From assembly GCA_963711795.1 (NCBI GenBank), contig CAVQFD010000007.1, forward strand, positions 38,085 through 102,084: a DNA stretch of 64,000 nt. Reading direction: 5' to 3'. The notes under the pieces are model-generated. The model did no database searches and was not told the origin of the DNA. It worked only from the letters and a program-made list of their open reading frames with translations. The stretch is from an uncultured Acidobacteriota bacterium. GTDB taxonomy: Bacteria > Acidobacteriota > Vicinamibacteria > Vicinamibacterales > CAVVIG01. The translations under genes were made by a program, and so were the position numbers. Of the stretch, positions 1 to 64,000 are shown one piece after another (the first letter of the stretch is position 1; the number at the start of each line of letters is the position of its first letter).

Positions 1-1
1 G

Positions 2-628
2 CGCGAGCATGCGACCACACCAGCTCATGAGGGGGTTCGTAGCGCCGGAGATGGCGTCACCGTTTTCCGCGCGCTCGCTTCGCGAGTCGTCTGGATCCTG
101 ATTGCCGTCGTCTTCGGCAGCACGCTCGCGCTGACCGGCGTCGTCGTGCATCTGCCGGCGTTGCTCACCGACCGCGGGCTTCCCGCCAGCCGGGCGGCGA
201 TTGTCCTTTCGGTCCTGGGCGGAGCCAGCCTGGCGGGACGGCTCGTGACCGGGTGGTGCCTGAATCGGTTCGCGGCGCCACGGGTCGCATGCGCGTTGCT
301 GGCGCTTGCCGCTTTCGGCACGTTCTCGCTGATCGGTGTCACGTCGTTTTCTGCGGCGGCGGTCGCCGCGGCGCTCATCGGCCTCGGGACCGGTGGAGAG
401 TTCGACATGGTGCCACATCTGCTCTCACGGCATTTCGGTCTCCGCTCTCTGTCGACGTTGTATGGATTCGCCTGGGGCGCGGCCGGTGCAGCCGGCCCTG
501 TGGTCATGGGTCGTGCATTCGACGCAACTGGCTCCTAAAACACTGTCCTGCTGGTTCTGGCGATCGTGTCGCTGGGCGTCGCCCTGCTCATTCTCCTCGT
601 GCCCGCCCCAACCGACTCGCGCGTATAG
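2..628 (+). CDS. MFS transporter, C-terminal part (5' truncated by window; in-frame TAA at 536-538)
   Basis: Open frame from base 2 with hydrophobic helices, GRLVTGWCL loop, GPVVMGRAFDATGS*NTVLLVLAIVSLGVALLILLV; the last helix continues in frame after TAA to TAG 626-628. Confidence 0.75.
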
Positions 629-753
629 GGAAGCACTCGATGGCTGCGAAGGAAATTGTCCGCGCTATTCCGTGAAAGCGTCACCGCATTTGGCGCCTGC
701 AATCGCGTACGATTGAAAAGATTTTTGGGGACTGGCTGCCGCCAGGAGGGCCC

Positions 754-2712
754 ATGGCGTTCGCTCCCGCGCCCCTGCCGCAACGCGCCTCCGCTGACGC
801 ATCACAAAAGCCCGCCCGCCCTCATGAGCCAGGCGACGCATCCGGCCCCCCCGTCCGCGATCGCCGCCGGCAATCGCAGGTGCGCGCCGCAGAAACCCGC
901 CTGCTGTACGAGAACGCCAACACCGGGACCGCTGTCACGGTCATCATCGCAACCGTTCTCGCGTACGCGCAATGGGACGTGATCCCTCGCGCGATCGTTG
1001 TGGCCTGGCTGCTGTTCGTGCTGCTGGTTGCCGCGGCGCGATGGGTGCTCGTGCGGCTCTACTGGCGCGCGTCGCCCGGCGACGTCGAGCACGGGCGATG
1101 GAACTCGGCGTTCGTGATCGGGACCGGACTGGCCGCAGCCGGGTGGGGGGCTGGCGCGATCGTGCTCTACCCGGCCGGCCAATCCACGAACGAGATCCTG
1201 GTGGTCTTCGCCGTCGGCGGTCTCATGCTCGGTGCGGCTTCGCTGCTCGCCGCGCGCCCTGAGGCGTTTCTCACCTTTCTTCTCCCGACTGGACTGATCA
1301 CCTCCACACGGCTCGCCCTCGAGGGCGATCAGGGCCACATCATCATGGGGTTCCTGGCCCTGCTGTTCACGGTGGCGACGGTCGTGACGACCTGGCGATT
1401 CCACTTCGCGGTGGAATCCTCGTTCAAGTTGCGATTCGACAACCAGGATTTGATCGAGAGCCTCCAGACCGCCAAGAACGAGGCGGAAGCGCTGAACCGG
1501 GACCTGGAGCTGAGGGTCCGGGATCGCACGTCGAAACTGACCGACGCCGATCAACGCAAGGACGAGTTCCTCGCGACGCTCGCGCACGAGCTCAGGAACC
1601 CGCTGGCACCCATACGGTTTGCGCTGCAGACGCTCAAGGCCCAGACCCCGCCGGCCACTGCCGCACATGCCCGTGACGTGATCGAGCGTCAGGTGGGGCA
1701 GCTCGTGCGCCTCGTCGATGACCTCCTGGATGTGTCGCGGATCACCACGAACAGAATCCAGTTGCGCCTCGAACCCCTCGACCTCGCCCGCCTCATGGCG
1801 ACAGCCACCGAATCCGTCACGCCGCTTGCTTCGGCGGCCGGCCAGACACTTGACGCACCGCCGCCTTCGAGTCCGATTCTCGTCAGTGGCGATGGGGCGC
1901 GGCTGGTGCAGGTCTTCGCCAATGTCCTGCACAACGCCGTGAAGTTCACGCCTCGTGGAGGACACATCTGGTTCACCGCCGACCAGCAGTCCGGTGAGGC
2001 CGTGGTGCGCATCCGTGACACGGGCGTTGGAATCGCCTCGGACGCCCTCCCACGGGTATTCGACATGTTCCACCAGGCGGAACCGGTGCTCGAGCGCACG
2101 ACCGGTGGGCTGGGCATCGGGCTGACGCTGGCGCGTCGGTTGGTGGAAATGCACGAAGGGCGGATCGACATCCGAAGTCCCGGGCCGGGGCAGGGCGCCG
2201 AGGTGGAAATTCGTCTGCCGATCGCGTTGGCACCGGCCGCCGCGGCGCCGGCCGAACGGCCGCCGGCCGCCGCGGGCTGTGTTCTCAAGGTGTTGATCGT
2301 CGAAGACAATGTGGACGCTGCGGACATGATGGAGGTCGCCGTCTCGCGTCTCGGCCACGAGACGCGGCTGGCCCACGATGGCGCAAGCGCACTGACGGCA
2401 GCCAGCGGCTTCGCGCCTGACGTGATCTTCCTGGACATCGGGCTCCCGGTGATGAACGGCTATGCCGTTGCCCGCGCGTTGCGCGGCAAGCCGGAGTTTG
2501 ATGCCGTGCACATCGCCGCCTTGACCGGCTGGGGGCAGGACGAGGATCGCCGCAAGGCGCGTGACGCGGGGTGCGATAGCCACCTCACCAAGCCCCTCGC
2601 TCCGGCGATGCTTGAAGAGCTGCTGGCGACGGTCGCCCAGCGCACCCTGGAGCGGCGCAGTGAAGGCGACACGCCGCGAACGCGCCGCACCGATTCGGGC
2701 CCCTCCCTCTGA
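754..2712 (+). CDS. Membrane-bound hybrid sensor histidine kinase/response regulator
   Basis: Several N-terminal TM helices, H-box FLATLAHELRNPL, N-box NVLHNAVKFT, G-boxes DTGVGI and GLGIGL, C-terminal REC (VEDN, LDIGLP, KP); true start uncertain. Confidence 0.92.
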   Translation: MAFAPAPLPQRASADASQKPARPHEPGDASGPPVRDRRRQSQVRAAETRLLYENANTGTAVTVIIATVLAYAQWDVIPRAIVVAWLLFVLLVAAARWVLVRLYWRASPGDVEHGRWNSAFVIGTGLAAAGWGAGAIVLYPAGQSTNEILVVFAVGGLMLGAASLLAARPEAFLTFLLPTGLITSTRLALEGDQGHIIMGFLALLFTVATVVTTWRFHFAVESSFKLRFDNQDLIESLQTAKNEAEALNRDLELRVRDRTSKLTDADQRKDEFLATLAHELRNPLAPIRFALQTLKAQTPPATAAHARDVIERQVGQLVRLVDDLLDVSRITTNRIQLRLEPLDLARLMATATESVTPLASAAGQTLDAPPPSSPILVSGDGARLVQVFANVLHNAVKFTPRGGHIWFTADQQSGEAVVRIRDTGVGIASDALPRVFDMFHQAEPVLERTTGGLGIGLTLARRLVEMHEGRIDIRSPGPGQGAEVEIRLPIALAPAAAAPAERPPAAAGCVLKVLIVEDNVDAADMMEVAVSRLGHETRLAHDGASALTAASGFAPDVIFLDIGLPVMNGYAVARALRGKPEFDAVHIAALTGWGQDEDRRKARDAGCDSHLTKPLAPAMLEELLATVAQRTLERRSEGDTPRTRRTDSGPSL

Positions 2713-2757
2713 ACGAGGCAGCCGAACACACGAAACCGCCAAGGACTGACTCTCGCT

Positions 2758-2810
2758 CCAAGGACCAGGGACCGGGACGAACCAAGGACCAAGAACCAAG
2801 CCCCAAGGAC
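2758..2810. repeat. Degenerate heptamer tandem array, CCAAGGA type
   Basis: CCAAGGA CCAGGGA CCGGGAC GAA CCAAGGA CCAAGAA CCAAGCC CCAAGGA C, intergenic. Confidence 0.75.
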
Positions 2811-2817
2811 GACAGCG

Positions 2818-2848
2818 GCTTTTCACGCAATACACAAAGGTGAAAAGC
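2818..2848. promoter_or_regulatory. Perfect 9-bp inverted repeat (operator or hairpin)
   Basis: GCTTTTCAC-N13-GTGAAAAGC, about 50 nt upstream of ATG 2899. Confidence 0.45.
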
Positions 2849-2898
2849 GTTCTAGGATCCGCCCGCGCCCCGATTGGCGCACCACCAGCGGAGGCACA

Positions 2899-3291
2899 AT
2901 GTCGGCACTCGAGACCATCAAAGCGGGGTACGCCGCGTTCGGCAGAAACGATCCCTCGGTCCTGTTCGGGGCCATGGATCCAGCGATCAACTGGAACGAA
3001 GCGGAGGGCTACCCGCTGGCGGACGGTAACCCGTACGTCGGCCCTCAGGCCATAGGTGAGGGTGTGTTCGGGCGGCTGCTCGCGGCGATCGACAACTTCA
3101 CCGCGGTGCCCCACACGTTCATCGATGGGGGGGACCACATCGTGACGCTCGGGCGCTATGGCGGCAGGATGAAGGCCGGCGGCGCCACGCTCGACGCGCC
3201 GTTCTGCCACGTGTTCCGCTTCCGCGATGGCAAGGCAGTGATGTTCCAGCAGTACACGGATACAGCGCAGTGGGCGCGGCTGATGAAATAG
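2899..3291 (+). CDS. NTF2/SnoaL-like domain protein
   Basis: 130 aa, YAAFGRND, W-EAEG, HVFRFRDGK, FQQYTDT; GGAGG RBS. Confidence 0.88.
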   Translation: MSALETIKAGYAAFGRNDPSVLFGAMDPAINWNEAEGYPLADGNPYVGPQAIGEGVFGRLLAAIDNFTAVPHTFIDGGDHIVTLGRYGGRMKAGGATLDAPFCHVFRFRDGKAVMFQQYTDTAQWARLMK

Positions 3292-3834
3292 AAGTCTCGC
3301 GCCTCTCGGCCACTATCTGTGGATGAGCTTACGGGCCTAAGCCTGCTCAACGGAACGCTCTCGGGACAGCCGATCGAGAGTCTCGGCCTGGACTTTCCGA
3401 TGCACACGAACTACATGCACGTGCAGGGCTATATCTTGTTCGCCTTTGTGGCTGCGTCCCTGAGTTCCCCACACAACCCGATCGCCGTCCGCGTGCGGTC
3501 CATGGCGGTCCAGCCCAGGTTGGACGCCGCTCTGTCGAGGATTGCCTCGCTGACGTTCGGCGCTTACGTCTTTCATGGCCCGTCATGGCGGTCCTGACGA
3601 CGCCCGTCGACCCCTTCAGGCAACTCGGGACCCGTCCTGTTCGTTTCCTGGTCGTGGTGGTCGGGGCGTTCCTGCTGGCCGACGCCGCTCTCTCGGCACG
3701 ACGAGCGATGGAAGTCGGCACCCAGCGTGTGTTGAAGCGCCTCGCCTGACCGCCGCCTGGCCCCGGCGAAGATCCGAGTCCCCGTGGATTGCGAGCAGCC
3801 TCGCCATCCTTTGGCGCCGCGTCATAATAGCGGC

Positions 3835-4140
3835 ATGGCCAGCCTGCCGATAGCCTGCACGCTCAGCCCCAACGCCCTGAAGGCCCGGAAAGCCGACCTC
3901 TTGAATCTGCTGCTCAGCCGCGCCCACGATCGTGCGGAGCTGCCAGACGGCTACCAGTTTCGATTTGCGGCGGAAGGCAACATCCTTTCAGAGATCGCAC
4001 GGATGGTTGATGCCGAGCGTCAGTGCTGCCGGTTTCTTCGCTTTGCCGTCACGGTCGAGCCCGACGATGGAGGGGTGACGCTTGCCCTGACCGGCCCGGC
4101 TGGCACGAGAGAGTTTCTGGCTGCGATGTTTGCCTCATGA
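3835..4140 (+). CDS. Small hypothetical protein with PIACTL and ERQCCRF motifs
   Basis: ATG 3835; stop overlaps next start (ATGA); Cys motifs. Confidence 0.75.
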
Positions 4141-4469
4141 GTGCCAATGTCCTCGTGTTCGCGACCGCCGCTTTTCTCGAGATAGCGGGCTGTTTTGCGT
4201 TCTGGGCATGGCTTCGCCGCGGCGCGTCGCCATTCATCGCGCTCGTCGGAGTCGGAAGCCTCGTCGGCTTTGCCGTCGTGTTGACGCGGGCTGACGCGGT
4301 GTTTGCCGGCCGGGCCTATGCCGCCTACGGCGGGATCTATATCGCGGCGTCGCTGCTCTGGTTGTGGCTTGCAGAGGGTCAACGGCCGAGCACGACGGAC
4401 CTGGTGGGAGCCGCCGTAGCTGTCGCCGGCGCCCTCATCATTATCGGAATGGCCCCCAAGGCCGGCTGA
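4137..4469 (+). CDS. ynfA: YnfA/UPF0060 family small membrane protein
   Basis: [29 protein letters not shown], four TM helices. Confidence 0.9.
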
Positions 4470-4482
4470 TAACCGCTCGGCG

Positions 4483-4551
4483 CCCCGATCTCCGATCCCC
4501 GATCCCCGATTTACGATTTGCGATCTCAGATTTCCGATCCCGTTCCCCGTT
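4483..4551. repeat. Degenerate heptamer tandem array, CCCCGAT type
   Basis: CCCCGAT CTCCGAT CCCCGAT CCCCGAT TTACGAT TTGCGAT CTCAGAT TTCCGAT then CCCGTT CCCCGTT. Confidence 0.8.
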
Positions 4552-4611
4552 CCCGCCGTTCTCTGTTCCCTGTCATTGACCCTCCCATGCCTGTCCACGT
4601 AATATCTGTTC

Positions 4612-4967
4612 ATGTCAGGTATCAATACCCGCGCGCTCGACCGCGAGCTGAAGCGCGGCTCGGCCGAGCTGCTAATCCTCTCGCTGCTCGATGCGCGGCC
4701 GCGCCATGGCTACGACCTGAGCAAGCTGATTCACGCCCGATCCGGCGGGCAGCTCACGTTCCACATCGATTCGCTCTATCCGCTTGCTGTATCGCCTCGA
4801 GGAACGCGGGTGGATCAAAGGGCACGTGGGTCGAAAAACCGGACGAGCGCCGGCGGCGGTTCTACAAGGTCACGCCAGAGGGGCGCCGCGTGCTCGCTCA
4901 ACAGCGCAAGACGTGGTCGGCGTTCGTGGAGGCCGTGCGTCTCGTAACGGGAGACGAACGTGCCTGA
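4612..4967 (+). CDS. PadR family transcriptional regulator (frameshifted in this sequence)
   Basis: ELKRGSAELLILSLL, HGYDL, SLYP / LYRLEERGWI / RRRRFYKVTPEGR across three frames. Confidence 0.88.
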
Positions 4968-7688
4968 TCCATCGAGTCCGCAAACGAGACAGCGCTGAGA
5001 GAACGCTGGGCAGCGAGGTCCGGGCGCGGCTCTCGTGGCTGCGCCTCTCGCCGACCCGGGAGGCCGAGATCGTCGACGAGCTCTCGCAGCATCTGGACGA
5101 CCGCTACCAGGAGCTGATCGCCGGAGGCGCCACCCGGACGAGGCGACGCGCCTGGCGCTCGCCGACTTCCAGAGCGGCGACGCCTCGTGCAGCAGATGGC
5201 GCCGCTGCGGCAGGCGCACGCGCCTGCCGCCGGTCACGCCGGGGGCATCAACCGGGCACTGGCTGAGCGATCTCTGGCAGGACCTGCGCTACGCCGCGCG
5301 CATCTTCTGGAAGCAGCCCGCCTTCGCGGCCGCGAGCCGTCCTGACGCTGGCGCTGGGGATCGGCGCGACCACCGCGATCTTCAGCGTGGTCTACGGCGT
5401 GCTGCTGAAGCCGCTGCCGTTTCGACGAGCCCGACCGGCTGGTCAGCCTGCGCCAACACGCGCCGCACGGGGCAGGGACGAATCAGGGCCCCGCCACCTA
5501 CCTCACCTATCGCGAGAACCAGCGGGCGTTCGAGGCAATCGGCGCCTGGGATCCCACCGAGGTGTCCGATTACCGGAGGCGGCGATCCGGAGCGCGTTCA
5601 GGCGCTGTTGGTCAGCGCCGACACGCTGCCGCTGTTGCGGGTGCAACCCATCGTCGGCCGGGTCTTCAGTGCTGACGACGATGCGCCAGGCAGTCCGCTG
5701 CGGGTCGTGCTGACCCATGGCTACTGGCAGCGCCGGTTCGGCGGCGGCTGAGAGCGTCATCGGCCAGTCACTCGTGATCGATGGCAGGCCTGGCGAAGTG
5801 ATCGGCGTGCTGCCGGCGTCGTTCGAGTTTCTCCGCACCCGTCCGGGCGTGGTGCTGCCACTGCCGCTGGACGTGAACGCGCCGCGCGGCATCAGCTTCG
5901 GCTTTCAGGCGCTGGCGCGGCTGAAGCCGGGCGTGACACTGGCCCAGGCCAACGCCGAGGTGGCGCGCCTGATCGCGCTTCTGCCGCCGGCATTTGCACG
6001 ATTGGAGCTGCGGCCCGACGTGCGGCCGCTGGCCGACGAAGTGATCGGCAACGTCGGCGAGATCCTGTGGATTCTCCTCGCGGCCGTCGGCGTCGTGCTG
6101 CTGATCGCCTGCGGCAACGTGGCCAACCTGTTCCTCGTGCGCGCGGAAGGACGTCAGCAGGAATTCGCGATGCGCGCGGCGCTGGGCGCGAGTCGCGGCC
6201 GGATCGCGCGCGCCCTGCTGTCCGAGAGCGTGGTGCTGGCGCTCGCGGGCGGCGCGGTCGGCGTGGCGGTGGCGCAGGCCGCCACCGGCGCTGCTGCGGA
6301 CGATCGCGCCGGCGGAGCTGCCGCGCGTCGACGACATCGGCATCGACGCGACGGTCCTGTTGTTCACGCTGCTCGGTTTCGCTGCTGAGCGGCGCGCTGT
6401 TCGGGCTGTTTGCCGTCCTGCGATTCGGGAACCCGAGCATCATGGCGCTCAAGGAGGGCGGCCGATCGGCGAGCGACGCGCCCGGCGCGGCGCCGCACCC
6501 GCAAGGCGCTGGTCGTCGGCACAGGTCGCGCTGGCGCTGACGCTGCTGATCGTCTCGGGGCTGATGATTCGCACGTTCATCGCGATGCGGCAGGTCGATC
6601 CCGGGGTTCACCGGTCCCGAGGAAGTGCAGACGTTCGTCATCGCGATTCCGCCGGGCCTCGATCAGCGATGCGGAGCAGGCGGCGCGAACGCACCAGCGC
6701 GTCGCGGAGCGGCTGGCGCAGGTGCCCGGCGTCGCTCCGTCGGTCTCTCGTCGTCCATCACGATGGACGGCGAGGACAACGGCAACTCCCTCGAGGTCGA
6801 AGGATGTCCCGGACCGGAAGGCGACGCTGCCGCCGCTGCGCCGCTTCAAGAGCGTCGCGCCTGGCTACTTCGAAACGATGGGCAACCATCTGGTGGCGGG
6901 ACGCTCGATCACCTGGAGCGAGATCTTCGAGCGGCGGCCGGTCATGGTCATCTCCGAGGCCCTCGCGCGCGAGTACTGGAGAGAGCCCGCGGAGGCGATC
7001 GGCAAGCGCGTCCGCTGCTGCAGCCGCGGATGCCGTGGCGCGAGATCGTCGGCGTCGTCGGCGACGAGCGCGACGATGGGCTGAACAGCCCGCCGACCGC
7101 GATCGTGTACTGGCCGATGCTGAACGAGAGCTACCGGTGGCGCACGATGGCCTACGCGGTGCGGTCGACGCGAGTCGGCACGCCGGGTTTCCTGCGCGAG
7201 CTCGAGCAGGCGGTGTGGTCGGTCGATGGCAATCTGCCGCTGGCCGACGCGCAGACGCTGCAGGAGATTCAGGCGCGCTCGATGGCGCAGACCTCCTTTG
7301 CGCTGGTGATGCTCGGCATTGCCGCGGGCGTCGCGCTGCTCATCGGCGTGGTCGGGATCTACGGCGTGATCGCCTACGCCGCCGCCCAGCGGACGCGCGA
7401 GATCGGCGTCCGCATGGCGCTGGGCGCACAGGCTGGAGACGTGCGGAGGATGTTCCTCCGGCACGGGCTTGCGCTGGCGGCCGACCGGCATCGCCCTCGG
7501 CGTCGGTGTCGCGGTCGTGCTCACGCGGGTGATGTCGGCGTTCCTGTTCGGCGTCGGCCCGCTGGATCCGGTGACCTACGCGCTGGTGTCAGGCCGTCCT
7601 GGCCGCGGTCGCGCTGCTGGCGACCTACTTCCCGGCGCGCCGGGCGTCGCGCGTCGATCCCAGCATCGCGTTGAGAGTGGACGTCTAA
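4960..7688 (+). CDS. ADOP-type duplicated ABC permease (MacB/FtsX domains), multiple frameshifts
   Basis: Prefix [59 protein letters not shown] in shifting frames; follows PadR. Confidence 0.88.
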
Positions 7689-7689
7689 G

Positions 7690-7746
7690 GTCCTTGGGAC
7701 TTGGTCCTTGGGCCTTAGGCGGGCCTTAGTCCTTGGTTCTTGGTTC
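7690..7746. repeat. Degenerate heptamer array TCCTTGG (reverse complement of CCAAGGA)
   Basis: TCCTTGG GACTTGG TCCTTGG GCCTTAG GCGG GCCTTAG TCCTTGG TTCTTTGG between convergent genes. Confidence 0.8.
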
Positions 7747-7750
7747 GTGG

Positions 7751-8858
7751 TCAGCAGTCGAGATGCCGTCCGAGGCGCTGGCCTGTCCTTCCGTCGAAGA
7801 GATACAGACGGTCGCGGTGCAGACCAAGGCCGACCTGATCGTCAACGGCGACCGGCGTGTCCGCAGGCACCACGACGCGGACGAGCTCGGCCGTCAGGCC
7901 ATCGACTCGCACGTGAATCAGCGTCGCCGTTCCGAGCGGCTCGACTACTTCGATGGCACCGCGTGCGTCGCCCCGATCCGGCTGGGTGAGGACGACGTCG
8001 TGCGGCCGGATGCCGACGGTGATCGCTGCGCTGTCGAGGGCCGTGACGTCGTGCGGGCCGAATGCGATCGAGAAAGCCGAGCAGGTTGCCCGGGCGCGAT
8101 CGTAGGCAACCGACCAGCTGCACGGCCACAGGTTCATCGCCGGCGATCCCACGAATCCGGCCACGAACGTATTCGCCGGCTGCCGGAAGATTTCGAGCGG
8201 CGCGCCGATCTGCTCGAGGCGGCCGTCGCGCATCACCGCGATGCGGGTCCCGAGCGTCATCGCCTCCTCCTGATCATGCGTGACGTACACCATCGTCGTC
8301 GCCAGCCGCCGGTGCAGCAGCGCCAGCTCGGCGCGCATGGTCGACGCGCAGCAGCGGGTCGAGGTTCGACAGCGGCTCGTCGAGCAGGAACGCCTGCGGC
8401 TCGCGCACGATGGCGCGGCCGAGCGCCACGCGCTGACGCTGGCCGCCGGACAGCTGCGCCGGCTTGCGATCGAGCAGCGCTTCGATGCCGAGCAGCGTCG
8501 CGACGGTCGCCGACCCGCTCGTCGATCGCGTGCCGGCGTCCACGCGCCGGACCCGCAGGCCGAACGCCAGGTTCTCGCGGACGCTCTTGTGCGGATAGAG
8601 CGCGTAGCTCTGGAACACCATCGCGAGATCGCGGTCGCTGCGGCGCCACGCCGGTCACATCGCCGCCACCGATCCGGATCCGCCCGGCCGTCGGCGCCTC
8701 GAGCCCGGCGATCAGGCGCAGCACCGTGCTCTTGCCGCTGCCCGACGGCCCGACGAGACGAGCAGCTCGCCGTCGGCGATCTCGAGCGTGAGATCGCGCA
8801 CGGCATGGTGGCCATTCGGATAGACCTTGCTGACCTGGTCCAGCGTAATGGCAGCCAT
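7751..8858 (-). CDS. Sugar ABC transporter ATP-binding protein (MalK/UgpC-like), frameshifted
   Basis: [61 protein letters not shown]. Confidence 0.9.
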
Positions 8859-8859
8859 G

Positions 8860-9689
8860 TCAGCCCTTCACCGCGCCGGAGGTGAGCCCGGCGACGATAC
8901 GCCGCTGCGCCAGCAGCACGACAGCAGCGACCGGCACGCGTGGCCACGACGGCCGCGGCGAGGATCTCGCCCCACGGCACCTGATACTGGCCGCGGAAAA
9001 GCGCGATCGCCACCGGAACGGTGTAGCGTTCCGGCCCGAGCGTGAACGACAGCGCGAACAGGAACTCGTTCCAGCTGTAGAGAAACGTCAGGATCGCGGT
9101 CGTCGCCAGCCCGGGCCACGACAGCGGCAGAACGATCTCGCGCCAGCGCGCGCAGCCGGCCGGCGCCGTCCATGAACGCCGCTTCTTCGAGCTCCGCGCG
9201 GCAGCTGGCGGAAGAACCCGACGAGCAGCCAGATCGTGAGCGGCATCGCGAACGTCAGATACGGCAGCACCAGGCCGGGGTAGGTGTTGAGCAGGCCCAG
9301 CGCGCGCAGCAGCAGGTACAGCGGCGACACGATCGCGATCTGCGGGAACATCGACACCGCGAGGACGAACGCCAGCATCAGCGACTTCCCGCGGAACGGC
9401 AGCCGCGCGAGCGCGTACGCGCACAGCGCGCCGAGCGCCACCGACAGCGAACGTCGTCGCGCCGGCGACGATGAGCGAGTTGCGGATCGGCGTCCAGAAG
9501 TCGCGGTCGCCGAAGAGCGCGCGGTAGTGGTCGAGCACGAGCGCGCGCGGCAGAAGCGACGGCGCGTCCGAAGAGCCGGCTCTCCGGCGTGAGCGACGCG
9601 ACGACCGCCCAGTACAAGAGGAAAGACGATCGCGCGCCAAGCATGACGCCGCGTGACGAGCGCCACCCGTGGCGTGCTCGACGCTTCAT
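8860..9689 (-). CDS. Carbohydrate ABC transporter permease (MalG-like), frameshifted
   Basis: [36 protein letters not shown]. Confidence 0.88.
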
Positions 9690-10605
9690 CGCGATCGCTC
9701 CAGGAACGCGTCGCCGCCCGAGCAGGCGGATCGCTGCGAGCGCGCCGCACGAACGCCACGGCGAAGACGATGACCGACAGCGCCGATCCGTAGCCGAAGC
9801 GCAGGTTCTGCAGCAGCGTGCTGAACGTGTACAGCGCGATCGGCTCGGTGGCCGTGCCCGGTCCGCCGCCGGTCATCACGTAGACGACGTCGAACACGCG
9901 AAAGGCGTCGAGCGCGCGGAAGAGCAGCGCCACCAGCAGCGCCGGCTTCAGCAGCGGCAGCGTGACGTCGGTGAAGCGCTGCCAGGGCCCGGCGCCGTCC
10001 ACTTCGGCCGCCTCGTACAGCGACCGGTCGATGCTCTGCAGGCCCGCGAGCAGCAGCAGCGCGACAAACGGCGTGGTCTTCCACGCGTCGGCGAGGATGA
10101 GCGGGATCCAGGCCGAGGTCGCGTCGGCGAACCACGTGGGCGGCGTCAGTCCCGACCGCTCGAGCAATCGCGCTGGCCAGGCCGGCCGGGCTCTCGAACA
10201 TGAACCGCCAGACGAGCGCCGCGACGACGGTGGGAATCGCCCAGGGCAGCAGGACGGCCGTGCGCACGGCGCCCGCCGACCGCGACTGACGATCGAGCGC
10301 GAGCGCGAGGAGCAGCCCGGCGGCGAGCTCGAGCGAGACGGTAACCGCAGTGAAAGCAGCCGAGTGCGCCAGCGCGCTCCAGAACCGGCGATCGCCAAGC
10401 GCTTCGACGTAGTTGGCCGCGCCGACAAACGGCCGCCCGAGCCACGGCATGCGCAGATCGTGCAGATGGAGCGATTCCCAGACCGTCCAGCCAATCGGGA
10501 GCAGGGCGACGGCCGCGATCGTCGCAATGGCCGGGGATGGCGAGCGCCCACCCGAGACGTGCGCTCGCGCCGCCGCCACGCGGTCACCTGCGTCGTCTTC
10601 GTCAT
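9686..10605 (-). CDS. Carbohydrate ABC transporter permease (MalF-like), frameshifted
   Basis: LLPWAIPTVV, ADAWKTTPFVALLLLAGLQ, LYEAAEVDGA, MTGGGPG. Confidence 0.88.
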
Positions 10606-11862
10606 GCTGGCGCAGCTTCACCTTCGCCAGCAGGGCCCGCATCGCAGCCGCGGCCTCCAGGAGGGCCTCGCGTGGATCCTGCTGCCTGCGTGAGCGCTCG
10701 ATGCGAGCGAGATCTGCAGGATCTCGGAGAGCTGCGTGTAGACCGGTGTCACAGGTCGTGGAACGGCACGCTCGATGATGGCCAGCGCGTCGCCTGCCGG
10801 AATCGACAGTGCGGCCTCCAGTTCGGGCGTGCGATAGAGCGCGGGCCGCGGCGGAAACTGTCCGGCAATTCGCGCGCGCTCAATCATCTGTTCCGGCTGC
10901 AGGAGGTAGTCGACCAGACGATAGGCCGCCTCTGGCTGATCGCTGTACGCATTGATCGCCAGCGACCGATCCTCCCAGCGCGGCCGTCGGAGCCCCTCCG
11001 CGGTTCCTGGCATGGCCGCGATCCCGACGCGCCCGGCCACGGCACGACTGCGACGGCATCCTGGAGCAGCCATAGGCATACGGCCAGTTGCGCATGAACG
11101 TGGCCTGGCCGTTCTGAAAGGCGAAGCGCGTCTGCTCTTCCTGCCACGTGAGCACGGCGGGCGGCACGACGGCCTCGCCGGTGGATGCTGTCGCGCATGA
11201 ACGTCAAGCGCTCTGGTCGCGGCCTCGGAGTCCACGGCCACGCGTCCGCGGTCGTCGAGGATGCTGCCGCCAAACGCGCCCAGGTGCTCGAGAAAGACGG
11301 TCACGAGCCCTTCGTAGCGGGCACCCTGCCAGACGAAACGCAAACGGCGTCCCAGGTTGCCTGCGCGCCAGCCGCCAGCCGCACGAGATCGTCGAGATCG
11401 CGCGGCGGTCCCGGCACCAGATCGGTGCGCCAGTACAGCATGCCGACGTCGACGAACCAGGGCAGCGCGTAGAGCGCGCCTTGCCAGCGGTTCGCCGCCA
11501 GGGCGGCGGGGAAGAAATCGCCTGCCGGCGGATCGAATCGATCGAGGCTGGCGATCCAACCGGCGGCCGCGAACTCAGGCGTCCAGATCGACGTCGAGCT
11601 GCAGCACGTCGGGCTCGCTCGCGTGCGCGTTCAGCCACTGCACGTATAGCTGGTGCCGCTGGTCCGCACCATCCGGTGTCGCACGGATCGCGACGGAGAG
11701 CGGAGCGTTGGCCTGCTGGAACCGCGCGACCTGGCGCCGGATGACGTCGGACTCGAGGCCGACGACGCTGCCGGAAAAGGTGAGCGTGGGCTCTGCGGCA
11801 GGGGCACACGAAGCGGCCGCCGTCAGCAGAGCCGCCAAGATTAATCGGCGTGGGTCCAGCAT
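10602..11862 (-). CDS. Sugar ABC transporter substrate-binding lipoprotein, frameshifted
   Basis: Lipobox LTAAASC, DVLQLDV, FVWQGARYEGL, FMRNWPYAY, PRPVTPVY in several frames. Confidence 0.85.
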
Positions 11863-11957
11863 GCTGCCTGCACATTTACCAGATCCACCGGCCACCCGCC
11901 ATGCCGGTGCTAAGCTCCGCCATACTGCCTCGAGTGAGCGCAGGGGGAGAGGCATCG

Positions 11958-12839
11958 ATGAAGGACGTGAAGAAGCTGATCGAGAAGCTCAGGGTGCGTC
12001 CGGGCCAGAAGGTGTCCCTGAAGCGTCACAGGACGGACTGGACCGCGGGCGTCGAGAAGGCGGACGCGCGACAGCTCCTCGACGAAGGCGTTGCGCAACT
12101 GGCACTTCAGCAGGAGATGCTCTACGCGCAGGACACGTATGCAGTCCTCATCATTTTTCAGGCCATGGATGCGGCGGGGAAGGACGGGACGATCAAGCAC
12201 GTGATGTCCGGGATCAATCCCATGGGCTGCCAGGTCTTCAGCTTCAAGGCGCCGTCGACCGAAGAGCGGGACCATGGTTTCCTCTGGCGGTCCTCGAAGG
12301 CGCTTCCGGAGCGCGGAAGGATTGGCATCCACAACCGTTCGTACTACGAGGAAGTGCTCGTGGTCAGGGTGCACCCGGAGATCCTCCATGCGCAGCAGCT
12401 GCCGGAGCACTTGAAGGGGAGTGGCATCTGGCGTGACCGCTACCGCCAGATCAATCAGTTCGAGCGTTACCTGGTCGACAACGGGACCATCCCGATCAAG
12501 TTCTTCCTGCACGTCTCGAAGGAGGAGCAGCGGCGGCGTTTTCTCGAGCGGATCGACCGGCCGGAGAAGAACTGGAAGTTTTCCGTCAACGATGCCAGGG
12601 AGCGCGCGCGTTGGGATGACTACATGAAGGCCTACGAAGAGGCCTTGACCGAGACCACCACGAAGCACGCTCCCTGGTACATCGTCCCGGCAGACAACAA
12701 ATGGTTCACGCGCGTCGCGGTTGCCGAGATTGTCAACCAGCACCTGAAGAAACTGCGCCTGGCGTTTCCGACGGTCACTGCGGCTCGAAGGAGGGAACTG
12801 CTTCAGGCCCGGCGGACGCTGCTCGGCGAACGGCGCTGA
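11958..12839 (+). CDS. ppk2: Polyphosphate kinase 2 family protein
   Basis: Walker A FQAMDAAGKDG, NRSYYEEVL, KNWKFS, PWYIVPADNKW. Confidence 0.93.
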   Translation: MKDVKKLIEKLRVRPGQKVSLKRHRTDWTAGVEKADARQLLDEGVAQLALQQEMLYAQDTYAVLIIFQAMDAAGKDGTIKHVMSGINPMGCQVFSFKAPSTEERDHGFLWRSSKALPERGRIGIHNRSYYEEVLVVRVHPEILHAQQLPEHLKGSGIWRDRYRQINQFERYLVDNGTIPIKFFLHVSKEEQRRRFLERIDRPEKNWKFSVNDARERARWDDYMKAYEEALTETTTKHAPWYIVPADNKWFTRVAVAEIVNQHLKKLRLAFPTVTAARRRELLQARRTLLGERR

Positions 12840-12860
12840 AGGCCTTCGCCTGGGCCGGAA

Positions 12861-13886
12861 TCAGCTTCTCGGGACCACGCCGAACGCGAGGAGGCTCTCG
12901 CCGCTGGCGGCAACCGCATCCTCGGGCGTGCGGGGTTTCCAGCCGAGCACACGCTCGGCCTTCGCGCTCGTCGCGCGCCGCGTGCTGTCGAGCAGCGGGA
13001 CGAGCGGCTGCATCTTCCGGTTGAACCGGGCGGCGAAGCGGACGAGCCAGCTCGGAAGTTCGCGCGTCGGCACCTTTTTCGCGGCCTCTCCCAGGCGCGC
13101 TTTCAGGACCCGGGCGATGTCGAACATCGACATGATGTCGCCCGACGCGGCGATGAAGCGCTCGCCCTTTGCGGCCGGACTGGTCATCGCGCGCAGGTGA
13201 AGATCGGCCACATCCCTCACATCGACAACGCCGAAGTAGAGCCGGGGGCAGCCGGGCATGCCCTTCAGCAGGCGGGTGATGAGCTCGAGTGAAGACGACG
13301 CGTCCGGCCCGAGCGCCGGCCCGAAGATGCCAACGGGATTGACCGCGGAGAGCTCCAGCGCGCCGCCCTCGGCCGCCATGAAGTCCCACGCGGCACGTTC
13401 CGCGACGGCCTTCGATCGCACGTAGGCGCTCATCTCGCCGGCGGTGTTGGTCCAGCTGGTTTCGTCGAACGGCGCCGCCTGCGGCGGATGTCCGTAGTAG
13501 ATCGCGCCGCACGATGAAGTGAGCACGACCCGCTTGACGCCATGGTCCCTTGCAGCCTTCAGCACCCGCAGCGTGCCGTCGCGGGCCGGCACGATCAGTT
13601 CGTCGTCGGTTTTCGGTGCCGCGGCTGGTATCGGCGAGGCGACGTGCAACACGTAATCGCACCCAGCCACCGCATCGGACCAGCCCGCATCGTGGCCGAG
13701 ATCGGCAGCGAAGAAGGCCAGCCGCTCGCCAGGGTCGGCGCCGCCGTTCTTCAGCAGCAGGCGAACGGCGGCCTCGCGGGTGAGGGAGCGCACTGTGGTG
13801 CGGACGGAATGGCCGGCTTGAAGCAGCTGCAGGATGACGTGGCTCCCAACGAACCCGGAGCCGCCGGTGACCAGTACTGTGCTCAT
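12861..13886 (-). CDS. NAD-dependent epimerase/dehydratase family aldehyde reductase
   Basis: VLVTGGSGFVG, HVASP, YVRSK catalytic motif, VDVRDVA. Confidence 0.9.
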   Translation of the reverse strand: MSTVLVTGGSGFVGSHVILQLLQAGHSVRTTVRSLTREAAVRLLLKNGGADPGERLAFFAADLGHDAGWSDAVAGCDYVLHVASPIPAAAPKTDDELIVPARDGTLRVLKAARDHGVKRVVLTSSCGAIYYGHPPQAAPFDETSWTNTAGEMSAYVRSKAVAERAAWDFMAAEGGALELSAVNPVGIFGPALGPDASSSLELITRLLKGMPGCPRLYFGVVDVRDVADLHLRAMTSPAAKGERFIAASGDIMSMFDIARVLKARLGEAAKKVPTRELPSWLVRFAARFNRKMQPLVPLLDSTRRATSAKAERVLGWKPRTPEDAVAASGESLLAFGVVPRS

Positions 13887-14007
13887 GAAGAAGACCTCTT
13901 CATTCTGCACGAGAAACGGGAGCGGATTGAGACCACGCGATCGGGGTGAGCTGGCGCCCGGAGGGCCGGATTGGGCCTCTCCAGGCGGCCGCGCTCGAGC
14001 CTGATGA

Positions 14008-15247
14008 CTAGTTGCCTCGTATGGTGGCCGAGAAGTTGTACTTGAACGAGAACTGCAGCTTGAGTCCTTCGCCGACGTAGGGATCCTGGAACATCTCGCG
14101 GCGGCCCCACTGCAGCTCCGCGCCGACCATCACCCCGGGCACCGGCGTGTAGAGCAGGTTGCCGAGCATGTACTGGCCCAGCCGGTACGCATCGGGGGCC
14201 TGGCCCTCCGTGTTGTCGATGTCCTGGTGCGAGTAACCCACCGCCGTCGACCACTGGCTGTTCCAGTTGTGATCCAGGAAGATCACGGTGCCGAGGAGCG
14301 GAATCGCCTCGCCTTTGATGGGCGTCACGAGGTTGCCGGGGTTGCGGACGATGCCGACGTCGACCGGCGCGTCGTTCATGTAGTTCTGGATGCCTTCGCC
14401 GTAGACCAGCTGGCCGCGGATCGTGGAGCTCGAGCCAAGCTTGATGTTCGTGCTGAAGTTGAGGCCCCAGCGCGTCGCACTGCCCGACAGGTCGAAGGCA
14501 TCGTCGCGCAGGTCATCCCACTCCATCCGGCCGAGCAGCCCCGCCACTTCGACGTAGCCCTTGGGCCCCCCATGCGGTACTCGCGCCGTGAGGTCGGGCA
14601 GCGGGATGCGCGCCCTGGACGTCCTGGAGCTCGATGCGGTCCGCGAGCAGGCCGGCGTCGCCGCTCGCGCCCGGCCGCTCGAGCGCAATGGTGAGGCGCG
14701 TGTCGCCCTGGATGGGCATACACCGCACCTGCACGTTCCGGAAGAACACCATGCCGGTCGGGCCCCAGTACTCGAGCGAGTTCGGGAAGACGTCGATGTC
14801 CATGAACGGGCTCCAGGTCTGGCCCGCCCCCCACTGGCCGAGCTCGCCGTAGGCGTGCCGCAGCCGGAACGTCGTCTGGCCTTCGTCCACGCCCGTGCCG
14901 AACATTTCGAACTCGAACGTGGTCCGCAGCTCGCCCATCGAGGTGGGCACGAAGCCCTTGACGCCCAGGCGGGTCTGGCGCACGCCGGCGAAGGTGCTCC
15001 CGTCCTCGCCGAACTCCTGGTCGAAGGACGGCAGGCGGTTGATGCGCATCGTGTCGTACCAGTTCGGGTCGATCGTCTTGAAGTTGAGGCCCATGTCGAG
15101 CATCGCAAACCCGTAGACGTCCATGCGCGGGCCCTCGGCTGCAGCCGGCTGCGCCTGCGCGGTTGACGGTGCTCCGATCAGGCCGATCAGCAGGAGCACG
15201 GCCAGACCGACGCCGCTGGCGTATCGGCAGCCCTTTCTCTGTCGCAT
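14008..15247 (-). CDS. DcaP-like outer membrane porin (frameshift near 14600)
   Basis: Signal peptide ending AQA, VYGFAMLD, RQTRLG, FEFEMFG, RLRHAYGELG, GQTWSPFMD, ELQWGRRE, LQFSFKYNF. Confidence 0.82.
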
Positions 15248-15311
15248 GTGAAATCCTCCTCGATCAGGTCGGGTCAAATCGGGTTCCACGCCCGATGCAG
15301 GTCTCGACTCA

Positions 15312-15327
15312 AGCACGGGGAATGCCA
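15312..15327 (-). promoter_or_regulatory. Putative sigma-54 promoter for the DcaP-like porin
   Basis: Minus strand TGGCATTCCCCGTGCT (GG-N10-GC), about 65 nt upstream of the start. Confidence 0.7.
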
Positions 15328-15613
15328 CCATCCTGATTCGATCGAGCCGTCAGCCAGGCACACCATTCCGGGCCTTGCGTCGTGCATGCGCACGCGGTCG
15401 ACTGCCTCGATTCGGGCGGGGCACGAAGTCCCCGAGGCACCTCTTAGCGATCCGATATTCCGGAGGATCTTCCGGTGGATGTGCAGGCTGAACGTCTCTG
15501 CCGCCCCTCTCACCGACAATCGAGTCGCTTAGTGCTGCTCTTGTCAGATAAGAATCGCGCCATCAGGATTGCCGCCGCGGAGTTCACTGTGCAAACAAAA
15601 AACCAACTTTCAG

Positions 15614-15629
15614 TGGCACATCCCGTGCA
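15614..15629 (+). promoter_or_regulatory. Putative sigma-54 promoter for the asparaginase unit
   Basis: TGGCACATCCCGTGCA (GG-N10-GC) preceded by an A-tract at 15593-15602. Confidence 0.72.
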
Positions 15630-15722
15630 CAATATGCTCACCGTGCCGCACGCAGGCGAGCACGTTCCAGTCCAGCGCGGTAAGGCGAGTGATGAGAAGC
15701 AATGATCAAACGCCAGGCGTAG

Positions 15723-16928
<1,206 letters not shown>

Positions 16929-16959
16929 GAGCGCGAGCGACTGCACAGGACTCCGGGCG

Positions 16960-18281
16960 CGAGGGGAACTGCTGAGGCGTGCGCGCGCTGGCAGGTGCCC
17001 TGGCTGGGCATCGCGTCCTGGTCGGCCCGTCCGGCAACGCGCTGGCCCAGCAGCCGGCGCAGCGACGACCGCAGCCCGATCCGTCACAACCCGCCGCCAT
17101 CGACGACACGATCACGCGGGCGAGGCCGAGAACGAGGCGCCCGCGCGGAAACTGGTGAACTGGAACGAGTACGAGGGCCGCTCGGATCGATCCGCTTCGG
17201 TGTTCGGCTTGCTGTGCGACTACGCCGACTACAGCCAGGACGACAACAGCAAGGAGCAGTTCGATCTGCTCGCCGCGGACAAGCTCAGCGACTTCCGCTT
17301 CCTGCTGTCAGGGACGCCTCAGGTTCAAGCGCCCGACGACCTGGAGCGCCGGGATCATGTACGACGCGCCAACAAGACAGTGGGTGATGCGGCAGACCGG
17401 CATCATGGTCGCCGTCCCCGAAATCTGGGGCCACATCTTCGTCGGCCGGACCAAGGAAGGCTTCTCGCTGAACAAGGTCATGATCGGGTACGGCGGGCTG
17501 GACCATGGAACGGACGCCGATGAACGACGCGACGATGCCGATCCTCGCCGACGGCATCAAGTGGCTCGGCTACGTCGCCGAAGGCGCCATGTCATCTGGA
17601 ACCTGGGGTTCTACGGGGATGCCATGTCGGAAGGGCAGACCTTCTCCACGTACGAAAACCAGGTCGCGGGCCGTGTCGCCTGGCTGCCGATGCTGTCGCC
17701 GAGACGGCGGACAATCTCCTCCACCTGGGCATGAACGCGCGCTACGGCAAGGCCAAGGACGGGCAAGATCCGCCTGCGTGCCCGGCCCGGGGCCTGGCCG
17801 GCGCCGTACTTCGATCGACACCGGGGAGTTCGCCGCGAAGAACAGCACCATGACCGGGCGTGGAGATCTACTACCGGCCGGGCCGCTTCACGATGGGTTC
17901 GGAGTACTTCTTCCAGACCGTCGACGCGCCCGAGTCCGGCGATCCGTTCTTCCACGGCGGCGACGTTTTCGCCACGTGGCTGATCACTGGTGAGACGCGC
18001 ACCTACAACACGCGCGGCGGCTACTTCAACAGATTCGCCGCAGCGCACGGTCTTCTCCGGCGGCCCCGGCGCCTGGGAGATCGTCGCGCACTATTCCTAC
18101 ACGGATCTCGACGCGCGGCACGCTGACGGGCGGCAAGTTCTGGCGATTCACGCCGATGGTGAACTGGTACCTGTCCGACAACGTGCGCCTCGAGGGCGCC
18201 TACGGCTACGGCTCGCTGAATCGTTTCGGCACCGTCGGCAAGACGCAGTTCTTCCAGACCCGCATTCAGCTTCAGCTGTAG
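16960..18281 (+). CDS. OprO/OprP-like porin, multiple frameshifts, start approximate
   Basis: Fragments FVGRTKEGFSL, MERTPMNDA, WLITGETRTYN, GAWEIVAHYSYTDL, TPMVNWYLSDNVRL, terminal TRIQLQL. Confidence 0.75.
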
Positions 18282-18428
18282 TGGCCGCTACGGCCCACCG
18301 GAGTTTTTGGGCTTCGGTCGGAGGTGGCCCGGACTATTTGGTGAGGCCTCCCTCGCTTTGGGCGGCCTCTGGACCCCACGCGGGGCTGATTTTCAGCACT
18401 GTCCTGCGTCCGATTCGTCAGGGTTGTC

Positions 18429-18444
18429 TGGCACAAGTCCTGCT
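18429..18444 (+). promoter_or_regulatory. Putative sigma-54 promoter for the serine dehydratase unit
   Basis: TGGCACAAGTCCTGCT (GG-N10-GC), about 150 nt upstream of ATG 18594. Confidence 0.75.
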
Positions 18445-18593
18445 AAAGTCAACACGCCTGTCCACCGCGAGCCCACGTCGTCATGACTGCCTTGAGATCT
18501 GCGCATTTAGAAGTAAGAGACTGAAACAACCGTCAGCCCACTCGCGGTTCTATCGCCGGTCGGCACAAGAATTCAAAGGAGCTGGAGAAATAC

Positions 18594-20225
18594 ATGTCCA
18601 ACAATGACGACGTGAAAAACGACAACCGTGGTCCGTTCGACGGTGTGCCACAGGTGCCATCGGAAATTCCGACTGGCGTCGACCGTCGGAAATTCATCAT
18701 GCGCAGCGCCGTGATCTCGGCAGCAGCCGTGATGACCGGCTGCACGCGATCGGAGACTGAACAAAAGGCCCCGCCGCCGGCAGCCGAAGCTCCAGCGGGG
18801 TCCGCTGCGCCCTCTGTCCCGTTGGCTCCCGACTTGAACGTGGTGATGAAGGCCAAGGGCCCGGTGTTGACGACGGTGGACGAGTTCTACAAGGTGGGGC
18901 CTGGCCCTTCCAGTTCGCACACCATTGGTCCGATGCGCATCACCTACGATTTCTACCAGCGAGCCGCCGCGCTGCCGGCCGACAAAACAGCCACGGCGAC
19001 GAAGCTTCAGGTGAACCTGTTCGGAAGCCTCAGCGCGACGGGCAAGGGACACGGCACGGAACGAGCCGCGCTCGCAGGGCTGGTCGGGAAAGAGCCGGCA
19101 ACGGTTGACCCTCTGTTTCTGGATAGCCTGCGAGACAAGCCTGACCAGGTGTTCCCGGTGAAGCTGGGCGCCAAGTCCATCGATGTGAGCCTCAAGGACG
19201 TCATCTACGATGCCACCAAGGGCGACTTCAAGCACCCGAACACGATGACGGTCAAGCTCCTCGCCGGCAACGATGTGCTGCTGGAGCAGGAGTACTACTC
19301 AGTGGGCGGCGGATTCATCGAGTGGAAGGGGTATACGCCGCCGAAGAAGAACCCGCCGAAGTACCCGTTCGCGACGATGAAGGAGCTGCGCGCGCACGCC
19401 GACAACAACAAGACCACAATCGCCAAGGTCATGCTTGCCAACGAGATGTCGATCACAGGCAGATCGGAAGCGGAGGTGTATGCCTTCGTCGACAAGATCA
19501 TCAACGCGATGGTCGCGACGGTAAAGTCGGGGCTTTCGATGCCGGAAGATGACGTGCTGCCTGGTCCGATCAAGCTGCATAGCAAGGCAGCGACCGTCTA
19601 CAAGCGCGTCATGAACGACAAGATCGAATCAGACCGCGGTATCGGTGCTCTGTCGGCGTTCGCAATTGCGGCATCCGAAGAAAACGGGCGCGGCCACCTC
19701 GTGATCACCGCTCCAACCGGCGGTTCCGCCGGAGTGATGCCGGCCCTGGTCTATGGGCTGCTCCAGGTCCGGAAGGTCGAACTGCAGAAGGTCCGTGACG
19801 GCATGCTCGCCGCTGCGGCGATTGGCTATCTCTGCAAGCACCATGCGACGCTGTCTGCGGCCGAGGGTGGCTGCCAGGCGGAGATCGGCGTGGCGTCGTC
19901 GATGGCTGCCGCATTGACCGCGACCGTGTATGACGCACCATCGCTGGTAGTCGAGAACGCGGCCGAATCGGCCCTGGAACATCACCTCGGCATGACATGC
20001 GACCCGGTCGCCGGTTACGTGCAGGTTCCGTGCATCGAGCGCTGCGCCTTCGGCGCGGTCAAGGCCTGGACGGCCTTCGCGATCGCCAGCAACGAGATCG
20101 CGTCCAGGCACCGTGTCAGCTTCGACGAGACCGTACTGGCACTGGCCCAGACCGCGAAAGAGATGAACAGCAAGTACAAGGAAACAAGCGAGGCTGGTCT
20201 CGCTCTCTCCGTCGTGCTCTGTTGA
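18594..20225 (+). CDS. sdaA: Fe-S L-serine ammonia-lyase (single-chain SdaA type) with N-terminal Tat lipoprotein signal
   Basis: KVGPGPSSSHTIGPM, LFGSLSATGKGHGT, YSVGGGFI, APTGGSAGV, GGCQAEIG, LGMTCDPVAGYVQVPCIER; N-terminal DRRKFI...AAAVMTGC. Confidence 0.95.
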   Translation: MSNNDDVKNDNRGPFDGVPQVPSEIPTGVDRRKFIMRSAVISAAAVMTGCTRSETEQKAPPPAAEAPAGSAAPSVPLAPDLNVVMKAKGPVLTTVDEFYKVGPGPSSSHTIGPMRITYDFYQRAAALPADKTATATKLQVNLFGSLSATGKGHGTERAALAGLVGKEPATVDPLFLDSLRDKPDQVFPVKLGAKSIDVSLKDVIYDATKGDFKHPNTMTVKLLAGNDVLLEQEYYSVGGGFIEWKGYTPPKKNPPKYPFATMKELRAHADNNKTTIAKVMLANEMSITGRSEAEVYAFVDKIINAMVATVKSGLSMPEDDVLPGPIKLHSKAATVYKRVMNDKIESDRGIGALSAFAIAASEENGRGHLVITAPTGGSAGVMPALVYGLLQVRKVELQKVRDGMLAAAAIGYLCKHHATLSAAEGGCQAEIGVASSMAAALTATVYDAPSLVVENAAESALEHHLGMTCDPVAGYVQVPCIERCAFGAVKAWTAFAIASNEIASRHRVSFDETVLALAQTAKEMNSKYKETSEAGLALSVVLC

Positions 20226-20232
20226 TCGAATG

Positions 20233-20277
20233 GGCTCCTCGCTCGAACTCGGCTTGAGGAGGGTTCGGCGAGGAGCC
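20233..20277 (+). terminator. Hairpin after sdaA, possible intrinsic terminator or mRNA stabiliser
   Basis: GGCTCCTCGC...GCGAGGAGCC stem extended by CGAAC/GTTCG, followed by TTCACTTCTT. Confidence 0.6.
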
Positions 20278-20390
20278 TTCACTTCTTCCCGGCGATGGCT
20301 CGCCAACTCACGGGCTACTCCATCGCTTCGTGAGTGTCGCAGGCCCTGTACTCCAAACAAAACGGATTGGCTCCGGGAGGGCGATTAAAC

Positions 20391-21765
20391 GTGTCGATAC
20401 CCCGTGCATTCACGGCTTCGGTCGCATTGGCGTTGACGTTCGTTCCGTTGCTCGCGACTCCTGCCTCCGGACAGTCTCCTGCAGCCCCGCCAGACAGCAC
20501 CGTCGCCGTTTCAGAAGACACAGCAAAGTACTTCAGTGCAGGCGGCATCCGCTGCCGCACCACCGGCAAACGACGATCGTTACAGAGATGGAATTGTCAT
20601 CTGGGAAACGCCTGCAGACGCCCAGGTGCCTTTCCTGTTGCGATTCAACATCAACACCCAGCTCCGATATCTGAATACACTTTCGTCGGACGAAACTTAC
20701 ACCGACCATCTCGGCGTTGTCCGTGAAGTTAACAGGCGCAACGACATCACGGTCAATCGCGCGATGTTCATCCTGGGCGGTTACATTTTCGACCAGAGGG
20801 CGCGATACAGCTTCACGGTCTGGACGTCCGCAGGGGCCGCCTCGATCATCGTCGCCTCGAACATTGGCTGGCAATTCCACAGGGCCCTGACGGTCACTGC
20901 GGGTTACACCGGGGTTCCAGGCAGTCGATCGCTGGTCAACACATTTCCATTTTTTCAGGCGATCGACCGGACCATGTCGGATAACTTCTTCCGTCCCGGC
21001 TTCACCCAGGGCGCCTGGGCCAACGGAGAAGTCGTGACGAACCTGCACTATCTGGCGTTCGTCGGCAACGGTCTCAATACCTTGAATATCTCGGCGACCA
21101 AGATCGATTCGAATCTGCTCACGTCCGGAAGTGTCTGGTGGGAACCGATGGGACCCTACGGAGAACCGGGCAAATCACGAAACATGTACGACGACTATTT
21201 CTCCTCCAGGAAGGCTCGTATTCGAATTGGCACCTCGTTTACGAGGTCGCGCGAGGACCGTTTCTCGAATCTCGATCAATCAAGTCCTGAGAACACCTCA
21301 CTGTACAATTCCGACGGCGTGCTGACCTTTTCGACCGGAGCGTTTGCGCCGGGCGTAACGGTCGACAAGGCGTTGTACAAGATGTGGGCCGTCGACGCCG
21401 GCATCAAATGGAACGGGCTCGCGGTCAACGGGCGGTACTTCACGCGCTGGCTCGGTGATTTCGTCGCCACCGAACGGCTTGAGCTCGAGTCCACGTTTGA
21501 CCACGGCATTGAGTGGACAGCGGGTCATTTCGTAATTCCCAGGAAGCTCCAGGTGTATGGCCGCGGGGGCCACGTCTTCGGACACTTTGGCGACTCTTCC
21601 GAGTATGGCGGCGGGGTCAGGTGGTATTACCTGCCGACCGAGCGACTGTGGCTCAACCCGGAGCTGCTCCGGGTCAACAAAGCTCCTTACAGCGGCGCCT
21701 TTACCCCGTATACGGCGGGTCTCAACGGGTGGGTGCCGATGCTGCAGGTGGTCCTCGCCTTTTAA
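20391..21765 (+). CDS. Hypothetical outer-membrane beta-barrel protein (frameshift near 20530)
   Basis: Signal peptide in one frame, then aromatic-rich amphipathic strands and C-terminal Phe (LQVVLAF). Confidence 0.7.
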
Positions 21766-21837
21766 CCCCACGGGTACCGCCGCGGCTGCAGGGGCGTCCC
21801 GCTCTAACTCAGCCAACTGAAAAATCCGGCAGGACGG

Positions 21838-21853
21838 TGGAAGGCGAATTGCT
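21838..21853 (+). promoter_or_regulatory. Putative sigma-54 promoter for the ABM gene
   Basis: TGGAAGGCGAATTGCT (GG-N10-GC, perfect TTGCT); predicted +1 falls about at the ATG. Confidence 0.5.
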
Positions 21854-21864
21854 AAGGCACAGGC

Positions 21865-22188
21865 ATGGTCCGGCTGCATGTCGCCCTTGGCGCGGCGCCC
21901 CGACGGGCACAGGCGATCGCCGAGGCCCTGCAGTCCATGCAGATTTCAACGAGGCTCGAGCGGGGGTGCCTGGGCTGCAGCGTCTGGCAGGAGGGAGACG
22001 GCCAGGTGCACTACAGCGAGGAATGGGCGACTGAGGACGATTTACAGGCGCGGGTTCGATCGCCGCGGTTCGTCTCGTTGATCTCGCTGATGGAAGCGGC
22101 CAGCGAGCCTCCGAAGGTCCAGTTCCAGTTCGTTGAGCGGACGCGCGGGCTCGAGTACGTGGAGGAGGTTCGAGGCCCGGGCGATTGA
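21865..22188 (+). CDS. Antibiotic biosynthesis monooxygenase (ABM)-like dimeric barrel protein
   Basis: 107 aa, TRLERGCLGCSVW, YSEEWATEDDLQARVRS. Confidence 0.72.
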   Translation: MVRLHVALGAAPRRAQAIAEALQSMQISTRLERGCLGCSVWQEGDGQVHYSEEWATEDDLQARVRSPRFVSLISLMEAASEPPKVQFQFVERTRGLEYVEEVRGPGD

Positions 22189-22268
22189 GACCGCTCTGGC
22201 GCGGCAGGCGACCTCCTGCCGCGACGGTATTCCGGGGGAACTCCGGTGCCGGGCGCCGCGGCTGGCCC

Positions 22269-24032
22269 TCACGCGCCTGGACGGCGTATTCCCAGCTTGG
22301 TCATGCGCGTTTCGAGCGTCGTCGGCTTGAGGCCCAGGCGCTCGGCCGCCCCGCCTTCGCCCCTGATACGCCAGCCGGCGAGCTCGAGGACGCTGCGGAT
22401 GTGATCGTACTCGACGTCGGTCAGCCTTGCGCTTCGTCTCGCCGCTGGCGCCTTTTGCGGCGGCGCGACCTGGGCCGGCAGCGGGATTGCCAGTCGAGGG
22501 CCTGTCGCGACAATCATCGCGCGTTCCACGACATTACGAAGCTCCCGGATATTGCCCGGCCAGGCGTACTTCTGAAGCGCGGCCATGGTCTCGCGCGGAA
22601 TCGTGTCCACCCGCTTGCCGAACGCCTTCGAAAACTCCTCGACGAAGCGCCAGACGAGCATGGGAATGTCCTCAAACCGGTCCCGCAAGGGCGGCACCTG
22701 GATCGGGAACACGTTGAGCCGGTAGAACAGGTCCTCCCGGAAGTCGTCGCTGGCAATCCGCTGCTCCAGGTTCCGGTGCGTGGCCGCGATGATCCGCACG
22801 TCCACATGGATGCCCCTGGGGTTTCCGAGACGCTCGATCTGCCGCTCTTCGAGCACCCGCAGCAGCTTGACCTGGATCTCGGCCGGAACATCGCCGATCT
22901 CGTCGAGGAAGATCGTCGAGTGATCGGCGAGCTCGAAGCGCCCGATCTGCCGTGCCAGCGCGCCGGTGAAGGCGCCCTTGTCGCGGCCGAACAGCTCGCT
23001 TTCCATCAGCGTCGCGGGGATCGCCGAGCAGTTCACGCGGACCATCGGCCGCCCGCGGCGGGCGCTCATCTCGTGGATCTGCGTCGCGAACAGTTCCTTG
23101 CCTGTGCCCGTCTCTCCTAGCAGCAGGACCGTGGAGTCGGTGGCGGCCACCTGCCGGATCTGATCCAGGACACCACGCACTGCCGTGCTCTGCCCGACGA
23201 CGATTCCGCTGCTGAACCCGTCCTGGATACCGGGACGCGGCGCTCGCGCCTCTGCCTGCCAGTCATCGGGTGAGCGGGGTACCTGCACGGCCGTCGCGTA
23301 GCCCCGAGCAGGCTGCGTCCGCAGCACCTGAAGCTCGTCGCGCGCCTCCTGCAACGACCTGAGAGACGCCTGGCGTGCCAGCGCCTGGCCGATGACGGCC
23401 GAGGCGAGCTTCAACTGGTTGACGAGGGCGGGCGTCCATGGTTGCGCACGCATCGAGGCCACACCAAGCGCTCTCCGCGTTCCAGAGGTGTCGGCCGGCA
23501 ACAATGGCACCACCACCATCGATCGGAGATCGCAGCGTTCAAACGCCTCGCGGTCAACGATGTCGGAGAGATCGTCGACGCTTCCGAACCAGCCCGGCTC
23601 CCCGGCATCCAGCTTCGCAGCAACGAAAGACGTGCTGGCGAGAGCCGGCGGTTCTGGCGCCGCCGGGTCACGGCGCACGATCCAGTAATGGGTGGCGACC
23701 ACGGGCGCGTCGGCGCGCGCCCTTTGCCACAAGAACGTGCGGTCGAGGGCCAGCAGATCGGCGATTCCTTTCAGGGCGTCGAGGATTGCGCGGTCGATGG
23801 CATCGGGATCCTCGGCGACAGCCCGCGAGGCCAGGTCGGTCATCAGGGACTGCACCGCGATGAGATCGCTCAGCTCCATGACACGTCCCAGGCTCATGAT
23901 CGTGTCCTCGCGCTCCTGGTGCGCGGCTTTCACAGTGTCTCCAACGCCCGCGAAAATGGCGCGGTCTCTGAGCGTCGCCCAGGTCATCCCGTCGTCCAGC
24001 CAGTACGCCTTCATTTCAGCAGTTAGAGACAT
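22269..24032 (-). CDS. Sigma-54 enhancer-binding protein (GAF-like, AAA+, HTH; FhlA-like)
   Basis: [57 protein letters not shown]. Confidence 0.95.
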
Positions 24033-24053
24033 GATGATGCCCTCAGTGCGAGG

Positions 24054-24452
24054 TTATGCGGCAGCCTGACTTCGAACGGCCGCGCGGAGCGTTTCCGACG
24101 GCGCTTCGCCGAACGCCGCTCTGTACGCGGCTGAAAACCGACCGAGCTCGTAGAATCCGTACCGGGTTGCAATATCGGTCACGGTGACGGCCCGCCGCTC
24201 GTCGGCGACGAGTGCCATCCGCGTGGCCAGCAGCCGTTCCGCCAGCAGCCAGCGCGTGGGGCTCATGCCATGCACGGTGTAGAAGGCGCTGCGCAGGCCG
24301 CGCTCGCTGCGTCCGAGCATTCGACACAGCCTCGAGATCGACACGCGGTCGGCCAGGTGGTTCCGCAGGTAGACCTCTGCGCAATCGACCACCGCCTGGC
24401 GCGATTCCCGTGCCCTCGCGTAACCGCCCCGGTTGCCACCTGTCAGTCCCAT
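24054..24452 (-). CDS. Short AraC family regulator (essentially HTH domain only)
   Basis: SERGLRSAF, GMSPTRWL, VTDIATRYGFYELGRFSAAYRAAFGEAPSETL. Confidence 0.85.
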   Translation of the reverse strand: MGLTGGNRGGYARARESRQAVVDCAEVYLRNHLADRVSISRLCRMLGRSERGLRSAFYTVHGMSPTRWLLAERLLATRMALVADERRAVTVTDIATRYGFYELGRFSAAYRAAFGEAPSETLRAAVRSQAAA

Positions 24453-24589
24453 GAGCGGATAACCTACTGAAGGACCGTGACTTCGAGAACTCGGCGATCT
24501 GTCAGGATTGTGTCGAAAAACTAACAGTATCCACCCTGTCATATTTACCAGGCCCCGGGAATCTGAGAGGATGGGCCTCCCTGAGACGC

Positions 24590-26419
24590 ATGCCAAGCCT
24601 GCCTCGAAGTACGTCGTTCGTGCAACGGCTGGCCCTGATACTGCTGGCCCTCGCTTTCTATGGCCCGGATGCCGCCCGAGCCCAGGACCGCCAGAAGCAG
24701 GTACTGGTCCTGTACTCCACGAGGTGGGACGCCCAGGTGGCCGTCGTGGGCGAGCGCGAGCTGCCGCGCATCCTCCGCGAAGGCCTGCCGGAGGGGTTCG
24801 ACTACTACTCCGAGTACATCGATCAGGGGCGATTTCCCGCCCCGGCCTACCTGAATGCGCTCGAGGACTTCCTTCGCTGGAAGTACCAGGCACGCCGGTT
24901 CGATGTCGTGATCGCCATGAGCGACGCCGCGTTGGCGTTCGTCACGAGGAACCGCACCGACTTGTTCCCCGATGCGGCCGTCGTGTACATCACGAGCTCC
25001 GTCAATACGCCGCGCTTGCCGAATTCCACGGGGATAGTGTCCGGCCTCAACCTGGGCGGCTCTCTCACGCTCGCCGCCGAGTTGCACCCCGACCTCCGGA
25101 ACGTCTTCGTCGTGGCAGGCAGCGGCCCCGATCGTGCCTACGAGGCGATGGCGCGAGAGCAGTTCCAGGCGCTCGAAGCTCGCTTCACTTTTACCTACCT
25201 CACGGGCCTGCCAACCAGCGAACTCGAGACACGCCTGTCCGCGCTGCCACCGCACTCCATCGTCTACTACCTGGTGACCAACCAGGACGGAGCGGGCGAG
25301 CGGTTCCACCCGTTGGATTACCTGGATCGCCTGGCGGCGGCTTCCAGCGCGCCGATCTATTCATGGGTGGATTCGGCGATGGATCACGGCATTGTCGGAG
25401 GCTACCTCAAGAGCCAGCAGGACGAGATCGAAGCGGTCGGCCAGCTGGCGACGCGGGTGCTGCGCGGAGAGCCTGCCGACGCCATTCCGGTCTCGGCGCC
25501 CGACTTACGCTCCAACCTCGTTGACTGGCGGCAGCTGCGGCGGTGGGGCATCGACGAGGCGCGGGTGCCCGCCGGCACGGTCACCATGTTCCGTGAGTTC
25601 ACCGTGTGGAGCCGCTACAGGGTCTACATCCTTGCCGCACTCGTGCTGCTCCTGGCACAGACCGGCCTGATCGTGGGTCTGAGCGTGCAGCGGACGAGAC
25701 GGCGGGAGGCCGAAGCACGCCTGTTGAAGGGCCAGGCGGACCTGCGAACGAGCTACGAGCGCATTCGGGATCTCGGCGCCCGGCTGCTCAAGGCGCAGGA
25801 CGATGAGCGTTCGCACCTGGCGCGGGAGCTGCACGACGACATCAGCCAGCAGATGGCGCTTCTCGAGATCGATCTGGAGCTCCTGTCCGCGGGCACTGAG
25901 GGCAATGCCAGGGAGTCCGTCGCGCACGCAGTGGCCAGGGCACAGTCCATCACGCGCGGCATTCACGATTTGTCCCACCGCCTGCATCCGGCCCGGCTGC
26001 GCCTGATCGGCCTGGTGTCCGCGATTTCCGGTCTTCAACGCGAGCTGGCTGGTGAAGGTGTCGCGATTTCATTCACTCACGAGAACGTGCCGCCTGCGAT
26101 TCCGCCGGACTTGACGCTGTGTGTATTCCGGGTCGTCCAGGAGGCACTCCACAACGCCCTCAAACACAGCGGGACACGGCAGGTATCCGTGCACTTGAGC
26201 GGCGAGGCCGGCGCTCTTGCGGTGACCGTCGCCGACAGCGGCGCCGGGTTCGACGTGAAGAACGCCTGGGGGAAGGGGCTGGGCCTCCTCAGCATGAGCG
26301 AACGCCTCGAAGCCATGGGCGGCATGCTCGAGGTCCGGTCTTCGCCCGGGTCTGGCACCACGCTACGATTCCGGGTGCCCGTGCACCCCGTCGACGACGC
26401 GGGAGCCGTCGCAGTTTGA
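24590..26419 (+). CDS. Sensor histidine kinase (HisKA_3) with periplasmic binding-protein-like sensor
   Basis: Signal peptide, large periplasmic region, single TM, LARELHDDISQ, VVQEALHNALKHS, DSGAGF, GLGLLSMSER. Confidence 0.92.
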   Translation: MPSLPRSTSFVQRLALILLALAFYGPDAARAQDRQKQVLVLYSTRWDAQVAVVGERELPRILREGLPEGFDYYSEYIDQGRFPAPAYLNALEDFLRWKYQARRFDVVIAMSDAALAFVTRNRTDLFPDAAVVYITSSVNTPRLPNSTGIVSGLNLGGSLTLAAELHPDLRNVFVVAGSGPDRAYEAMAREQFQALEARFTFTYLTGLPTSELETRLSALPPHSIVYYLVTNQDGAGERFHPLDYLDRLAAASSAPIYSWVDSAMDHGIVGGYLKSQQDEIEAVGQLATRVLRGEPADAIPVSAPDLRSNLVDWRQLRRWGIDEARVPAGTVTMFREFTVWSRYRVYILAALVLLLAQTGLIVGLSVQRTRRREAEARLLKGQADLRTSYERIRDLGARLLKAQDDERSHLARELHDDISQQMALLEIDLELLSAGTEGNARESVAHAVARAQSITRGIHDLSHRLHPARLRLIGLVSAISGLQRELAGEGVAISFTHENVPPAIPPDLTLCVFRVVQEALHNALKHSGTRQVSVHLSGEAGALAVTVADSGAGFDVKNAWGKGLGLLSMSERLEAMGGMLEVRSSPGSGTTLRFRVPVHPVDDAGAVAV

Positions 26420-26549
26420 TATGCGATCGGATCTGCGCGACAGCTGCCGTGCCGATTCTGCATAGCCGGGGGCCGCGCCCTGGCCCTAACCTTCGCGTGT
26501 GGGAATCGGGCAGGTCTACGCGATCCGTCGGAGGACTAGTGTTGCCGTC

Positions 26550-27179
26550 ATGAGGGGGCCCCGCGTTCTGCTCGCCGACGATCATGCGCTGCTTCTCGCC
26601 GCGTTCGAGAAGCTCCTGGCAGACGAGTGCGAGATCGTCGGCACGGCCAGCGACGGCCGCGCCCTTGTCGCCGCAGCCGAACGGCTCCAACCCGATCTCA
26701 TCGTCCTCGACATCTCCATGCCGCTCTTGAACGGCCTTGAAGCGGGCCGGCAGATCAAAAAGAAGCTGCCGCGCGTCAAGCTGGTGTTCCTGACGATGAA
26801 CGAGGATGCCGAGCTGGCAGCCGAAGCGTTCCGCATCGGCGCGTCCGGGTATCTGCTGAAACGATCGGCGGCGTCGGAGCTCTCGACGGCGATTCGCGAA
26901 GTTGCGCAAGGCCGTTCGTATGTGACGCCGCTTCTGACAGAAGCGCTCGTCGGATCGCTCTTGGCCGACGGCGGCCGCCACCACGCGCCTGAGCTCACGC
27001 CGAGGCAGCGCGAAGTGCTCCAGCTGCTGGCGGAGGGTCAATCGATGAAGGAGGTCGCCAGCACGCTGAATCTCACGCCGAGGACGGTCGCCTTTCACAA
27101 GTACGAAATGATGAGAAAGCTGAACGTCAAGTCGACCGCGGAGCTGATTCAGTATGCCGTCAAGCAGCACGTTGTCTAA
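26550..27179 (+). CDS. NarL/LuxR family response regulator
   Basis: LADDH, LDISMP, LTPRQREVLQLLAEG, TVAFHK. Confidence 0.93.
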   Translation: MRGPRVLLADDHALLLAAFEKLLADECEIVGTASDGRALVAAAERLQPDLIVLDISMPLLNGLEAGRQIKKKLPRVKLVFLTMNEDAELAAEAFRIGASGYLLKRSAASELSTAIREVAQGRSYVTPLLTEALVGSLLADGGRHHAPELTPRQREVLQLLAEGQSMKEVASTLNLTPRTVAFHKYEMMRKLNVKSTAELIQYAVKQHVV

Positions 27180-27564
27180 GCTGGCGCGCGTCCTCCTCGT
27201 GGACGACAACGAGGCGATGCTGAAGCGGGCGTCTGCAGTTCTCTCTCCCCACTTCCTGATCGTGGAGAAGGTGCAGGACGGACAGTCCGCGCTCGACGCC
27301 GCACAGACGCTGCAACCGGACGTCATCGTGCTGGATATTTCGATGCCCGGGATGACCGGCCTCGAGATCGCGTCGCGCCTGCGCCGCAGCGGTTCAACCG
27401 CCGCCGTGGTGTTTCTCACGGTCCACGACGAGGAAGACTTCGTCCTGGCGGCGAAAGCCGCCGGCGCGATCGGGTACGTCGTGAAGACCCGGCTCGTCTC
27501 GGACCTCGTGGTCGCGGTTCAGGAAGCCCACGCCGGGCGTTCCTTCGTGTCGCCGATTCGCTGA
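27154..27564 (+). CDS. Stand-alone receiver domain protein
   Basis: LVDDN, LDISMPGMTG, FLT, YVVK; no output domain. Confidence 0.88.
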   Translation: MPSSSTLSKLARVLLVDDNEAMLKRASAVLSPHFLIVEKVQDGQSALDAAQTLQPDVIVLDISMPGMTGLEIASRLRRSGSTAAVVFLTVHDEEDFVLAAKAAGAIGYVVKTRLVSDLVVAVQEAHAGRSFVSPIR

Positions 27565-27578
27565 GTTCCTGCTCGCCC

Positions 27579-28007
27579 TCAGAGCAAGCCGTGCTTCCTC
27601 ATCTCCTCGGTCTGATCGGTGTGAGAGATGTACGCCAGTACGCGCCAGCTGTCGCGGGTTTCTTCGAGGAGATAGGAAATATCGAACTCGATTGAGCGAT
27701 CGCCGCTCCTCTCGAACTGCGCACCCCACGTGACCGTCGTCAGCGTGTGGCGGAGACCCAGCATTTCGTCCTGGATGGTCACCACATCGAGCGCGCGCAT
27801 GCCATGCTCGCGGTTGAAGGCGGTAACCTGGTCCAGCCAGTCGAGGAAGCGCTGGTCGTTGTGGAATGCCTGGCTGCCCTGCGGACCGGCGACGATGAAC
27901 GTCGGGGCGTAGAGCGCCGCCAGCTCAGCGGATTTGCCGTTCAGGGAGAGCGCGGCGTATTGCGTGAAGAACGTGATCAACGGTATCGCGCTGCCCACGT
28001 CCGGCAC
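27579..28007 (-). CDS. Hypothetical NTF2-like protein
   Basis: 142 aa ORF, YAALSLNG...LAALY, ISYLL...WRVLAY pattern. Confidence 0.6.
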   Translation of the reverse strand: MPDVGSAIPLITFFTQYAALSLNGKSAELAALYAPTFIVAGPQGSQAFHNDQRFLDWLDQVTAFNREHGMRALDVVTIQDEMLGLRHTLTTVTWGAQFERSGDRSIEFDISYLLEETRDSWRVLAYISHTDQTEEMRKHGLL

Positions 28008-28054
28008 CCTGCGAATTGAGTGCCAGAACCCGAATCAACTCGATTGCTGAGCTC

Positions 28055-29884
28055 TCAGGACGCGGTTCGCACGTACTCGTCCACGTTTCGCGCCAGCACA
28101 TCGAGCGGCACGTTGCCGCCGAGCACGACGGTGTCGTTGAATGCCTTGACGTCGAACCGCCCGCCGAGCTTCGTCGTTGCCAGCTCGCGTTGACGGTTGA
28201 TCTCGCTGTGTCCCACTTTGTAGCCGCAGGCCTGCCCGGGCCATGAGCAATAGCGGTCCACCTCGCTCGACACTTCCAGCGGGTTCGACCCGTTCATCTC
28301 GACGAAGAACTGCACGCCCTGCTCCCGCGTCCAGCCCTTGACGTGAATCCCCGTATCCACCACCAGGCGGCACGCACGGAAGGCGATCGACTGCAGATAC
28401 CCGAGACGCCCGACGGGTTCGCTGTCGTACGCGCCGAGCTCGTCGGCCAGCTGCTCGGCGTACAGGCCCCACCCTTCCGAAAACGCGTTGAAGGCAAGCA
28501 ACTGTCTGACGAGCGGCATATCGTGCGTGTACTCGCCCTGCCAGATGTGGCCGGGAATCGATTCGTGGAACGCCAGGTCGGCGAGGCTGTACCTGCTGTG
28601 GAGGTCGGTCGTGCTCAGGTTTATCCAGAAGCGTCCGGGGATCTTCCCGTCGATGGACCCGGCGCCCCCGTACGCGGCTGGAGCGCCTGGCTCCTCCTCG
28701 GGCGGCAGGCGCCTGACTTCCATGTTCGGGTTGACGACGGTGTTGAAGGCGCGGGGCATTTGCGAGCGGATCCAGCCGAGGCGTTCCTGGATGAACGCCA
28801 TGATCTCGGCGCGGCCCTTGTCGCCGTCCGGGAATTGATACTTCGGATCCTTGGCCAGCGCGTTCATCCGTTCGCCGACCGCTCCCCGCGAATAACCGAT
28901 CCCCTTCAGAATCCCGTCCATTTGTGCGTGGAGCCGCTCCAGCTCGCTCAGGCCCATCGCATGGACCTCGTCGGGCGTCATCCCAGTGGTCGTCGAGGCT
29001 TTGAGCGCCCAGCGGTAATAGTCCTGGCCGTGCGGTCGCGCCCCCATCCCGGCGTCGATGGTTGCCACGTTACGCTGTGCCTGCAGCTCCGCGATCTGCC
29101 GCTCGAGCGCCGGCGCAACCTCCTGTGCCGCGATCGTCCGCGCGCGCACGGCCCAGTTGCCAGGGATCTCTTTCGTGCGCCTTGCAAGGGACTCGACGAG
29201 CACGCCGCCATCGCGGGCATTCCTCACCGACGCACCCATCTGCGCCAGGGCCTTGTCGATCAGAAACGCGGGGGGAACCAGGCCCGCGCCCCGCGCCGCC
29301 TGCATGCGGCCCAACTCGCCATCGAGCTGCCTGGCGTAGGACTGGACGCGAGCCAGGTAGGCCTCCGCATCGGCGGCGTTCTCGATTTGATGATCGCTAT
29401 CGAGAAAGCGGGGCACGTCGAGATACGCGCCCACGTTCTGGATGACGACGTAGGGCGTGTTGCGCCAGCCGCCGACGGCCACATCGCCGTAGGGAAGCGC
29501 GAAACCCTGCACCGCTGTCGCGTAGGCGCTTCGAACGACCTCGACGCTGGTCCGGGTGTTGTGGGAGAGGCCCGAGGTGTCGAGGGCACTCGCCCGCTCG
29601 AGATCCCGCTTCAGCTGCGACACCATCTGCTGCTGGCCGGCAGCCGAGCGATCGGAGAGCTGTCCGCGAAGGCCGGCTCGTGCACCCGTGTCGATGCCCA
29701 GTGAGGTCGCGCTCTCCGGTGCCAGCCGCAGCAGGTTCTCGCCGATGTCGTCGAGCAGCGCGCGCGCGTCCGCGTCGCTGGCCGCCGCCGGCGCGACGCC
29801 GGCGCGCTCGGCGCTGCACCCGGACGCGAACGGCAGGACCGTGGTCGACGCCAGTGCCAAGAGAGCGTCTCGGCGGCTGATCAA
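28055..29884 (-). CDS. DUF885 family putative metallopeptidase, Tat lipoprotein (start uncertain)
   Basis: SRRDAL...ASGC, HESIPGH, EGWGLYAE, RLVVDTGIH, PGQACGYKVG. Confidence 0.9.
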   Translation of the reverse strand: MISRRDALLALASTTVLPFASGCSAERAGVAPAAASDADARALLDDIGENLLRLAPESATSLGIDTGARAGLRGQLSDRSAAGQQQMVSQLKRDLERASALDTSGLSHNTRTSVEVVRSAYATAVQGFALPYGDVAVGGWRNTPYVVIQNVGAYLDVPRFLDSDHQIENAADAEAYLARVQSYARQLDGELGRMQAARGAGLVPPAFLIDKALAQMGASVRNARDGGVLVESLARRTKEIPGNWAVRARTIAAQEVAPALERQIAELQAQRNVATIDAGMGARPHGQDYYRWALKASTTTGMTPDEVHAMGLSELERLHAQMDGILKGIGYSRGAVGERMNALAKDPKYQFPDGDKGRAEIMAFIQERLGWIRSQMPRAFNTVVNPNMEVRRLPPEEEPGAPAAYGGAGSIDGKIPGRFWINLSTTDLHSRYSLADLAFHESIPGHIWQGEYTHDMPLVRQLLAFNAFSEGWGLYAEQLADELGAYDSEPVGRLGYLQSIAFRACRLVVDTGIHVKGWTREQGVQFFVEMNGSNPLEVSSEVDRYCSWPGQACGYKVGHSEINRQRELATTKLGGRFDVKAFNDTVVLGGNVPLDVLARNVDEYVRTAS

Positions 29885-29894
29885 GGCCTGACGG

Positions 29895-29959
29895 GGCAGG
29901 GAAGGCAGGCCGGGCGGGCAGGGCAGGCGGGGCGGGTAGGGCGGGTAGGGCTGGCGGGG
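29895..29959. repeat. G-rich 9-nt tandem repeat, about 7 units
   Basis: GGCAGGGAA GGCAGGCCG GGCGGGCAG GGCAGGCGG GGCGGGTAG GGCGGGTAG GGCTGGCGG. Confidence 0.75.
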
Positions 29960-30005
29960 TTTTCTCATCACGAACATTCTAAACGGCGGCACTCCGCCGC
30001 CTGGC

Positions 30006-30382
30006 TCAGATCGACAGGTCCCACTGCAGGCGGACTCTCGTGCGCGACGATCCGCTGACGCCCAGCCGTGCGACGTCGAACGAGATCTTGTTGCGGTGCT
30101 GGTTGAAGTACCAGTTGATCCCGCCGCTCAGCTCGCTTCGGCCGTCGCCTGGTGTTTCCGTATCGGGCTCCACGTATGCGATACGGCCAGCCACTTCAAG
30201 CGCCGACAGCCGGCGCGACCATCCCTGGATCGGGAAGAAGCCGGACTGCAAGTACCCGCCACGAAGCCTGCGGCCGCCGGCGCCGGCGGGTCAGCGGGCT
30301 GGGCGTACGAAGACCGGGAGACCGCCACGAGCAGCAGGACGGCGAGGCAGGTCGTGCTCAGGCCGTTGTGAAAGCGACGCAC
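30006..30382 (-). pseudogene. Internally deleted porin: signal peptide joined out of frame to the last barrel strands
   Basis: N-terminal ...SSYAQPADPPAPAAA in one frame; LRGGYLQSGFF...ELSGGINWYF...RVRLQWDLSI in another. Confidence 0.65.
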
Positions 30383-30391
30383 TGCCCCGTG

Positions 30392-32194
30392 TCAGCTGCC
30401 GGAAGCGATCCAGGCGTCGATCTCGCGAGCCAGCACGTCGAGAGGGACATCGCCCGTGCGAAGCACCACGTTGTGAAATTCCTTGACCGAAAACTTCGGC
30501 CCCATCGCGGCACGCGCTTTTTCGCGCAGCTCGACGATTCGCAGCTGGCCGATCATGTAGGCGCACGCCTGGCCCGGCCACACGACGTAGCGCTCGACTT
30601 CCTGGGCGTTGATGCCGTAGTCGATCGCCTGCTGGCGCGTCCACCGCTTCGCGTGGATACCGGTGTCGACCACCAGGCGGCGCGCGCGAAACAGCATGCT
30701 GTTCAGATATCCAAGACGACCGTGCTGGTCGCCTTCGTACCAGCCGTTCTCGTCTGCCAGCCGTTCGGCGTAGAGCGCCCAGCCTTCGACGAATGCGGAG
30801 CCGGCGCTGACGGCGCCGCGGGTCCGGAAGCGAGGGAGATCGGTCATTTCCTGCTGGAGCGCGAGCTGAAAGTGATGCCCGGGCACGGCCTCGTGATAGC
30901 TGAGCGATCGCGTTCGGAGCAGACCATAAGTCGGGCCCGGGAGTGGGAGCCAATAGACGCCGGGCCGGGTGCCGTCAGGCGCCGGCGTGGTGTAGTGGGC
31001 AGCAGCGGTCCGCTCCGAGAATGCGGGCTCGCGGCGGACGTCCACGGGAGCCTTGGGCCGCAGGTCGAACACCTGCGCCGCCCGCCGCTCGGCATCACGC
31101 ACCCATTTCTCGTTTTCCGCCAGGATGGCAGGCCGTGGGTCCCCGGGCCCTTTCGGTTGGAGGGTCGCCTCCAGCTGCTCGTACCGGGCATTGACGGTCC
31201 CGTTCGTGAAGCCGAGTTGCTTGAGGATCGCGTCCATCTCGCCCTCGAGGCGCGCGACTTCCCTCAAACCAATCGCGTGAATCTCGTCCGGCGTGAGGCT
31301 GGTCGTCGTCATGGCCTTGAGCGACTGCGCATAGAACGCGTCGCCTCTCGTCAGGCGCCACACGCCGGCATCGTCGGTCGCTTTGGGGAGCTGCCCGGCC
31401 AGGAAGTCACGGACGCGGCGGTAGGCAGGGAGGACGTTCTCGCCCGTCGTCTTCTCGGCAGCCGCGACGAAGCTCGCGCGGTCGCCCGGCGGGATGGCCT
31501 CACCCAACGCGCCGATTCGCTCGTCGAAGGTCGTCACGAAGACGTTCTGCCTGGGAGCATTCTTCAGGAAGCCGTCGATCTGATCGACCGTGCGCTGCAG
31601 GATGAAGCGCGGAGCCACGATGTTTGCCTCGACTCCCGCTCGTGCTTCTGAAATGCCCTGGTCGATGAGCGGCCCCACGAGAGCGAGCCGCACGAGATAG
31701 TTCTCGATGTCCCGCCGCTGTCGGATCGGATGCCCCTGCGTCAGATGGTTGGCGAGATCGAGGTGCATGCCGTTGAACTGGTCGTAGACGTAGTTGTGCG
31801 TGGCGAACTCCGCCGAGCCGACCGTATCTTCGAGTGCCCATCGGAGCAGCGCGGCCGACGTCCGCTGAATCGGCGTCAAGGAATCCGCGGGGATACCGGC
31901 AAGCTCCTCGAGCCCGCGGCGCGCGAGCACGGCACGCCGTGCGGCGCTGGTGGGGCCGAAAGGGACGCCCCACTCGCCAACGAGCGACAGCTGCCGATCG
32001 AGGGCGTCCTGCTCGTCGCCGGAGAAGTACTGCGTCCGCGTGGCGAACTGGGGCGCCTCGCGCATCCAGTCCTGGACGAAGGTCTCGGACCAATCGTCGA
32101 ACGACAGACCCGGAGCCATCGCCGTGGGCGGCGGACTGCCGCAGCCGGCACAAGTGGCGATAGCCAGTACGAATGCGGGGATCGCAGTGCGCAT
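30392..32194 (-). CDS. DUF885 family putative metallopeptidase, lipoprotein
   Basis: Lipobox CAGC, HEAVPGHH, EGWALYAE, RLVVDTGIH, PGQACAYMIG. Confidence 0.92.
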   Translation of the reverse strand: MRTAIPAFVLAIATCAGCGSPPPTAMAPGLSFDDWSETFVQDWMREAPQFATRTQYFSGDEQDALDRQLSLVGEWGVPFGPTSAARRAVLARRGLEELAGIPADSLTPIQRTSAALLRWALEDTVGSAEFATHNYVYDQFNGMHLDLANHLTQGHPIRQRRDIENYLVRLALVGPLIDQGISEARAGVEANIVAPRFILQRTVDQIDGFLKNAPRQNVFVTTFDERIGALGEAIPPGDRASFVAAAEKTTGENVLPAYRRVRDFLAGQLPKATDDAGVWRLTRGDAFYAQSLKAMTTTSLTPDEIHAIGLREVARLEGEMDAILKQLGFTNGTVNARYEQLEATLQPKGPGDPRPAILAENEKWVRDAERRAAQVFDLRPKAPVDVRREPAFSERTAAAHYTTPAPDGTRPGVYWLPLPGPTYGLLRTRSLSYHEAVPGHHFQLALQQEMTDLPRFRTRGAVSAGSAFVEGWALYAERLADENGWYEGDQHGRLGYLNSMLFRARRLVVDTGIHAKRWTRQQAIDYGINAQEVERYVVWPGQACAYMIGQLRIVELREKARAAMGPKFSVKEFHNVVLRTGDVPLDVLAREIDAWIASGS

Positions 32195-32320
32195 GATGAG
32201 CGCAGTCTACCTCCTCAATGCCCCGCCTGGTGCCGGGGCCCTTCCGTCCTGTGGTCTTCAAATGCCGGCTGCATCGACCTCGCTTTGCGCCTATGATCCG
32301 CGGCAAGGCGGAGAGCAGCC

Positions 32321-34469
32321 ATGAAGAATGTGTATTGCGGACTGGCCCTGGTTTTTGCGCTCCTGGCATCTGGCAGCAAAGTGTCGGCGCAGCCGGACGC
32401 GGGCGGGATTCGAATCATCCCCCTTTCGGCGCGGGCGGACATGGCGAGCGGTGGCGATGTGCTCGTGCGCGTCTCCGTGCCCGCATCGACTCCGGCGAAT
32501 CAGGTGCGAGTCAGCGTCAATGGCCAGGACGCCACATCGATGTTCCGCCGCGACGAGTCGACGCACACGCTGATGGGGCTCGCAACCGGGCTGAAGAACG
32601 GCGCCAACGAGCTGGTTGTGACGGTGGGCGGCCATTCCGCGGCCGGGACCTCCCGGCTCACCGTTATCAATCACTCTGGATCCGGGCCAATCTTTTCGGG
32701 TCCGCACGAACAGCCATTCATGTGCGAGACCGACAGCTTCAAGCTCCAGTCCGGCGAAACCCTGGGCAAGTCCGCTCGACGCGGACTGTTCGATCAAGAC
32801 GCGTGTCGACTACTACTACCGCTCGACGGCCGGCGGTGCCCTCAAGCCGCTGACGCCGCCTGATTCGGTGCCTGCCGATCTCGCGCGTGCGACGACGCTC
32901 GACGGCGCGACCGTTCCGTACGTGGTGCGCATCGAGACGGGCACCATCAACCGCGCGATCTACCAGATCTCGATGCTGCACAGACCCGGAACCGAGCCGT
33001 CACCAGACCCGTGGGCGAGACCCGCCGGCTGGAACCGTCGCCTCATCTACACGCACGGCGGGGGCTGCACCAGCGGTTGGTACCGCCAGGGCGCCACAAC
33101 CGGTGGGGTGGACGACGATGTGATGCTGCGGCAGGGCTACGCTGTCGCTTCGGCGTCGTTGAACGTGTTCGGCAACAACTGCAACGATCTGCTGGCGTCC
33201 GAGACCATGATGATGGTCAAGGAACGCTTCATCGAGGCCTACGGAGCGCCGCGTTTCACGATTGGCTGGGGGTGCTCCGGCGGGTCGTATCAGCAGTTGC
33301 AGACAGCGGACAACTACCCTGGGCTGATCGACGGCATCATCCCGTGTCGCACGTTCCCTGACGTCGCGTTCGACACGGTGCCGGTGATCACGGACGCACG
33401 CCTCCTGAACCGCTACTTCAGTTCGTCATCCTCGCCTGCGTTCACCGAGGCGCAGAAGCAGGCGGTCGCCGGGTTCGTGACGATGGCGACGATGGGCAAT
33501 GTGGACAAGGGGAGCGCGGGGCGGATTCATGTGACGGAGTTCTGTCCGCCGGCGCTGCCGGTCGCGCTTCGCTACCACGCCACGGACAATCCCAAAGGCG
33601 CGAGGTGCGACGTCTACGATCACACGGTCAACGCGTACGGCCGCGACCCCAAGACCGGGTTCGCCCGCCGGCCGCTCGACAACGTCGGCGTGCAGTACGG
33701 GCTGGCGGCGCTCAATGCGGGCCTCATCTCGACGGCCCAGTTCCTCGATCTGAACGAACGGATCGGCGGCTTCGACAACGACGGCAACGTCGTCAGCCGC
33801 CGCTCAGAGGGCGATCCGCTCGCGATCCGCGCCGCCTACCGCACCGGCCGGTACACGAGCGGGGGCGGCGGGCTGGCGAGCACGCCGATCATCGACTACC
33901 GGAACTACCTCGACGACCAGCCGGACGGCGATGTGCATTTGCGCTATCACTCGTTCGCGCTGCGGGAGCGCCTCGTCAAGGCCAACGGACGCGCGGACAA
34001 CCTGGTGATGATCGTCGAGGACCAGCGCGGGGGGACGTCGGCCAGCCCGGTGTACCGGGAGGCCATCGCGCAGATGGACCGCTGGCTGACGAGGCTAGCC
34101 GAAGACACGTCGAACGACCCGCAGATCGTGAAGGTCGTGCGGGCCAGGCCATCGGAGCTGACCGATGCGTGCTGGAGCCGCGACGCCGTCCCCCAGAAGA
34201 TTGCCGAGCCGCAGTCACGTGATGTCTCGACACGCTGCGGCAAGCTTTACCCCACGGGATCCTTCCCTCGCGAGATCGCCGGCGCATCGGTGGCCGGAGA
34301 CATCGTGAAGTGCCAGCTCAAGCCGGTCAGCCCGTCGGACTACAAGGCGACGTTCACGGCCGCCGAGATGTCGCGGCTGAAGCACGTGTTCCCGGGCGGC
34401 GTGTGCGACTGGACCAGGCCCGGCGTCGAGCAGCAGAAGTTGAGCGGCACGTGGCTCAAGATCGGTTGA
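32321..34469 (+). CDS. Secreted DUF6351/tannase-like alpha/beta hydrolase (frameshift near 32780)
   Basis: Signal peptide, GPIFSGP, HGGGC, ETMMMVKERF, nucleophile motif GCSGG, DNVGVQYGL, FPGGVCDW. Confidence 0.78.
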
Positions 34470-34477
34470 ACCGCCGG

Positions 34478-34942
34478 TCAGGCGCGTTCGGACGTGATCG
34501 TGTAGTCGTACCACTCGACGATCTTCCCGTTCTCGATGAAGAAGACGCCGACGCCGCGCCAGCTCTTGAGGACGAAGTTCGAGAACCGATCGATCCGCTC
34601 GTCGATCACCATCGGGCCGCGAGCCCAGGTGTCGAGGATCTGGAATTCGTCCACGTTGTTGATGATCGTCTTGATCCGGGCGGTGAGCGCTTCGCGTCCT
34701 TTCGCCGGTTCCATCCGTTCGGTCATGCGATAGGCGCCGTTCTCCGCAAAAAACGCCAGGATCTTCTCGAGATCGTGGCTCGGCCACGCCGCGCAGAAGT
34801 CCTTCACGAGCTGCATATTGGCTTTCTCGAGCGCCGTCGGCTCTGCGGCTTCGGCCCTGCGTCCGACCCCTGCCAGGGCGGCCGCGCCAAGGCCGGTCGT
34901 GAGGAAGCGGCGCCTGTTCGTGCTGCGTCTCGAGCTCGGCAT
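34478..34942 (-). CDS. Limonene-1,2-epoxide hydrolase/SnoaL family protein with Tat signal
   Basis: NRRRFLTT...AEA, ERIDRF, GVFFIENGKIVEWYDY. Confidence 0.8.
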   Translation of the reverse strand: MPSSRRSTNRRRFLTTGLGAAALAGVGRRAEAAEPTALEKANMQLVKDFCAAWPSHDLEKILAFFAENGAYRMTERMEPAKGREALTARIKTIINNVDEFQILDTWARGPMVIDERIDRFSNFVLKSWRGVGVFFIENGKIVEWYDYTITSERA

Positions 34943-35042
34943 GTGAGTTCCTTTCCGCTGAATAGCGTGGGTCAAGAGACTACGATATTCGGCATCGTGC
35001 CAGTGTGACATTCAGGTTGCTGATCGATCGCAGGCCTTCGAT

Positions 35043-35744
35043 GTGATTGTCCATTCCGGTCCGGACGTTTTCCAACTCATCACGCAGCCCGATCACGCGC
35101 ATCTGGCGCGGGCGATCATGGAGCACTGCGTGCCTCTCGCCAGGTCGCCGCGGCGGGAAGTGATTCTGCACGCGATCGCCGAGCACGACAACGGCTGGAC
35201 CGAGGAAGACGCGGCGCCCATCGTAAACCCCGAAACGGGCGAGATCGCGGACTTCGTCAGCGCACCCCTTCGCGTACGACATGTCGTGTGGCCGCGAGGG
35301 GTCGCTCGCCTCGCTGGAGACCCGTGGGCCGCGGCGCTGGTGGCCCAGCACGCGATCACGGTCTACGATCGCTTCCGGGCGGACGCGGCGTGGAGCTCGT
35401 TTTTTGCCAGGATGGAGGCGGCGAGGGCAGCCATGCTCGAGGAAAGCCGGATGCCCGCCGACGATCTCGCAATCGACTACGTGTTCGTGCGGCTCGGCGA
35501 TCTGATCTCGCTCACCTTTTGCACCGGGTGGACCGATCCGCAGCGCTTCGGGTCCTGGGCCGTGCAGCTCGTGGGCGCCCGCGTTGTCGTCACACCGGAC
35601 CCGTTCGACGGGGCGATCATCCCGGTCGAGATTCGCGCGCGGGAGATCCAGCGCCAGCGGTTTCGATCGGATTCGCAGCTGCGAGGTGTTCTGGCCGAGG
35701 CGACAACGGTCACCTTGCGAGGTGAGATCGCAGGAGGCCGTTGA
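35043..35744 (+). CDS. DUF3891 family protein
   Basis: ITQPDHAHLA, AIAEHDNGW, LVAQH, DLISL. Confidence 0.8.
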   Translation: MIVHSGPDVFQLITQPDHAHLARAIMEHCVPLARSPRREVILHAIAEHDNGWTEEDAAPIVNPETGEIADFVSAPLRVRHVVWPRGVARLAGDPWAAALVAQHAITVYDRFRADAAWSSFFARMEAARAAMLEESRMPADDLAIDYVFVRLGDLISLTFCTGWTDPQRFGSWAVQLVGARVVVTPDPFDGAIIPVEIRAREIQRQRFRSDSQLRGVLAEATTVTLRGEIAGGR

Positions 35745-35785
35745 TTCCGGCAGCAGACGGCCGCGATTCGGCCTACGATGTGCGA

Positions 35786-36604
35786 ATGAAGTGGTCGTTT
35801 CTGAGAACGGCCGTCGTGGCCGTGTGCATCGTTCCGGCGGCGCAGGCCGCGGAGCTGAAGCCCGCCACGGTGACGGCGTTCGAGCGCTACCAGCGCGCCG
35901 CCGAACTTGCCATCGCCGGCGACGTCTCGGCGTCCGGTGTGTTCCTGCGCATCAACGGCGTCAGTCCGCCTGATGTCGATCAACGTCTCCGGCGGGGCGA
36001 GGTCGTTGTCGAGCGGCTGCGCGCGACCGACGGAGGCAAGCCGATCGACATTCCAGGCGGGATGGTCCATCACTGGGTCGGCACCGCCTTCATCCCGGGG
36101 GCGCGCCTGGACCAGGCGGTCGCATTGCTCCAGGCATACGACCGGCACGCCGAGATCTACAAGCCATCGGTCGCCCGCTCCGCGGTCCTCGAGCGAGACG
36201 GCGATCGCTTCCGGATCTTCCTGCGCATGTTCATGAAGAAGGTCATCGCCGTGACCGTCAACACGGAGTCGATGGCCCAGTTCGAGCGCCACGGCGCCGA
36301 CCGCGTCAGCAGCAGTATCCGGAGCACCCGAATCGCTGAGGTGGACAACGCCGGCGGACCCGGCGAGCGCGAGAAGCCCGTGGGCCGGGACGGCGGCTAC
36401 CTGTGGCGGCTCAACACTTACTGGCGCTTCCTCGAGCGCGGCGGCGGGACCTACGTCGAGTGCGAATCCATCACGTTGACGCGTGACATTCCGATGGGGC
36501 TCGGCTGGATCGTGGGCCCGTTTGTCACGAGCATCCCGCGCGAGACCCTGACCTTCACCCTCGAAACGACGCGCCGCGCCCTCGTGGCCGAAGCGGGCCG
36601 GTAG
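35786..36604 (+). CDS. Secreted hypothetical protein
   Basis: Signal peptide ending AQA, GMVHHWVG, GYLWRLNTYWR, ESITLTRDIP. Confidence 0.75.
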   Translation: MKWSFLRTAVVAVCIVPAAQAAELKPATVTAFERYQRAAELAIAGDVSASGVFLRINGVSPPDVDQRLRRGEVVVERLRATDGGKPIDIPGGMVHHWVGTAFIPGARLDQAVALLQAYDRHAEIYKPSVARSAVLERDGDRFRIFLRMFMKKVIAVTVNTESMAQFERHGADRVSSSIRSTRIAEVDNAGGPGEREKPVGRDGGYLWRLNTYWRFLERGGGTYVECESITLTRDIPMGLGWIVGPFVTSIPRETLTFTLETTRRALVAEAGR

Positions 36605-36720
36605 CGGCTCCGGAGCCTCGTGCGGCTCGTGATTACGCGGTACCCACAGGAAGCGCGCGCTCCTGTATGATGCCGCCGATCGCGGACCCACCAGGGTCGG
36701 ACGGCACCGAAGGAGGGAGC

Positions 36721-37309
36721 ATGACCACCCGGGAAACATCGCGGCGGGCCTTTCTCATCAACTCCGTTGCCGGTCTCGGCGGCGCGTGGGTCGCCGCGAA
36801 CTACGCGGGGATCGAGGCTGCCGAAGCGTACGTCGCGCAGGCCGTCCGCTCGGGCCAGGCGCCCGCGTTGGCATTCTTCACCGCGGAACAGGCCATCGAA
36901 GTCGAAGCGATGGCCGCCCAGATCATTCCGACCGACGACACGCCAGGCGCGCGCGAAGCCCGCGTCGTGAACTTCATCGACCGGGCGCTCGTGACCTTCG
37001 AGCGCGGACGCCAGCCGGACTACACGCAGGGCCTGAAGGATCTCGAAGCGCAAACCAAACAGCTCGTCCCCGGCGCCACCAGGTTCTCGGCGCTCACCTC
37101 CCCGCAGCAGATCCAGGTGCTCACGGCGATGGAGAAGGCGCCGTTCTTCAACCTGGTGCGCACGCACACCATCACAGGGTTCTTCGCCAGCCCGGTGCAC
37201 GGCGGCAACGCCAACAAGGTCGGGCTGGGAGCTCGTCGGCTACGACGACTCGCTGAACTTCACGCCGCCATTCGGCTACTACGACGCGCTCGGCCAAACC
37301 CGCCGTTAG
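36721..37309 (+). CDS. Gluconate 2-dehydrogenase subunit 3 family protein (Tat), frameshift near 37225
   Basis: SRRAFL, IIPTDDTPGAREA, FIDRAL, GFFASPVHGGN, PPFGYYD. Confidence 0.85.
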
Positions 37310-37327
37310 CCGGTACTGGAGAACGTC

Positions 37328-39007
37328 ATGGCACAGTTCACACCAGCGACTGAGGTGGATTTCGTGATCATCGGCTCGGGAGCCGCCGGCGGCATCATGG
37401 CCAAGCAGCTGTCGACGGCCGGCTTCAAGGTCGTCGTGCTCGAGCAGGGCGGCTGGGGCAAGTACGGACACGAGCAGGACTACACGAAGGACGAGTGGCT
37501 CAACGACAACCCGAGCCCGGAGGATCAGCTGATGAGCGATCCTCCGGCCGCCAGCGCAACACCTTCCGCCGGAACGACAAGGAGAAGGCCACGCGCCGGC
37601 AGCCACTCCTACGGCTGCGTCGTCGGCGGCGGCACGGTGACTTACGGCGGGCAGCAGCTGGCGGCACCTGCCCTGGGAGTTCAACGAAGCGAGCACGGTC
37701 GGGACCATTGCCGGCATCGGGCCTCGCGGACTGGCCGGTTTCCTACGAGGAGCTCGAGCCGGTACTACACGCAGGCCGAGTGGGAGATGGGCATCTCGGG
37801 CCAGCGCGTGAACTCGCCGTTCGTCGCGCCGATGTCGAAGGACTATCCCGTTCCGCCGGTGCCGCTCAAGTCGTCCGGCGCCCTGTTCAACGTGGCCGCG
37901 GCGAAGCTCGGCCTGACTGTCGTGCCCGGGCCGCTCGCCATCATCACGAAGCCGTACATGGGGCGCGCGGCGTGTGTGAACTGCGGCATGTGCTCGGGCT
38001 TCGGCTGCCACGTGCAAGGCCCGATCGAGCTCCGCGGTCACGATGCTGCCGCTCGCGGAGAAGACGGGCAACTGCGAGATCCGGGCGAACGTCGTACGTC
38101 ACGCGAAGTCTCGACCGACAATGCCGGCCGGGTGACCGGCGTCGTGTACTTCGACGCCCAGAAGCGCGAGATCCGGCAGCGGGCCAAGGTCGTGATTCTG
38201 TCGGCGAACGCCTCGGAGACGCCGCGCCTGCTGCTGCTCTCGAAATCGGCGCGGTTCCCCGACGGCCTGGCGAACTCGAGCGGCATCGTCGGCCGGTACC
38301 TGATGCTCGGCGGCATCGCCGGCGCGAGCGGCCTCTTCGAGCATCCGCTGAACGACTACAAGGGCGTCGTGACGGGCGCCGGCATCGTGGACTACGTGCC
38401 ATCGGATCCGAAGCGCGGCTTCTACGGCGGCGGCCGCATGACGGCGCGCGGCTTCGACACGCCGATCAACTACGGGCTCCGCGGCCTGCAGCCCGGAGCG
38501 CCGCGATGGGGCGCGCTCTACAAGAAGGCGCTCAGGGAAGAAGCCGGCCACAAGATGGCCGTCCAGTGCTTCGTCACGCAGCTGCCGCTCGAGACCAATC
38601 GCGTGGACCTCGACCCCGAGGTGAAGGACGACTGGGGCCTGCCGGCGATGCGCATCACGTCGACCAGCCACCCGGACGACATCAAGAGCATGGAGTTCTT
38701 CAGGCAGAAGTCGATCGAGATCCTGGAGGCGGCCGGGGCGACGAAGGTGTGGGCGCCTCCGGTGAACGACAGCCGCGGCAGCGCGCACAACCGCGGCACG
38801 TGCCGGATGGGGAACGACCCGAAGACGTCGGTGGTGGACAAGTTCCACCGTGCCCACGACGTGCCGAACCTGTTCATCATCGACGGCAGCAACCTCGTGA
38901 CGGGCGGCCGCAACCATCCGACGATGACGATCCAGGCGCTCGCGTTCAGGGCCGCGGAACACCTGATCCGCGAAGCAAGGCGCGGGACGCTCAGGAGCGG
39001 CGCCTAG
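37328..39007 (+). CDS. GMC family oxidoreductase with compensating frameshifts
   Basis: IIGSGAAGG, VLEQG, VGGGT, CVNCGMCSGFGC, ETPRLLLLS, HNRGTCRMG, HPTMTIQAL. Confidence 0.9.
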   Translation: MAQFTPATEVDFVIIGSGAAGGIMAKQLSTAGFKVVVLEQGGWGKYGHEQDYTKDEWLNDNPSPEDQLMSDPPAASATPSAGTTRRRPRAGSHSYGCVVGGGTVTYGGQQLAAPALGVQRSEHGRDHCRHRASRTGRFPTRSSSRYYTQAEWEMGISGQRVNSPFVAPMSKDYPVPPVPLKSSGALFNVAAAKLGLTVVPGPLAIITKPYMGRAACVNCGMCSGFGCHVQGPIELRGHDAAARGEDGQLRDPGERRTSREVSTDNAGRVTGVVYFDAQKREIRQRAKVVILSANASETPRLLLLSKSARFPDGLANSSGIVGRYLMLGGIAGASGLFEHPLNDYKGVVTGAGIVDYVPSDPKRGFYGGGRMTARGFDTPINYGLRGLQPGAPRWGALYKKALREEAGHKMAVQCFVTQLPLETNRVDLDPEVKDDWGLPAMRITSTSHPDDIKSMEFFRQKSIEILEAAGATKVWAPPVNDSRGSAHNRGTCRMGNDPKTSVVDKFHRAHDVPNLFIIDGSNLVTGGRNHPTMTIQALAFRAAEHLIREARRGTLRSGA

Positions 39008-39016
39008 CCGACGGCG

Positions 39017-40555
39017 TCAAGGACGGGCGCCGAGCTGTTCCTTGGCGCTGTCGCGGAGCTCCTGGTGCTCCTCATACAGGCGGTAGGCGATGTAGTACTT
39101 GTAGATGTTGCTGACGTACTGGACCGTCTCGCGGCCGATACGCTCGGAGGCTACGCGTTCCACGTTGCCGAACCACACGTTGGGGTCGAGGCCCCGCTTG
39201 GCGGCTTCGTTCCGCAGCTGTCTCACACGCCCCGGTCCGGCATTGTAGGACGCGAACGTCATCAGCCCTTTGTTGAGGCGGTCCATCGGCTCGTTGGCGT
39301 AGTAGCGGTCGATCATGAACCGCATGTACTTGACGCCGGCGTGGATGTTGGGCTCCAGCAGTGTGATATCGCCCACGTTCAGCTCCTTCCCGGTCGCCGG
39401 CATGACCTGCATCACACCAATCGCGCCCACCGGGCTCTTGACGGCCTGATCCAGCGTCGATTCCTGGTAACCCTGCGCGGCCATGAGCAGGTAGTCGACG
39501 TCGTATTGGTCGCCGTACTTCTTGAACAAATTGACGATCGCTAGATATTTCTTCCGTTCGGCCTCGGAGGCCGCATCCTTCACATACTTCGCGCTCTGCA
39601 TGTAGCGACGTTCCAGCACGTTGCGGAAGAGGGAGCCCTCCTGGTTCTTGCGGATCCAGCGGTTCGCGGTCTCCATGAGCTTCGGACTGTTCTTGCGGAC
39701 GGCGACGGCCAGGTTCGCATCGGACCGCACTGTCGCAGGCTGGACGGCGATCTTCGCGAACACCTGGCTCCAGAACTCGGCCATGTAGCTGTCCACCACG
39801 GTGATCGACACCAGGCCCGCGTTCACCATTTCGAGAATGTCGTCGTCTTCCAGCAGCTCTGGCGCCAATTTGATGACCACCGCCGGACGGCCCGCCCCCT
39901 TGAGCCGCTCGTTCAGGCTGACGAGGCTGGCGTGGTAGCTGCTCGAGGCACGGACGAACACTTCGCGACCCGCGAGGTCTTCGGGCGTGGCCACCGGCGG
40001 CACATCAGGCGCGGTGACCACGACCTCGCTGATCTTCGTGCGAGTCGGCTCCGTGAAATCGACCAGGGCCTGACGCTCCGGCGTCACGGTCAACATGGCG
40101 GCGACCATGTCGACCTTTCCCTGGGCGAGCGCGGGGAGAAGGACATCCCGCGAGAGGGGAACAAAGGCCACGTGCACTTTGAGGACGCCCGTCTTCAACT
40201 CCGCGTTCAGGTCGTCCTCGAATTTCGTCAACGACTCGTACGCCAGCCCGCGCTGTTGTCCCTGGTCGATGAAGTAGTGGGTGCGGTTGAATACCACGCC
40301 CGCCCGAATCAGCCTTCGCTTGACCATCGCGTCCAGGTCACCAGTGAAGGGTTGGTTGATGATGCCCTGCACGTCCGAGGGAATGGAGGCATATGGCGAG
40401 ACGGCCTCCGGAAGCGGTGCTTCAGGTGCCTCGGCCGTCTGTGCGGCGCCCTGCGAGGCCGGTGCGTTGCCCCCGGTCTGACTTGTGCAGCTACCGGCGA
40501 CGAGCGCGAATCCGGCGACGAGCGCGCCGAACGTGAGCATGTGGCGTATCGGCAT
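39017..40555 (-). CDS. MltF-like protein: substrate-binding domain fused to lytic transglycosylase (SLT); start uncertain
   Basis: FTGDLDAMVKRRLIR, TVTPERQ, AQGYQES, GAIGVMQV, ASYNAGPG, ETVQYV. Confidence 0.88.
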   Translation of the reverse strand: MPIRHMLTFGALVAGFALVAGSCTSQTGGNAPASQGAAQTAEAPEAPLPEAVSPYASIPSDVQGIINQPFTGDLDAMVKRRLIRAGVVFNRTHYFIDQGQQRGLAYESLTKFEDDLNAELKTGVLKVHVAFVPLSRDVLLPALAQGKVDMVAAMLTVTPERQALVDFTEPTRTKISEVVVTAPDVPPVATPEDLAGREVFVRASSSYHASLVSLNERLKGAGRPAVVIKLAPELLEDDDILEMVNAGLVSITVVDSYMAEFWSQVFAKIAVQPATVRSDANLAVAVRKNSPKLMETANRWIRKNQEGSLFRNVLERRYMQSAKYVKDAASEAERKKYLAIVNLFKKYGDQYDVDYLLMAAQGYQESTLDQAVKSPVGAIGVMQVMPATGKELNVGDITLLEPNIHAGVKYMRFMIDRYYANEPMDRLNKGLMTFASYNAGPGRVRQLRNEAAKRGLDPNVWFGNVERVASERIGRETVQYVSNIYKYYIAYRLYEEHQELRDSAKEQLGARP

Positions 40556-40660
40556 CGAGATGGCCCTGACGGAGCGCGCAGCCCCCGCCTGAATATCCAT
40601 GACCCCACGTCGTCGTGGCCTTCAGGCTCAACAGTTTACGGCCGGCTTGGAGGCCGGGAA

Positions 40661-41625
40661 TTAGGAGGACGTGACGACGATGGTGAGGGGCGCGACGAGG
40701 CGGAACTCGATCAGCTCCTCGGCCGGGATGACCGCCGGTTCGCCGCGCGTTGCCGCGTTCACGCCGACGCCGGCGCCCGCGCCGACACCCGCCCCGATGG
40801 CTGCGCCTTTTCCGCCGCCGGCGATCCCGCCGATGAGGGCGCCGACACCGGTGGCGACTCCTGTTTTCACCGCGTCCTTTTTCTTCGTGCTGGCGGCATC
40901 GACCTCGTAGGAATCAGTGGTGAGCGCGATCACCTGACCCTTGGCGCCCACGAGCGACCGCACGCCAACCTTGAGGCTCGCCGTGCCCTTGACCCGGCCG
41001 CCGGGGTCGCTCAACACGACAAACCCCGTAACGCGAGTGCCCGCCTTGGCGAGGAGCGTCCCGTTCGACACGAGGTCGCGCTCGAGCAGCGCATCGAAGG
41101 CCGAACCATTCGAGAGTTTTGAGGTCGAGAGTTCTGATGTGGTGCGCACCGGGATGACGGTGCCGGTCGGCAGCGTGAACTCCTGCGGCTTCAACTCTTC
41201 AACCTTGCGCTCCAGCGCGGCGTTCTCCTGCTGCAGACGGACGTTGGCCTCCGCCTGCTTCGCGTTGACGGCCTGCTGCTGCTCGGTGAGCCGCTGGACC
41301 TCGGCCGACGACGCGCCCGCCGGCGGCTTGGCGGCAGGGGCCGCTCCTGGCTTCTGGCTTGCCGGCGGAGTGGTCGGGCGCGGCGGTGCGGACGCAGCCG
41401 CAGTTGTTGCCGCGGGGGCCGGCGTCGCCGCCGGCGGAGTCGCTGCCGGCGTGGCTCGACCGGGGTCGCCTGCGGCGCGGTCTGTGCGAGTTGACTCTGG
41501 GTCTCGGCGAGCTTCTTCTCGAGCTCCGCCACCCGTGCGTCGGTGTCCGAAGTCTGAGAGCTGCACGCCGCCAGAACGATCGTCGCGAAAACAGGGATAG
41601 CTGTTCGCAGGAAGGAGAGGGTCAT
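40661..41625 (-). CDS. Hypothetical lipoprotein with Pro/Ala linker, TrbI-like beta domain and glycine zipper (frameshift near 41460)
   Basis: Lipobox LAAC, TLPTGTVIPVRT, GVGALIGGIAGGGKGAAIGAGVG. Confidence 0.72.
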
Positions 41626-41799
41626 ATCGAACTCCTAAGTGCCCAATCGTAGCACTCGTGCCGTGCCGGTGTGCCGGACTTTGAAAGCTCAACGGTTTTC
41701 AGCGAGTTCGTACAAGCGTGCAGGCGGTAGCCGCCGTGCGGGGGTCGTACCTATACTCGGCCCCGGGGACTTTAACGCTCGCCCCAAAAAAGGATCAAC

Positions 41800-43033
41800 A
41801 TGCTTCAGCCCACTTCGATTCCGGTATTCGTACGTCTGCTGATGCTCCTGGCGGCGCTCTCGTCGCCCGCCCTCGTCAGCGCGCAGTCCGCGGCGGCCTC
41901 GTCGAGTGCGCAGGCCGCGCAGACGCCGGCATCCGACCGCTGGTTTCATCCTGTACGCCATCTTCGTGATCAACGCGAACATGAATTCCGGCGCCCTCTT
42001 GCCCGGCGGCTTTGCGGTGTTCGCGCTGCCCGAGGGGCCGCAGCGCGACCGGGAACAGTTCAATCTCTCGCCCGCCAACTCGCTCTTCGGAGCGGCATTC
42101 ACCTTCCCGTCGATCAGCGACACCAAGGTCGGGGGCAAGATCGACATGACCCTGCGGGGCAGCAGCCCGCTCAACAACCAGAACACGTTTGCGCCGCTCT
42201 TCGCCAACGTGTATCTCGATCTCACCTACGAACCCGTGCGGTTCGTGTTCGGACAGGCGCAGGACGTCGTGTCGCCGCTCGTGCCCACGACGCTGAACAT
42301 GTACCCCTTGAGCTATACACCCGGCAGCCTCGGGTTCTTCCGGCCGCAGTTCCGCATCGAGACGACGTTCGGGGTCGGCGACGACTCACACGTGTTCCTG
42401 CAGGGCGCGTTGGCGCAGCCGATTCAGACGTTCCAGATCTCGAACGAGGCGATTGCCACGCAGTCGGGGTGGCCGGATTTTCAGGGCCGTGCAGCGCTCG
42501 CGGCGGGCCCGGCCAACCCAGCGGGGCAGCGCAAGTTCGAGTTTGGGATCTGGGGTCACTTCGGCGAGCGCAGCCTCACGATGGACTCTGGCGAAGTGGC
42601 CTTCAACGACTCGTACTCGTTCGGCTTCGACGGCCGGGTTCAGCTGCTCGCGCGGACGAAAATCCAGGGCGAGTACTTCACCGGCCAGCTGGTTGGCGAC
42701 TACATGGGCGCGATCTTCCAGACCTTCGACCCAATCACCGGCATTCCCGTGGATGCGCAGGGCTTCTGGGCAGAAGTCGAGCACGGGCTCAACGACAAGA
42801 TGCAGGTGCACGTCGGCTATGGCGTGGACAACGTCGAGGAGGAGGGCGGCGTGGCGCAGCTCTTCGCCAGAAACCAGAACTCCAACATCTACGGCAACCT
42901 GTTTTACGGGTTCTCTCCAGAGCTGAGCGTCGCCGGTGAATTGAGCTGGTGGAAGACGAAGTACATCGGGCTCGAGGACGGAGCGCCGTTCCGCTTCGAG
43001 ATGTCGCTCATCTACAAGTGGATCGGACGGTGA
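41800..43033 (+). CDS. Outer membrane porin, distant DcaP-like (frameshift near 41935)
   Basis: Signal peptide, FGQAQDVVSPL, RPQFR, WPDFQGR, QGEYFTGQ, YGNLFY, RFEMSLIYKW. Confidence 0.7.
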
Positions 43034-43040
43034 TCGTACT

Positions 43041-43066
43041 GGCGGGTTTGAAAGGACCCGCCCTAC
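43041..43066 (-). repeat. GTAG-type REP-like palindrome between convergent genes
   Basis: Minus strand GTAG GGCGGGT CCTTTCAA ACCCGCC. Confidence 0.55.
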
Positions 43067-44331
43067 TCAAAGACTTCCTGAAGGCCGAGATAAAGTCCCT
43101 TGGATCCGTCCCGGCCCCAGGCGAAATCCAGGCACAGGTTTGTGCGCGATCGCTTGTTGAACAGCAAGCGAAAACCCAATCCTCCGCCGGACGCGAACGA
43201 CTCGAAAAGCTCCTCCCCGCCGTCGAGGTCGCTGAGCGTGGTGGTATTCACGAACGCCACCATGCCCAGCAGCCCGTTCTTCAAGAGGGTGGCGCGATAC
43301 TCGACCTCTCCGTAAACCAGCCCGTCGCCGCGGAACCGGCCCTCGGAGTACCCGCGTCCAGATCGTCCGTAAGTATCCATTCCGAGCGTGGGCAGATCGA
43401 AGTACGGCGCCACGCCGTGAGCGACGAGATCGCCGTACAGCCAGAAGGCCACTCTCTGACGGCCGTCCTTCTTGATCGGCACGAACGTCCGGACGTCGAA
43501 GAGCACTTCCTGCCAGGCGGAGTCGCCGCCGAGCACATCCTTGAAAAACGGGCGGTACGACACGCTCGCGAGCCAGCCCCTGGACGCATTGATGTGGTTG
43601 TCGCGCGTGTCCATCAGGACATTCAGGCTCGCGCCCGCCGAGTTCTGGCCGCTCTCGTCGAACCCGTGCTGCCGGGTGTACTCAATGTACGGCGACGAGT
43701 CCCACGACGCGTCCGCGCCTTCGCCGGGCCTGATGTCCGAATGTGAGCTGACGTGCAGGCCGATCCCGGCAAAGAGATCCTCCCGCACCTCGTAGTAACC
43801 CGTTTCGAACACACGCACGTACGTGAACCTGGCGTTGACGCCCGTTGACGAATCGGACGATGTGCCGAGCGCATAAGTGTCCTGGGAGGTCCACTGGAAG
43901 CGGTTGTCGCCGTCCACGCGCATCCGGTCGCCTCCGGTGTAGGCACTGAACCGGCCGATGAGCGACGTCTGGTGCTTGGTCGAGAACGAAAGCCCCAGAA
44001 GGCCGGACGAAATGCGCGTGGTCGCCGGATCTCCAAAGTACATCGCCAGGCTCGCCGCCGCACCCAGCGTGAGGCCGGTCGAGGGCTTCGAGCCGATTGT
44101 CGGCACGATGGCCAGCATCGGGTCGCTGTGATCCCATTCGGGCTCTTCAGGCGGCGGCGCGTCGCCGCGCCGCCAGAGCCGCAGCAGGTCGAAAACGTCC
44201 ATCGTCGCTTCCGGACTGTCGTCTTCGATCGGCGGCGGCTGGCCGGCAGGTTGTGCCGCGAGCGCCGCGCCACGAGCGCTCACCAGGATGGAGGCGAGCA
44301 GACACAAACCGGCGAGACGGCGGCCGAGCAT
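43063..44331 (-). CDS. Omp85/BamA-TamA family barrel-only outer membrane protein
   Basis: Signal peptide, DTRDN, GRGYSEGRF, EVEYR, GGLGFR, LGLQEVF; no POTRA region. Confidence 0.82.
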   Translation of the reverse strand: MLGRRLAGLCLLASILVSARGAALAAQPAGQPPPIEDDSPEATMDVFDLLRLWRRGDAPPPEEPEWDHSDPMLAIVPTIGSKPSTGLTLGAAASLAMYFGDPATTRISSGLLGLSFSTKHQTSLIGRFSAYTGGDRMRVDGDNRFQWTSQDTYALGTSSDSSTGVNARFTYVRVFETGYYEVREDLFAGIGLHVSSHSDIRPGEGADASWDSSPYIEYTRQHGFDESGQNSAGASLNVLMDTRDNHINASRGWLASVSYRPFFKDVLGGDSAWQEVLFDVRTFVPIKKDGRQRVAFWLYGDLVAHGVAPYFDLPTLGMDTYGRSGRGYSEGRFRGDGLVYGEVEYRATLLKNGLLGMVAFVNTTTLSDLDGGEELFESFASGGGLGFRLLFNKRSRTNLCLDFAWGRDGSKGLYLGLQEVFE

Positions 44332-44388
44332 TTGCCGCCTATCGTAGCTGGCGGAGGCCCTTCCCGGCGGCCTCGCGTGCTGTTGACC

Positions 44389-44730
44389 TCAGCCTTCCTC
44401 GACGTGGCGCTTCAATCTCGCCAGCGCATCATCCCAGCCGCGGACGATCAGCTTGAGGCAGCGCCGGCCCTCGGCGACCCTCTCGGGATTGAGCGCCCAG
44501 ACGTGCTCGCGTCCTTTGTGGTCGCCTGCGATGACGCCGGCGGCGGCGAGCACGCGCAGGTGCTTCGACACGCCCTGGCGGGTCATCACGGGAAAGCGTC
44601 CGGCGAGCGCCGAGATCGAGGCCGGCCCGCGGTCCGACAGCTCCTGCAGCAGCGTGATCCGCGTAGGGTCGCCGAGCGCCGCGAACAAGATTGCCGCACT
44701 CGCCAGCGTCTCAGCGCGCTTTTTCGACAT
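44389..44730 (-). CDS. ArsR/SmtB family transcriptional regulator
   Basis: LFAALGDPTR, TRQGVSKHLRVL, GREH, WDDALARLK. Confidence 0.9.
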   Translation of the reverse strand: MSKKRAETLASAAILFAALGDPTRITLLQELSDRGPASISALAGRFPVMTRQGVSKHLRVLAAAGVIAGDHKGREHVWALNPERVAEGRRCLKLIVRGWDDALARLKRHVEEG

Positions 44731-45160
44731 GGCCCTGCAACCAGCCGAGCACTTCGGCCCATCCGTCGGTGTTATCGCGGTAGACCTTTGCGCGCCGCTC
44801 GAGCGAGATCGCATCGAACCCGGTTTCCGAGAGGCTGAGTCGTGTGCCGTCCCCGGAGGAAGCGAGCGTGAAGGTCACCCGGGTGCGGGGTTCACGTGCG
44901 TAGTCCACCGCAGGGTCCACTGCGCCGGGGTGCCACTCCCACACCAGCCGGGTGGGCGGCGTCATCTCGGCGATGCGGACGCGGAACCGCTGCCCGGCAT
45001 ACTCCGCGTGCGTCGATGTCATCCACAACTCCGCGCCCGGCTCGATCGCTCCTTCGATGCTCACGCGAAACCACGCCGCCAGCTCCGGCCCGTTGACGAG
45101 CGCCCGCCAGACCCGCTCCACCGGCGCGGCGATCTCGATCGTTCGGTCGATTCGCTCCAT
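44711..45160 (-). CDS. SRPBCC/AHSA1 domain protein
   Basis: IEIAAPVERVWRAL, TRVTFTL, GTRLSLSETGF, GWAEVL. Confidence 0.9.
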   Translation of the reverse strand: MERIDRTIEIAAPVERVWRALVNGPELAAWFRVSIEGAIEPGAELWMTSTHAEYAGQRFRVRIAEMTPPTRLVWEWHPGAVDPAVDYAREPRTRVTFTLASSGDGTRLSLSETGFDAISLERRAKVYRDNTDGWAEVLGWLQGHVEKAR

Positions 45161-45162
45161 AA

Positions 45163-45219
45163 GCAACCTCACGGTTGCATTATCTGCAAAATGGCCTCGA
45201 CATGCAACCATTGAGTTGC
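45163..45219. promoter_or_regulatory. Two palindromic operator sites for the SRPBCC-ArsR operon
   Basis: GCAACC-TCAC-GGTTGC (45163-45178) and GCAACC-ATTG-AGTTGC (45204-45219). Confidence 0.7.
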
Positions 45220-45348
45220 CGTAGGCCGTCGGCTGAACAGGATCCCAGGGGAGGGAAATTCCGTAAATACCTGAGCAGTCGATAGTTGAGCTTGAATCAC
45301 GCTTTGCCGCGGTCTACCGTGGTGATCCCCAGCTCGGCACAGCTCCTC

Positions 45349-46707
45349 ATGAAGACCTGCAGCCGCATCCTTATATGTACGCTGGCCGTCACCCTTGGGC
45401 ACCCCGGGGCGGCCCTTGCCCAGGCGCCCCTGCCGGCGGGCTGGCCTGCCCGCCTCGAGCTGGGCATGGCGGACGGCCCAGGCGGTGCTGCGGCCATGAG
45501 GGCCACGGCCCCGTTTGCCTTTCGCTATCAATACCTTGCGGGTGGGGTGAACACCGGAAGCGGTTGGGCGACCTGGAATACGAACGGAGATTTCGCGCGT
45601 TTCTACATCCAGGACGCGGCGGCTCATGGCGTCGTTCCGGTCTTTACCTACTACATGCTGCTGCAGTCCGCCCCCGGCGGCGGCTCCGAGAGCAACGCCG
45701 CCTTCACGAACCTGAACAACACGGCCACGATGACGGCCTACTTCAACGATCTCAGGCTGTTTTTTCAGAAGGCCGGCGCCTTTCCGTCGCAGAAAGTCGT
45801 TCTCCACGTGGAGCCGGATTTCTGGGGCTACATGGAACAGCGCTCGGCCGCCGACGACGCCCGGACGGTACCCGCGCGGGTCGCGGAAACCGGCCTACCC
45901 GAACTGGCGGGCTTGCCGGGTAACGTCTCCGGCTTTGCCCGTGCGGTGGTCAGGCTCCGCGATCAGTACGCGCCGAACGTCGTACTTGGTTACCACGTCA
46001 GCGTGTGGGGCACCAACGTCGACATCGCGCTGTCCAACCCACCGGACGCGACGGTCGATGCGCTCGCCGCGCGTGCGGCCGCGTTCTATATCTCGCTGTC
46101 AGCCTCTTTTGATATCGCGTTCGCCGAATTCAGTGACCGCGACTCGGGCTTCTACCAGTACGTCTACGGTGACGGCGGCCGGGCCTGGTGGGACGCCGAA
46201 GACTTCCGGCGGAGCGTCCGGTTTCTCGGCGGCTTCTCGGCAGCGGCGGGGAAACGGATCGTGATGTGGCAGATCCCGCTGGGCAACAGGAAGATGCGCT
46301 CACAGAACAACACCACGGGTCACTACCAGGACAACCGCCCCGAGTGGCTTCTCGATGATCCCGGCCGCGCTCACCTGATCGCCTATCGCGACGCAGGCGT
46401 CGTCGCATTCCTCTTTGGCGGCGGCGCCGGCGGCACCACCTGCGCGTGCGACGGCCAGGGCGACGGCGTCACAAACCCGCCGGCGATCAATGGCAACACG
46501 CTCGCGTCCGAGGCTGCCGGCGCGGGCTCGGCACCGGTGGTGGTGACGCGCGGCTCCACGCCGACGCTGGTCACGCCGTATGCAGCCGACGACGACGGCG
46601 GGTTCTTCAGGTGGAAGGCGTGGCAGTCCTACCGTGACGGCACGCTGCCCCTCGCGCAACCCGGACCCCCAGGGGCACCGACAAACTTCCGCATCACCAC
46701 ACCCTGA
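45349..46707 (+). CDS. Secreted hypothetical protein, possibly glycoside hydrolase-like
   Basis: Signal peptide ending ALA, RYQYLAGG, aromatic-rich, HVEPDFWGY, WQIPLGN. Confidence 0.7.
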   Translation: MKTCSRILICTLAVTLGHPGAALAQAPLPAGWPARLELGMADGPGGAAAMRATAPFAFRYQYLAGGVNTGSGWATWNTNGDFARFYIQDAAAHGVVPVFTYYMLLQSAPGGGSESNAAFTNLNNTATMTAYFNDLRLFFQKAGAFPSQKVVLHVEPDFWGYMEQRSAADDARTVPARVAETGLPELAGLPGNVSGFARAVVRLRDQYAPNVVLGYHVSVWGTNVDIALSNPPDATVDALAARAAAFYISLSASFDIAFAEFSDRDSGFYQYVYGDGGRAWWDAEDFRRSVRFLGGFSAAAGKRIVMWQIPLGNRKMRSQNNTTGHYQDNRPEWLLDDPGRAHLIAYRDAGVVAFLFGGGAGGTTCACDGQGDGVTNPPAINGNTLASEAAGAGSAPVVVTRGSTPTLVTPYAADDDGGFFRWKAWQSYRDGTLPLAQPGPPGAPTNFRITTP

Positions 46708-46747
46708 ACAGGATGTAGGGCCGCGCCAGGTTGGAAAGACCGCCGGG

Positions 46748-47713
46748 CTATTGCTGGCGGGTACCGGCCGTCTTCTCCATTACGCGAGCGCCACGAAGAA
46801 TGTTGGGCACGGCGTGGTTGCCCTCGTGGCACGCGTACTCGTAGATGCGGTAGTCGTCTTCCTTCGACAGCGGATACGACATGGTCCACGGCTGCGTGAA
46901 GACCGTCGGGTCGGTCACCGTCACGTCGTACTTGAGCGTGTTCGCATCGACGCGCGTGAAGCGTTCTACGACGCGCGCGTCCTTGGTCTGTGGGATGCCC
47001 TTGATCCGGCCGGCAGCGGCGCTCGTGGCGACCCACCCCTTCTCGTTGAAGTTCGTCGTCTCGACGACCAGCGTCTGACCCTCCCAGCGGCCGCGTGAAT
47101 CGCCCAGCCACAAGCCGATGTTCTTCGAGGGATGCGGCCGGCCGTCGAGGGGAATGATCCGGGCCTCGTGAATCATTTCGTAGTGGATGACGACGTAGCC
47201 CGGAGCCTGAATGATCTGGTAGGCATTGTTGTAGCCCGCTGGGATCATTCCGCCGGGCGTTCCCCGCGTGATGCACCGATCCCACACGCTCATGAACTCG
47301 GGCTGGTCCGAGTTCTGCTTCAAGTACGCATCGCGCCGCGCTTCGGCCTCGGGCCTCAGGGGGACACGGCCGTTCGGCGGGTCGACGACGAGCGAGGTCT
47401 GGCGTGTGCCGAGCACCTTGGTGCCGGAATCCATCCAGAACTGGTTGTAGTTGCCGACGTCGCCCGCCCGCGGACGGTCCGTGGACTCGCGCCGCGCGGC
47501 CGCCTGTTTCTCGAGGTCGGCGGCTTCCGCTTCCGTGAGAAAGGCCTTGGTGCCGAGGGCGACCGGCCGTTCGAGGGGCGTGAGGGTCGCATTCGTCCAG
47601 ACACCCTGGAGATCGGGATGGTTCTGCGCTTCCACCCGGGCCGCGCTGCCGCTCAGGGCTCCGAGTGCCGCCACGACGATGACGAAACGCGACGGCCGGT
47701 TACTCCCGCGCAT
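46748..47713 (-). CDS. Secreted hypothetical protein (PDLQGVW...EYACHEGN family)
   Basis: Signal peptide, TPLERP, DRCI, GDSRGRWEG, ERFTR, YEYACHEGN. Confidence 0.8.
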   Translation of the reverse strand: MRGSNRPSRFVIVVAALGALSGSAARVEAQNHPDLQGVWTNATLTPLERPVALGTKAFLTEAEAADLEKQAAARRESTDRPRAGDVGNYNQFWMDSGTKVLGTRQTSLVVDPPNGRVPLRPEAEARRDAYLKQNSDQPEFMSVWDRCITRGTPGGMIPAGYNNAYQIIQAPGYVVIHYEMIHEARIIPLDGRPHPSKNIGLWLGDSRGRWEGQTLVVETTNFNEKGWVATSAAAGRIKGIPQTKDARVVERFTRVDANTLKYDVTVTDPTVFTQPWTMSYPLSKEDDYRIYEYACHEGNHAVPNILRGARVMEKTAGTRQQ

Positions 47714-47725
47714 GGCACCCCCTCC

Positions 47726-48775
47726 CTATCGTGAGCCGGACGAGGACGAGGACGAGCGTTCCACGGTGCGCGCGCCCTTGAGGATCCCGATGAGCGAGTG
47801 GTTGCCTTCGTGGCACGCGTACTCGTAAATCGGCTCCGTCGTGCCCTTGAGCGGAATCATCGCAGTCCACGGCTTGGTCCACGTCGTCGGATCGGTCACC
47901 GTCACTTCGTAGTTCAGCGTGTCGGGCCGGACGCGCGTGAAGCGCTCGACCAGGTGCAGGCGCTCGCGCGAACCCCTGAAGTCGCTCTTCGGGGAAAAGT
48001 TCCTGGACTCCACCACGAGCGTATCCCCTTCCCAACGGCCACGTGGGTCGCCATTCCACAGCTGCACGCTGGCGGGCAGGTGCGGGCGTCCGTCAAGGGG
48101 AATGATCCGGGCATCGTGCGCCATCTCGCTCAGAAACACGACGTGCGTGGCCGTCTGGAAGATCTGGTAGTAGTTGTTGTAGCCGGCGCCGAGCTTCGGC
48201 ACGCCAAAGTTGACGCAGCGCTCGCCGAGGCCCCGATCCTCGGGGTTGTCGGAGGGCTGAAGCCGCCGCCGGTCCGCCGCCGCCGTCACGCGCTCTCGCG
48301 CTTCCGGCGTCATCGGGGGCAGGCGGCCATCGGGCGGATCGGTGATGAGGGACGTCCGCCGATCCTCGACGTCGCGCTCCACCATCCAGAAGTGGTTGTA
48401 GTTGCCAGTGCCAGGGTCGTAAGAGGTCGGGTTCTTCTGCTTGTCGAGGGCCGCCTGCACCAGCCCGTCGCCGAACACGGCGTCGCCGCCGCCTTCGATC
48501 ACGTCGGCGGTGAGCTTCTTGAGGTTCTCGAGCTCGGCGTCGGTCAGCACTTGCTTACCAGCCCACTGCGTCGGGCGCTCGAGCGGCGTCACGCTGTTGT
48601 TCTTCCAGATGCCCTGCAGATCGGGCTTGCCGTCTGCGGTGCGCGGGACCTTCTGGTCCTGGGCCGTCAAATGGGCGGCGAAGGAGAACGCCACCGCCAT
48701 GCCGAGCGCGGTGAGGGAGGCGGACGAACGAGGGCGGATATTCAATGGACCCTCCAAAAGAAATCCCCTAATCAT
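47726..48775 (-). CDS. Secreted hypothetical protein, paralog of 46748-47713; start uncertain
   Basis: PRTADGKPDLQGIW, TPLERP, ERCV, GDPRGRWEG, YEYACHEGN. Confidence 0.8.
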   Translation of the reverse strand: MIRGFLLEGPLNIRPRSSASLTALGMAVAFSFAAHLTAQDQKVPRTADGKPDLQGIWKNNSVTPLERPTQWAGKQVLTDAELENLKKLTADVIEGGGDAVFGDGLVQAALDKQKNPTSYDPGTGNYNHFWMVERDVEDRRTSLITDPPDGRLPPMTPEARERVTAAADRRRLQPSDNPEDRGLGERCVNFGVPKLGAGYNNYYQIFQTATHVVFLSEMAHDARIIPLDGRPHLPASVQLWNGDPRGRWEGDTLVVESRNFSPKSDFRGSRERLHLVERFTRVRPDTLNYEVTVTDPTTWTKPWTAMIPLKGTTEPIYEYACHEGNHSLIGILKGARTVERSSSSSSGSR

Positions 48776-49959
48776 ACGGCCGCTGGAGCGTGGCGCAGCG
48801 TGAGCTTCACGCCCACGAGGGTTGCCAGAATGGCACCTGTCAGCAGCACTGGCTGGGCCGTAAACGGGGTCAGCAGCACGAGAATCGAGGCGATCGGACC
48901 GTAGGCACGCGTCTGGCGGTATTCGGGCCGATCGTGAAGAAGCCACAGGCACAGCAGGTACGCGGCCACCGGGATGGCCACGGCGGCCCCGGCCGTGGCC
49001 GTGCTGACCTGGGCGTGATGTGTCGCGGCATCCACGGCCACGGCGAGGCCGGCGCCGACCGCGGCCGCCGCCGCGAACACGACGTAGTGACCGTATCCCC
49101 AGATGATGCCTTTGCGGAGGCTCGTCAGCAGATCGTGAACCGGACGATCGAAGTACACCCACCACATCGCGCACACGATCAGCAGGCCGCCGGCGACAAT
49201 CGGCACCAGCGCCGCGCCGGCCTCTCCCGAGGCGAGAACCAGTTGCACCGCACCTGTCGCCGCGAGGATCGACTCGCCCAGGACGATGAGCGTCAGCAGG
49301 CCGTAGCGCTCCGCAATGTGATGGGGATGCCACGTCGTCGGTGCACGTGCCTCCGCCCACATGGGCACGGCGAGCTCGCAGCCCGCCAGCACGAGAAACC
49401 CCACCACCTGGACGCCAGGCACGAACAGCAGGGCCACCCATGCGACCTGAAGGGCTGAAATGCCGACGGCGTAGCGCCGGGCGGTTGCGCGGTGTCCGGG
49501 GTCCGATGCCGCCGCGCGCAGCCATTGGACGACCATGGCCAGCCGCATCACCACGTAGCCGACGACGACCACGGTCGTGGGCGCACGCGCTTCGAACATC
49601 CCCCGCACGCCAGCGGCGAGAATCAGCGCCCCGGCGATCTGGATGAACACCGCGAGCCGATATGGCACGTCGTCGCAGTCGTACGCCGAGGCGAACCACG
49701 TGAAGTTCATCCACGCCCACCAGATGGCGAAGAACACCATCAGGTAGCCGCCGAGCCCTTCGAGGGCGTGCCCCTCGGCCACTGCATGGTGCAGTCCGGC
49801 CGATGCCTGTGCGATTGCGACCACGAACACGAGATCGAAGAACAGCTCGAGGGGGGTCGCGGCGCGGTGTGGTTCGTGCCGCGAGCGCGCCCGCATCGAG
49901 GTCAGCAGGGCAGCCCCGGACGGGGATTGACCGTGGGCGAACGATGTCGGCTCAGCCAT
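48772..49959 (-). CDS. ltrA: Low temperature requirement protein A family membrane protein
   Basis: ATPLELFFDLVFVVA, WWAWMNFTW, HIAERYGLLTLIVLGE, WWVYF, WGYGH. Confidence 0.9.
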   Translation of the reverse strand: MAEPTSFAHGQSPSGAALLTSMRARSRHEPHRAATPLELFFDLVFVVAIAQASAGLHHAVAEGHALEGLGGYLMVFFAIWWAWMNFTWFASAYDCDDVPYRLAVFIQIAGALILAAGVRGMFEARAPTTVVVVGYVVMRLAMVVQWLRAAASDPGHRATARRYAVGISALQVAWVALLFVPGVQVVGFLVLAGCELAVPMWAEARAPTTWHPHHIAERYGLLTLIVLGESILAATGAVQLVLASGEAGAALVPIVAGGLLIVCAMWWVYFDRPVHDLLTSLRKGIIWGYGHYVVFAAAAAVGAGLAVAVDAATHHAQVSTATAGAAVAIPVAAYLLCLWLLHDRPEYRQTRAYGPIASILVLLTPFTAQPVLLTGAILATLVGVKLTLRHAPAAV

Positions 49960-50040
49960 CGGACCGGATCGTAATCCGAAGCGCCGCCCGCGGTGCCCGA
50001 ACTCAACCCTCCGGCGGCGCCACCCGTCTAACCCGCCGTC

Positions 50041-52539
50041 ATGACCCTCCTGAGCGATCTCCGGTTTGCCCTCCGCGGCCTGGTCCGCAGTCCCCTGTTC
50101 TCGATCGTGGCCATCCTGTCGCTGGCCCTCGGCGTCGGCGCGAATACGGCCATCTTCACGGTCATGGATCAGCTGCTGCTGCGCAAGCTGCCCGTGCAGA
50201 AGCCCGACGAGCTCGTGATGCTCTATCAGGAAGGGCCCCACAGCGGCAGCAACATGGGGCAGCGGATGCACTCGTATCCGATCTATCAGGAGTTTCAGAA
50301 GCGCGGGGAGCCGCTCGCCGAGGTGTTCGCACGACGGCTCGTTCCCGCGTCGATGAGCATCGACAACCAGACCGAGCGGATCCAGGCGGAGATGGTCTCC
50401 GGCAACTACTTCTCCGTGCTCGGTGTCACGCCCGCCGCGGGCCGCCTCTTCAACTCGAACGAGGACGATCAGATCTACGAGGGCCACCCGGTGGTGGTGC
50501 TGAGCCACGACTACTGGGTCAGCCGCTTTGCCCGGGATCCCGCGGTGGTCGGAAAGCGGATCCTCGTCAACGACTACCCGATGACGATTGTCGGGGTGTC
50601 GGCCGAAGGCTTCGCGGGCCTCGATCCCGCGCAGGCGCCGCAGCTGCGCGTGCCCATCCTGATGAAGCCGGTCATGGTTCCCGACTGGGCATGGGTCAGC
50701 ATGGGCGACCCCAGAGTCCGCTGGGTGCAGGTCTTTGCCCGCCTCAAGCCGGACCAGACTGTGGAGTCGGCCGAGGGGCCGCTGCAGGGACTCTTCCTCC
50801 AGATCCGCGCGCACGAGATGACCCTGACGGGCGCGAGGACCTGGTCCGCTTACATGCGCGAGCAGTTCATGAAGGGCCGCCTCCGGGTCGAACCCGCCGC
50901 CGCCGGGTACTCGGCGCTCCGCAACGACTTCTCCACGGCGCTCATCGTGTTGATGTGCATGGTCGGCCTCGTCCTGCTCATCGCCTGCGCGAATGTGGCG
51001 AACCTCCTTATCGCGCGAGGGTTCATGCGGCAGCGGGAGATTGCGGTGCGGCTGTCGATCGGAGCTACGCGGGCGCAGCTGGTCCGCCAGCTGCTCGTCG
51101 AAAGCCTCGTGCTGTCGAGTGCGGGGGGCATGCTCGGCCTCGTGATCGCGATGGCGCTCACGCGATTCCTGCTGTCGCTCGTTCCCTCCGGGGGCCAGCC
51201 GCTGCTGATTCGAGCGGCGCCAGATGCGCGCGTCCTGCTCTTCACACTCGGGCTGACGATCGTTACAGCAGTAGTGTTCGGGTTGCTCCCCGCCTTGCGC
51301 GCCAGCCGGCCCGACCCATGGACGACGCTCAAGGACACGGTTGGCTCGATTGCCGGCGCCGGCGGATCGCTCTTCCTCCGGAGGGGCCTCGTCGCCGCGC
51401 AGGTCGCCCTCAGCTTTCTCCTCCTCTTCGGCGCCGGGCTCTTCGTGCAGAGCCTGCAGAACCTGAGGGCGACTGATACCGGCGTGGCGCTCGAGAACCT
51501 GGTGACCTTTCAGCTTTCACCCGTGCTGAATGGGTACAGCCTGGAGCAGACGGTGCGCTTCTATCAGGACGTACTCGAACGGCTCCGTACGGCGCCAGGC
51601 GTGGTCTCCGCCGGGATGGCCTCCGTTCCCATCCTGAGCGGCGACGAGTGGGACAGCACCACGCAGGTCGAAGGCCATCAGGCCAAGGACGGCGAGGACA
51701 TGCAGGCGTACATGAACAGCCTGATGCCGGGCTACTTCGACACGATGAAGATCCGTTTCATCGAAGGGCGCGACTTCACTGCGATGGACGTCAAGCCGTT
51801 CGCCACAACCGCCATCGTCAACCGGCGGTTCGCCGAGCACTTCTTCAAGGGGAAGAGCGCAGTCGGCCGCCGTCTCGGACGCGGCGCCGGCCCCAACACG
51901 AAGATGACGACCGAGATCATTGGCGTGGTCGAGGATTCACTCTACGAGGGCCCGCGTCAGGGTGTGCGGCGGCAGGTGTTCGTTCCCCATTACGCTCGCA
52001 ACAGCGCGACGTTCTACGTGCGGACGACGTCAGCGTCAGCGAGCGCGTACGGCATGGTCCGCGACCAGGTCAGGGCGCTGAATCCCCTCATGCCGGTGCA
52101 CGCACTCAAGACGCTCGAGGCGCAGCTGGACGAGACGCTGCTGACCGAGCGTTTGATAGCGCTGCTCTCGGCGGGCTTCGGGCTTCTCGCGACGCTTCTG
52201 GCTTCGGTGGGGCTGTACGGCGTGATGGCGTTCGTCGTGGCGCGACGCCGGAAGGAGCTGGGCATTCGCATGGCCCTTGGAGCACAACCCGGCCTCGTCA
52301 TCTGGATCGTGATGCGCGAAGTGCTCGTGCTGCTTGCGATCGGGCTCGCCGTTGGCGTTCCCGCCGGCATTGCCCTCGGCCGCTTCGTGTCAGCGGAGCT
52401 GTACGGCATCCAACCCGGCGACCCGTCGATCGCCATGGCCACGGTGGCCCTCCTGGCCGCCGTGTCGGCCGCTGCCGGCTCGATTCCCGCGCACCGGGCG
52501 AGCCGCATCGATCCCATCCTGGCGCTGCGCTACGAATAG
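50041..52539 (+). CDS. ADOP-type duplicated ABC permease (intact)
   Basis: DLRFALR, LALGVGANTAIF, VSGNYF, LLIACANVANLL, ELGIRMALGA, IDPILALRYE. Confidence 0.93.
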   Translation: MTLLSDLRFALRGLVRSPLFSIVAILSLALGVGANTAIFTVMDQLLLRKLPVQKPDELVMLYQEGPHSGSNMGQRMHSYPIYQEFQKRGEPLAEVFARRLVPASMSIDNQTERIQAEMVSGNYFSVLGVTPAAGRLFNSNEDDQIYEGHPVVVLSHDYWVSRFARDPAVVGKRILVNDYPMTIVGVSAEGFAGLDPAQAPQLRVPILMKPVMVPDWAWVSMGDPRVRWVQVFARLKPDQTVESAEGPLQGLFLQIRAHEMTLTGARTWSAYMREQFMKGRLRVEPAAAGYSALRNDFSTALIVLMCMVGLVLLIACANVANLLIARGFMRQREIAVRLSIGATRAQLVRQLLVESLVLSSAGGMLGLVIAMALTRFLLSLVPSGGQPLLIRAAPDARVLLFTLGLTIVTAVVFGLLPALRASRPDPWTTLKDTVGSIAGAGGSLFLRRGLVAAQVALSFLLLFGAGLFVQSLQNLRATDTGVALENLVTFQLSPVLNGYSLEQTVRFYQDVLERLRTAPGVVSAGMASVPILSGDEWDSTTQVEGHQAKDGEDMQAYMNSLMPGYFDTMKIRFIEGRDFTAMDVKPFATTAIVNRRFAEHFFKGKSAVGRRLGRGAGPNTKMTTEIIGVVEDSLYEGPRQGVRRQVFVPHYARNSATFYVRTTSASASAYGMVRDQVRALNPLMPVHALKTLEAQLDETLLTERLIALLSAGFGLLATLLASVGLYGVMAFVVARRRKELGIRMALGAQPGLVIWIVMREVLVLLAIGLAVGVPAGIALGRFVSAELYGIQPGDPSIAMATVALLAAVSAAAGSIPAHRASRIDPILALRYE

Positions 52540-52615
52540 CCTGCCGCTCCAACTACAGGCGCACGAAAAACACCGCGCGCATTGTCTCCACGCGACCGGC
52601 AGGTAAAATGAAGCC

Positions 52616-53242
52616 TTGAGGGTCTTGCTGGCGGCCACGCTCGTCACCGTCGCATGCCGCAGCGGAGCGGGCGTGGACGGCCCTCAGATCCTTCAGCCGG
52701 GCTCGCCGGGTCAGCCCAGCCGGCCCATCGCGGCCGATCGTGCCGCTGATCTGTCGGGCGTGGGGTTCACGGAGGCCGACGTCCGGTTCATGCAGGGCAT
52801 GATTGGCCACCATGCGCAAGCCGTCGAGATGGTGGCGCTCCTGCCGGGACGAAGCACGTCCGAGGCCATGCGCCTCCTCGCCCGGCGCATCGAGGTTTCG
52901 CAGGCCGACGAGATCGTCATGATGCAGCGGTGGCTGAGCGACCGCGGCCAGGCCCTGCCGGATCCGCACGCGCACCATGCCCCCGGAGGCCTCATGCCGG
53001 GCATGTTGAGCGAAGAAGCCATGGGTCGCCTGAAAGGGGCCAGGGGCATCGAGTTCGATCGCCTGTTTCTCGAGGGCATGATCCAGCATCATGTCGGCGC
53101 CCTGACGATGGTGCGCGATCTGTTCGCCGTGGGCGGAGCCGGCCAGGAGTCGGAGATTTTCGCGTTTTCCGCGGACGTCGATGCCGATCAGCGGATGGAG
53201 ATCGAGCGTATGGGCGCCATGCTTCAGGAGCTTCAGCCATGA
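52616..53242 (+). CDS. DUF305 domain lipoprotein (ferritin-like)
   Basis: TVAC lipobox, FMQGMIGHHAQA, FLEGMIQHHVGA, Q..EI..M repeats, HAHH linker. Confidence 0.9.
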   Translation: MRVLLAATLVTVACRSGAGVDGPQILQPGSPGQPSRPIAADRAADLSGVGFTEADVRFMQGMIGHHAQAVEMVALLPGRSTSEAMRLLARRIEVSQADEIVMMQRWLSDRGQALPDPHAHHAPGGLMPGMLSEEAMGRLKGARGIEFDRLFLEGMIQHHVGALTMVRDLFAVGGAGQESEIFAFSADVDADQRMEIERMGAMLQELQP

Positions 53243-55140
53243 GATTGCCGACCGTCGGTTGCGTGTGCCTGTCCGCTGCCTTGTGCGGCCTGGCGATGGA
53301 CGGGCTCGCGCAGCAGCGCCAGGCCAACGATCCTCGCGTGGGGCTGAAGGGCGGCCTGAGGGACGCGGGGCGCGCGATCTGGAACCTGGAGCTCGTGACG
53401 AGCCTGCCGAAGCCCGATGGCTTCTTCGATCCCAAGCAGCCGGCCGGCCCGCCGACTCCTCCCGAGCGCGCTCAGAACCAGTCGGCCGGCAGCCAGGACT
53501 CATCGGACGGGAGCGACGCTCCCGCCGGTTCGCCGGCGACGCCGCCCAATCCTGCGGCGTCGAATGCGCTCAGCTTTGCGAACTCCGACCTTGCGTTCAA
53601 GGACAACCATCTGTTCGTCGGCAACTACCACGGCTTCAACGCCTACGACATCGAGAACGGGCGGACACCGCGGCTCATCGCGTCGGTCGTGTGCCCGGGC
53701 GGCCAGGGCGACGTGTCGATCCACGGAACCCTCCTCTTCATGTCGGTCGAGCAGACACGCGGGCGCATCGACTGCGGTCTGGGCGGCGTGGCAACCCCCG
53801 TCAGCGCCGAGCGGTTCCGTGGCGTCCGTATTTTCGACATCAGCGATGTACGGAAGCCGCGTCAGGTCGCAGCCGTGCAAACCTGCCGCGGATCGCACAC
53901 CCACACCCTCGTGGTCGACCCCCGCGACGCGGAGAATGTTTTTGTCTACGGCTCGGGTACGGGCGCCGTCCGTTCGGCTGACGAACTTGCGGAGTGTTCC
54001 GGCAAGGATCCCAAGGAGGATCCGAACACCGCGCTCTTCAGCATCGACGTGATTCAGGTGCCGCTCGCGGCGCCCGAGAAGGCGCGTGTCGTCAACCGCC
54101 CGCGGATTTTCGCGTCGACGACGGGCGCGATTTCCGGGCTGTGGCAGGGCGGAAATCACGGAGAGGGCACGCAGACCTCGCGGCTGACCAACCAGTGCCA
54201 CGACATCACGGTGTTTCCGGAGATGGGCCTCGCCGCCGGGGCGTGCGCGGGCAACGGGATCCTGCTCGACATCTCGGACCCGGTCCATCCGGTCCGGCTG
54301 GATCAGGTGGTGGACAAGAACTTTGCTTACTGGCACTCCGCCACGTTCAACAACGACGGCACCAAGGTCATTTTCACGGACGAGTGGGGCGGCGGCAGCC
54401 GTCCCCGCTGCCGCGCGTCCGATTTGCCGAACTGGGGCGCCAACGCGATTTTCGACGTGGTCGATCGCCAGCTCCGCTTCGCCAGCTACTACAAGATGCC
54501 TGCGCCGCAGACCGAGCTGGAGAACTGCGTGGCGCACAACGGCTCGCTTGTGCCGGTGCCCGGGCGCGACATCATGGTGCAGGCCTGGTATCAGGGCGGC
54601 GTCTCGGTGTTCGACTTCACCGACTCGGCCCATCCGGTCGAGATTGCCTTTTTCGATCGGGGGCCGGTCGATCCCAAGCGGCTCATCACGGCGGGGTACT
54701 GGTCCACGTATTGGTACAACGGCCAGGTGTATGGCACCGAGATCGCACGCGGCGTGGACGTCTTCCGCCTGAAGCCGAGCGAGTATCTGTCCGAGAGCGA
54801 GATCGCCGCGGCGGTGCTGGTGCACTCGACGGGTTTTAACGCGCAGCAGCAGACCCGGATCACCTGGCCTGCCAGCTCGCTGGTCGCCCGTGCCTATCTC
54901 GATCAGCTTGCGCGTACCAAGGCCATTTCTCCCGCGCGCGCGTCTTCGGTCAGGGCGGACATGGAGCGCGCTGACGGCGTGCGTTCGGGCCGCCCGTCGG
55001 ATGCCGCGACCGTCGCCGAACGGCTCGAGGTGCTCGCGAGCCACCTCGAAGGCGACGCGGCCGCGGCCACCGGCCCCGATGCAACACGGCTGCGGCTGCT
55101 CGCCGGGACCGTCAAGGCGCGCGCCGCGGAACTGCGCTGA
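53239..55140 (+). CDS. LVIVD-repeat secreted protein
   Basis: NSDLAF, CPGGQGDVS, GVRIFDISD, QTCRGSHTHT, CHDITV, WHSATF, ENCVAHNG; ATGA overlap with DUF305 gene. Confidence 0.85.
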   Translation: MRLPTVGCVCLSAALCGLAMDGLAQQRQANDPRVGLKGGLRDAGRAIWNLELVTSLPKPDGFFDPKQPAGPPTPPERAQNQSAGSQDSSDGSDAPAGSPATPPNPAASNALSFANSDLAFKDNHLFVGNYHGFNAYDIENGRTPRLIASVVCPGGQGDVSIHGTLLFMSVEQTRGRIDCGLGGVATPVSAERFRGVRIFDISDVRKPRQVAAVQTCRGSHTHTLVVDPRDAENVFVYGSGTGAVRSADELAECSGKDPKEDPNTALFSIDVIQVPLAAPEKARVVNRPRIFASTTGAISGLWQGGNHGEGTQTSRLTNQCHDITVFPEMGLAAGACAGNGILLDISDPVHPVRLDQVVDKNFAYWHSATFNNDGTKVIFTDEWGGGSRPRCRASDLPNWGANAIFDVVDRQLRFASYYKMPAPQTELENCVAHNGSLVPVPGRDIMVQAWYQGGVSVFDFTDSAHPVEIAFFDRGPVDPKRLITAGYWSTYWYNGQVYGTEIARGVDVFRLKPSEYLSESEIAAAVLVHSTGFNAQQQTRITWPASSLVARAYLDQLARTKAISPARASSVRADMERADGVRSGRPSDAATVAERLEVLASHLEGDAAAATGPDATRLRLLAGTVKARAAELR

Positions 55141-55152
55141 CCTGCGGCGTTC

Positions 55153-57870
55153 ATGCACGAATCCGAGCCCGATCCGTTCCAGCCCGGCGCCCTGTTTGCC
55201 GACCGCTACCGGCTGATTGCGCGCATTGGCCGCGGCGGAATGGGTGATGTCTGGCGCGCAGACGATCTCGTGCTCGAGACGCCGGTGGCCCTCAAGATCA
55301 TCCACTCGACGGGTCCAGACGCCCGCGCGCGCATCCTCAACGAAGTGCGTCTTGCCAGGCAGATCACGCATCCGTCCGTGTGCCGCGTGTTCGACGTCGG
55401 GGAGGGCGCCGGCCACGTGTTCCTGTCGATGGAGCTCGTGCAGGGCGAGGATCTCGCCACGCGCCTCAAGCGGGTCGGCCGCCTGCCGCCGAAGGAGGTC
55501 GTGGAGATCGCGCGGCAGTTGTGCGACGGCCTCGCCGCGGCCCACGCACAGGGCGTGCTGCACCGCGACCTGAAGCCGGCGAACGTCCTCATCGGCGACG
55601 GCGACCGCGTCAGGATTACCGACTTCGGAATCGCGACAACTGGAGACGGCACGGCGGAGGACCCGGCCGGTTCGCTCTGGTACATGGCGCCGGAACAGAT
55701 CACTCCGAACGCGACGCTTTCGGAGCGGACCGATCTCTACGCCCTGGGAGTGGTGCTCTACGAACTGGCCGTCGGTCAGCACCCGTGGCGTCAGCCCGGA
55801 AAGGGCTCCACCGCCCCCAGGCCTTCCACGCTGGCGCCAGGCCTCGATGCGCGGCTCGAGCGCGTGATCATGCGCGCGATCGCCGCCGATCCACGCGATC
55901 GGCCCGCCTCGGCCCTCGAGATGGCCGCGGCACTGCCGGGCGCGGCGCCGGTCGCACGGTGGGGTCGCTGGGGTTTCGCCGCCGTGGCGGCCGGATCCGC
56001 AGCGGCGGTCCTGGCGCTGGTGGTGTCCGTGTACTTTTCGCGGAGCACAGCGGCGCTGACCGGGCAGGACACGATCGTGCTCGCGGACTTTGCGAATGCG
56101 ACGGGCGACCCGGTCTTTGACGGCGCGCTCAAAGTTGCGCTGGCCGTGGCGCTGGAGCAGTCGCCGTTCCTCAAGGTGTTCCCCGACAGCGGTATCCGCG
56201 ACGCGCTGCAGCTGATGGACCGGCCCCAGAACGAGGCGATCACGCGGTCGGTCGCCCGCGAGATCGCTCAGCGCGAGCAGCTGAAGGCGTTCCTGGCCGG
56301 ATCGATCGCTGGCCTCGGCAAGAACTACGTGCTCTCGCTGGAGGCGGTCAACGCCGCGACCGGCGACGTGATGGCGCGGGAACAGGCCGAGGCCGGGAGC
56401 AAGGAGGACGTGCTCACGGCTCTGGGGGGCGCGGCCGCACGCCTGCGCGGGAGGCTCGGAGAATCGCTCGCGTCGATTCAGCAGTTCGACGTGCCGCTCG
56501 CGAGGGCCACGACCTCCTCGCTCGAGGCATTGCAGGCGTACTCGCGTGCGCTCGACGAGGGCACGGCGAACCCTCGGATGGAGGCGCTGCCTCACCTGCA
56601 GCGGGCCATCGCCTTCGATCCCGATTTCGCGCTCGCACACGCGATGACGGCCACGGTGTACGCCAACACGGGCCGCACGAGCCTGGCGCCCGAGTTCGCG
56701 CTGAAGGCCTTCGAACTGCGGGAGAGGGTCAGCGAGCGCGAGCGGTTTTTCATCACGTTCCGCTACCACCGCGACGCGACCCAGAACTGGGCCGAGGCAC
56801 TTGCGCTCACCAAGGCATGGACGACAACCTATCCCCGGGAGTCGTTCGCGTTCAACAGCCTGGGCGCGGCGCTCAGCCGCTTCGGCCAGTACGAGCAGGC
56901 GACTGCGCCGTTCTCCGAATCCATTCGACTCGATCCGCGGTTTACCGCTGCCTACTCCAATCTGGCCGTGGCGTATCTCGCGTTGAATCGTGTGGATGAC
57001 GCGAAGAAGGTGCTGCAGCAGGCCGAGGATCGAAAGATCACCTCGTCTCCAATCCGGCGCACCGCGTATCTCCTCGCGTTCCTGGCGGCCGACACATCGG
57101 CCATGGCGCGTCTCTTCAATGCGTCGGTCGGCGTCGGGCAGACCAACGCCGCATATGGCTGGCAGGCGCACACGTCGGCGTTCTCTGGACGCGTGCGCGA
57201 GGCCCACGAGCATTTTCGCCTGGGCGTCGAGCTGGCGGCGCAAGGGGGCTTCGACGAAGTGGCCGCCCAGCTGGCCCTCGAGGATGCGGAAGTGCACGCG
57301 CTCGTCGGCCAGTGTGCCGACGCGCGCACCGAAGTGTCCGGCGGCCTCGCTGCGAGCCGCGACAACTTCGCCCTCGAGCGTGCGAGCCGGGTACTGGCGT
57401 TCTGCGGCCGGCGCGCCGAGGCTGCCGACCTCCAGCGCGAGCTCGGCGAGCGATTTCCGGAGGCCACGCTCACACAGCGCGTCTCGATGCCGCTGACGAG
57501 TGCGACGCTGGCGATGGCACAGGGCGACACGGCCCGCGTCCTCGAGGTTCTCGAACCTCTCAGGCCGTACAATCGGACCCAGAAAGGGGAGTTCTGGCCG
57601 GCCTATCTACGAGGCCTCGCGCATCTCGGCCGGAAGGACGGCCGCGCGGCAGCCGCCGAGTTCCAAAGCATCCTCGACCACCGCGGCGAGTACCCCAATG
57701 CGTTTCTCTATCCGCTCGCGCATCTCGGTGCGGCGCGGAGCGCGATGCTCCTGGGCGACACCGCGGCAGCGCGAGCGGCCTACGATGCGTTCTTCAGCCT
57801 CTGGAACGGGGCAGACGCCGACCTGGCTCCGCTTGTTGCCGCCCGCCGGGAAGCAGCGCGAATCCCCTAG
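55153..57870 (+). CDS. Membrane Ser/Thr protein kinase with TPR-rich C-terminal region
   Basis: GRGGMG, VALK, HRDLKPAN, DFG, YMAPE, TM helix, TPR-like helices. Confidence 0.93.
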   Translation: MHESEPDPFQPGALFADRYRLIARIGRGGMGDVWRADDLVLETPVALKIIHSTGPDARARILNEVRLARQITHPSVCRVFDVGEGAGHVFLSMELVQGEDLATRLKRVGRLPPKEVVEIARQLCDGLAAAHAQGVLHRDLKPANVLIGDGDRVRITDFGIATTGDGTAEDPAGSLWYMAPEQITPNATLSERTDLYALGVVLYELAVGQHPWRQPGKGSTAPRPSTLAPGLDARLERVIMRAIAADPRDRPASALEMAAALPGAAPVARWGRWGFAAVAAGSAAAVLALVVSVYFSRSTAALTGQDTIVLADFANATGDPVFDGALKVALAVALEQSPFLKVFPDSGIRDALQLMDRPQNEAITRSVAREIAQREQLKAFLAGSIAGLGKNYVLSLEAVNAATGDVMAREQAEAGSKEDVLTALGGAAARLRGRLGESLASIQQFDVPLARATTSSLEALQAYSRALDEGTANPRMEALPHLQRAIAFDPDFALAHAMTATVYANTGRTSLAPEFALKAFELRERVSERERFFITFRYHRDATQNWAEALALTKAWTTTYPRESFAFNSLGAALSRFGQYEQATAPFSESIRLDPRFTAAYSNLAVAYLALNRVDDAKKVLQQAEDRKITSSPIRRTAYLLAFLAADTSAMARLFNASVGVGQTNAAYGWQAHTSAFSGRVREAHEHFRLGVELAAQGGFDEVAAQLALEDAEVHALVGQCADARTEVSGGLAASRDNFALERASRVLAFCGRRAEAADLQRELGERFPEATLTQRVSMPLTSATLAMAQGDTARVLEVLEPLRPYNRTQKGEFWPAYLRGLAHLGRKDGRAAAAEFQSILDHRGEYPNAFLYPLAHLGAARSAMLLGDTAAARAAYDAFFSLWNGADADLAPLVAARREAARIP

Positions 57871-57969
57871 CCCGCGTCAGGTCAGCCGTTGGTCGGCGGC
57901 GCCCAAGGAGCACGTTCTGCTCAAGGTAGACTCACGGGCGTGGGCGGCTCCTCTCTGGACGATCGGGGT

Positions 57970-58410
57970 GTGATCGTTTCCTGCGCAGCATGCGGCAAGT
58001 CCAATCGCCTCGCATTCGATCGCCTTGGGCTGAAGACGCGGTGCGGCCATTGCCACAGCGATCTCCCGCCTCCGGCCGAGCCGGTGCCGGTCGGTTCAAC
58101 GGCAGTGTTCGATGCGCTCGTCGGCCGATCGCGCCTCCCGGTGCTGGTGGACTTCTGGGCCGACTGGTGCGGCCCGTGCCGGATGGTCGCTCCCCAGGTC
58201 GAGCTGGTGGCCCGGAAGAATGCAGGGCGCCTGCTCGTCGCGAAGGTGGACACTGAAGCCGTGTCCGACCTCGCGTCGCGCCTCGCCGTCCGCTCGATAC
58301 CTACCCTGGCAGTCTTTACCGGCGGGCGTGAGGCGCGCCGGACCGCGGGCGCTATGCCAGCCGACCAGATCGAAGCCTTCGTCGCCGACGCCACCTCGCC
58401 CGGTCGCTGA
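57970..58410 (+). CDS. trxC: Thioredoxin 2 (zinc finger plus Trx)
   Basis: CAAC...CGHC, VDFWADWCGPC, SIPTL. Confidence 0.9.
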   Translation: MIVSCAACGKSNRLAFDRLGLKTRCGHCHSDLPPPAEPVPVGSTAVFDALVGRSRLPVLVDFWADWCGPCRMVAPQVELVARKNAGRLLVAKVDTEAVSDLASRLAVRSIPTLAVFTGGREARRTAGAMPADQIEAFVADATSPGR

Positions 58411-58518
58411 ACACCCCTCCTCTTCCTTCCAACATCCGCGCGGCTCGCCCGCCCGTAGGGAAAGGCACGGCAATCCGGGTAACGCGGCGGCCGGCCGTTC
58501 CGCCGCAGGAGGCAGAGC

Positions 58519-59985
58519 ATGAGACGAGGAATGAAAGCAGCGACGGCGGTAGCGCTCCTGGCCCTGACGGGAGTCGCGGTCGATGGCTCCAGCCATCGCG
58601 AGGCGCCAGGGATCACCAAGACCCCGAAGGTCGACGGGACGGACTTCTACATGTTCCGGAGCTACGAGTCCGGCCGTGCGGGGTACGTGACGCTCGCCGC
58701 GAACTACGTACCGCTACAGGACGTGTACGGCGGTCCGAACTTCTTCACGCTGGATCCCGACGCCGTCTACGAGATCCACGTGGACAACACCGGCGACGGC
58801 CGGGAGGACATCACCTTCCAGTTCCAGGCGAGAAACCGTTCGCGGGATCTCTCCGTGCCGGTCGGGGATCGCATGGTGGCGATACCGCTCGTGAACATCG
58901 GCGGCATCGGGCCGGCTGCCGACGACAATGCCAACCTCAACGTGCTCGAGACCTACTCGGTCACGATGATCCGCGGCGACCGGCGCTTCGGCCGGCGGGA
59001 TGCGATCAGAAACGCCGCCGACGGCCGCACGACGTTCCGGAAACCGGTCGATCGCATCGGCGACAAGTCGCTGCGGGACAACAACCCCGCGTCGTACGCC
59101 GCTTATGCCGACAACCATATCTACAACGTCAAGATCCCTGGATGCGGTGACGGCAGGGTCTTCGTTGGCCAGCGCCGGGAAGGGTTTGTCGTGAACCTCG
59201 CCGAGGCGTTCGATCTCATCAACACGAATCCGCTCGGTCCGGTCGATGCCGAAGAGAACGTGCTCGCGGACAAGAACATCACCACGATGGCGGTCGAAGT
59301 CCCTGTTGCCTGCCTCACCTCAGGCAAGGATCCCGTGATCGGCGCGTGGACGACCTCGAGCATCGATCTCACGGCCGCCTTCGGCGACCTCCGGCTGTGG
59401 AAGCAGGTGTCGCGCCTCGGGAGCCCCCTTGTCAACGAGCTGGTGATCGGCCTCAAGGACAAAGACACGTTCAACGCGAGCGAGCCGAAGGACGATGCGC
59501 AGTTTGCGGAGTATGTGACGCATCCGACGCTGCCGTTCCTCATCGAGGCGCTCTTCGGCGTGGCGCAGCCGCTCACGCCGCGCAACGACCTCGTGCAGGT
59601 CTTCCTGACGGGCGTTCCCGGCCTCAACCAGCCGGCCCGCGTCCGGCCCGCCGAAATGCTTCGGCTGAACACGTCCATCGCTCCGGTTGCGCCAGCGGCA
59701 CAGAACCCGCTCGGCGTGCTCGGAGGCGACGTCGCGGGCTTCCCGAACGGACGCCGGCCTGGTGACGATGTCGTCGACATCGCGCTGCGTGCCGCGGAGG
59801 GGATCCTCCTGTCGCCCAATCCGGCAGCGTTTCCGGCGATTACCGACGGCGCGTTCGTCAACGCGACGATTGCTTACACGCCGGACGGTGTGATCACGCC
59901 GAGCGCTGACTTCAGGCTTTTCCGCGACGTGTTTCCGTATCTGCAGACGCCGCTGGCGGGATCGCCCAACCCCACGCACCAGTAG
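58519..59985 (+). CDS. DUF4331 domain secreted protein
   Basis: SSHREAP, DFYMFRSYE, QVSRLGSPLVNEL, GFPNGRRPGDDVVD, FPYL. Confidence 0.88.
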   Translation: MRRGMKAATAVALLALTGVAVDGSSHREAPGITKTPKVDGTDFYMFRSYESGRAGYVTLAANYVPLQDVYGGPNFFTLDPDAVYEIHVDNTGDGREDITFQFQARNRSRDLSVPVGDRMVAIPLVNIGGIGPAADDNANLNVLETYSVTMIRGDRRFGRRDAIRNAADGRTTFRKPVDRIGDKSLRDNNPASYAAYADNHIYNVKIPGCGDGRVFVGQRREGFVVNLAEAFDLINTNPLGPVDAEENVLADKNITTMAVEVPVACLTSGKDPVIGAWTTSSIDLTAAFGDLRLWKQVSRLGSPLVNELVIGLKDKDTFNASEPKDDAQFAEYVTHPTLPFLIEALFGVAQPLTPRNDLVQVFLTGVPGLNQPARVRPAEMLRLNTSIAPVAPAAQNPLGVLGGDVAGFPNGRRPGDDVVDIALRAAEGILLSPNPAAFPAITDGAFVNATIAYTPDGVITPSADFRLFRDVFPYLQTPLAGSPNPTHQ

Positions 59986-60062
59986 ACCGACGTGAGCCGG
60001 CGCGCTGGAGGGAGCCATGCCTGGCACTCTCCGGCGCCGGCTGATGCCAGGAGGATCACCAG

Positions 60063-60878
60063 ATGCGACCCGTGCTGCTGATCGCGTTCGTCCTTACCGC
60101 CGCCCTTTCCGCCACGCCGGCCGCGGCCCACGATCTGTGGATGGAAGCGACCACGTTTCGCCCCGAACCCGGCGCCGTCGTGGGTGTCCGGCTCCGCGTC
60201 GGCGACCACCTGCAGGGCGAGCCGGTGCCGCGGGATCCCGCACTCCTCAAACAGTTCTTCATCGTGGATTCGGCTCGGCGCGCGCCGGTCGTCGGCCGTG
60301 ACGGCGCGGATCCGGCGGGGCTGTTCAGAGCGGCGCCCGGCCTGCAGATTGTCGGCTATGCGAGCCATCCGAGCCCGCTGGTGCTGACGCCGGAGAAGTT
60401 CGCGCAGTACGTGAAGGAAGAGGGCCTCGAAGCGATCGCTGCGCAGCGGGCCAGCCAGACGGCGGGCCGTCAGGTGCGCGAAGTGTTCTCGCGATCGGCG
60501 AAGGCGCTCGTGCTGACCGGCCCTCCCGAACGAGGCCAGAGCGATCGTGTCATCGGCCTGCCGCTCGAGCTCGTGGCCGAGCGCAATCCCTACGCGCTCT
60601 GGCCGCACGAGGAACTGCCTGTCAGGTTGCTATACCAGAACCAGCCGCTCGCCGGCGCGCTCGTCATGGCCGTGAACAGGCTGAACCCCGGCCACGTCCT
60701 GAAGGCCAGGTCAGACGCCGAGGGCCGGGTGAAGTTCGTGCTTCCCGTGTCCGGGCTGTGGCTGATCAAGGCCGTGCACATGATCCCGGCTCCGGATCAG
60801 ACGAAGGCCGACTGGGCGAGCGTGTGGGCCTCGCTGACTTTCGAGCTGGTCGCCGCGGCGCCGGCGAATACGCCATGA
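60063..60878 (+). CDS. DUF4198 domain periplasmic protein
   Basis: Signal AAA then HDLW, GLPLELV..NPY, GLWLIKAVHM, WASLTF. Confidence 0.85.
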   Translation: MRPVLLIAFVLTAALSATPAAAHDLWMEATTFRPEPGAVVGVRLRVGDHLQGEPVPRDPALLKQFFIVDSARRAPVVGRDGADPAGLFRAAPGLQIVGYASHPSPLVLTPEKFAQYVKEEGLEAIAAQRASQTAGRQVREVFSRSAKALVLTGPPERGQSDRVIGLPLELVAERNPYALWPHEELPVRLLYQNQPLAGALVMAVNRLNPGHVLKARSDAEGRVKFVLPVSGLWLIKAVHMIPAPDQTKADWASVWASLTFELVAAAPANTP

Positions 60879-60885
60879 TGTCGCT

Positions 60886-61563
60886 GTGGCGCCGCACGCG
60901 TTTTCACCGTCCTCGAAAAGCCGGCTGACCGAACGGGACCTGGGCCGCTTTGCCGGCCGGACGTTGTTCGATCGGATCGGGCGCGCTGTCTGCCACGCAG
61001 GCTGCCTGCCGCGCAAGGAACTGTACGAGGCGTGGGAGGTCGCGCGGCGCACCCGGCGGCTGTTCCGCGGCGGGCGGGTAGTGGATCTGGCTGCGGGGCA
61101 TGGATTGCTCGCACACATCCTGCTGCTGCTCGACGATGCTTCGCCCTCCGGTCTGGCCGTTGACGTGACTGTTCCGCCTTCGAGCGCGAAGCTGCAGCGG
61201 GCGCTCACGGACGCCTGGCCCAGGCTCGCCGGCCGCGTGGCGACCGTCGAAGGCGCGATCGAGGGCATCGAGCTCGGACCTGATGACGTCGTGGTTTCGA
61301 GCCACGCCTGCGGTGCGCTCACCGATCTCATCCTCGAGCGCGCCATGGCGGCCGGCGCGAGGGTCGCAGTGCTGCCGTGCTGTCAGGATCTGGCGGTGTG
61401 CGATGCGGGGCAGCTGACAGGCTGGCTCGACGGGCCGCTCGCCGTCGACGTGCGGCGGGCGCTCCGCCTCGAGCAGCGGGGCTACCGGGTGTGGACGCAG
61501 ACCATTCCGTCCGAGATCACGCCGAAGAACCGGCTGCTCCTTGCGGCGCCTGTCGTATCCTGA
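60886..61563 (+). CDS. SAM-dependent methyltransferase
   Basis: VVDLAAGHGLL, SHACGALTD, VLPCC, ITPKN. Confidence 0.85.
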   Translation: MAPHAFSPSSKSRLTERDLGRFAGRTLFDRIGRAVCHAGCLPRKELYEAWEVARRTRRLFRGGRVVDLAAGHGLLAHILLLLDDASPSGLAVDVTVPPSSAKLQRALTDAWPRLAGRVATVEGAIEGIELGPDDVVVSSHACGALTDLILERAMAAGARVAVLPCCQDLAVCDAGQLTGWLDGPLAVDVRRALRLEQRGYRVWTQTIPSEITPKNRLLLAAPVVS

Positions 61564-61614
61564 GGCGCGGGAGCGCCCTTACGTTCGAGAGCGCTCAACG
61601 GGCGCCGTCGGCAC

Positions 61615-61730
61615 GTTCAGGGTTCAAGGTTCAACGTTCAAGGTTCGGAATTCAAGGTATTGGACATGGAGCACCCAGAACCCAGAACCAGCACCTTGAA
61701 CCCTGAACCCTGAACCCTGAACGTTGAACC
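61615..61730. repeat. Inverted pair of heptamer arrays (GTTCAAG / CYTGAAC)
   Basis: Left arm GTTCAGG GTTCAAG GTTCAAC GTTCAAG GTTCGGA ATTCAAG; right arm CTTGAAC CCTGAAC CCTGAAC CCTGAAC GTTGAAC. Confidence 0.85.
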
Positions 61731-61766
61731 TGATGGTTCAGACGGTGACGCACCAGGAGCCGAAGA

Positions 61767-61830
61767 CCAAGGCCGCCCAAGGACCAAGGACTAAGGCCCG
61801 CCCAAGGACCAAGGCCTAAGGCCCAAGGAC
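61767..61830. repeat. Degenerate heptamer array, CCAAGGA type
   Basis: CCAAGGC CGC CCAAGGA CCAAGGA CTAAGGC CCGC CCAAGGA CCAAGGC CTAAGGC CCAAGGA C. Confidence 0.85.
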
Positions 61831-61848
61831 TTGTAAAGGAGGCAGTTT

Positions 61849-62319
61849 TTGCCGCGACGATTCTGGTTGATGAAGTGCGAGCCTGCCGCGTACACGATCG
61901 ATGACCTGGCGAGAGACGGCAGCACCAGCTGGGAGGGTGTGAGGAACTATCAGGCGCGCAACTTCATGCGCGACCAGATGCAGGTGGGCGACGGGGTGCT
62001 CTTCTACGCGTCGAATGCCGATCCGTCGGGCGTGACTGGGCTGGCGGCGATTGCGCGCGCCGGTTATCCCGATCCGTTCGCGCTGAAGAAAGGGCACAAG
62101 TACTTCGATCCGGACAGCAAGAAGGATTCGCCGGTCTGGTACATGGTGGACATTGCGTTCGAGGAACGCTTCCCGGAGATCGTGCCGCTGGAGACGCTCA
62201 AGGCCACAAAAGGGCTGGAGAAGATGGTCGTCACCCAGAAGGGCAGCCGGCTCTCGGTGCAACCCGTCACCAAACCCGAATACGACATCGTCGTCAGGCT
62301 GGGCCGGGCGAAGCGATAA
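61849..62319 (+). CDS. EVE domain protein
   Basis: WLMKCEP, WEGVRNYQARNFMR, GDGVLFY, SRLSVQPV; AGGAGG RBS, TTG start. Confidence 0.92.
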   Translation: MPRRFWLMKCEPAAYTIDDLARDGSTSWEGVRNYQARNFMRDQMQVGDGVLFYASNADPSGVTGLAAIARAGYPDPFALKKGHKYFDPDSKKDSPVWYMVDIAFEERFPEIVPLETLKATKGLEKMVVTQKGSRLSVQPVTKPEYDIVVRLGRAKR

Positions 62320-63571
62320 CGTCCCGTGTGAGGGATGTGCGGAACGTCTGGCGGCCGATGGTCAGAAACGCCGCCCCTGCCACGACACACAGCAATCCGG
62401 CGGTCCAGAAGGCGAGCCGGTAGTCGCCGAGCGACGAGCGAATCGCGCCCGCGCCAAACGCGGCGAGCGACGCTCCCAGCTGATGGCTCGCGCTGATCCA
62501 TCCGTACACGACACCCGTGTTCTCCCGGCCGAACGCGTCGCCGGTGAGCCGCACGGTCGGCGGCACGGTGGCAATCCAGTCCAGTCCGTAGAAGACGGCG
62601 AACCAGCCGAGGTTGTCGGCGCCCTGCTGGAGCGTGAACGGCAGGTAGAGGAGCGCCAGGCCGCGCAGCGTGTAGTAGCCAAACAGCAGATGGCGGCTCG
62701 AGTACCGATCCGTCAGCCAGCCCGAGGCGGTCGTGCCGATGATGTCGAAGATCCCCATCATCGCGAGCAGCTGGGCCGAGCGGATCTGGGGGATGCCGTA
62801 GTCGTGACACGCGGCTATGAGATGTGTCCCGATGAGGCCGTTGGTGCTGGCGCCGCAGATGAAGAACGTGCCCGCAAGAATCCAGAACGCGCGCGAACGG
62901 CTCGCCTGCGCGAGTGCGGCAAGGGGCGCGAGACGTGGCGCCGACGGCCCTGAAGAAGCTCCCGGGGCCTGGCCGTACGGAAGAAGCCCGAGGTCCGACG
63001 GCCGATCGCGCATGAAGACGGCCACGATGCCGAACACCACGACGGCGGCGCCCGAGACAATCCACGCCGCGGAGCGCCAGCCTCTGGCGGCGACAACAGT
63101 CGCAAGCAGCGGGAGAAACACCAGCTGGCCCGTCGCATTGGCCGCGGAGAGGGCGCCCAGCACGACGCCGCGCCGCTCGTCGAACCACCGGGTGGCGACG
63201 ATGGCGGCGAGGACCATTGACGTGACGCCGGTGCCCGTGCCGACAAGGACCCCCCAGAGAAGCGTCAGCTGCCACTGTTGGCGCATCGCGGTCGTGAGCG
63301 CGACCGACAACGCGAGCAAAGCCAGGGCGGCAAGCACTACCCTGCGAAGGCCGAACCGGTCCATCACAGACGCGGCGAATGGCCCGATGAGGCCGAAGAG
63401 CGCGATGTTGATGGCGACGGCGAGCGAGATGGCGGCGCGGTTCCAACCGAACTCCTCCTCGAGCGGCACCATCAGCAGGCCGGGCGTGGCGCGGACGCCG
63501 GCCGTGACGAGCAGGACGACGAAGGTGACGGCGGCGACGATCCAGCCGTAGTGCACCCTCGGCGGGGCCAT
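62294..63571 (-). CDS. MFS transporter
   Basis: About 12 hydrophobic helices, MDRFGLRR, WFDERRG, FFICGASTNG, YGLDWIATVPPT. Confidence 0.92.
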   Translation of the reverse strand: MAPPRVHYGWIVAAVTFVVLLVTAGVRATPGLLMVPLEEEFGWNRAAISLAVAINIALFGLIGPFAASVMDRFGLRRVVLAALALLALSVALTTAMRQQWQLTLLWGVLVGTGTGVTSMVLAAIVATRWFDERRGVVLGALSAANATGQLVFLPLLATVVAARGWRSAAWIVSGAAVVVFGIVAVFMRDRPSDLGLLPYGQAPGASSGPSAPRLAPLAALAQASRSRAFWILAGTFFICGASTNGLIGTHLIAACHDYGIPQIRSAQLLAMMGIFDIIGTTASGWLTDRYSSRHLLFGYYTLRGLALLYLPFTLQQGADNLGWFAVFYGLDWIATVPPTVRLTGDAFGRENTGVVYGWISASHQLGASLAAFGAGAIRSSLGDYRLAFWTAGLLCVVAGAAFLTIGRQTFRTSLTRDVIASPGPA

Positions 63572-63573
63572 GG

Positions 63574-64000
63574 TCAGGCGCGTCCGGCGAACTCAAGGGT
63601 CTCGGTGTGCACCTTCACGCGTTCGCCTTCGTTGACAAAGAGCGGCACGCGAATCTCGAGCCCGGTCTCGAGCGTGGCGGCCTTGGTCACGCCCCCGCTG
63701 GCGGTATCACCGCGTACACCCGGCTCGGTGGAGGTGACGGTCAGCTCGACGTGCGGCGGAAACTGGAGGCCGATGGCGTTGCCGTTGTACCGCGTAATCT
63801 GCAGCGTGAGGTTGTCCACCAGCAACTTGCGGTCGTCGCCCACGCGGTCGGGCCTGAGCGTGATCGTTTCGAAGCTGGCCTGATCCATGAAGTGGCAGCC
63901 CTCGCTGTCCGAGTAGAGAAACGAGGCCGTGATGGTATCGAGATCCGGCTCGCTGAACTTCTCGCCGGCCTTGAAGGTGCGGTCGAAGACCGACTTCGTG
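63574..64000 (-). CDS. efp: Translation elongation factor P family (5' part outside window)
   Basis: FMDQASFE, TEPGVRGDTASGGVTKAATLETG, VPLFVNEGE. Confidence 0.92.
   Translation of the reverse strand, partial: TKSVFDRTFKAGEKFSEPDLDTITASFLYSDSEGCHFMDQASFETITLRPDRVGDDRKLLVDNLTLQITRYNGNAIGLQFPPHVELTVTSTEPGVRGDTASGGVTKAATLETGLEIRVPLFVNEGERVKVHTETLEFAGRA

Follow-up and report, generated by a model that had tools for sequence, protein, structure and literature searches.

Do the genes for porins, ammonia-releasing enzymes and regulators that lie side by side at 14008-27564 of the window (the whole 64,000-nucleotide stretch of DNA analysed here, from a Vicinamibacterales-like acidobacterium) form one system, or do they only share a neighbourhood? 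The first-pass annotation had put forward a single sigma-54-controlled system as a candidate, with the neighbouring activator, AraC and two-component genes regulating all units and with acid neutralisation or nitrogen scavenging as a possible purpose. Our analysis partly confirms the observation behind this view and lends partial support to its interpretation. Judging from sequence, and with moderate confidence, we read the locus as three separate envelope modules which lie next to each other by chance, together with regulators: a lone DcaP-type porin, a secreted asparaginase of type II next to a porin of the OprO/P family, and a Tat-signal SdaA with a porin of OprP/OprO fold. The core of this reading is the last module, in which an exported SdaA with its porin would convert serine to pyruvate in the periplasm.

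All genes that had been listed were found at the locus by Pfam and ORF evidence. The DcaP-like outer-membrane porin (14008-15247, minus strand; signal peptide recognised by eye) matches PF19577 with 61.5 bits in its N-terminal piece, the 14513-15331 frame, and a second copy at G000:C2 is 97% identical in DNA over 14004-15155. On the plus strand follow ansB (15852 to ~16925), encoding a type II (periplasmic) L-asparaginase with a Sec-type signal peptide and with the N- and C-terminal asparaginase Pfam domains on separate frames, and the OprO/P-family porin (~16980-18281; PF07396, 19.9 bits on one fragment). Their intact orthologues in genome G021 reach 428 bits with TIGR00520 (cut-off 314) and 74.3 bits with PF07396 (cut-off 20.9), respectively. 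The intact sdaA (18594-20225, plus strand; Pfam SDH_beta and SDH_alpha) encodes an SdaA-type [4Fe-4S] L-serine dehydratase and is succeeded on the same strand by an outer-membrane porin without a Pfam model (20391-21765) and an ABM-domain protein (21865-22188; PF03992, 35.3 bits).

First among the regulators is a sigma-54 enhancer-binding protein (22269-24032, minus strand) with the GAFTGA loop and an HTH of Fis type, for whose first 278 residues Pfam has no matching family. Another activator, of GAF type, is encoded close to the second SdaA copy on contig C5. The adjacent AraC-type gene (24054-24430, minus strand) consists of the HTH only (HTH_18, 61.3 bits, C-terminal part). Coding signal is limited to its last 110-125 codons (~24075-24467), and further 5' the reading frame runs across the kinase ORF of the opposite strand; the gene may encode a short protein or be a remnant. 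A HisKA_3 histidine kinase (24590-26419), whose periplasmic domain weakly resembles ABC_sub_bind, a LuxR-type response regulator (26499-27179) and a single-domain response regulator (27154-27564) complete the locus on the plus strand. As had been noted, 14008-27564 contains no amino-acid transporter; a frame-broken ABC importer is located at ~7.7-11.8 kb of the window on the minus strand.

A single syntenic system is not what the neighbourhood analysis of 80 related sdaA loci revealed. Within 10 kb of sdaA, DcaP is present in 18 loci, AnsB (at least 50% identity) in three, the ansB-type porin in two, homologues of the activator in five, of the kinase or response regulators in five, and of the ABM protein in three. 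In the order as a whole, few genomes encode the ansB-type porin (6 of 101, at E 1e-40 or better). Rather than being conserved as a unit, the 13.5-kb locus brings separate modules together in a loose neighbourhood, and the ABM protein is outside the conserved pair described below. The gene order ansB-porin recurs in G021, and an arrangement of Amidohydro_2, DcaP and secreted glutaminase recurs elsewhere in the genome and in relatives; both represent the same deaminase-plus-porin theme.

Common control had been proposed on the grounds of a sigma-54-like motif upstream of each unit. Such motifs, extended matches to the -24/-12 pattern, do stand before DcaP (TGGCATTCCCCGTGCT, 15312-15327, minus strand, two mismatches, ~65 nt before the start), before ansB (TGGCACATCCCGTGCA, 15614-15629, plus strand, one mismatch, ~220 nt before the start) and, as a sigma-54-type promoter motif, before sdaA (TGGCACAAGTCCTGCT, 18429-18444, plus strand, one mismatch, ~150 nt before the ATG). 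The match before the ABM gene (21838-21853, two mismatches, 12 nt from the ATG) is weak, and no match with up to two mismatches precedes the barrel. At the G+C content of the window a bare GG-N10-GC is expected, by our estimate, about every 85 nt, and the count across the window is not above chance with up to two mismatches (26 matches versus 23.05 expected); with up to one mismatch there are four versus 1.45 expected, a number reached in 7 of 100 shuffles. Conservation separates the units: upstream of sdaA the motif (at most two mismatches) occurs in 28 of 78 loci, versus 1 of 78 reverse-complement controls, and was not found in the other 50, whereas with up to two mismatches it occurs at none of 15 DcaP loci and none of three AnsB loci. 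A motif similar to that of ansB is present at the G004 orthologue and missing at the G021 orthologue. Sigma-54 control thus has comparative support for sdaA, while the motifs of ansB and DcaP are not conserved. The genome contains rpoN.

A single system would be consistent with the motifs before DcaP, ansB and sdaA, with a GAFTGA activator adjoining the units and a GAF-type activator near the second SdaA copy, and with the established enzymology, by which all three enzyme types release ammonium. In M. tuberculosis, moreover, a secreted asparaginase is reported to act in nitrogen assimilation and acid resistance (PMC3930563). Given the weak synteny, the motif count at chance level, the lack of a conserved motif before the AnsB and DcaP orthologues, the reduction of AraC to an HTH stub and the rarity of the ansB-type porin, we nevertheless regard it as unlikely.

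What is conserved at the locus is a pair, the Tat-signal SdaA and the porin downstream. The porin is encoded just downstream of sdaA in 60 of the 80 loci; among the 70 with at least 1500 nt of downstream sequence it is present in 55 and missing in 15. The idea that each exported deaminase possesses its own outer-membrane channel therefore holds for sdaA. Directly 3' of the sdaA stop lies a strong hairpin (20232-20277, plus strand, -36 kcal/mol; z -2.2, with 6 of 200 shuffles folding equally well), which is not followed by a U-run, is absent from the output of a simple terminator scan, and might either terminate transcription in part or stabilise the mRNA.

The partner porin, previously an 'unknown barrel', is predicted to have an OprP/OprO-like fold. 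None of the 29 family members matches a Pfam barrel family, but the AlphaFold2 model is all-beta at moderate confidence (pLDDT 67.6, pTM 0.71), its top Foldseek matches are OprP (2o4v, E 4.7e-11, TM 0.54) and OprO (4rjw), and the protein Atlas places the sequence with porin/Porin_O_P clusters at 0.98. It carries a signal peptide, and many orthologues also have a coiled coil at the N-terminus (14 of the 29 match TolA_bind_tri weakly). A profile comparison with the ansB-linked porin was not significant (probability 6%).

This fold bears on the substrate. OprP and OprO are anion channels and serine is a zwitterion, which casts some doubt on what the porin carries. The exported SdaA-like enzyme might instead use, for example, L-threonine, D-serine, or phosphorylated or peptide-bound serine, with the porin importing an anionic substrate. 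Such a function would agree with nearest folds that are phosphate- and diphosphate-specific channels, with seven Arg residues invariant in the porin alignment, and with the distance of the exported clade from ordinary acidobacterial SdaA: in a sample of 201 genomes of the phylum, 39 have an SdaA match, and 34 of these matches are just 37-42% identical and mostly begin only at about residue 90. The remaining five (counting G000 and the unpublished G256) are 59-100% identical and include part of the 88-residue N-terminal extension, their matches starting at query residues 13-64. We nonetheless consider another substrate quite unlikely, as SdaA passes the curated cut-off of the equivalog model of L-serine ammonia-lyase (TIGR00720, 395.4 bits versus 345.1) and aligns over residues 89-542 with the L-serine dehydratase of L. 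pneumophila (PDB 4RQO, E 1.2e-88), whose three cluster cysteines and C-terminal Cys are retained and invariant across 27 sequences. Neither a phosphatase nor a peptidase turned up within the conserved pair.

The twin-arginine signal noticed on the serine dehydratase proved to be a general feature of these loci. The 88-residue extension comprises the motif DRRKFIM, a hydrophobic stretch, a lipobox-like VMTGC and a Pro/Ala-rich linker; RR-x-F is found in 78 of the 80 loci, the other two being frame-broken, and R31, R32 and F34 are invariant in the alignment of 27 sequences. A lipobox Cys is present in 33 of the 78 RR-bearing proteins and a signal-peptidase-I-like site of V-S-A type in 45, which suggests that SdaA is probably lipid-anchored in this genome and soluble in over half of the relatives. 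The genome contains tatC and two SdaA copies, both with the export signal; tblastn found no third copy.

Alternatively, the extension might not be a working export signal, SdaA being cytoplasmic or on the inner membrane face and the porin functionally unrelated. The Tat model TIGR01409 indeed stays below its cut-off (13.2 versus 16.7 bits), Pfam TAT_signal does not match SdaA, and the lipobox is atypical, Met at -3 in VMTGC/VMNGC being unusual compared with the consensus. Moreover, previously described SdaA enzymes are cytoplasmic and accompanied by an inner-membrane serine transporter, as in the sdaC-sdaA pair of C. jejuni (PMC4178425). Against this, a cleavage-type site follows RR-x-F and the hydrophobic stretch in 78 of 80 loci, and its retention in two alternative forms is the pattern expected from selection on export. 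The linker after the signal and the outer-membrane partner in 60 of 80 loci point the same way, and next to sdaA we saw no gene for a serine transporter. The transporter that does co-occur is an ACS-like organic-anion MFS protein, after or flanking sdaA in 11 of 80 loci, although none of these MFS matches reaches a curated cut-off. Nine of the 11 loci have a Pta-like gene and six of those also an AckA-like gene, and MFS, Pta and AckA genes follow the second SdaA copy (G000:C5, outside the window). A non-exported SdaA thus appears decidedly improbable.

Four genes of the locus are frame-broken. DcaP lies in two frames with a break near 14583, and in the asparaginase gene seven insertions of one base each, as judged by the intact G021 and G004 orthologues, distribute the coding sequence over four frames. 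The OprO/P-like porin contains 11 indel events within the gene relative to three orthologues (seven 1-base and one 2-base insertion, two 1-base and one 2-base deletion), with two further events at the margins of the alignment, and in the barrel the signal peptide (GTG at 20391) is read in a different frame from the body (break ~20500-20540). Independent metagenome contigs from four runs have one base fewer at 14583 (in DcaP, in a contig of run X6), 16125/6, 16337/8 and 16447-9; they come from other samples and therefore represent intact close relatives, not this very organism. A frame-break proxy gives 23.1% (87/377) on contig C7 and 16.5% (55/333) on C3, two to three times the 7.6% (23/302) in 400 kb of a closed relative. 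These contigs and the genome-wide excess point to errors of assembly, and not to decay of the genes, as the most likely cause of the breaks. That the four broken genes are pseudogenes in decay, with sdaA the only one still working, is very improbable, even though the breaks cluster at 5-18.3 kb of the window, genes past 18.5 kb are mostly intact and sdaA, mid-locus, has none, since exactly these bases are missing in independent contigs, the asparaginase pieces keep 83-97% amino-acid identity to an orthologue throughout with all seven indels +1 and no stop-creating substitutions, the excess is genome-wide, and completeness is low (81.6%) although there are only 9 contigs.

In the favoured reading of separate modules with an exported SdaA at the core, sdaA would be transcribed from its conserved motif, putatively by sigma-54 with a candidate activator. 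SdaA would receive its iron-sulfur cluster in the cytoplasm and, as the signal suggests, be exported folded by Tat, while serine would cross the outer membrane through the dedicated porin. Periplasmic L-serine would then yield pyruvate and ammonium, a reaction for which the enzyme family speaks. Pyruvate may be imported by the organic-anion MFS transporter and, judging from the neighbouring Pta and AckA genes, converted to acetyl-CoA, acetyl-phosphate and acetate, and the ammonium would be assimilated. An oxygen-labile [4Fe-4S] enzyme would, however, be exposed to oxidants in the periplasm of a soil bacterium, which counts against a periplasmic SdaA.

In the literature searched we found no description of periplasmic serine deamination with pyruvate import. 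In contrast to the cytoplasmic SdaA with an inner-membrane transporter in C. jejuni, SdaA here has an export signal and adjoins an outer-membrane pore of its own, so that serine is probably broken down outside the cytoplasm. The link of exported sdaA with MFS and Pta/AckA-like genes suggests a role in carbon and energy use at least as much as one in acid neutralisation or nitrogen scavenging. A periplasmic deamidase combined with uptake is a known theme, and an exported SdaA with its porin would extend it.

The pair formed by sdaA and the barrel gene next to it is the sole conserved unit of a 13.5-kb stretch (14008-27564) that the first-pass annotation had read as one candidate sigma-54-controlled system for periplasmic amino-acid deamination. 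The gene list of that annotation is correct according to ORF listing, Pfam and NCBIfam, which place along the window (G+C about 66%) a DcaP-like porin (14008-15247, minus strand), a type II asparaginase (ansB, 15852 to about 16925, plus), an OprO/P-family porin (about 16980-18281, plus), SdaA (18594-20225, plus), the barrel (20391-21765, plus), an ABM protein (21865-22188, plus), a sigma-54 activator with GAFTGA (22269-24032, minus), an AraC-type HTH protein (from 24054, minus), a HisKA_3 histidine kinase (24590-26419, plus), a LuxR-type response regulator (26499-27179, plus) and a single-domain response regulator (27154-27564, plus). The observation as a whole is confirmed only in part. Four of the genes are frame-broken in the assembly. 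The source genome (G000, with contigs numbered C2, C3 and so on; the window is C7:38085-102084) measures 4.86 Mb in nine contigs at a completeness of 81.6%, and the closest named records with the same sdaA are MAGs labelled Acidobacteriota, Vicinamibacterales, Pyrinomonadaceae and Blastocatellia.

Conservation of the neighbourhood was assessed in the best 80 sdaA loci, one genome per species, of at least 567 relatives, which we queried with the window proteins or with intact orthologues. Among these best 80 of at least 567 loci the barrel lies directly downstream of sdaA in 60 and upstream of it in one more; where at least 1500 nt are available downstream of sdaA, it is found in 55 of 70. The expected company of the other genes, on the contrary, did not hold: in the same best 80 of at least 567, a DcaP gene lies within 10 kb of sdaA in 18 loci, the sigma-54 activator is nearby in five, the kinase in five and the LuxR regulator likewise in five, AnsB (at least 50% identity) in three, the ansB-type porin in two, and an ABM homologue in three. 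Given this low co-occurrence, the 13.5-kb stretch is a neighbourhood of separate modules. We rejected membership of the ABM protein in the sdaA operon on the same three-locus count.

By family, the window sdaA product is a type 2 Fe-S L-serine dehydratase, with a presumed activity of turning L-serine into pyruvate and ammonia. It carries the beta (PF03315, 137.8 bits) and alpha domains (PF03313, 218.5 bits) within one chain, scores 395.4 bits against the curated L-serine ammonia-lyase equivalog TIGR00720 (cut-off 345.1), and its residues 89-542 match the Legionella pneumophila enzyme (PDB 4RQO) with an E-value of 1.2e-88. Four of its cysteines, C427, C469, C480 and C543, have aligned counterparts in 4RQO and do not vary among 27 sequences; from the 4RQO structure we take three of the aligned cysteines to be ligands of the [4Fe-4S] cluster and the C-terminal one to be the 'tail' residue. 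The one-chain layout, both domains and all four of these cysteines are shared with the 4RQO-type enzyme, whereas the window SdaA is lengthened at its N-terminus by 88 residues that hold a predicted twin-arginine signal and a lipobox-like Cys. SdaA occurs in 39 of 201 Acidobacteriota genomes sampled evenly over the phylum: five of them (the source genome and the unpublished genome G256 counted in) hold the type that is 59-100% identical, with the extension partly matched from query residue 13-64, and the remaining 34 hold a type that is 37-42% identical, with a match mostly confined to about residue 90 onward. The SdaA with the predicted export signal constitutes a clade separate from ordinary acidobacterial SdaA, with the first range of identity inside the clade and the second towards the ordinary enzymes.

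A Tat motif is S/T-R-R-x-F-L-K-like and is followed by a stretch of moderate hydrophobicity and then a cleavage site, and in lipoproteins a lipobox of the consensus [LVI][ASTVI][GAS]C closes the signal. The 88 extra residues of SdaA comprise DRRKFIM, a hydrophobic stretch, VMTGC and a Pro/Ala-rich linker, the signal reading by eye as DRRKFIM, then SAVISAAAVMTG, then Cys; within the window lipobox V-M-T-G-C, the Gly at -1 and the Thr at -2 fit the consensus, but the Met at -3 is unusual. The Tat-signal model TIGR01409 reaches 13.2 bits on SdaA, under its cut-off of 16.7, and Pfam TAT_signal has no match on the protein. R31, R32 and F34 are invariant in the alignment, and RR-x-F is present in 78 of the best 80 of at least 567 sdaA loci, the other two being frame-broken. 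A Cys occupies the lipobox position in 33 of these 78 (MNGC in 18, MTGC in 13, LTGC and SISC in one each), while the other 45 lack it and possess a V-S-A-type site instead. Retention of the signal in two alternative forms is the pattern expected if export is under selection. TatC (PF00902, 211.2 bits) is encoded at G000:C2:283229-283864, and the sole other SdaA copy of the genome, on C5, bears the same predicted signal.

SdaA-type serine dehydratases are regarded as cytoplasmic enzymes, supplied by an inner-membrane serine transporter. The SdaA of Campylobacter jejuni is described in PMC4178425 as cytoplasmic, oxygen-labile and partnered with the serine transporter SdaC, so that sdaC-sdaA pairs the enzyme with an inner-membrane transporter, whereas the window sdaA adjoins a porin gene. 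We found no description of an exported SdaA in the non-subscription literature, judged from titles and abstract openings, and a Tat-signal SdaA with a private porin appears, as far as we can tell, to be undescribed.

The barrel has a signal peptide, and many of its orthologues possess an N-terminal coiled coil. None of 29 members matches a Pfam barrel family, PF07396 (OprO/P) included. The AlphaFold2 model is all-beta (pLDDT 67.6, pTM 0.71), and the closest folds in Foldseek are the Pseudomonas aeruginosa porins OprP (2o4v) and OprO (4rjx and 4rjw), at E-values of 4.7e-11 to 4.2e-10 and a TM-score of 0.54, to which the barrel is only 10-11% identical; the protein Atlas assigns it to porin and Porin_O_P clusters (0.98). 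On the strength of the predicted structure we call it a porin of OprP/OprO fold from an undescribed family outside PF07396, the likeness being at fold level only and not counted as membership of that family. It differs from OprP and OprO (2O4V, 4RJW) in having no Pfam family and in the coiled coil at the N-terminus of many orthologues, and no phosphate regulation is evident as far as can be seen. In OprO/P porins the pore is lined by an arginine ladder and a lysine cluster; seven Arg are invariant in the barrel alignment (A2). A single family for the barrel and the ansB-linked porin was considered and dropped, because their profile comparison is not significant (hhalign probability 6%).

The second sdaA copy of the genome bears on the fate of the product. 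At G000:C5:893917-898963 a Tat/lipobox SdaA is followed by genes for an MFS transporter, whose best matches, all sub-threshold, are to the anion:cation symporter (ACS) group, and for Pta-like and AckA-like proteins, both identified by eye from translations. Of the best 80 of at least 567 loci, 11 have an MFS transporter gene behind or beside sdaA; nine of the 11 also have a Pta-like gene, and six of these nine an AckA-like gene as well. Among the fetched comparison loci, the arrangement seen on C5 recurs in L049, L062, L065, L068, L075, L076, L078, L079 and L086 and partly in L048; the full gene order sdaA, porin, MFS, Pta, AckA is found in L075, L078, L079 and L086 (with the porin 5' of sdaA in L086), and L019 has Pta- and AckA-like genes only, upstream of sdaA. 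This linkage would fit a route in which pyruvate is formed in the periplasm by the exported SdaA, is imported as an anion via the MFS transporter and is then converted to acetate with a gain of ATP. A GAF-type sigma-54 activator gene lies about 3.5 kb 5' of the C5 copy. Near the window locus itself the sole transporter is an ABC importer in pieces (TOBE_2, ABC_tran, BPD_transp_1; 7757-11800, minus strand, several frames).

Pairs of a presumably exported deaminase and a porin are not confined to sdaA. Secreted glutaminase (PF04960), a DcaP-type porin and an Amidohydro_2 protein occur together in the source genome (G000:C2:757232-760430, minus strand, and G000:C5:936331-940973, plus strand) and in relatives (comparison loci L075:276-5714 and L085:1740-7215), and the glutaminase operons on C5 and in relatives often hold a paralogue of the sdaA-linked porin at 33-36% identity. 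Such recurrence makes the general idea of the first-pass annotation, that exported deaminases come with channels of their own, a sound one; its interpretation is supported in part, the idea applying to mutually independent modules (sdaA-barrel, glutaminase-DcaP, ansB-porin) and not to one joint system.

Related strategies are known. Pseudomonas AnsB deamidates in the periplasm, the acidic product being taken up and the transporter locus standing under AauR/RpoN (PMC7962211), C. jejuni employs GGT and a secreted AnsB to the same end (PMC4178425), and deamidase-transport systems of Helicobacter pylori are cited in the latter paper. Deamination outside the cytoplasm with import of an acidic product, as proposed here, would be common to Pseudomonas AnsB/AatJQMP, C. 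jejuni, H. pylori and the window system, and a further likeness is the part that sigma-54 and an enhancer-binding protein play in the Pseudomonas system. The enzymes of those three organisms, however, are cofactor-free Sec-exported amidohydrolases acting on Asn and Gln, whereas the core enzyme of the window belongs to the Fe-S dehydratases, bears a predicted Tat signal and presumably acts on a neutral amino acid. The product here would be pyruvate, and the gene conserved beside the enzyme encodes an outer-membrane channel, both unlike the known deamidase-uptake systems.

The asparaginase and DcaP parts of the locus are ordinary. The intact AnsB orthologue of genome G021 scores 428.3 bits against TIGR00520 (cut-off 314.3); the window ansB gene matches in pieces over four frames, each piece having 83-97% protein identity with its G021 counterpart, with a signal peptide that by eye ends AYA-QA. 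The ansB-linked porin is a member of PF07396 (74.3 bits for the G021 orthologue against a cut-off of 20.9; 19.9 bits for the best window fragment) and is uncommon across the order, occurring in 6 of 101 genomes at E <=1e-40. It follows ansB in G021, but at G021:C7 and, in a further genome, at G039:C1 it follows an ansB remnant instead: the porin orthologues there (L095:1170-2754 and L090:1168-2754, respectively) are 58-59% identical and preceded by only the last ~85 ansB codons, which looks like a block duplication of the ansB 3' end together with the porin. At L006:1-1435 (G021:C10), directly 5' of the intact ansB-porin pair, lies an aspartase-like Lyase_1/FumaraseC_C gene in a two-frame split.

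A preference for dicarboxylates is ascribed to DcaP. The N-terminal frame of the window DcaP reaches 61.5 bits against PF19577 (cut-off 27) and an intact relative in L085 reaches 74.6; like Acinetobacter baumannii DcaP, the window gene and its paralogues exceed this cut-off and orthologues have an N-terminal coiled coil, but here and in relatives the family belongs to operons that also encode a secreted glutaminase and an Amidohydro_2 protein. We rejected DcaP as a part of the ansB unit because its orthologues sit in glutaminase operons and the window copy duplicates the C2 copy, with 97% DNA identity over 14004-15155 only, the mature part.

Sigma-54 control, which had been proposed for every unit of the locus, has comparative support for sdaA only. 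About 150 nt 5' of the gene stands a sigma-54-type motif that departs from the consensus at one position, and since the count of such motifs across the window is at chance level, orthologues were compared instead: among the 78 related loci with enough sequence upstream of sdaA, 28 have the motif with no more than two mismatches, compared with one of 78 reverse-complement controls, which points to a putative sigma-54-dependent promoter. The motifs of ansB and DcaP, by contrast, are present in the window but not conserved in orthologues, and no such motif precedes the barrel in the window. The genome encodes RpoN (Sigma54_DBD, 222.9 bits, contig C4), and the adjacent activator carrying GAFTGA (22269-24032) is a plausible but unproven regulator. 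A strong hairpin lies directly 3' of the sdaA stop; the terminator scan of the window remained at chance level, as did the sigma-70 scan, with a single site, in the barrel gene on the opposite strand. The RNA runs X17-X20 contain only 6-9% of the sampled words.

The periplasmic part of the kinase (24590-25800, plus strand) shows a weak likeness to substrate-binding proteins of ABC type (PF04392, E 0.017; TrpX-like, E 6.4e-4), which hints at a small-molecule sensor. Beyond the regulators, another sigma-54-like motif with one mismatch, TGGCACTCAATTCGCA (28010-28025, minus strand), stands directly 5' of an ORF of 142 codons that has a good coding signal and matches no Pfam family (27579-28007, minus), and 28055-32194 (minus) holds two tandem DUF885 paralogues of 645 and 600 aa, each spanning the full Pfam model.

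The frame breaks could be taken for a sign of gene decay: DcaP is in two frames, the asparaginase in four and the OprO/P porin in many, and the signal peptide of the barrel is out of frame with its body. The pattern of the breaks argues otherwise. Aligned with two intact orthologues, the asparaginase gene shows seven insertions of one base each and not a single deletion, and the 11 indel events within the OprO/P porin gene are mostly +1 insertions. Contigs from four independent public runs, compared over 14000-21800 with thin cover in places (e.g. 16871-18436), omit exactly one base at 14583, 16125/6, 16337/8 and 16447-9. Taking coding signal that stops more than 75 nt short of an in-frame stop as a proxy, 1094 of 4775 coding segments are broken in the whole genome (87 of 377 on C7, 55 of 333 on C3), compared with 23 of 302 for a closed genome from the order, sampled over 400 kb. 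From the insertion pattern, the kept identity, the independent contigs and the genome-wide rate we conclude that the breaks are most likely errors of the assembly consensus and the genes intact, a conclusion that is strong but not final, as the independent contigs come from other samples. Within the window, breaks crowd at 5-18.3 kb (FtsX-type permease, ABC importer, DcaP, ansB, porin) and are rare at 18500-64000, the exceptions being DUF6351 (split near 32790) and signals at 36748-37227 and 49528-49878. Four genes would be annotated as pseudogenes though most likely intact, so claims on gene content or gene loss in this genome need care.

Taken together, we tentatively propose, as a reading slightly less likely than not, that in Vicinamibacteria and Blastocatellia an oxygen-sensitive Fe-S L-serine dehydratase is exported to the periplasm by Tat and served by an outer-membrane channel of its own, from a new porin family. 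If the glutaminase-DcaP and asparaginase-porin modules are considered as well, these abundant soil bacteria would deaminate amino acids outside and import organic acid and ammonium each on its own, bypassing amino-acid transporters, and this would be the first such case for a neutral amino acid and a cofactor-bearing enzyme. A porin family without a Pfam model would gain a testable role. If the proposal is true, the list of Tat cargo would gain an amino-acid-catabolic Fe-S enzyme, and the site where the carbon and nitrogen of serine are split would change in widespread soil bacteria.

Follow-up and report, generated by a model that had tools for sequence, protein, structure and literature searches.

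Characterized Fe-S L-serine dehydratases (SDHs), such as LSD from Legionella pneumophila and SdaA, SdaB, and TdcG, are cytoplasmic, and to our knowledge these enzymes have so far been treated only as cytoplasmic, oxygen-sensitive proteins. The [4Fe-4S] clusters of the dehydratase type are oxygen-labile. In Escherichia coli, the tdcABCDEFG and sdaCB operons are responsible for anaerobic breakdown of serine and threonine. Periplasmic catabolism of amino acids is known mainly for hydrolases such as asparaginase; an example is provided by the type II asparaginase AnsB, which together with DcuA and AspA represents periplasmic deamidation followed by uptake. Known cargoes of the twin-arginine (Tat) system include the hydrogenase small subunit, NrfC, and the Rieske protein, and Tat lipoproteins occur in actinobacteria and haloarchaea. 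A literature search, with matches judged mostly on titles and abstracts, found no description of an exported SDH; in PMC5082522, two co-occurring search terms are unrelated.

The gene analyzed here occupies positions 18594..20225 of the window (the whole 64,000-nucleotide stretch of DNA under study; all coordinates are on its plus strand) and encodes, in an intact ORF of 543 aa, an Fe-S L-serine ammonia-lyase precursor with a predicted N-terminal export signal. The sequence-only reading had noted about 90 extra residues ahead of a complete SdaA with three Fe-S cysteines, and the profile searches bear this out. The product scores 395.4 bits against TIGR00720 (sda_mono; cut-off 345.1), with residues 95-540 aligned to profile positions 3-450 of 450, and family profiles start no earlier than residue 95-97. 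The SDH_beta domain (residues 97-245; 18882..19328; Pfam, 137.8 bits) includes H153 (19050-19052), and the SDH_alpha domain (residues 272-537; 19407..20204; Pfam, 218.5 bits) contains three putative cluster ligands assigned by alignment: C427 in GGCQ (19872-19874), C469 in TCDP (19998-20000), and C480 in PCIER (20031-20033). These three cysteines are invariant in a 71-sequence alignment, where H153 and the C-terminal C543 (20220..20222) are nearly invariant; all 120 near homologues end in a cysteine.

The closest structure is that of Legionella LSD, PDB 4RQO, matched by sequence with E 1.2e-88 at 40-41% identity. Structure comparison of the AF2 model (mean pLDDT 84.9) with 4rqo_A gives E 5.4e-28 and a TM score of 0.89 target-normalized and 0.73 query-normalized. 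Both proteins have the same fold, beta and alpha domains in one chain, the cluster cysteines, the histidine, and the C-terminal cysteine. According to PMC12647591, His61 of the Legionella enzyme is the catalytic base, and Cys458 is both the fourth cluster ligand and an intrinsic inhibitor; the equivalent of His61 here, and hence the proposed catalytic base, is H153 (a correspondence counted by hand on the 4RQO alignment), and Cys543 is the equivalent of Cys458. The product is a type 2, single-chain [4Fe-4S] L-serine ammonia-lyase, whose catalytic activity is predicted from sequence. Cysteine, which the sequence-only reading had allowed as an alternative substrate, finds no support: the equivalog cut-off for L-serine ammonia-lyase is passed, and CyuA structures match the model only distantly (12% identity and a query-normalized TM score of about 0.4, versus 41% and 0.73 for 4RQO). 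The catalytic residues Cys23 and Glu25 of CyuA are not conserved in SdaA/B, as stated in the same source (PMC12647591).

Compared with 4RQO and the E. coli enzymes SdaA, SdaB, and TdcG, the SDH in the window has about 92 additional N-terminal residues, comprising a Tat-type signal, a lipobox-like cysteine, and a tether; the order of elements is DRRKFIMR, SAVISAAAVMTG, Cys50, and the Pro/Ala linker. A long acidic n-region (residues 1-29; 18594..18680), with P26 and G28 nearly invariant or invariant in relatives, precedes the twin-arginine motif D30-R31-R32-K33-F34-I35-M36-R37 (18681..18704), which is conserved in relatives. The h-region, as read from the sequence, consists of the 12 uncharged residues S38-AVISAAAVMT-G49 (18705..18740); the TATFIND rule demands an uncharged h-region of at least 12 residues. 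It is followed by Cys50 (TGC; 18741..18743) of the lipobox-like V-M-T-G-C, the proposed site of lipidation and signal peptidase II cleavage, and by a Pro/Ala-rich linker (residues 51-88; 18744..18857), which varies in length and is disordered in the model. The AF2 model contains a single helix, 31-44, within the otherwise disordered residues 1-88, and pLDDT is below 50 across residues 40-85. Residues 1-95 have no Pfam match at E<=10.

The twin arginine near the N-terminus, followed by x-F/L-hydrophobic, is one of several features that the protein shares with cofactor-containing Tat substrates; others are the long n-region, the short and weakly hydrophobic h-region, and a basic c-region or lipobox, as well as a cargo with a cofactor that needs cytoplasmic insertion. 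Unlike the electron-transfer proteins exported by Tat, the cargo here is a hydro-lyase whose dehydratase-type cluster is exposed to the substrate. The signal also departs from the Tat reference set in the residue at position -1 of the motif, which is D instead of S/T, and in its TIGR01409 (TAT_signal) score of 13.0-13.2 bits over residues 29-49, below the cut-off of 16.7. TIGR01409 is the commonest family match among 81 N-termini (62/81 at E<=1, the best 1e-4). In a re-scan of 18 orthologues, four reached the cut-off (16.8-22.5 bits), five more scored 14.1-16.4 bits, and the remaining nine had no match at E<=0.05. The best 120 homologues (84-100% identity, 530-561 aa) retain the extension in both length and motif, and the 81 aligned N-termini show no variation at G, D, RR, and F.

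The same pattern is observed at the level of loci. DRRxF is present in 80 of 81 related loci from other genomes, short-read assemblies included, although the relatives are not independent and such locus counts overstate the support; in the sole exception (L058), the frame is broken just upstream of the SDH motif. Across the 80 loci, the codons of D30, R31, R32, and F34 have accumulated 188 synonymous and no non-synonymous changes. The signal is under purifying selection. Both observations contradict a translation start downstream of the twin arginines, a possibility that the sequence-only reading had kept in mind. They also agree with the start region itself: the ATG is the earliest start codon downstream of the preceding in-frame stop, it is preceded by Shine-Dalgarno-like AAAGGAG and GGAG words (18575..18587; GGAG at 18584-18587, 6 nt 5' of the ATG at 18594), and the N-terminus MSN(R/K)(D/E)D and the start are common to most near homologues. 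A frameshift fusion or a wrong start is ruled out by the intact 543-aa frame and by conservation of the extension in homologues, as had been concluded for the fusion from the ORF alone.

An SDH phylogeny, proposed beforehand as a check for a signal-bearing clade, recovered such a clade. The signal-bearing sequences lie on a single branch (SH-aLRT 100, stem length 0.43), set apart from the signal-less ones, and come mostly from Acidobacteriota. Two sampled genomes, G034 and G122, each encode one high-identity copy and one copy of 37-38% identity; the latter copies align only from query residue 94-98 on and have open frames of 466-482 aa. Their coexistence speaks for non-redundant roles of the two kinds of copy. 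Complete SDHs with N-terminal RR- or KR-type signals, like that of the window, are also found in P0130 (Desulfovibrionaceae MAGs), P0147, and P0129 (Syntrophales MAG), where the signals read LRRTFLK..., HKRCFLK...ALGC, and DRRDFCK..., respectively. These signals are shorter and unrelated in sequence, and the proteins are 38-43% identical to that of the window. P0130 and P0147 are sister to the window's clade with SH-aLRT of only 82%, at which one origin of the signal and two are indistinguishable.

The clade is also distinguished by substitutions within the enzyme. The otherwise invariant Asn of PCIERN is replaced by Cys484 (20043..20045), four residues past C480 in the same predicted helix, 477-500. 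This reading of PCIERN as PCIERC, made initially from one sequence, is confirmed in 120/120 near homologues, and position 484 is Asn in 53/53 signal-less representatives (alignment A2). P0130 and P0147 share the cysteine, as PCISRC, whereas P0129 retains N484. In comparison with other type 2 SDHs, the whole clade has, in addition to N484C, the changes N376G and R330S.

The genome of the window (81.6% complete, 9 contigs) encodes the machinery that such a signal would require. Profile searches identified TatC (211.2 bits, contig C2) and adjacent genes for Lgt (199.3 bits) and LspA (140.3 bits) on contig C5. By eye, about 15-20 other Tat-like signals can be recognized at N-termini, including one that has a lipobox. 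The signal is carried by both of the SDH_alpha genes identified in this genome, that in the window and its paralogue. The proposal of a Tat signal in the extension is thus upheld by its anatomy, by its conservation as such throughout the signal-bearing clade, and by the presence of TatC, Lgt, and LspA.

The gene immediately downstream of the SDH gene encodes an OprP/OprO-like porin ending in ...LAF (20334..21765); its signal peptide (from 20334) and its barrel (20536-21765) are in different frames. Its model is a beta-barrel with best matches to OprP 2o4v (E 6e-12) and OprO 4rjw; the '...LAF' family has no Pfam match at E<=1. Of 80 related loci, 31 have a porin 54-81% identical to that of the window. 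In 44 of the 72 loci where the SDH is called as an ORF, its immediate neighbor is a porin-like gene, a count that merges the OprP/O-like '...LAF' family with DcaP-like porins. Upstream in the window are a type II asparaginase with a Sec-type signal, assigned by family match and split into at least four reading-frame pieces (15852..16892), and pieces of what appears by eye to be a porin-like gene, in several frames (17155..18130), of which the piece searched had no Pfam match.

The paralogue locus in the same genome has the order SDH-MFS-Pta-AckA, which is also found in many relatives, in some of them followed by PflB-PflA; pyruvate formate-lyase was not found in the window's genome, itself 81.6% complete. 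The MFS protein of the paralogue locus scores best with anion:cation symporter models, far below their cut-offs, and is assigned at the superfamily level only; a sequence search against solved structures gave no match. Its cargo is inferred to be an organic anion. In some loci, the same clusters also contain genes for an asparaginase bearing a Sec signal, for AspA, and for DcuA/B. The arrangement resembles the tdc and sda operons of E. coli in that an SDH gene lies beside genes for a transporter, an acyl kinase, and pyruvate formate-lyase (PflBA in relatives, not in the paralogue locus), and differs from them in the MFS protein in place of a TdcC/SdaC-type permease, in the export signal of the SDH, and in the porin gene included in the set.

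Because the twin-arginine signal is conserved and an outer-membrane porin gene is adjacent, this normally cytoplasmic Fe-S L-serine dehydratase probably works outside the cytoplasm. With a probability of roughly 65%, we interpret the product as a type 2 [4Fe-4S] L-serine ammonia-lyase whose precursor bears a twin-arginine signal peptide and which is exported to the periplasm, lipidated, and active there on L-serine. The enzyme would fold in the cytoplasm, where the cluster would be inserted, and the Tat system would recognize D-R-R-K-F-I-M-R and export the folded protein. In this sub-clade, processing by Lgt and LspA at V-M-T-G/C50 would leave the enzyme tethered to the membrane in the periplasm by the Pro/Ala-rich linker of about 35 residues. 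L-serine may enter via the co-conserved OprP/OprO-like porin and be converted in the periplasm to pyruvate and ammonium, which would then be taken up. Where the locus also encodes an organic-anion type of MFS transporter together with Pta and AckA, as for the paralogue and in many relatives (some with PflBA as well), a serine-to-acetate fermentation could begin with this enzyme in the periplasm. This scheme resembles that of AnsB in the proposed release of nitrogen in the periplasm followed by import of an organic anion; AnsB, however, is a cofactor-free hydrolase exported by Sec, and here an Fe-S lyase would be exported by Tat. Oxygen lability of the cluster speaks against such a location, and for dehydratase-type [4Fe-4S] clusters we know of no periplasmic repair system.

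The lipid anchor is the part of this interpretation where the data diverge. It is conceivable, if unlikely, that the protein is exported by Tat without becoming a lipoprotein, with signal peptidase I cleavage or an uncleaved N-terminal anchor and with another role, or none, for Cys50. A lipobox-like (T/N)GC is present in 35 of 81 diverse members; the other 46 lack the cysteine and have AxA-like sites instead (42/46; VSA in 21, ISA in 9), with a basic c-region residue in 38/46. Even among near homologues, the lipobox is of mediocre quality: the prevailing form is VMNGC (100/120), with N at position -2, which is non-canonical under the PROSITE lipobox rule; two of the 120 have MTNC, and in one Ser replaces Cys. 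Against this, Cys50 is retained by pattern in 118/120 near homologues, and one of the two misses carries the cysteine on inspection. Where present, it invariably forms the G-C directly past the h-region, ahead of a Pro/Ala tether such as lipoproteins typically have; the genome encodes Lgt and LspA, and VMTGC of the window fits the PROSITE rule. On the tree, the Cys and AxA types interchange with seven changes, at least three to four of which are forced by well-supported branches. The two types look like interchangeable signal peptidase II and I sites. Thus, the lipid anchor inferred by the sequence-only reading is only partly supported, with Cys50 kept in the near relatives of the window and missing from more than half of the diverse members, and its concern that homologues might lack both the twin arginines and the cysteine is borne out for the cysteine and not for the arginines.

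We consider it improbable that the enzyme is cytoplasmic, with the RR extension vestigial or re-used as a chaperone site for cofactor loading or as an inner-face tether, and with serine imported by the MFS protein. A precedent is NarG, in which a remnant Tat motif binds a chaperone for cofactor loading. Conservation of P26, G28, and D30 ahead of the twin arginines exceeds the usual Tat consensus and would suit a specific binding partner, and the signal in the window falls short of the TIGR01409 cut-off. The partners Pta, AckA, PflB, and PflA are cytoplasmic and consume pyruvate there; therefore, a periplasmic enzyme needs a pyruvate importer, and the MFS protein could equally import serine for a cytoplasmic enzyme. 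However, vestigial Tat signals are known to lose the h-region and the cleavage site, whereas in this clade the uncharged h-region is retained and 77 of 81 members have a lipobox-like Cys or an AxA-like site (35 and 42, respectively). The conserved neighbor is an outer-membrane porin, and no TorD/NarJ-type gene is found among the recurrent neighbor families. Moreover, the known serine importers SdaC/TdcC, SstT, and CycA are not MFS proteins.

Still less likely is a dual localization, in which, alongside the exported form, translation initiating internally at M85 or at V91 (a GTG codon) yields a canonical cytoplasmic SDH (about 453-459 aa) that supplies Pta and AckA directly. A start at V91 would make the N-terminus as long as that of signal-less SDHs, AAGG-like words lie ahead of it, and V91 is encoded by GTG in 60 of the 78 sequences with Val at this position, versus 38% GTG among Val codons overall, a count inflated by the relatedness of the sequences. 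This bias is not special, because V91 is only third in GTG use among 23 conserved Val columns, after columns 476 and 228; the AAGG words follow from conserved Lys-Gly codons, and M85 is replaced by K, Q, or T in most relatives. Internal starts at both positions were rejected for want of a distinctive signal. Finally, an annotation artefact, with the real start downstream and the extension representing an untranslated leader or a long-read assembly error, can be set aside: the window's neighboring genes broken into several frames and a genome 81.6% complete despite just 9 contigs do suggest indel errors, but the extension is conserved as protein in loci from other assemblies, with the synonymous codon changes, shared start, and Shine-Dalgarno-like word described above.

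Returning to the preferred interpretation of a Tat-exported periplasmic enzyme, a broader scenario may be tentatively considered, although we regard it as doubtful. The clade-wide move to the periplasm may represent an "outside-in" fermentation of amino acids, with a dedicated porin, a Tat-exported deaminase, and a pyruvate-importing MFS transporter, and with N484C and N376G as adaptations to the new compartment. Deamination outside would spare cytoplasmic PLP enzymes exposure to ammonium and to the reactive intermediate 2-aminoacrylate, and the organic-anion MFS transporter would bring pyruvate in for Pta and AckA (and PflBA). N484C, one helical turn past C480, and N376G might shield the cluster better or alter its ligation, or they might shift the substrate, perhaps to a serine derivative that is anionic, given that the porin is of the anion type.

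In public annotation, the proteins of this clade are plain 'L-serine ammonia-lyase' or 'L-serine dehydratase', so that metabolic reconstructions assign the reaction to the cytoplasm. With a conserved clade of signal bearers, the known Tat cargoes would come to include an Fe-S enzyme of the dehydratase type, and one would have to ask how its cluster persists beyond the cytoplasm; N484C provides a defined site for enzymology. Such a clade would also suggest a route by which the abundant soil Acidobacteriota may harvest free serine as a source of carbon, ATP, and ammonium.

The serine dehydratase (SDH) gene (18594..20225, forward strand) is a single open frame of 543 codons, whose ATG is the first start codon past the upstream in-frame stop and is preceded, 6 nt upstream, by GGAG. 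The family profiles are confined to residues 95-540 and leave the N-terminal extension uncovered: TIGR00720, the model for single-chain L-serine ammonia-lyase, matches residues 95-540 (395.4 bits, cut-off 345.1), and Pfam SDH_beta and SDH_alpha match residues 97-245 and 272-537, respectively. The solved Legionella pneumophila enzyme 4RQO aligns with residues 89-542 (E 1.2e-88), and an AlphaFold2 model built from a 71-sequence alignment (mean pLDDT 84.9) fits 4rqo_A with a target-normalised TM of 0.89. In the same alignment, C427, C469, and C480 are invariant, and H153 and the C-terminal C543 are nearly so. In the Legionella enzyme, the equivalents of the three cysteines are cluster ligands, that of H153 is the catalytic base His61, and that of C543 is Cys458, the fourth ligand and intrinsic inhibitor (PMC12647591).

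The N-terminal anatomy described in the sequence-only reading (D30-RRKFIMR, S38-AVISAAAVMTG-C50, and a Pro/Ala-rich stretch) is present as claimed, as is the change of PCIERN to PCIERC. All 120 best homologues (84-100% identity, 530-561 aa) have a similar extension, PCIERC, and the C-terminal Cys; RR is kept in 119 and the Cys at position 50, by pattern, in 118, the two misses being P0076, which has the Cys but lacks RR, and P0063, which has Ser. A scan of species-representative genomes yielded 80 related loci, whose best segments share 68-93% identity. The majority carry Acidobacteriota labels (Vicinamibacteria, Pyrinomonadaceae, Terriglobia, Bryobacteraceae); a few metagenome-assembled (MAG) loci bear the labels Gammaproteobacteria, Steroidobacteraceae, Verrucomicrobiia, Phycisphaerae, Nitrospir-, or cyanobacterium, which were assigned by binning and could be mistaken. 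Together with the genome's own paralogue, these make 81 loci, and in 80 of them D-R-R-x-F stands at a constant distance from the enzyme; the exception, L058, has a broken frame. G28, D30, R31, R32, and F34 are invariant in the 81 aligned N-termini, and P26 and R37 nearly so. At the codons for D30, R31, R32, and F34, the 80 loci differ from the window by 188 synonymous and no non-synonymous changes. Thus, the extension is translated and under purifying selection. The conservation and the 188:0 pattern exclude a wrong start or fusion artefact and, together with the single frame, bear out the earlier claim of an intact gene rather than a frameshift fusion. An internal start was also tested, and nothing distinctive was seen.

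The motif and the following 12-residue uncharged h-region match the Tat signal pattern, and the model shows a single helix at residues 31-44 within the otherwise disordered stretch 1-88. In an NCBIfam scan of the 81 N-termini, by far the commonest matches were TIGR01409 (TAT_signal), found in 62 of 81 at E<=1 with a lowest E of 1e-4, and TIGR02811 (formate-dehydrogenase Tat region), found in 60 of 81. The window's protein scores 13.0-13.2 bits on TIGR01409, below the cut-off of 16.7; when 18 of the N-termini were re-scanned, four reached the cut-off, five more scored 14.1-16.4, and nine had no match at E<=0.05. A Pfam scan of the extension gave no match. Just ahead of RR, P26, G28, and D30 (residues 26-30, 18669-18683) vary little or not at all within the clade, a degree of conservation that exceeds the usual Tat consensus. 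These residues might be where a dedicated chaperone binds; no gene for such a chaperone recurs in the neighbourhoods of the related loci.

The strongest comparative argument for a Tat signal comes from the cleavage region. A (T/N/S/A)-G-C box directly follows the h-region in 35 of the 81 N-termini, and the other 46 have G-(R/K/Q/S)-x-x-S-A-(Q/E) in its place. An AxA-like site is found in 42 of these 46 (VSA in 21, ISA in 9, MSA in 4, and others), and 38 carry a basic c-region residue, a "Sec-avoidance" feature of Tat signals. The two types switch at least 3-4 times on the SDH tree. Were the extension not a working export signal, such an exchange between sites for signal peptidase I and II, with RR constant, would be hard to explain. 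Cys50, the proposed lipobox cysteine, is kept in nearly all the near homologues and is absent from the 46 loci, most of which have an AxA-like site instead. The protein is probably lipid-anchored in the window's sub-clade; export through Tat with no lipid anchor is rather unlikely there, acylation of Cys50 being the less certain step. TatC, Lgt, and LspA are encoded in the genome, according to profile searches. A genome-wide scan for Tat-like motifs placed 39 of 102 matches at N-termini, a modest enrichment (38% vs 20% expected); by eye, about 15-20 of the 39 were taken as clear Tat signals, and one of these has a lipobox.

A fast maximum-likelihood tree was computed from 104 SDH cores: 29 signal-bearing ones from the window and the related loci, P0121, three further signal-bearing representatives, and 71 signal-less ones. 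The window's clade forms one branch (SH-aLRT 100, stem length 0.43), which also takes in P0188, a fragmentary long-branch protein classed as signal-less since its sequence begins only with the SDH motif. Sister to the clade, with support of only 82%, is the pair P0130 (Desulfovibrionaceae MAGs) and P0147, with short RR/KR signals of unrelated sequence and PCISRC. P0129 from a Syntrophales MAG has a DRRDFCK... signal, keeps PCIERN, and is placed without resolution among the signal-less rows. SDHs with export signals thus fall into two or three lineages, of which that of the window is by far the largest seen. Of 150 genomes sampled evenly from the phylum, each at least 90% complete, four (G145, G040, G122, and G034) have high-identity matches (59-75%), counted by identity and partly resting on the unpublished G145; about 30 have near-full-length matches at 37-41% identity, and G034 and G122 have both kinds.

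Substitutions specific to the clade were sought in an alignment of 15 clade members, P0130, P0147, P0129, and 53 signal-less representatives. Position 484 is N in all 53 signal-less rows and in P0129, and C in all 15 clade members, P0130, and P0147. At position 376 (APTNG), N occurs in 43 of 53 signal-less rows and G in 15 of 15 clade members, with A in P0130 and P0147 and L in P0129, so the Asn is absent from all three of the latter. Position 330 is R in 51 of 53 signal-less rows, P0130, P0147, and P0129, and S (14) or T (1) in the clade. C484 lies four residues past the ligand C480 on the same predicted helix (477-500) and therefore should face the same side. The clade and P0130/P0147 may share one origin, in which case the link between N484C and a signal would reflect a single event.

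Upstream of the gene lie porin-like pieces, a type II asparaginase that bears a Sec-type signal and is split over several frames, and, farther away on the opposite strand, a DcaP-like porin; downstream are a partner porin (20334..21765), an ABM-domain gene, and a sigma-54 activator. The DcaP-like porin, asparaginase, porin-like gene, and start of the downstream porin (14008-18130, 20334-20600) each occupy at least two frames, the 1.6-kb SDH gene standing intact among them; ABC-transporter ORFs at 7751-10605 look fused or shifted, and the genome is 81.6% complete although in just nine contigs. These irregularities probably stem from long-read indel errors, with real pseudogenes a less probable source. 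Elsewhere in the window are a PPK2 polyphosphate kinase (11850-12839) and two adjacent DUF885 paralogues on the reverse strand (28055-29992 and 30392-32194; 503 and 483 bits).

The partner porin matches no Pfam family at E<=1 and no NCBIfam family model. A counterpart with 54-81% identity is present in 31 of the 80 related loci, in most cases as the next gene downstream of SDH. Proteins of the family have a Sec-type signal, a C-terminal ...LAF, and in many cases a coiled-coil stretch in the N-terminal part. The partner porin, whose barrel is encoded by 20536-21765 in the window, is modelled (pLDDT 73.9) as a beta-barrel resembling the anion-specific porins OprP (2o4v, E 5.9e-12, TM 0.59) and OprO, with general porins ranking lower. 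Crude ORF calling and clustering over 81 regions (the 80 loci and the window; SDH recognised in 72) gave neighbour counts that are minima, since frameshifts in long-read MAGs split genes. A porin-like gene is the immediate SDH neighbour in at least 44 regions, and an MFS transporter occurs in at least 15, directly downstream of SDH in at least 12. The corresponding minima are 16 each for Pta and AckA, 13 for PflB and DUF2950, 10 for PflA, DUF3300, and Amidohydro_2, eight for AspA, five for asparaginase, and three for DcuA/B. PflB and AspA score 1115 and 648 bits (cut-offs 994 and 510); the MFS proteins score best on anion:cation symporter models (TIGR00893, 61-83 bits), far under the cut-offs. 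A second SDH copy in the genome (contig C5, 893917-901216 with flanks), 67% identical and bearing the signal DRRAFLMR...VMTGC, starts the row SDH-MFS-Pta-AckA; its neighbours are DUF2950 and DUF3300 genes in the opposite orientation and, upstream, a sigma-54 activator. Neither a signal-less SDH_alpha gene nor PFL was found in this 81.6% complete genome. A larger recurrent cluster (e.g., in loci L049, L037, and L067) comprises Amidohydro_2, DUF3300, DUF2950, AspA, (DcuA/B, asparaginase), porin, SDH, MFS, Pta, AckA, PflB, and PflA.

The most economical reading is a Tat-exported periplasmic L-serine ammonia-lyase. The chief point against it is that pyruvate has to be inside the cell for Pta, AckA, and PflB, and the MFS transporter could equally import serine for a cytoplasmic enzyme whose extension is a non-exported vestige. 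We consider this improbable, because a vestige should not retain an h-region and two alternative cleavage sites.

Serine dehydratases of this family and signals of this type are each well known. Full-text literature searches did not find the combination of an exported SDH, a conserved porin partner, and active-site-proximal substitutions, and source annotations call the signal-bearing proteins plain L-serine dehydratase or ammonia-lyase. The conservation evidence for the signal-bearing reading, which is computational only, is strong. The partner porin would supply L-serine to the exported enzyme, and the products would then be taken up, in many lineages entering an ATP-yielding route from pyruvate to acetate. 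Where PflBA is present, this route would be fermentative, which would also suit an oxygen-labile cluster, and the larger recurrent cluster has the look of a compact gene set for using asparagine, aspartate, and serine anaerobically.
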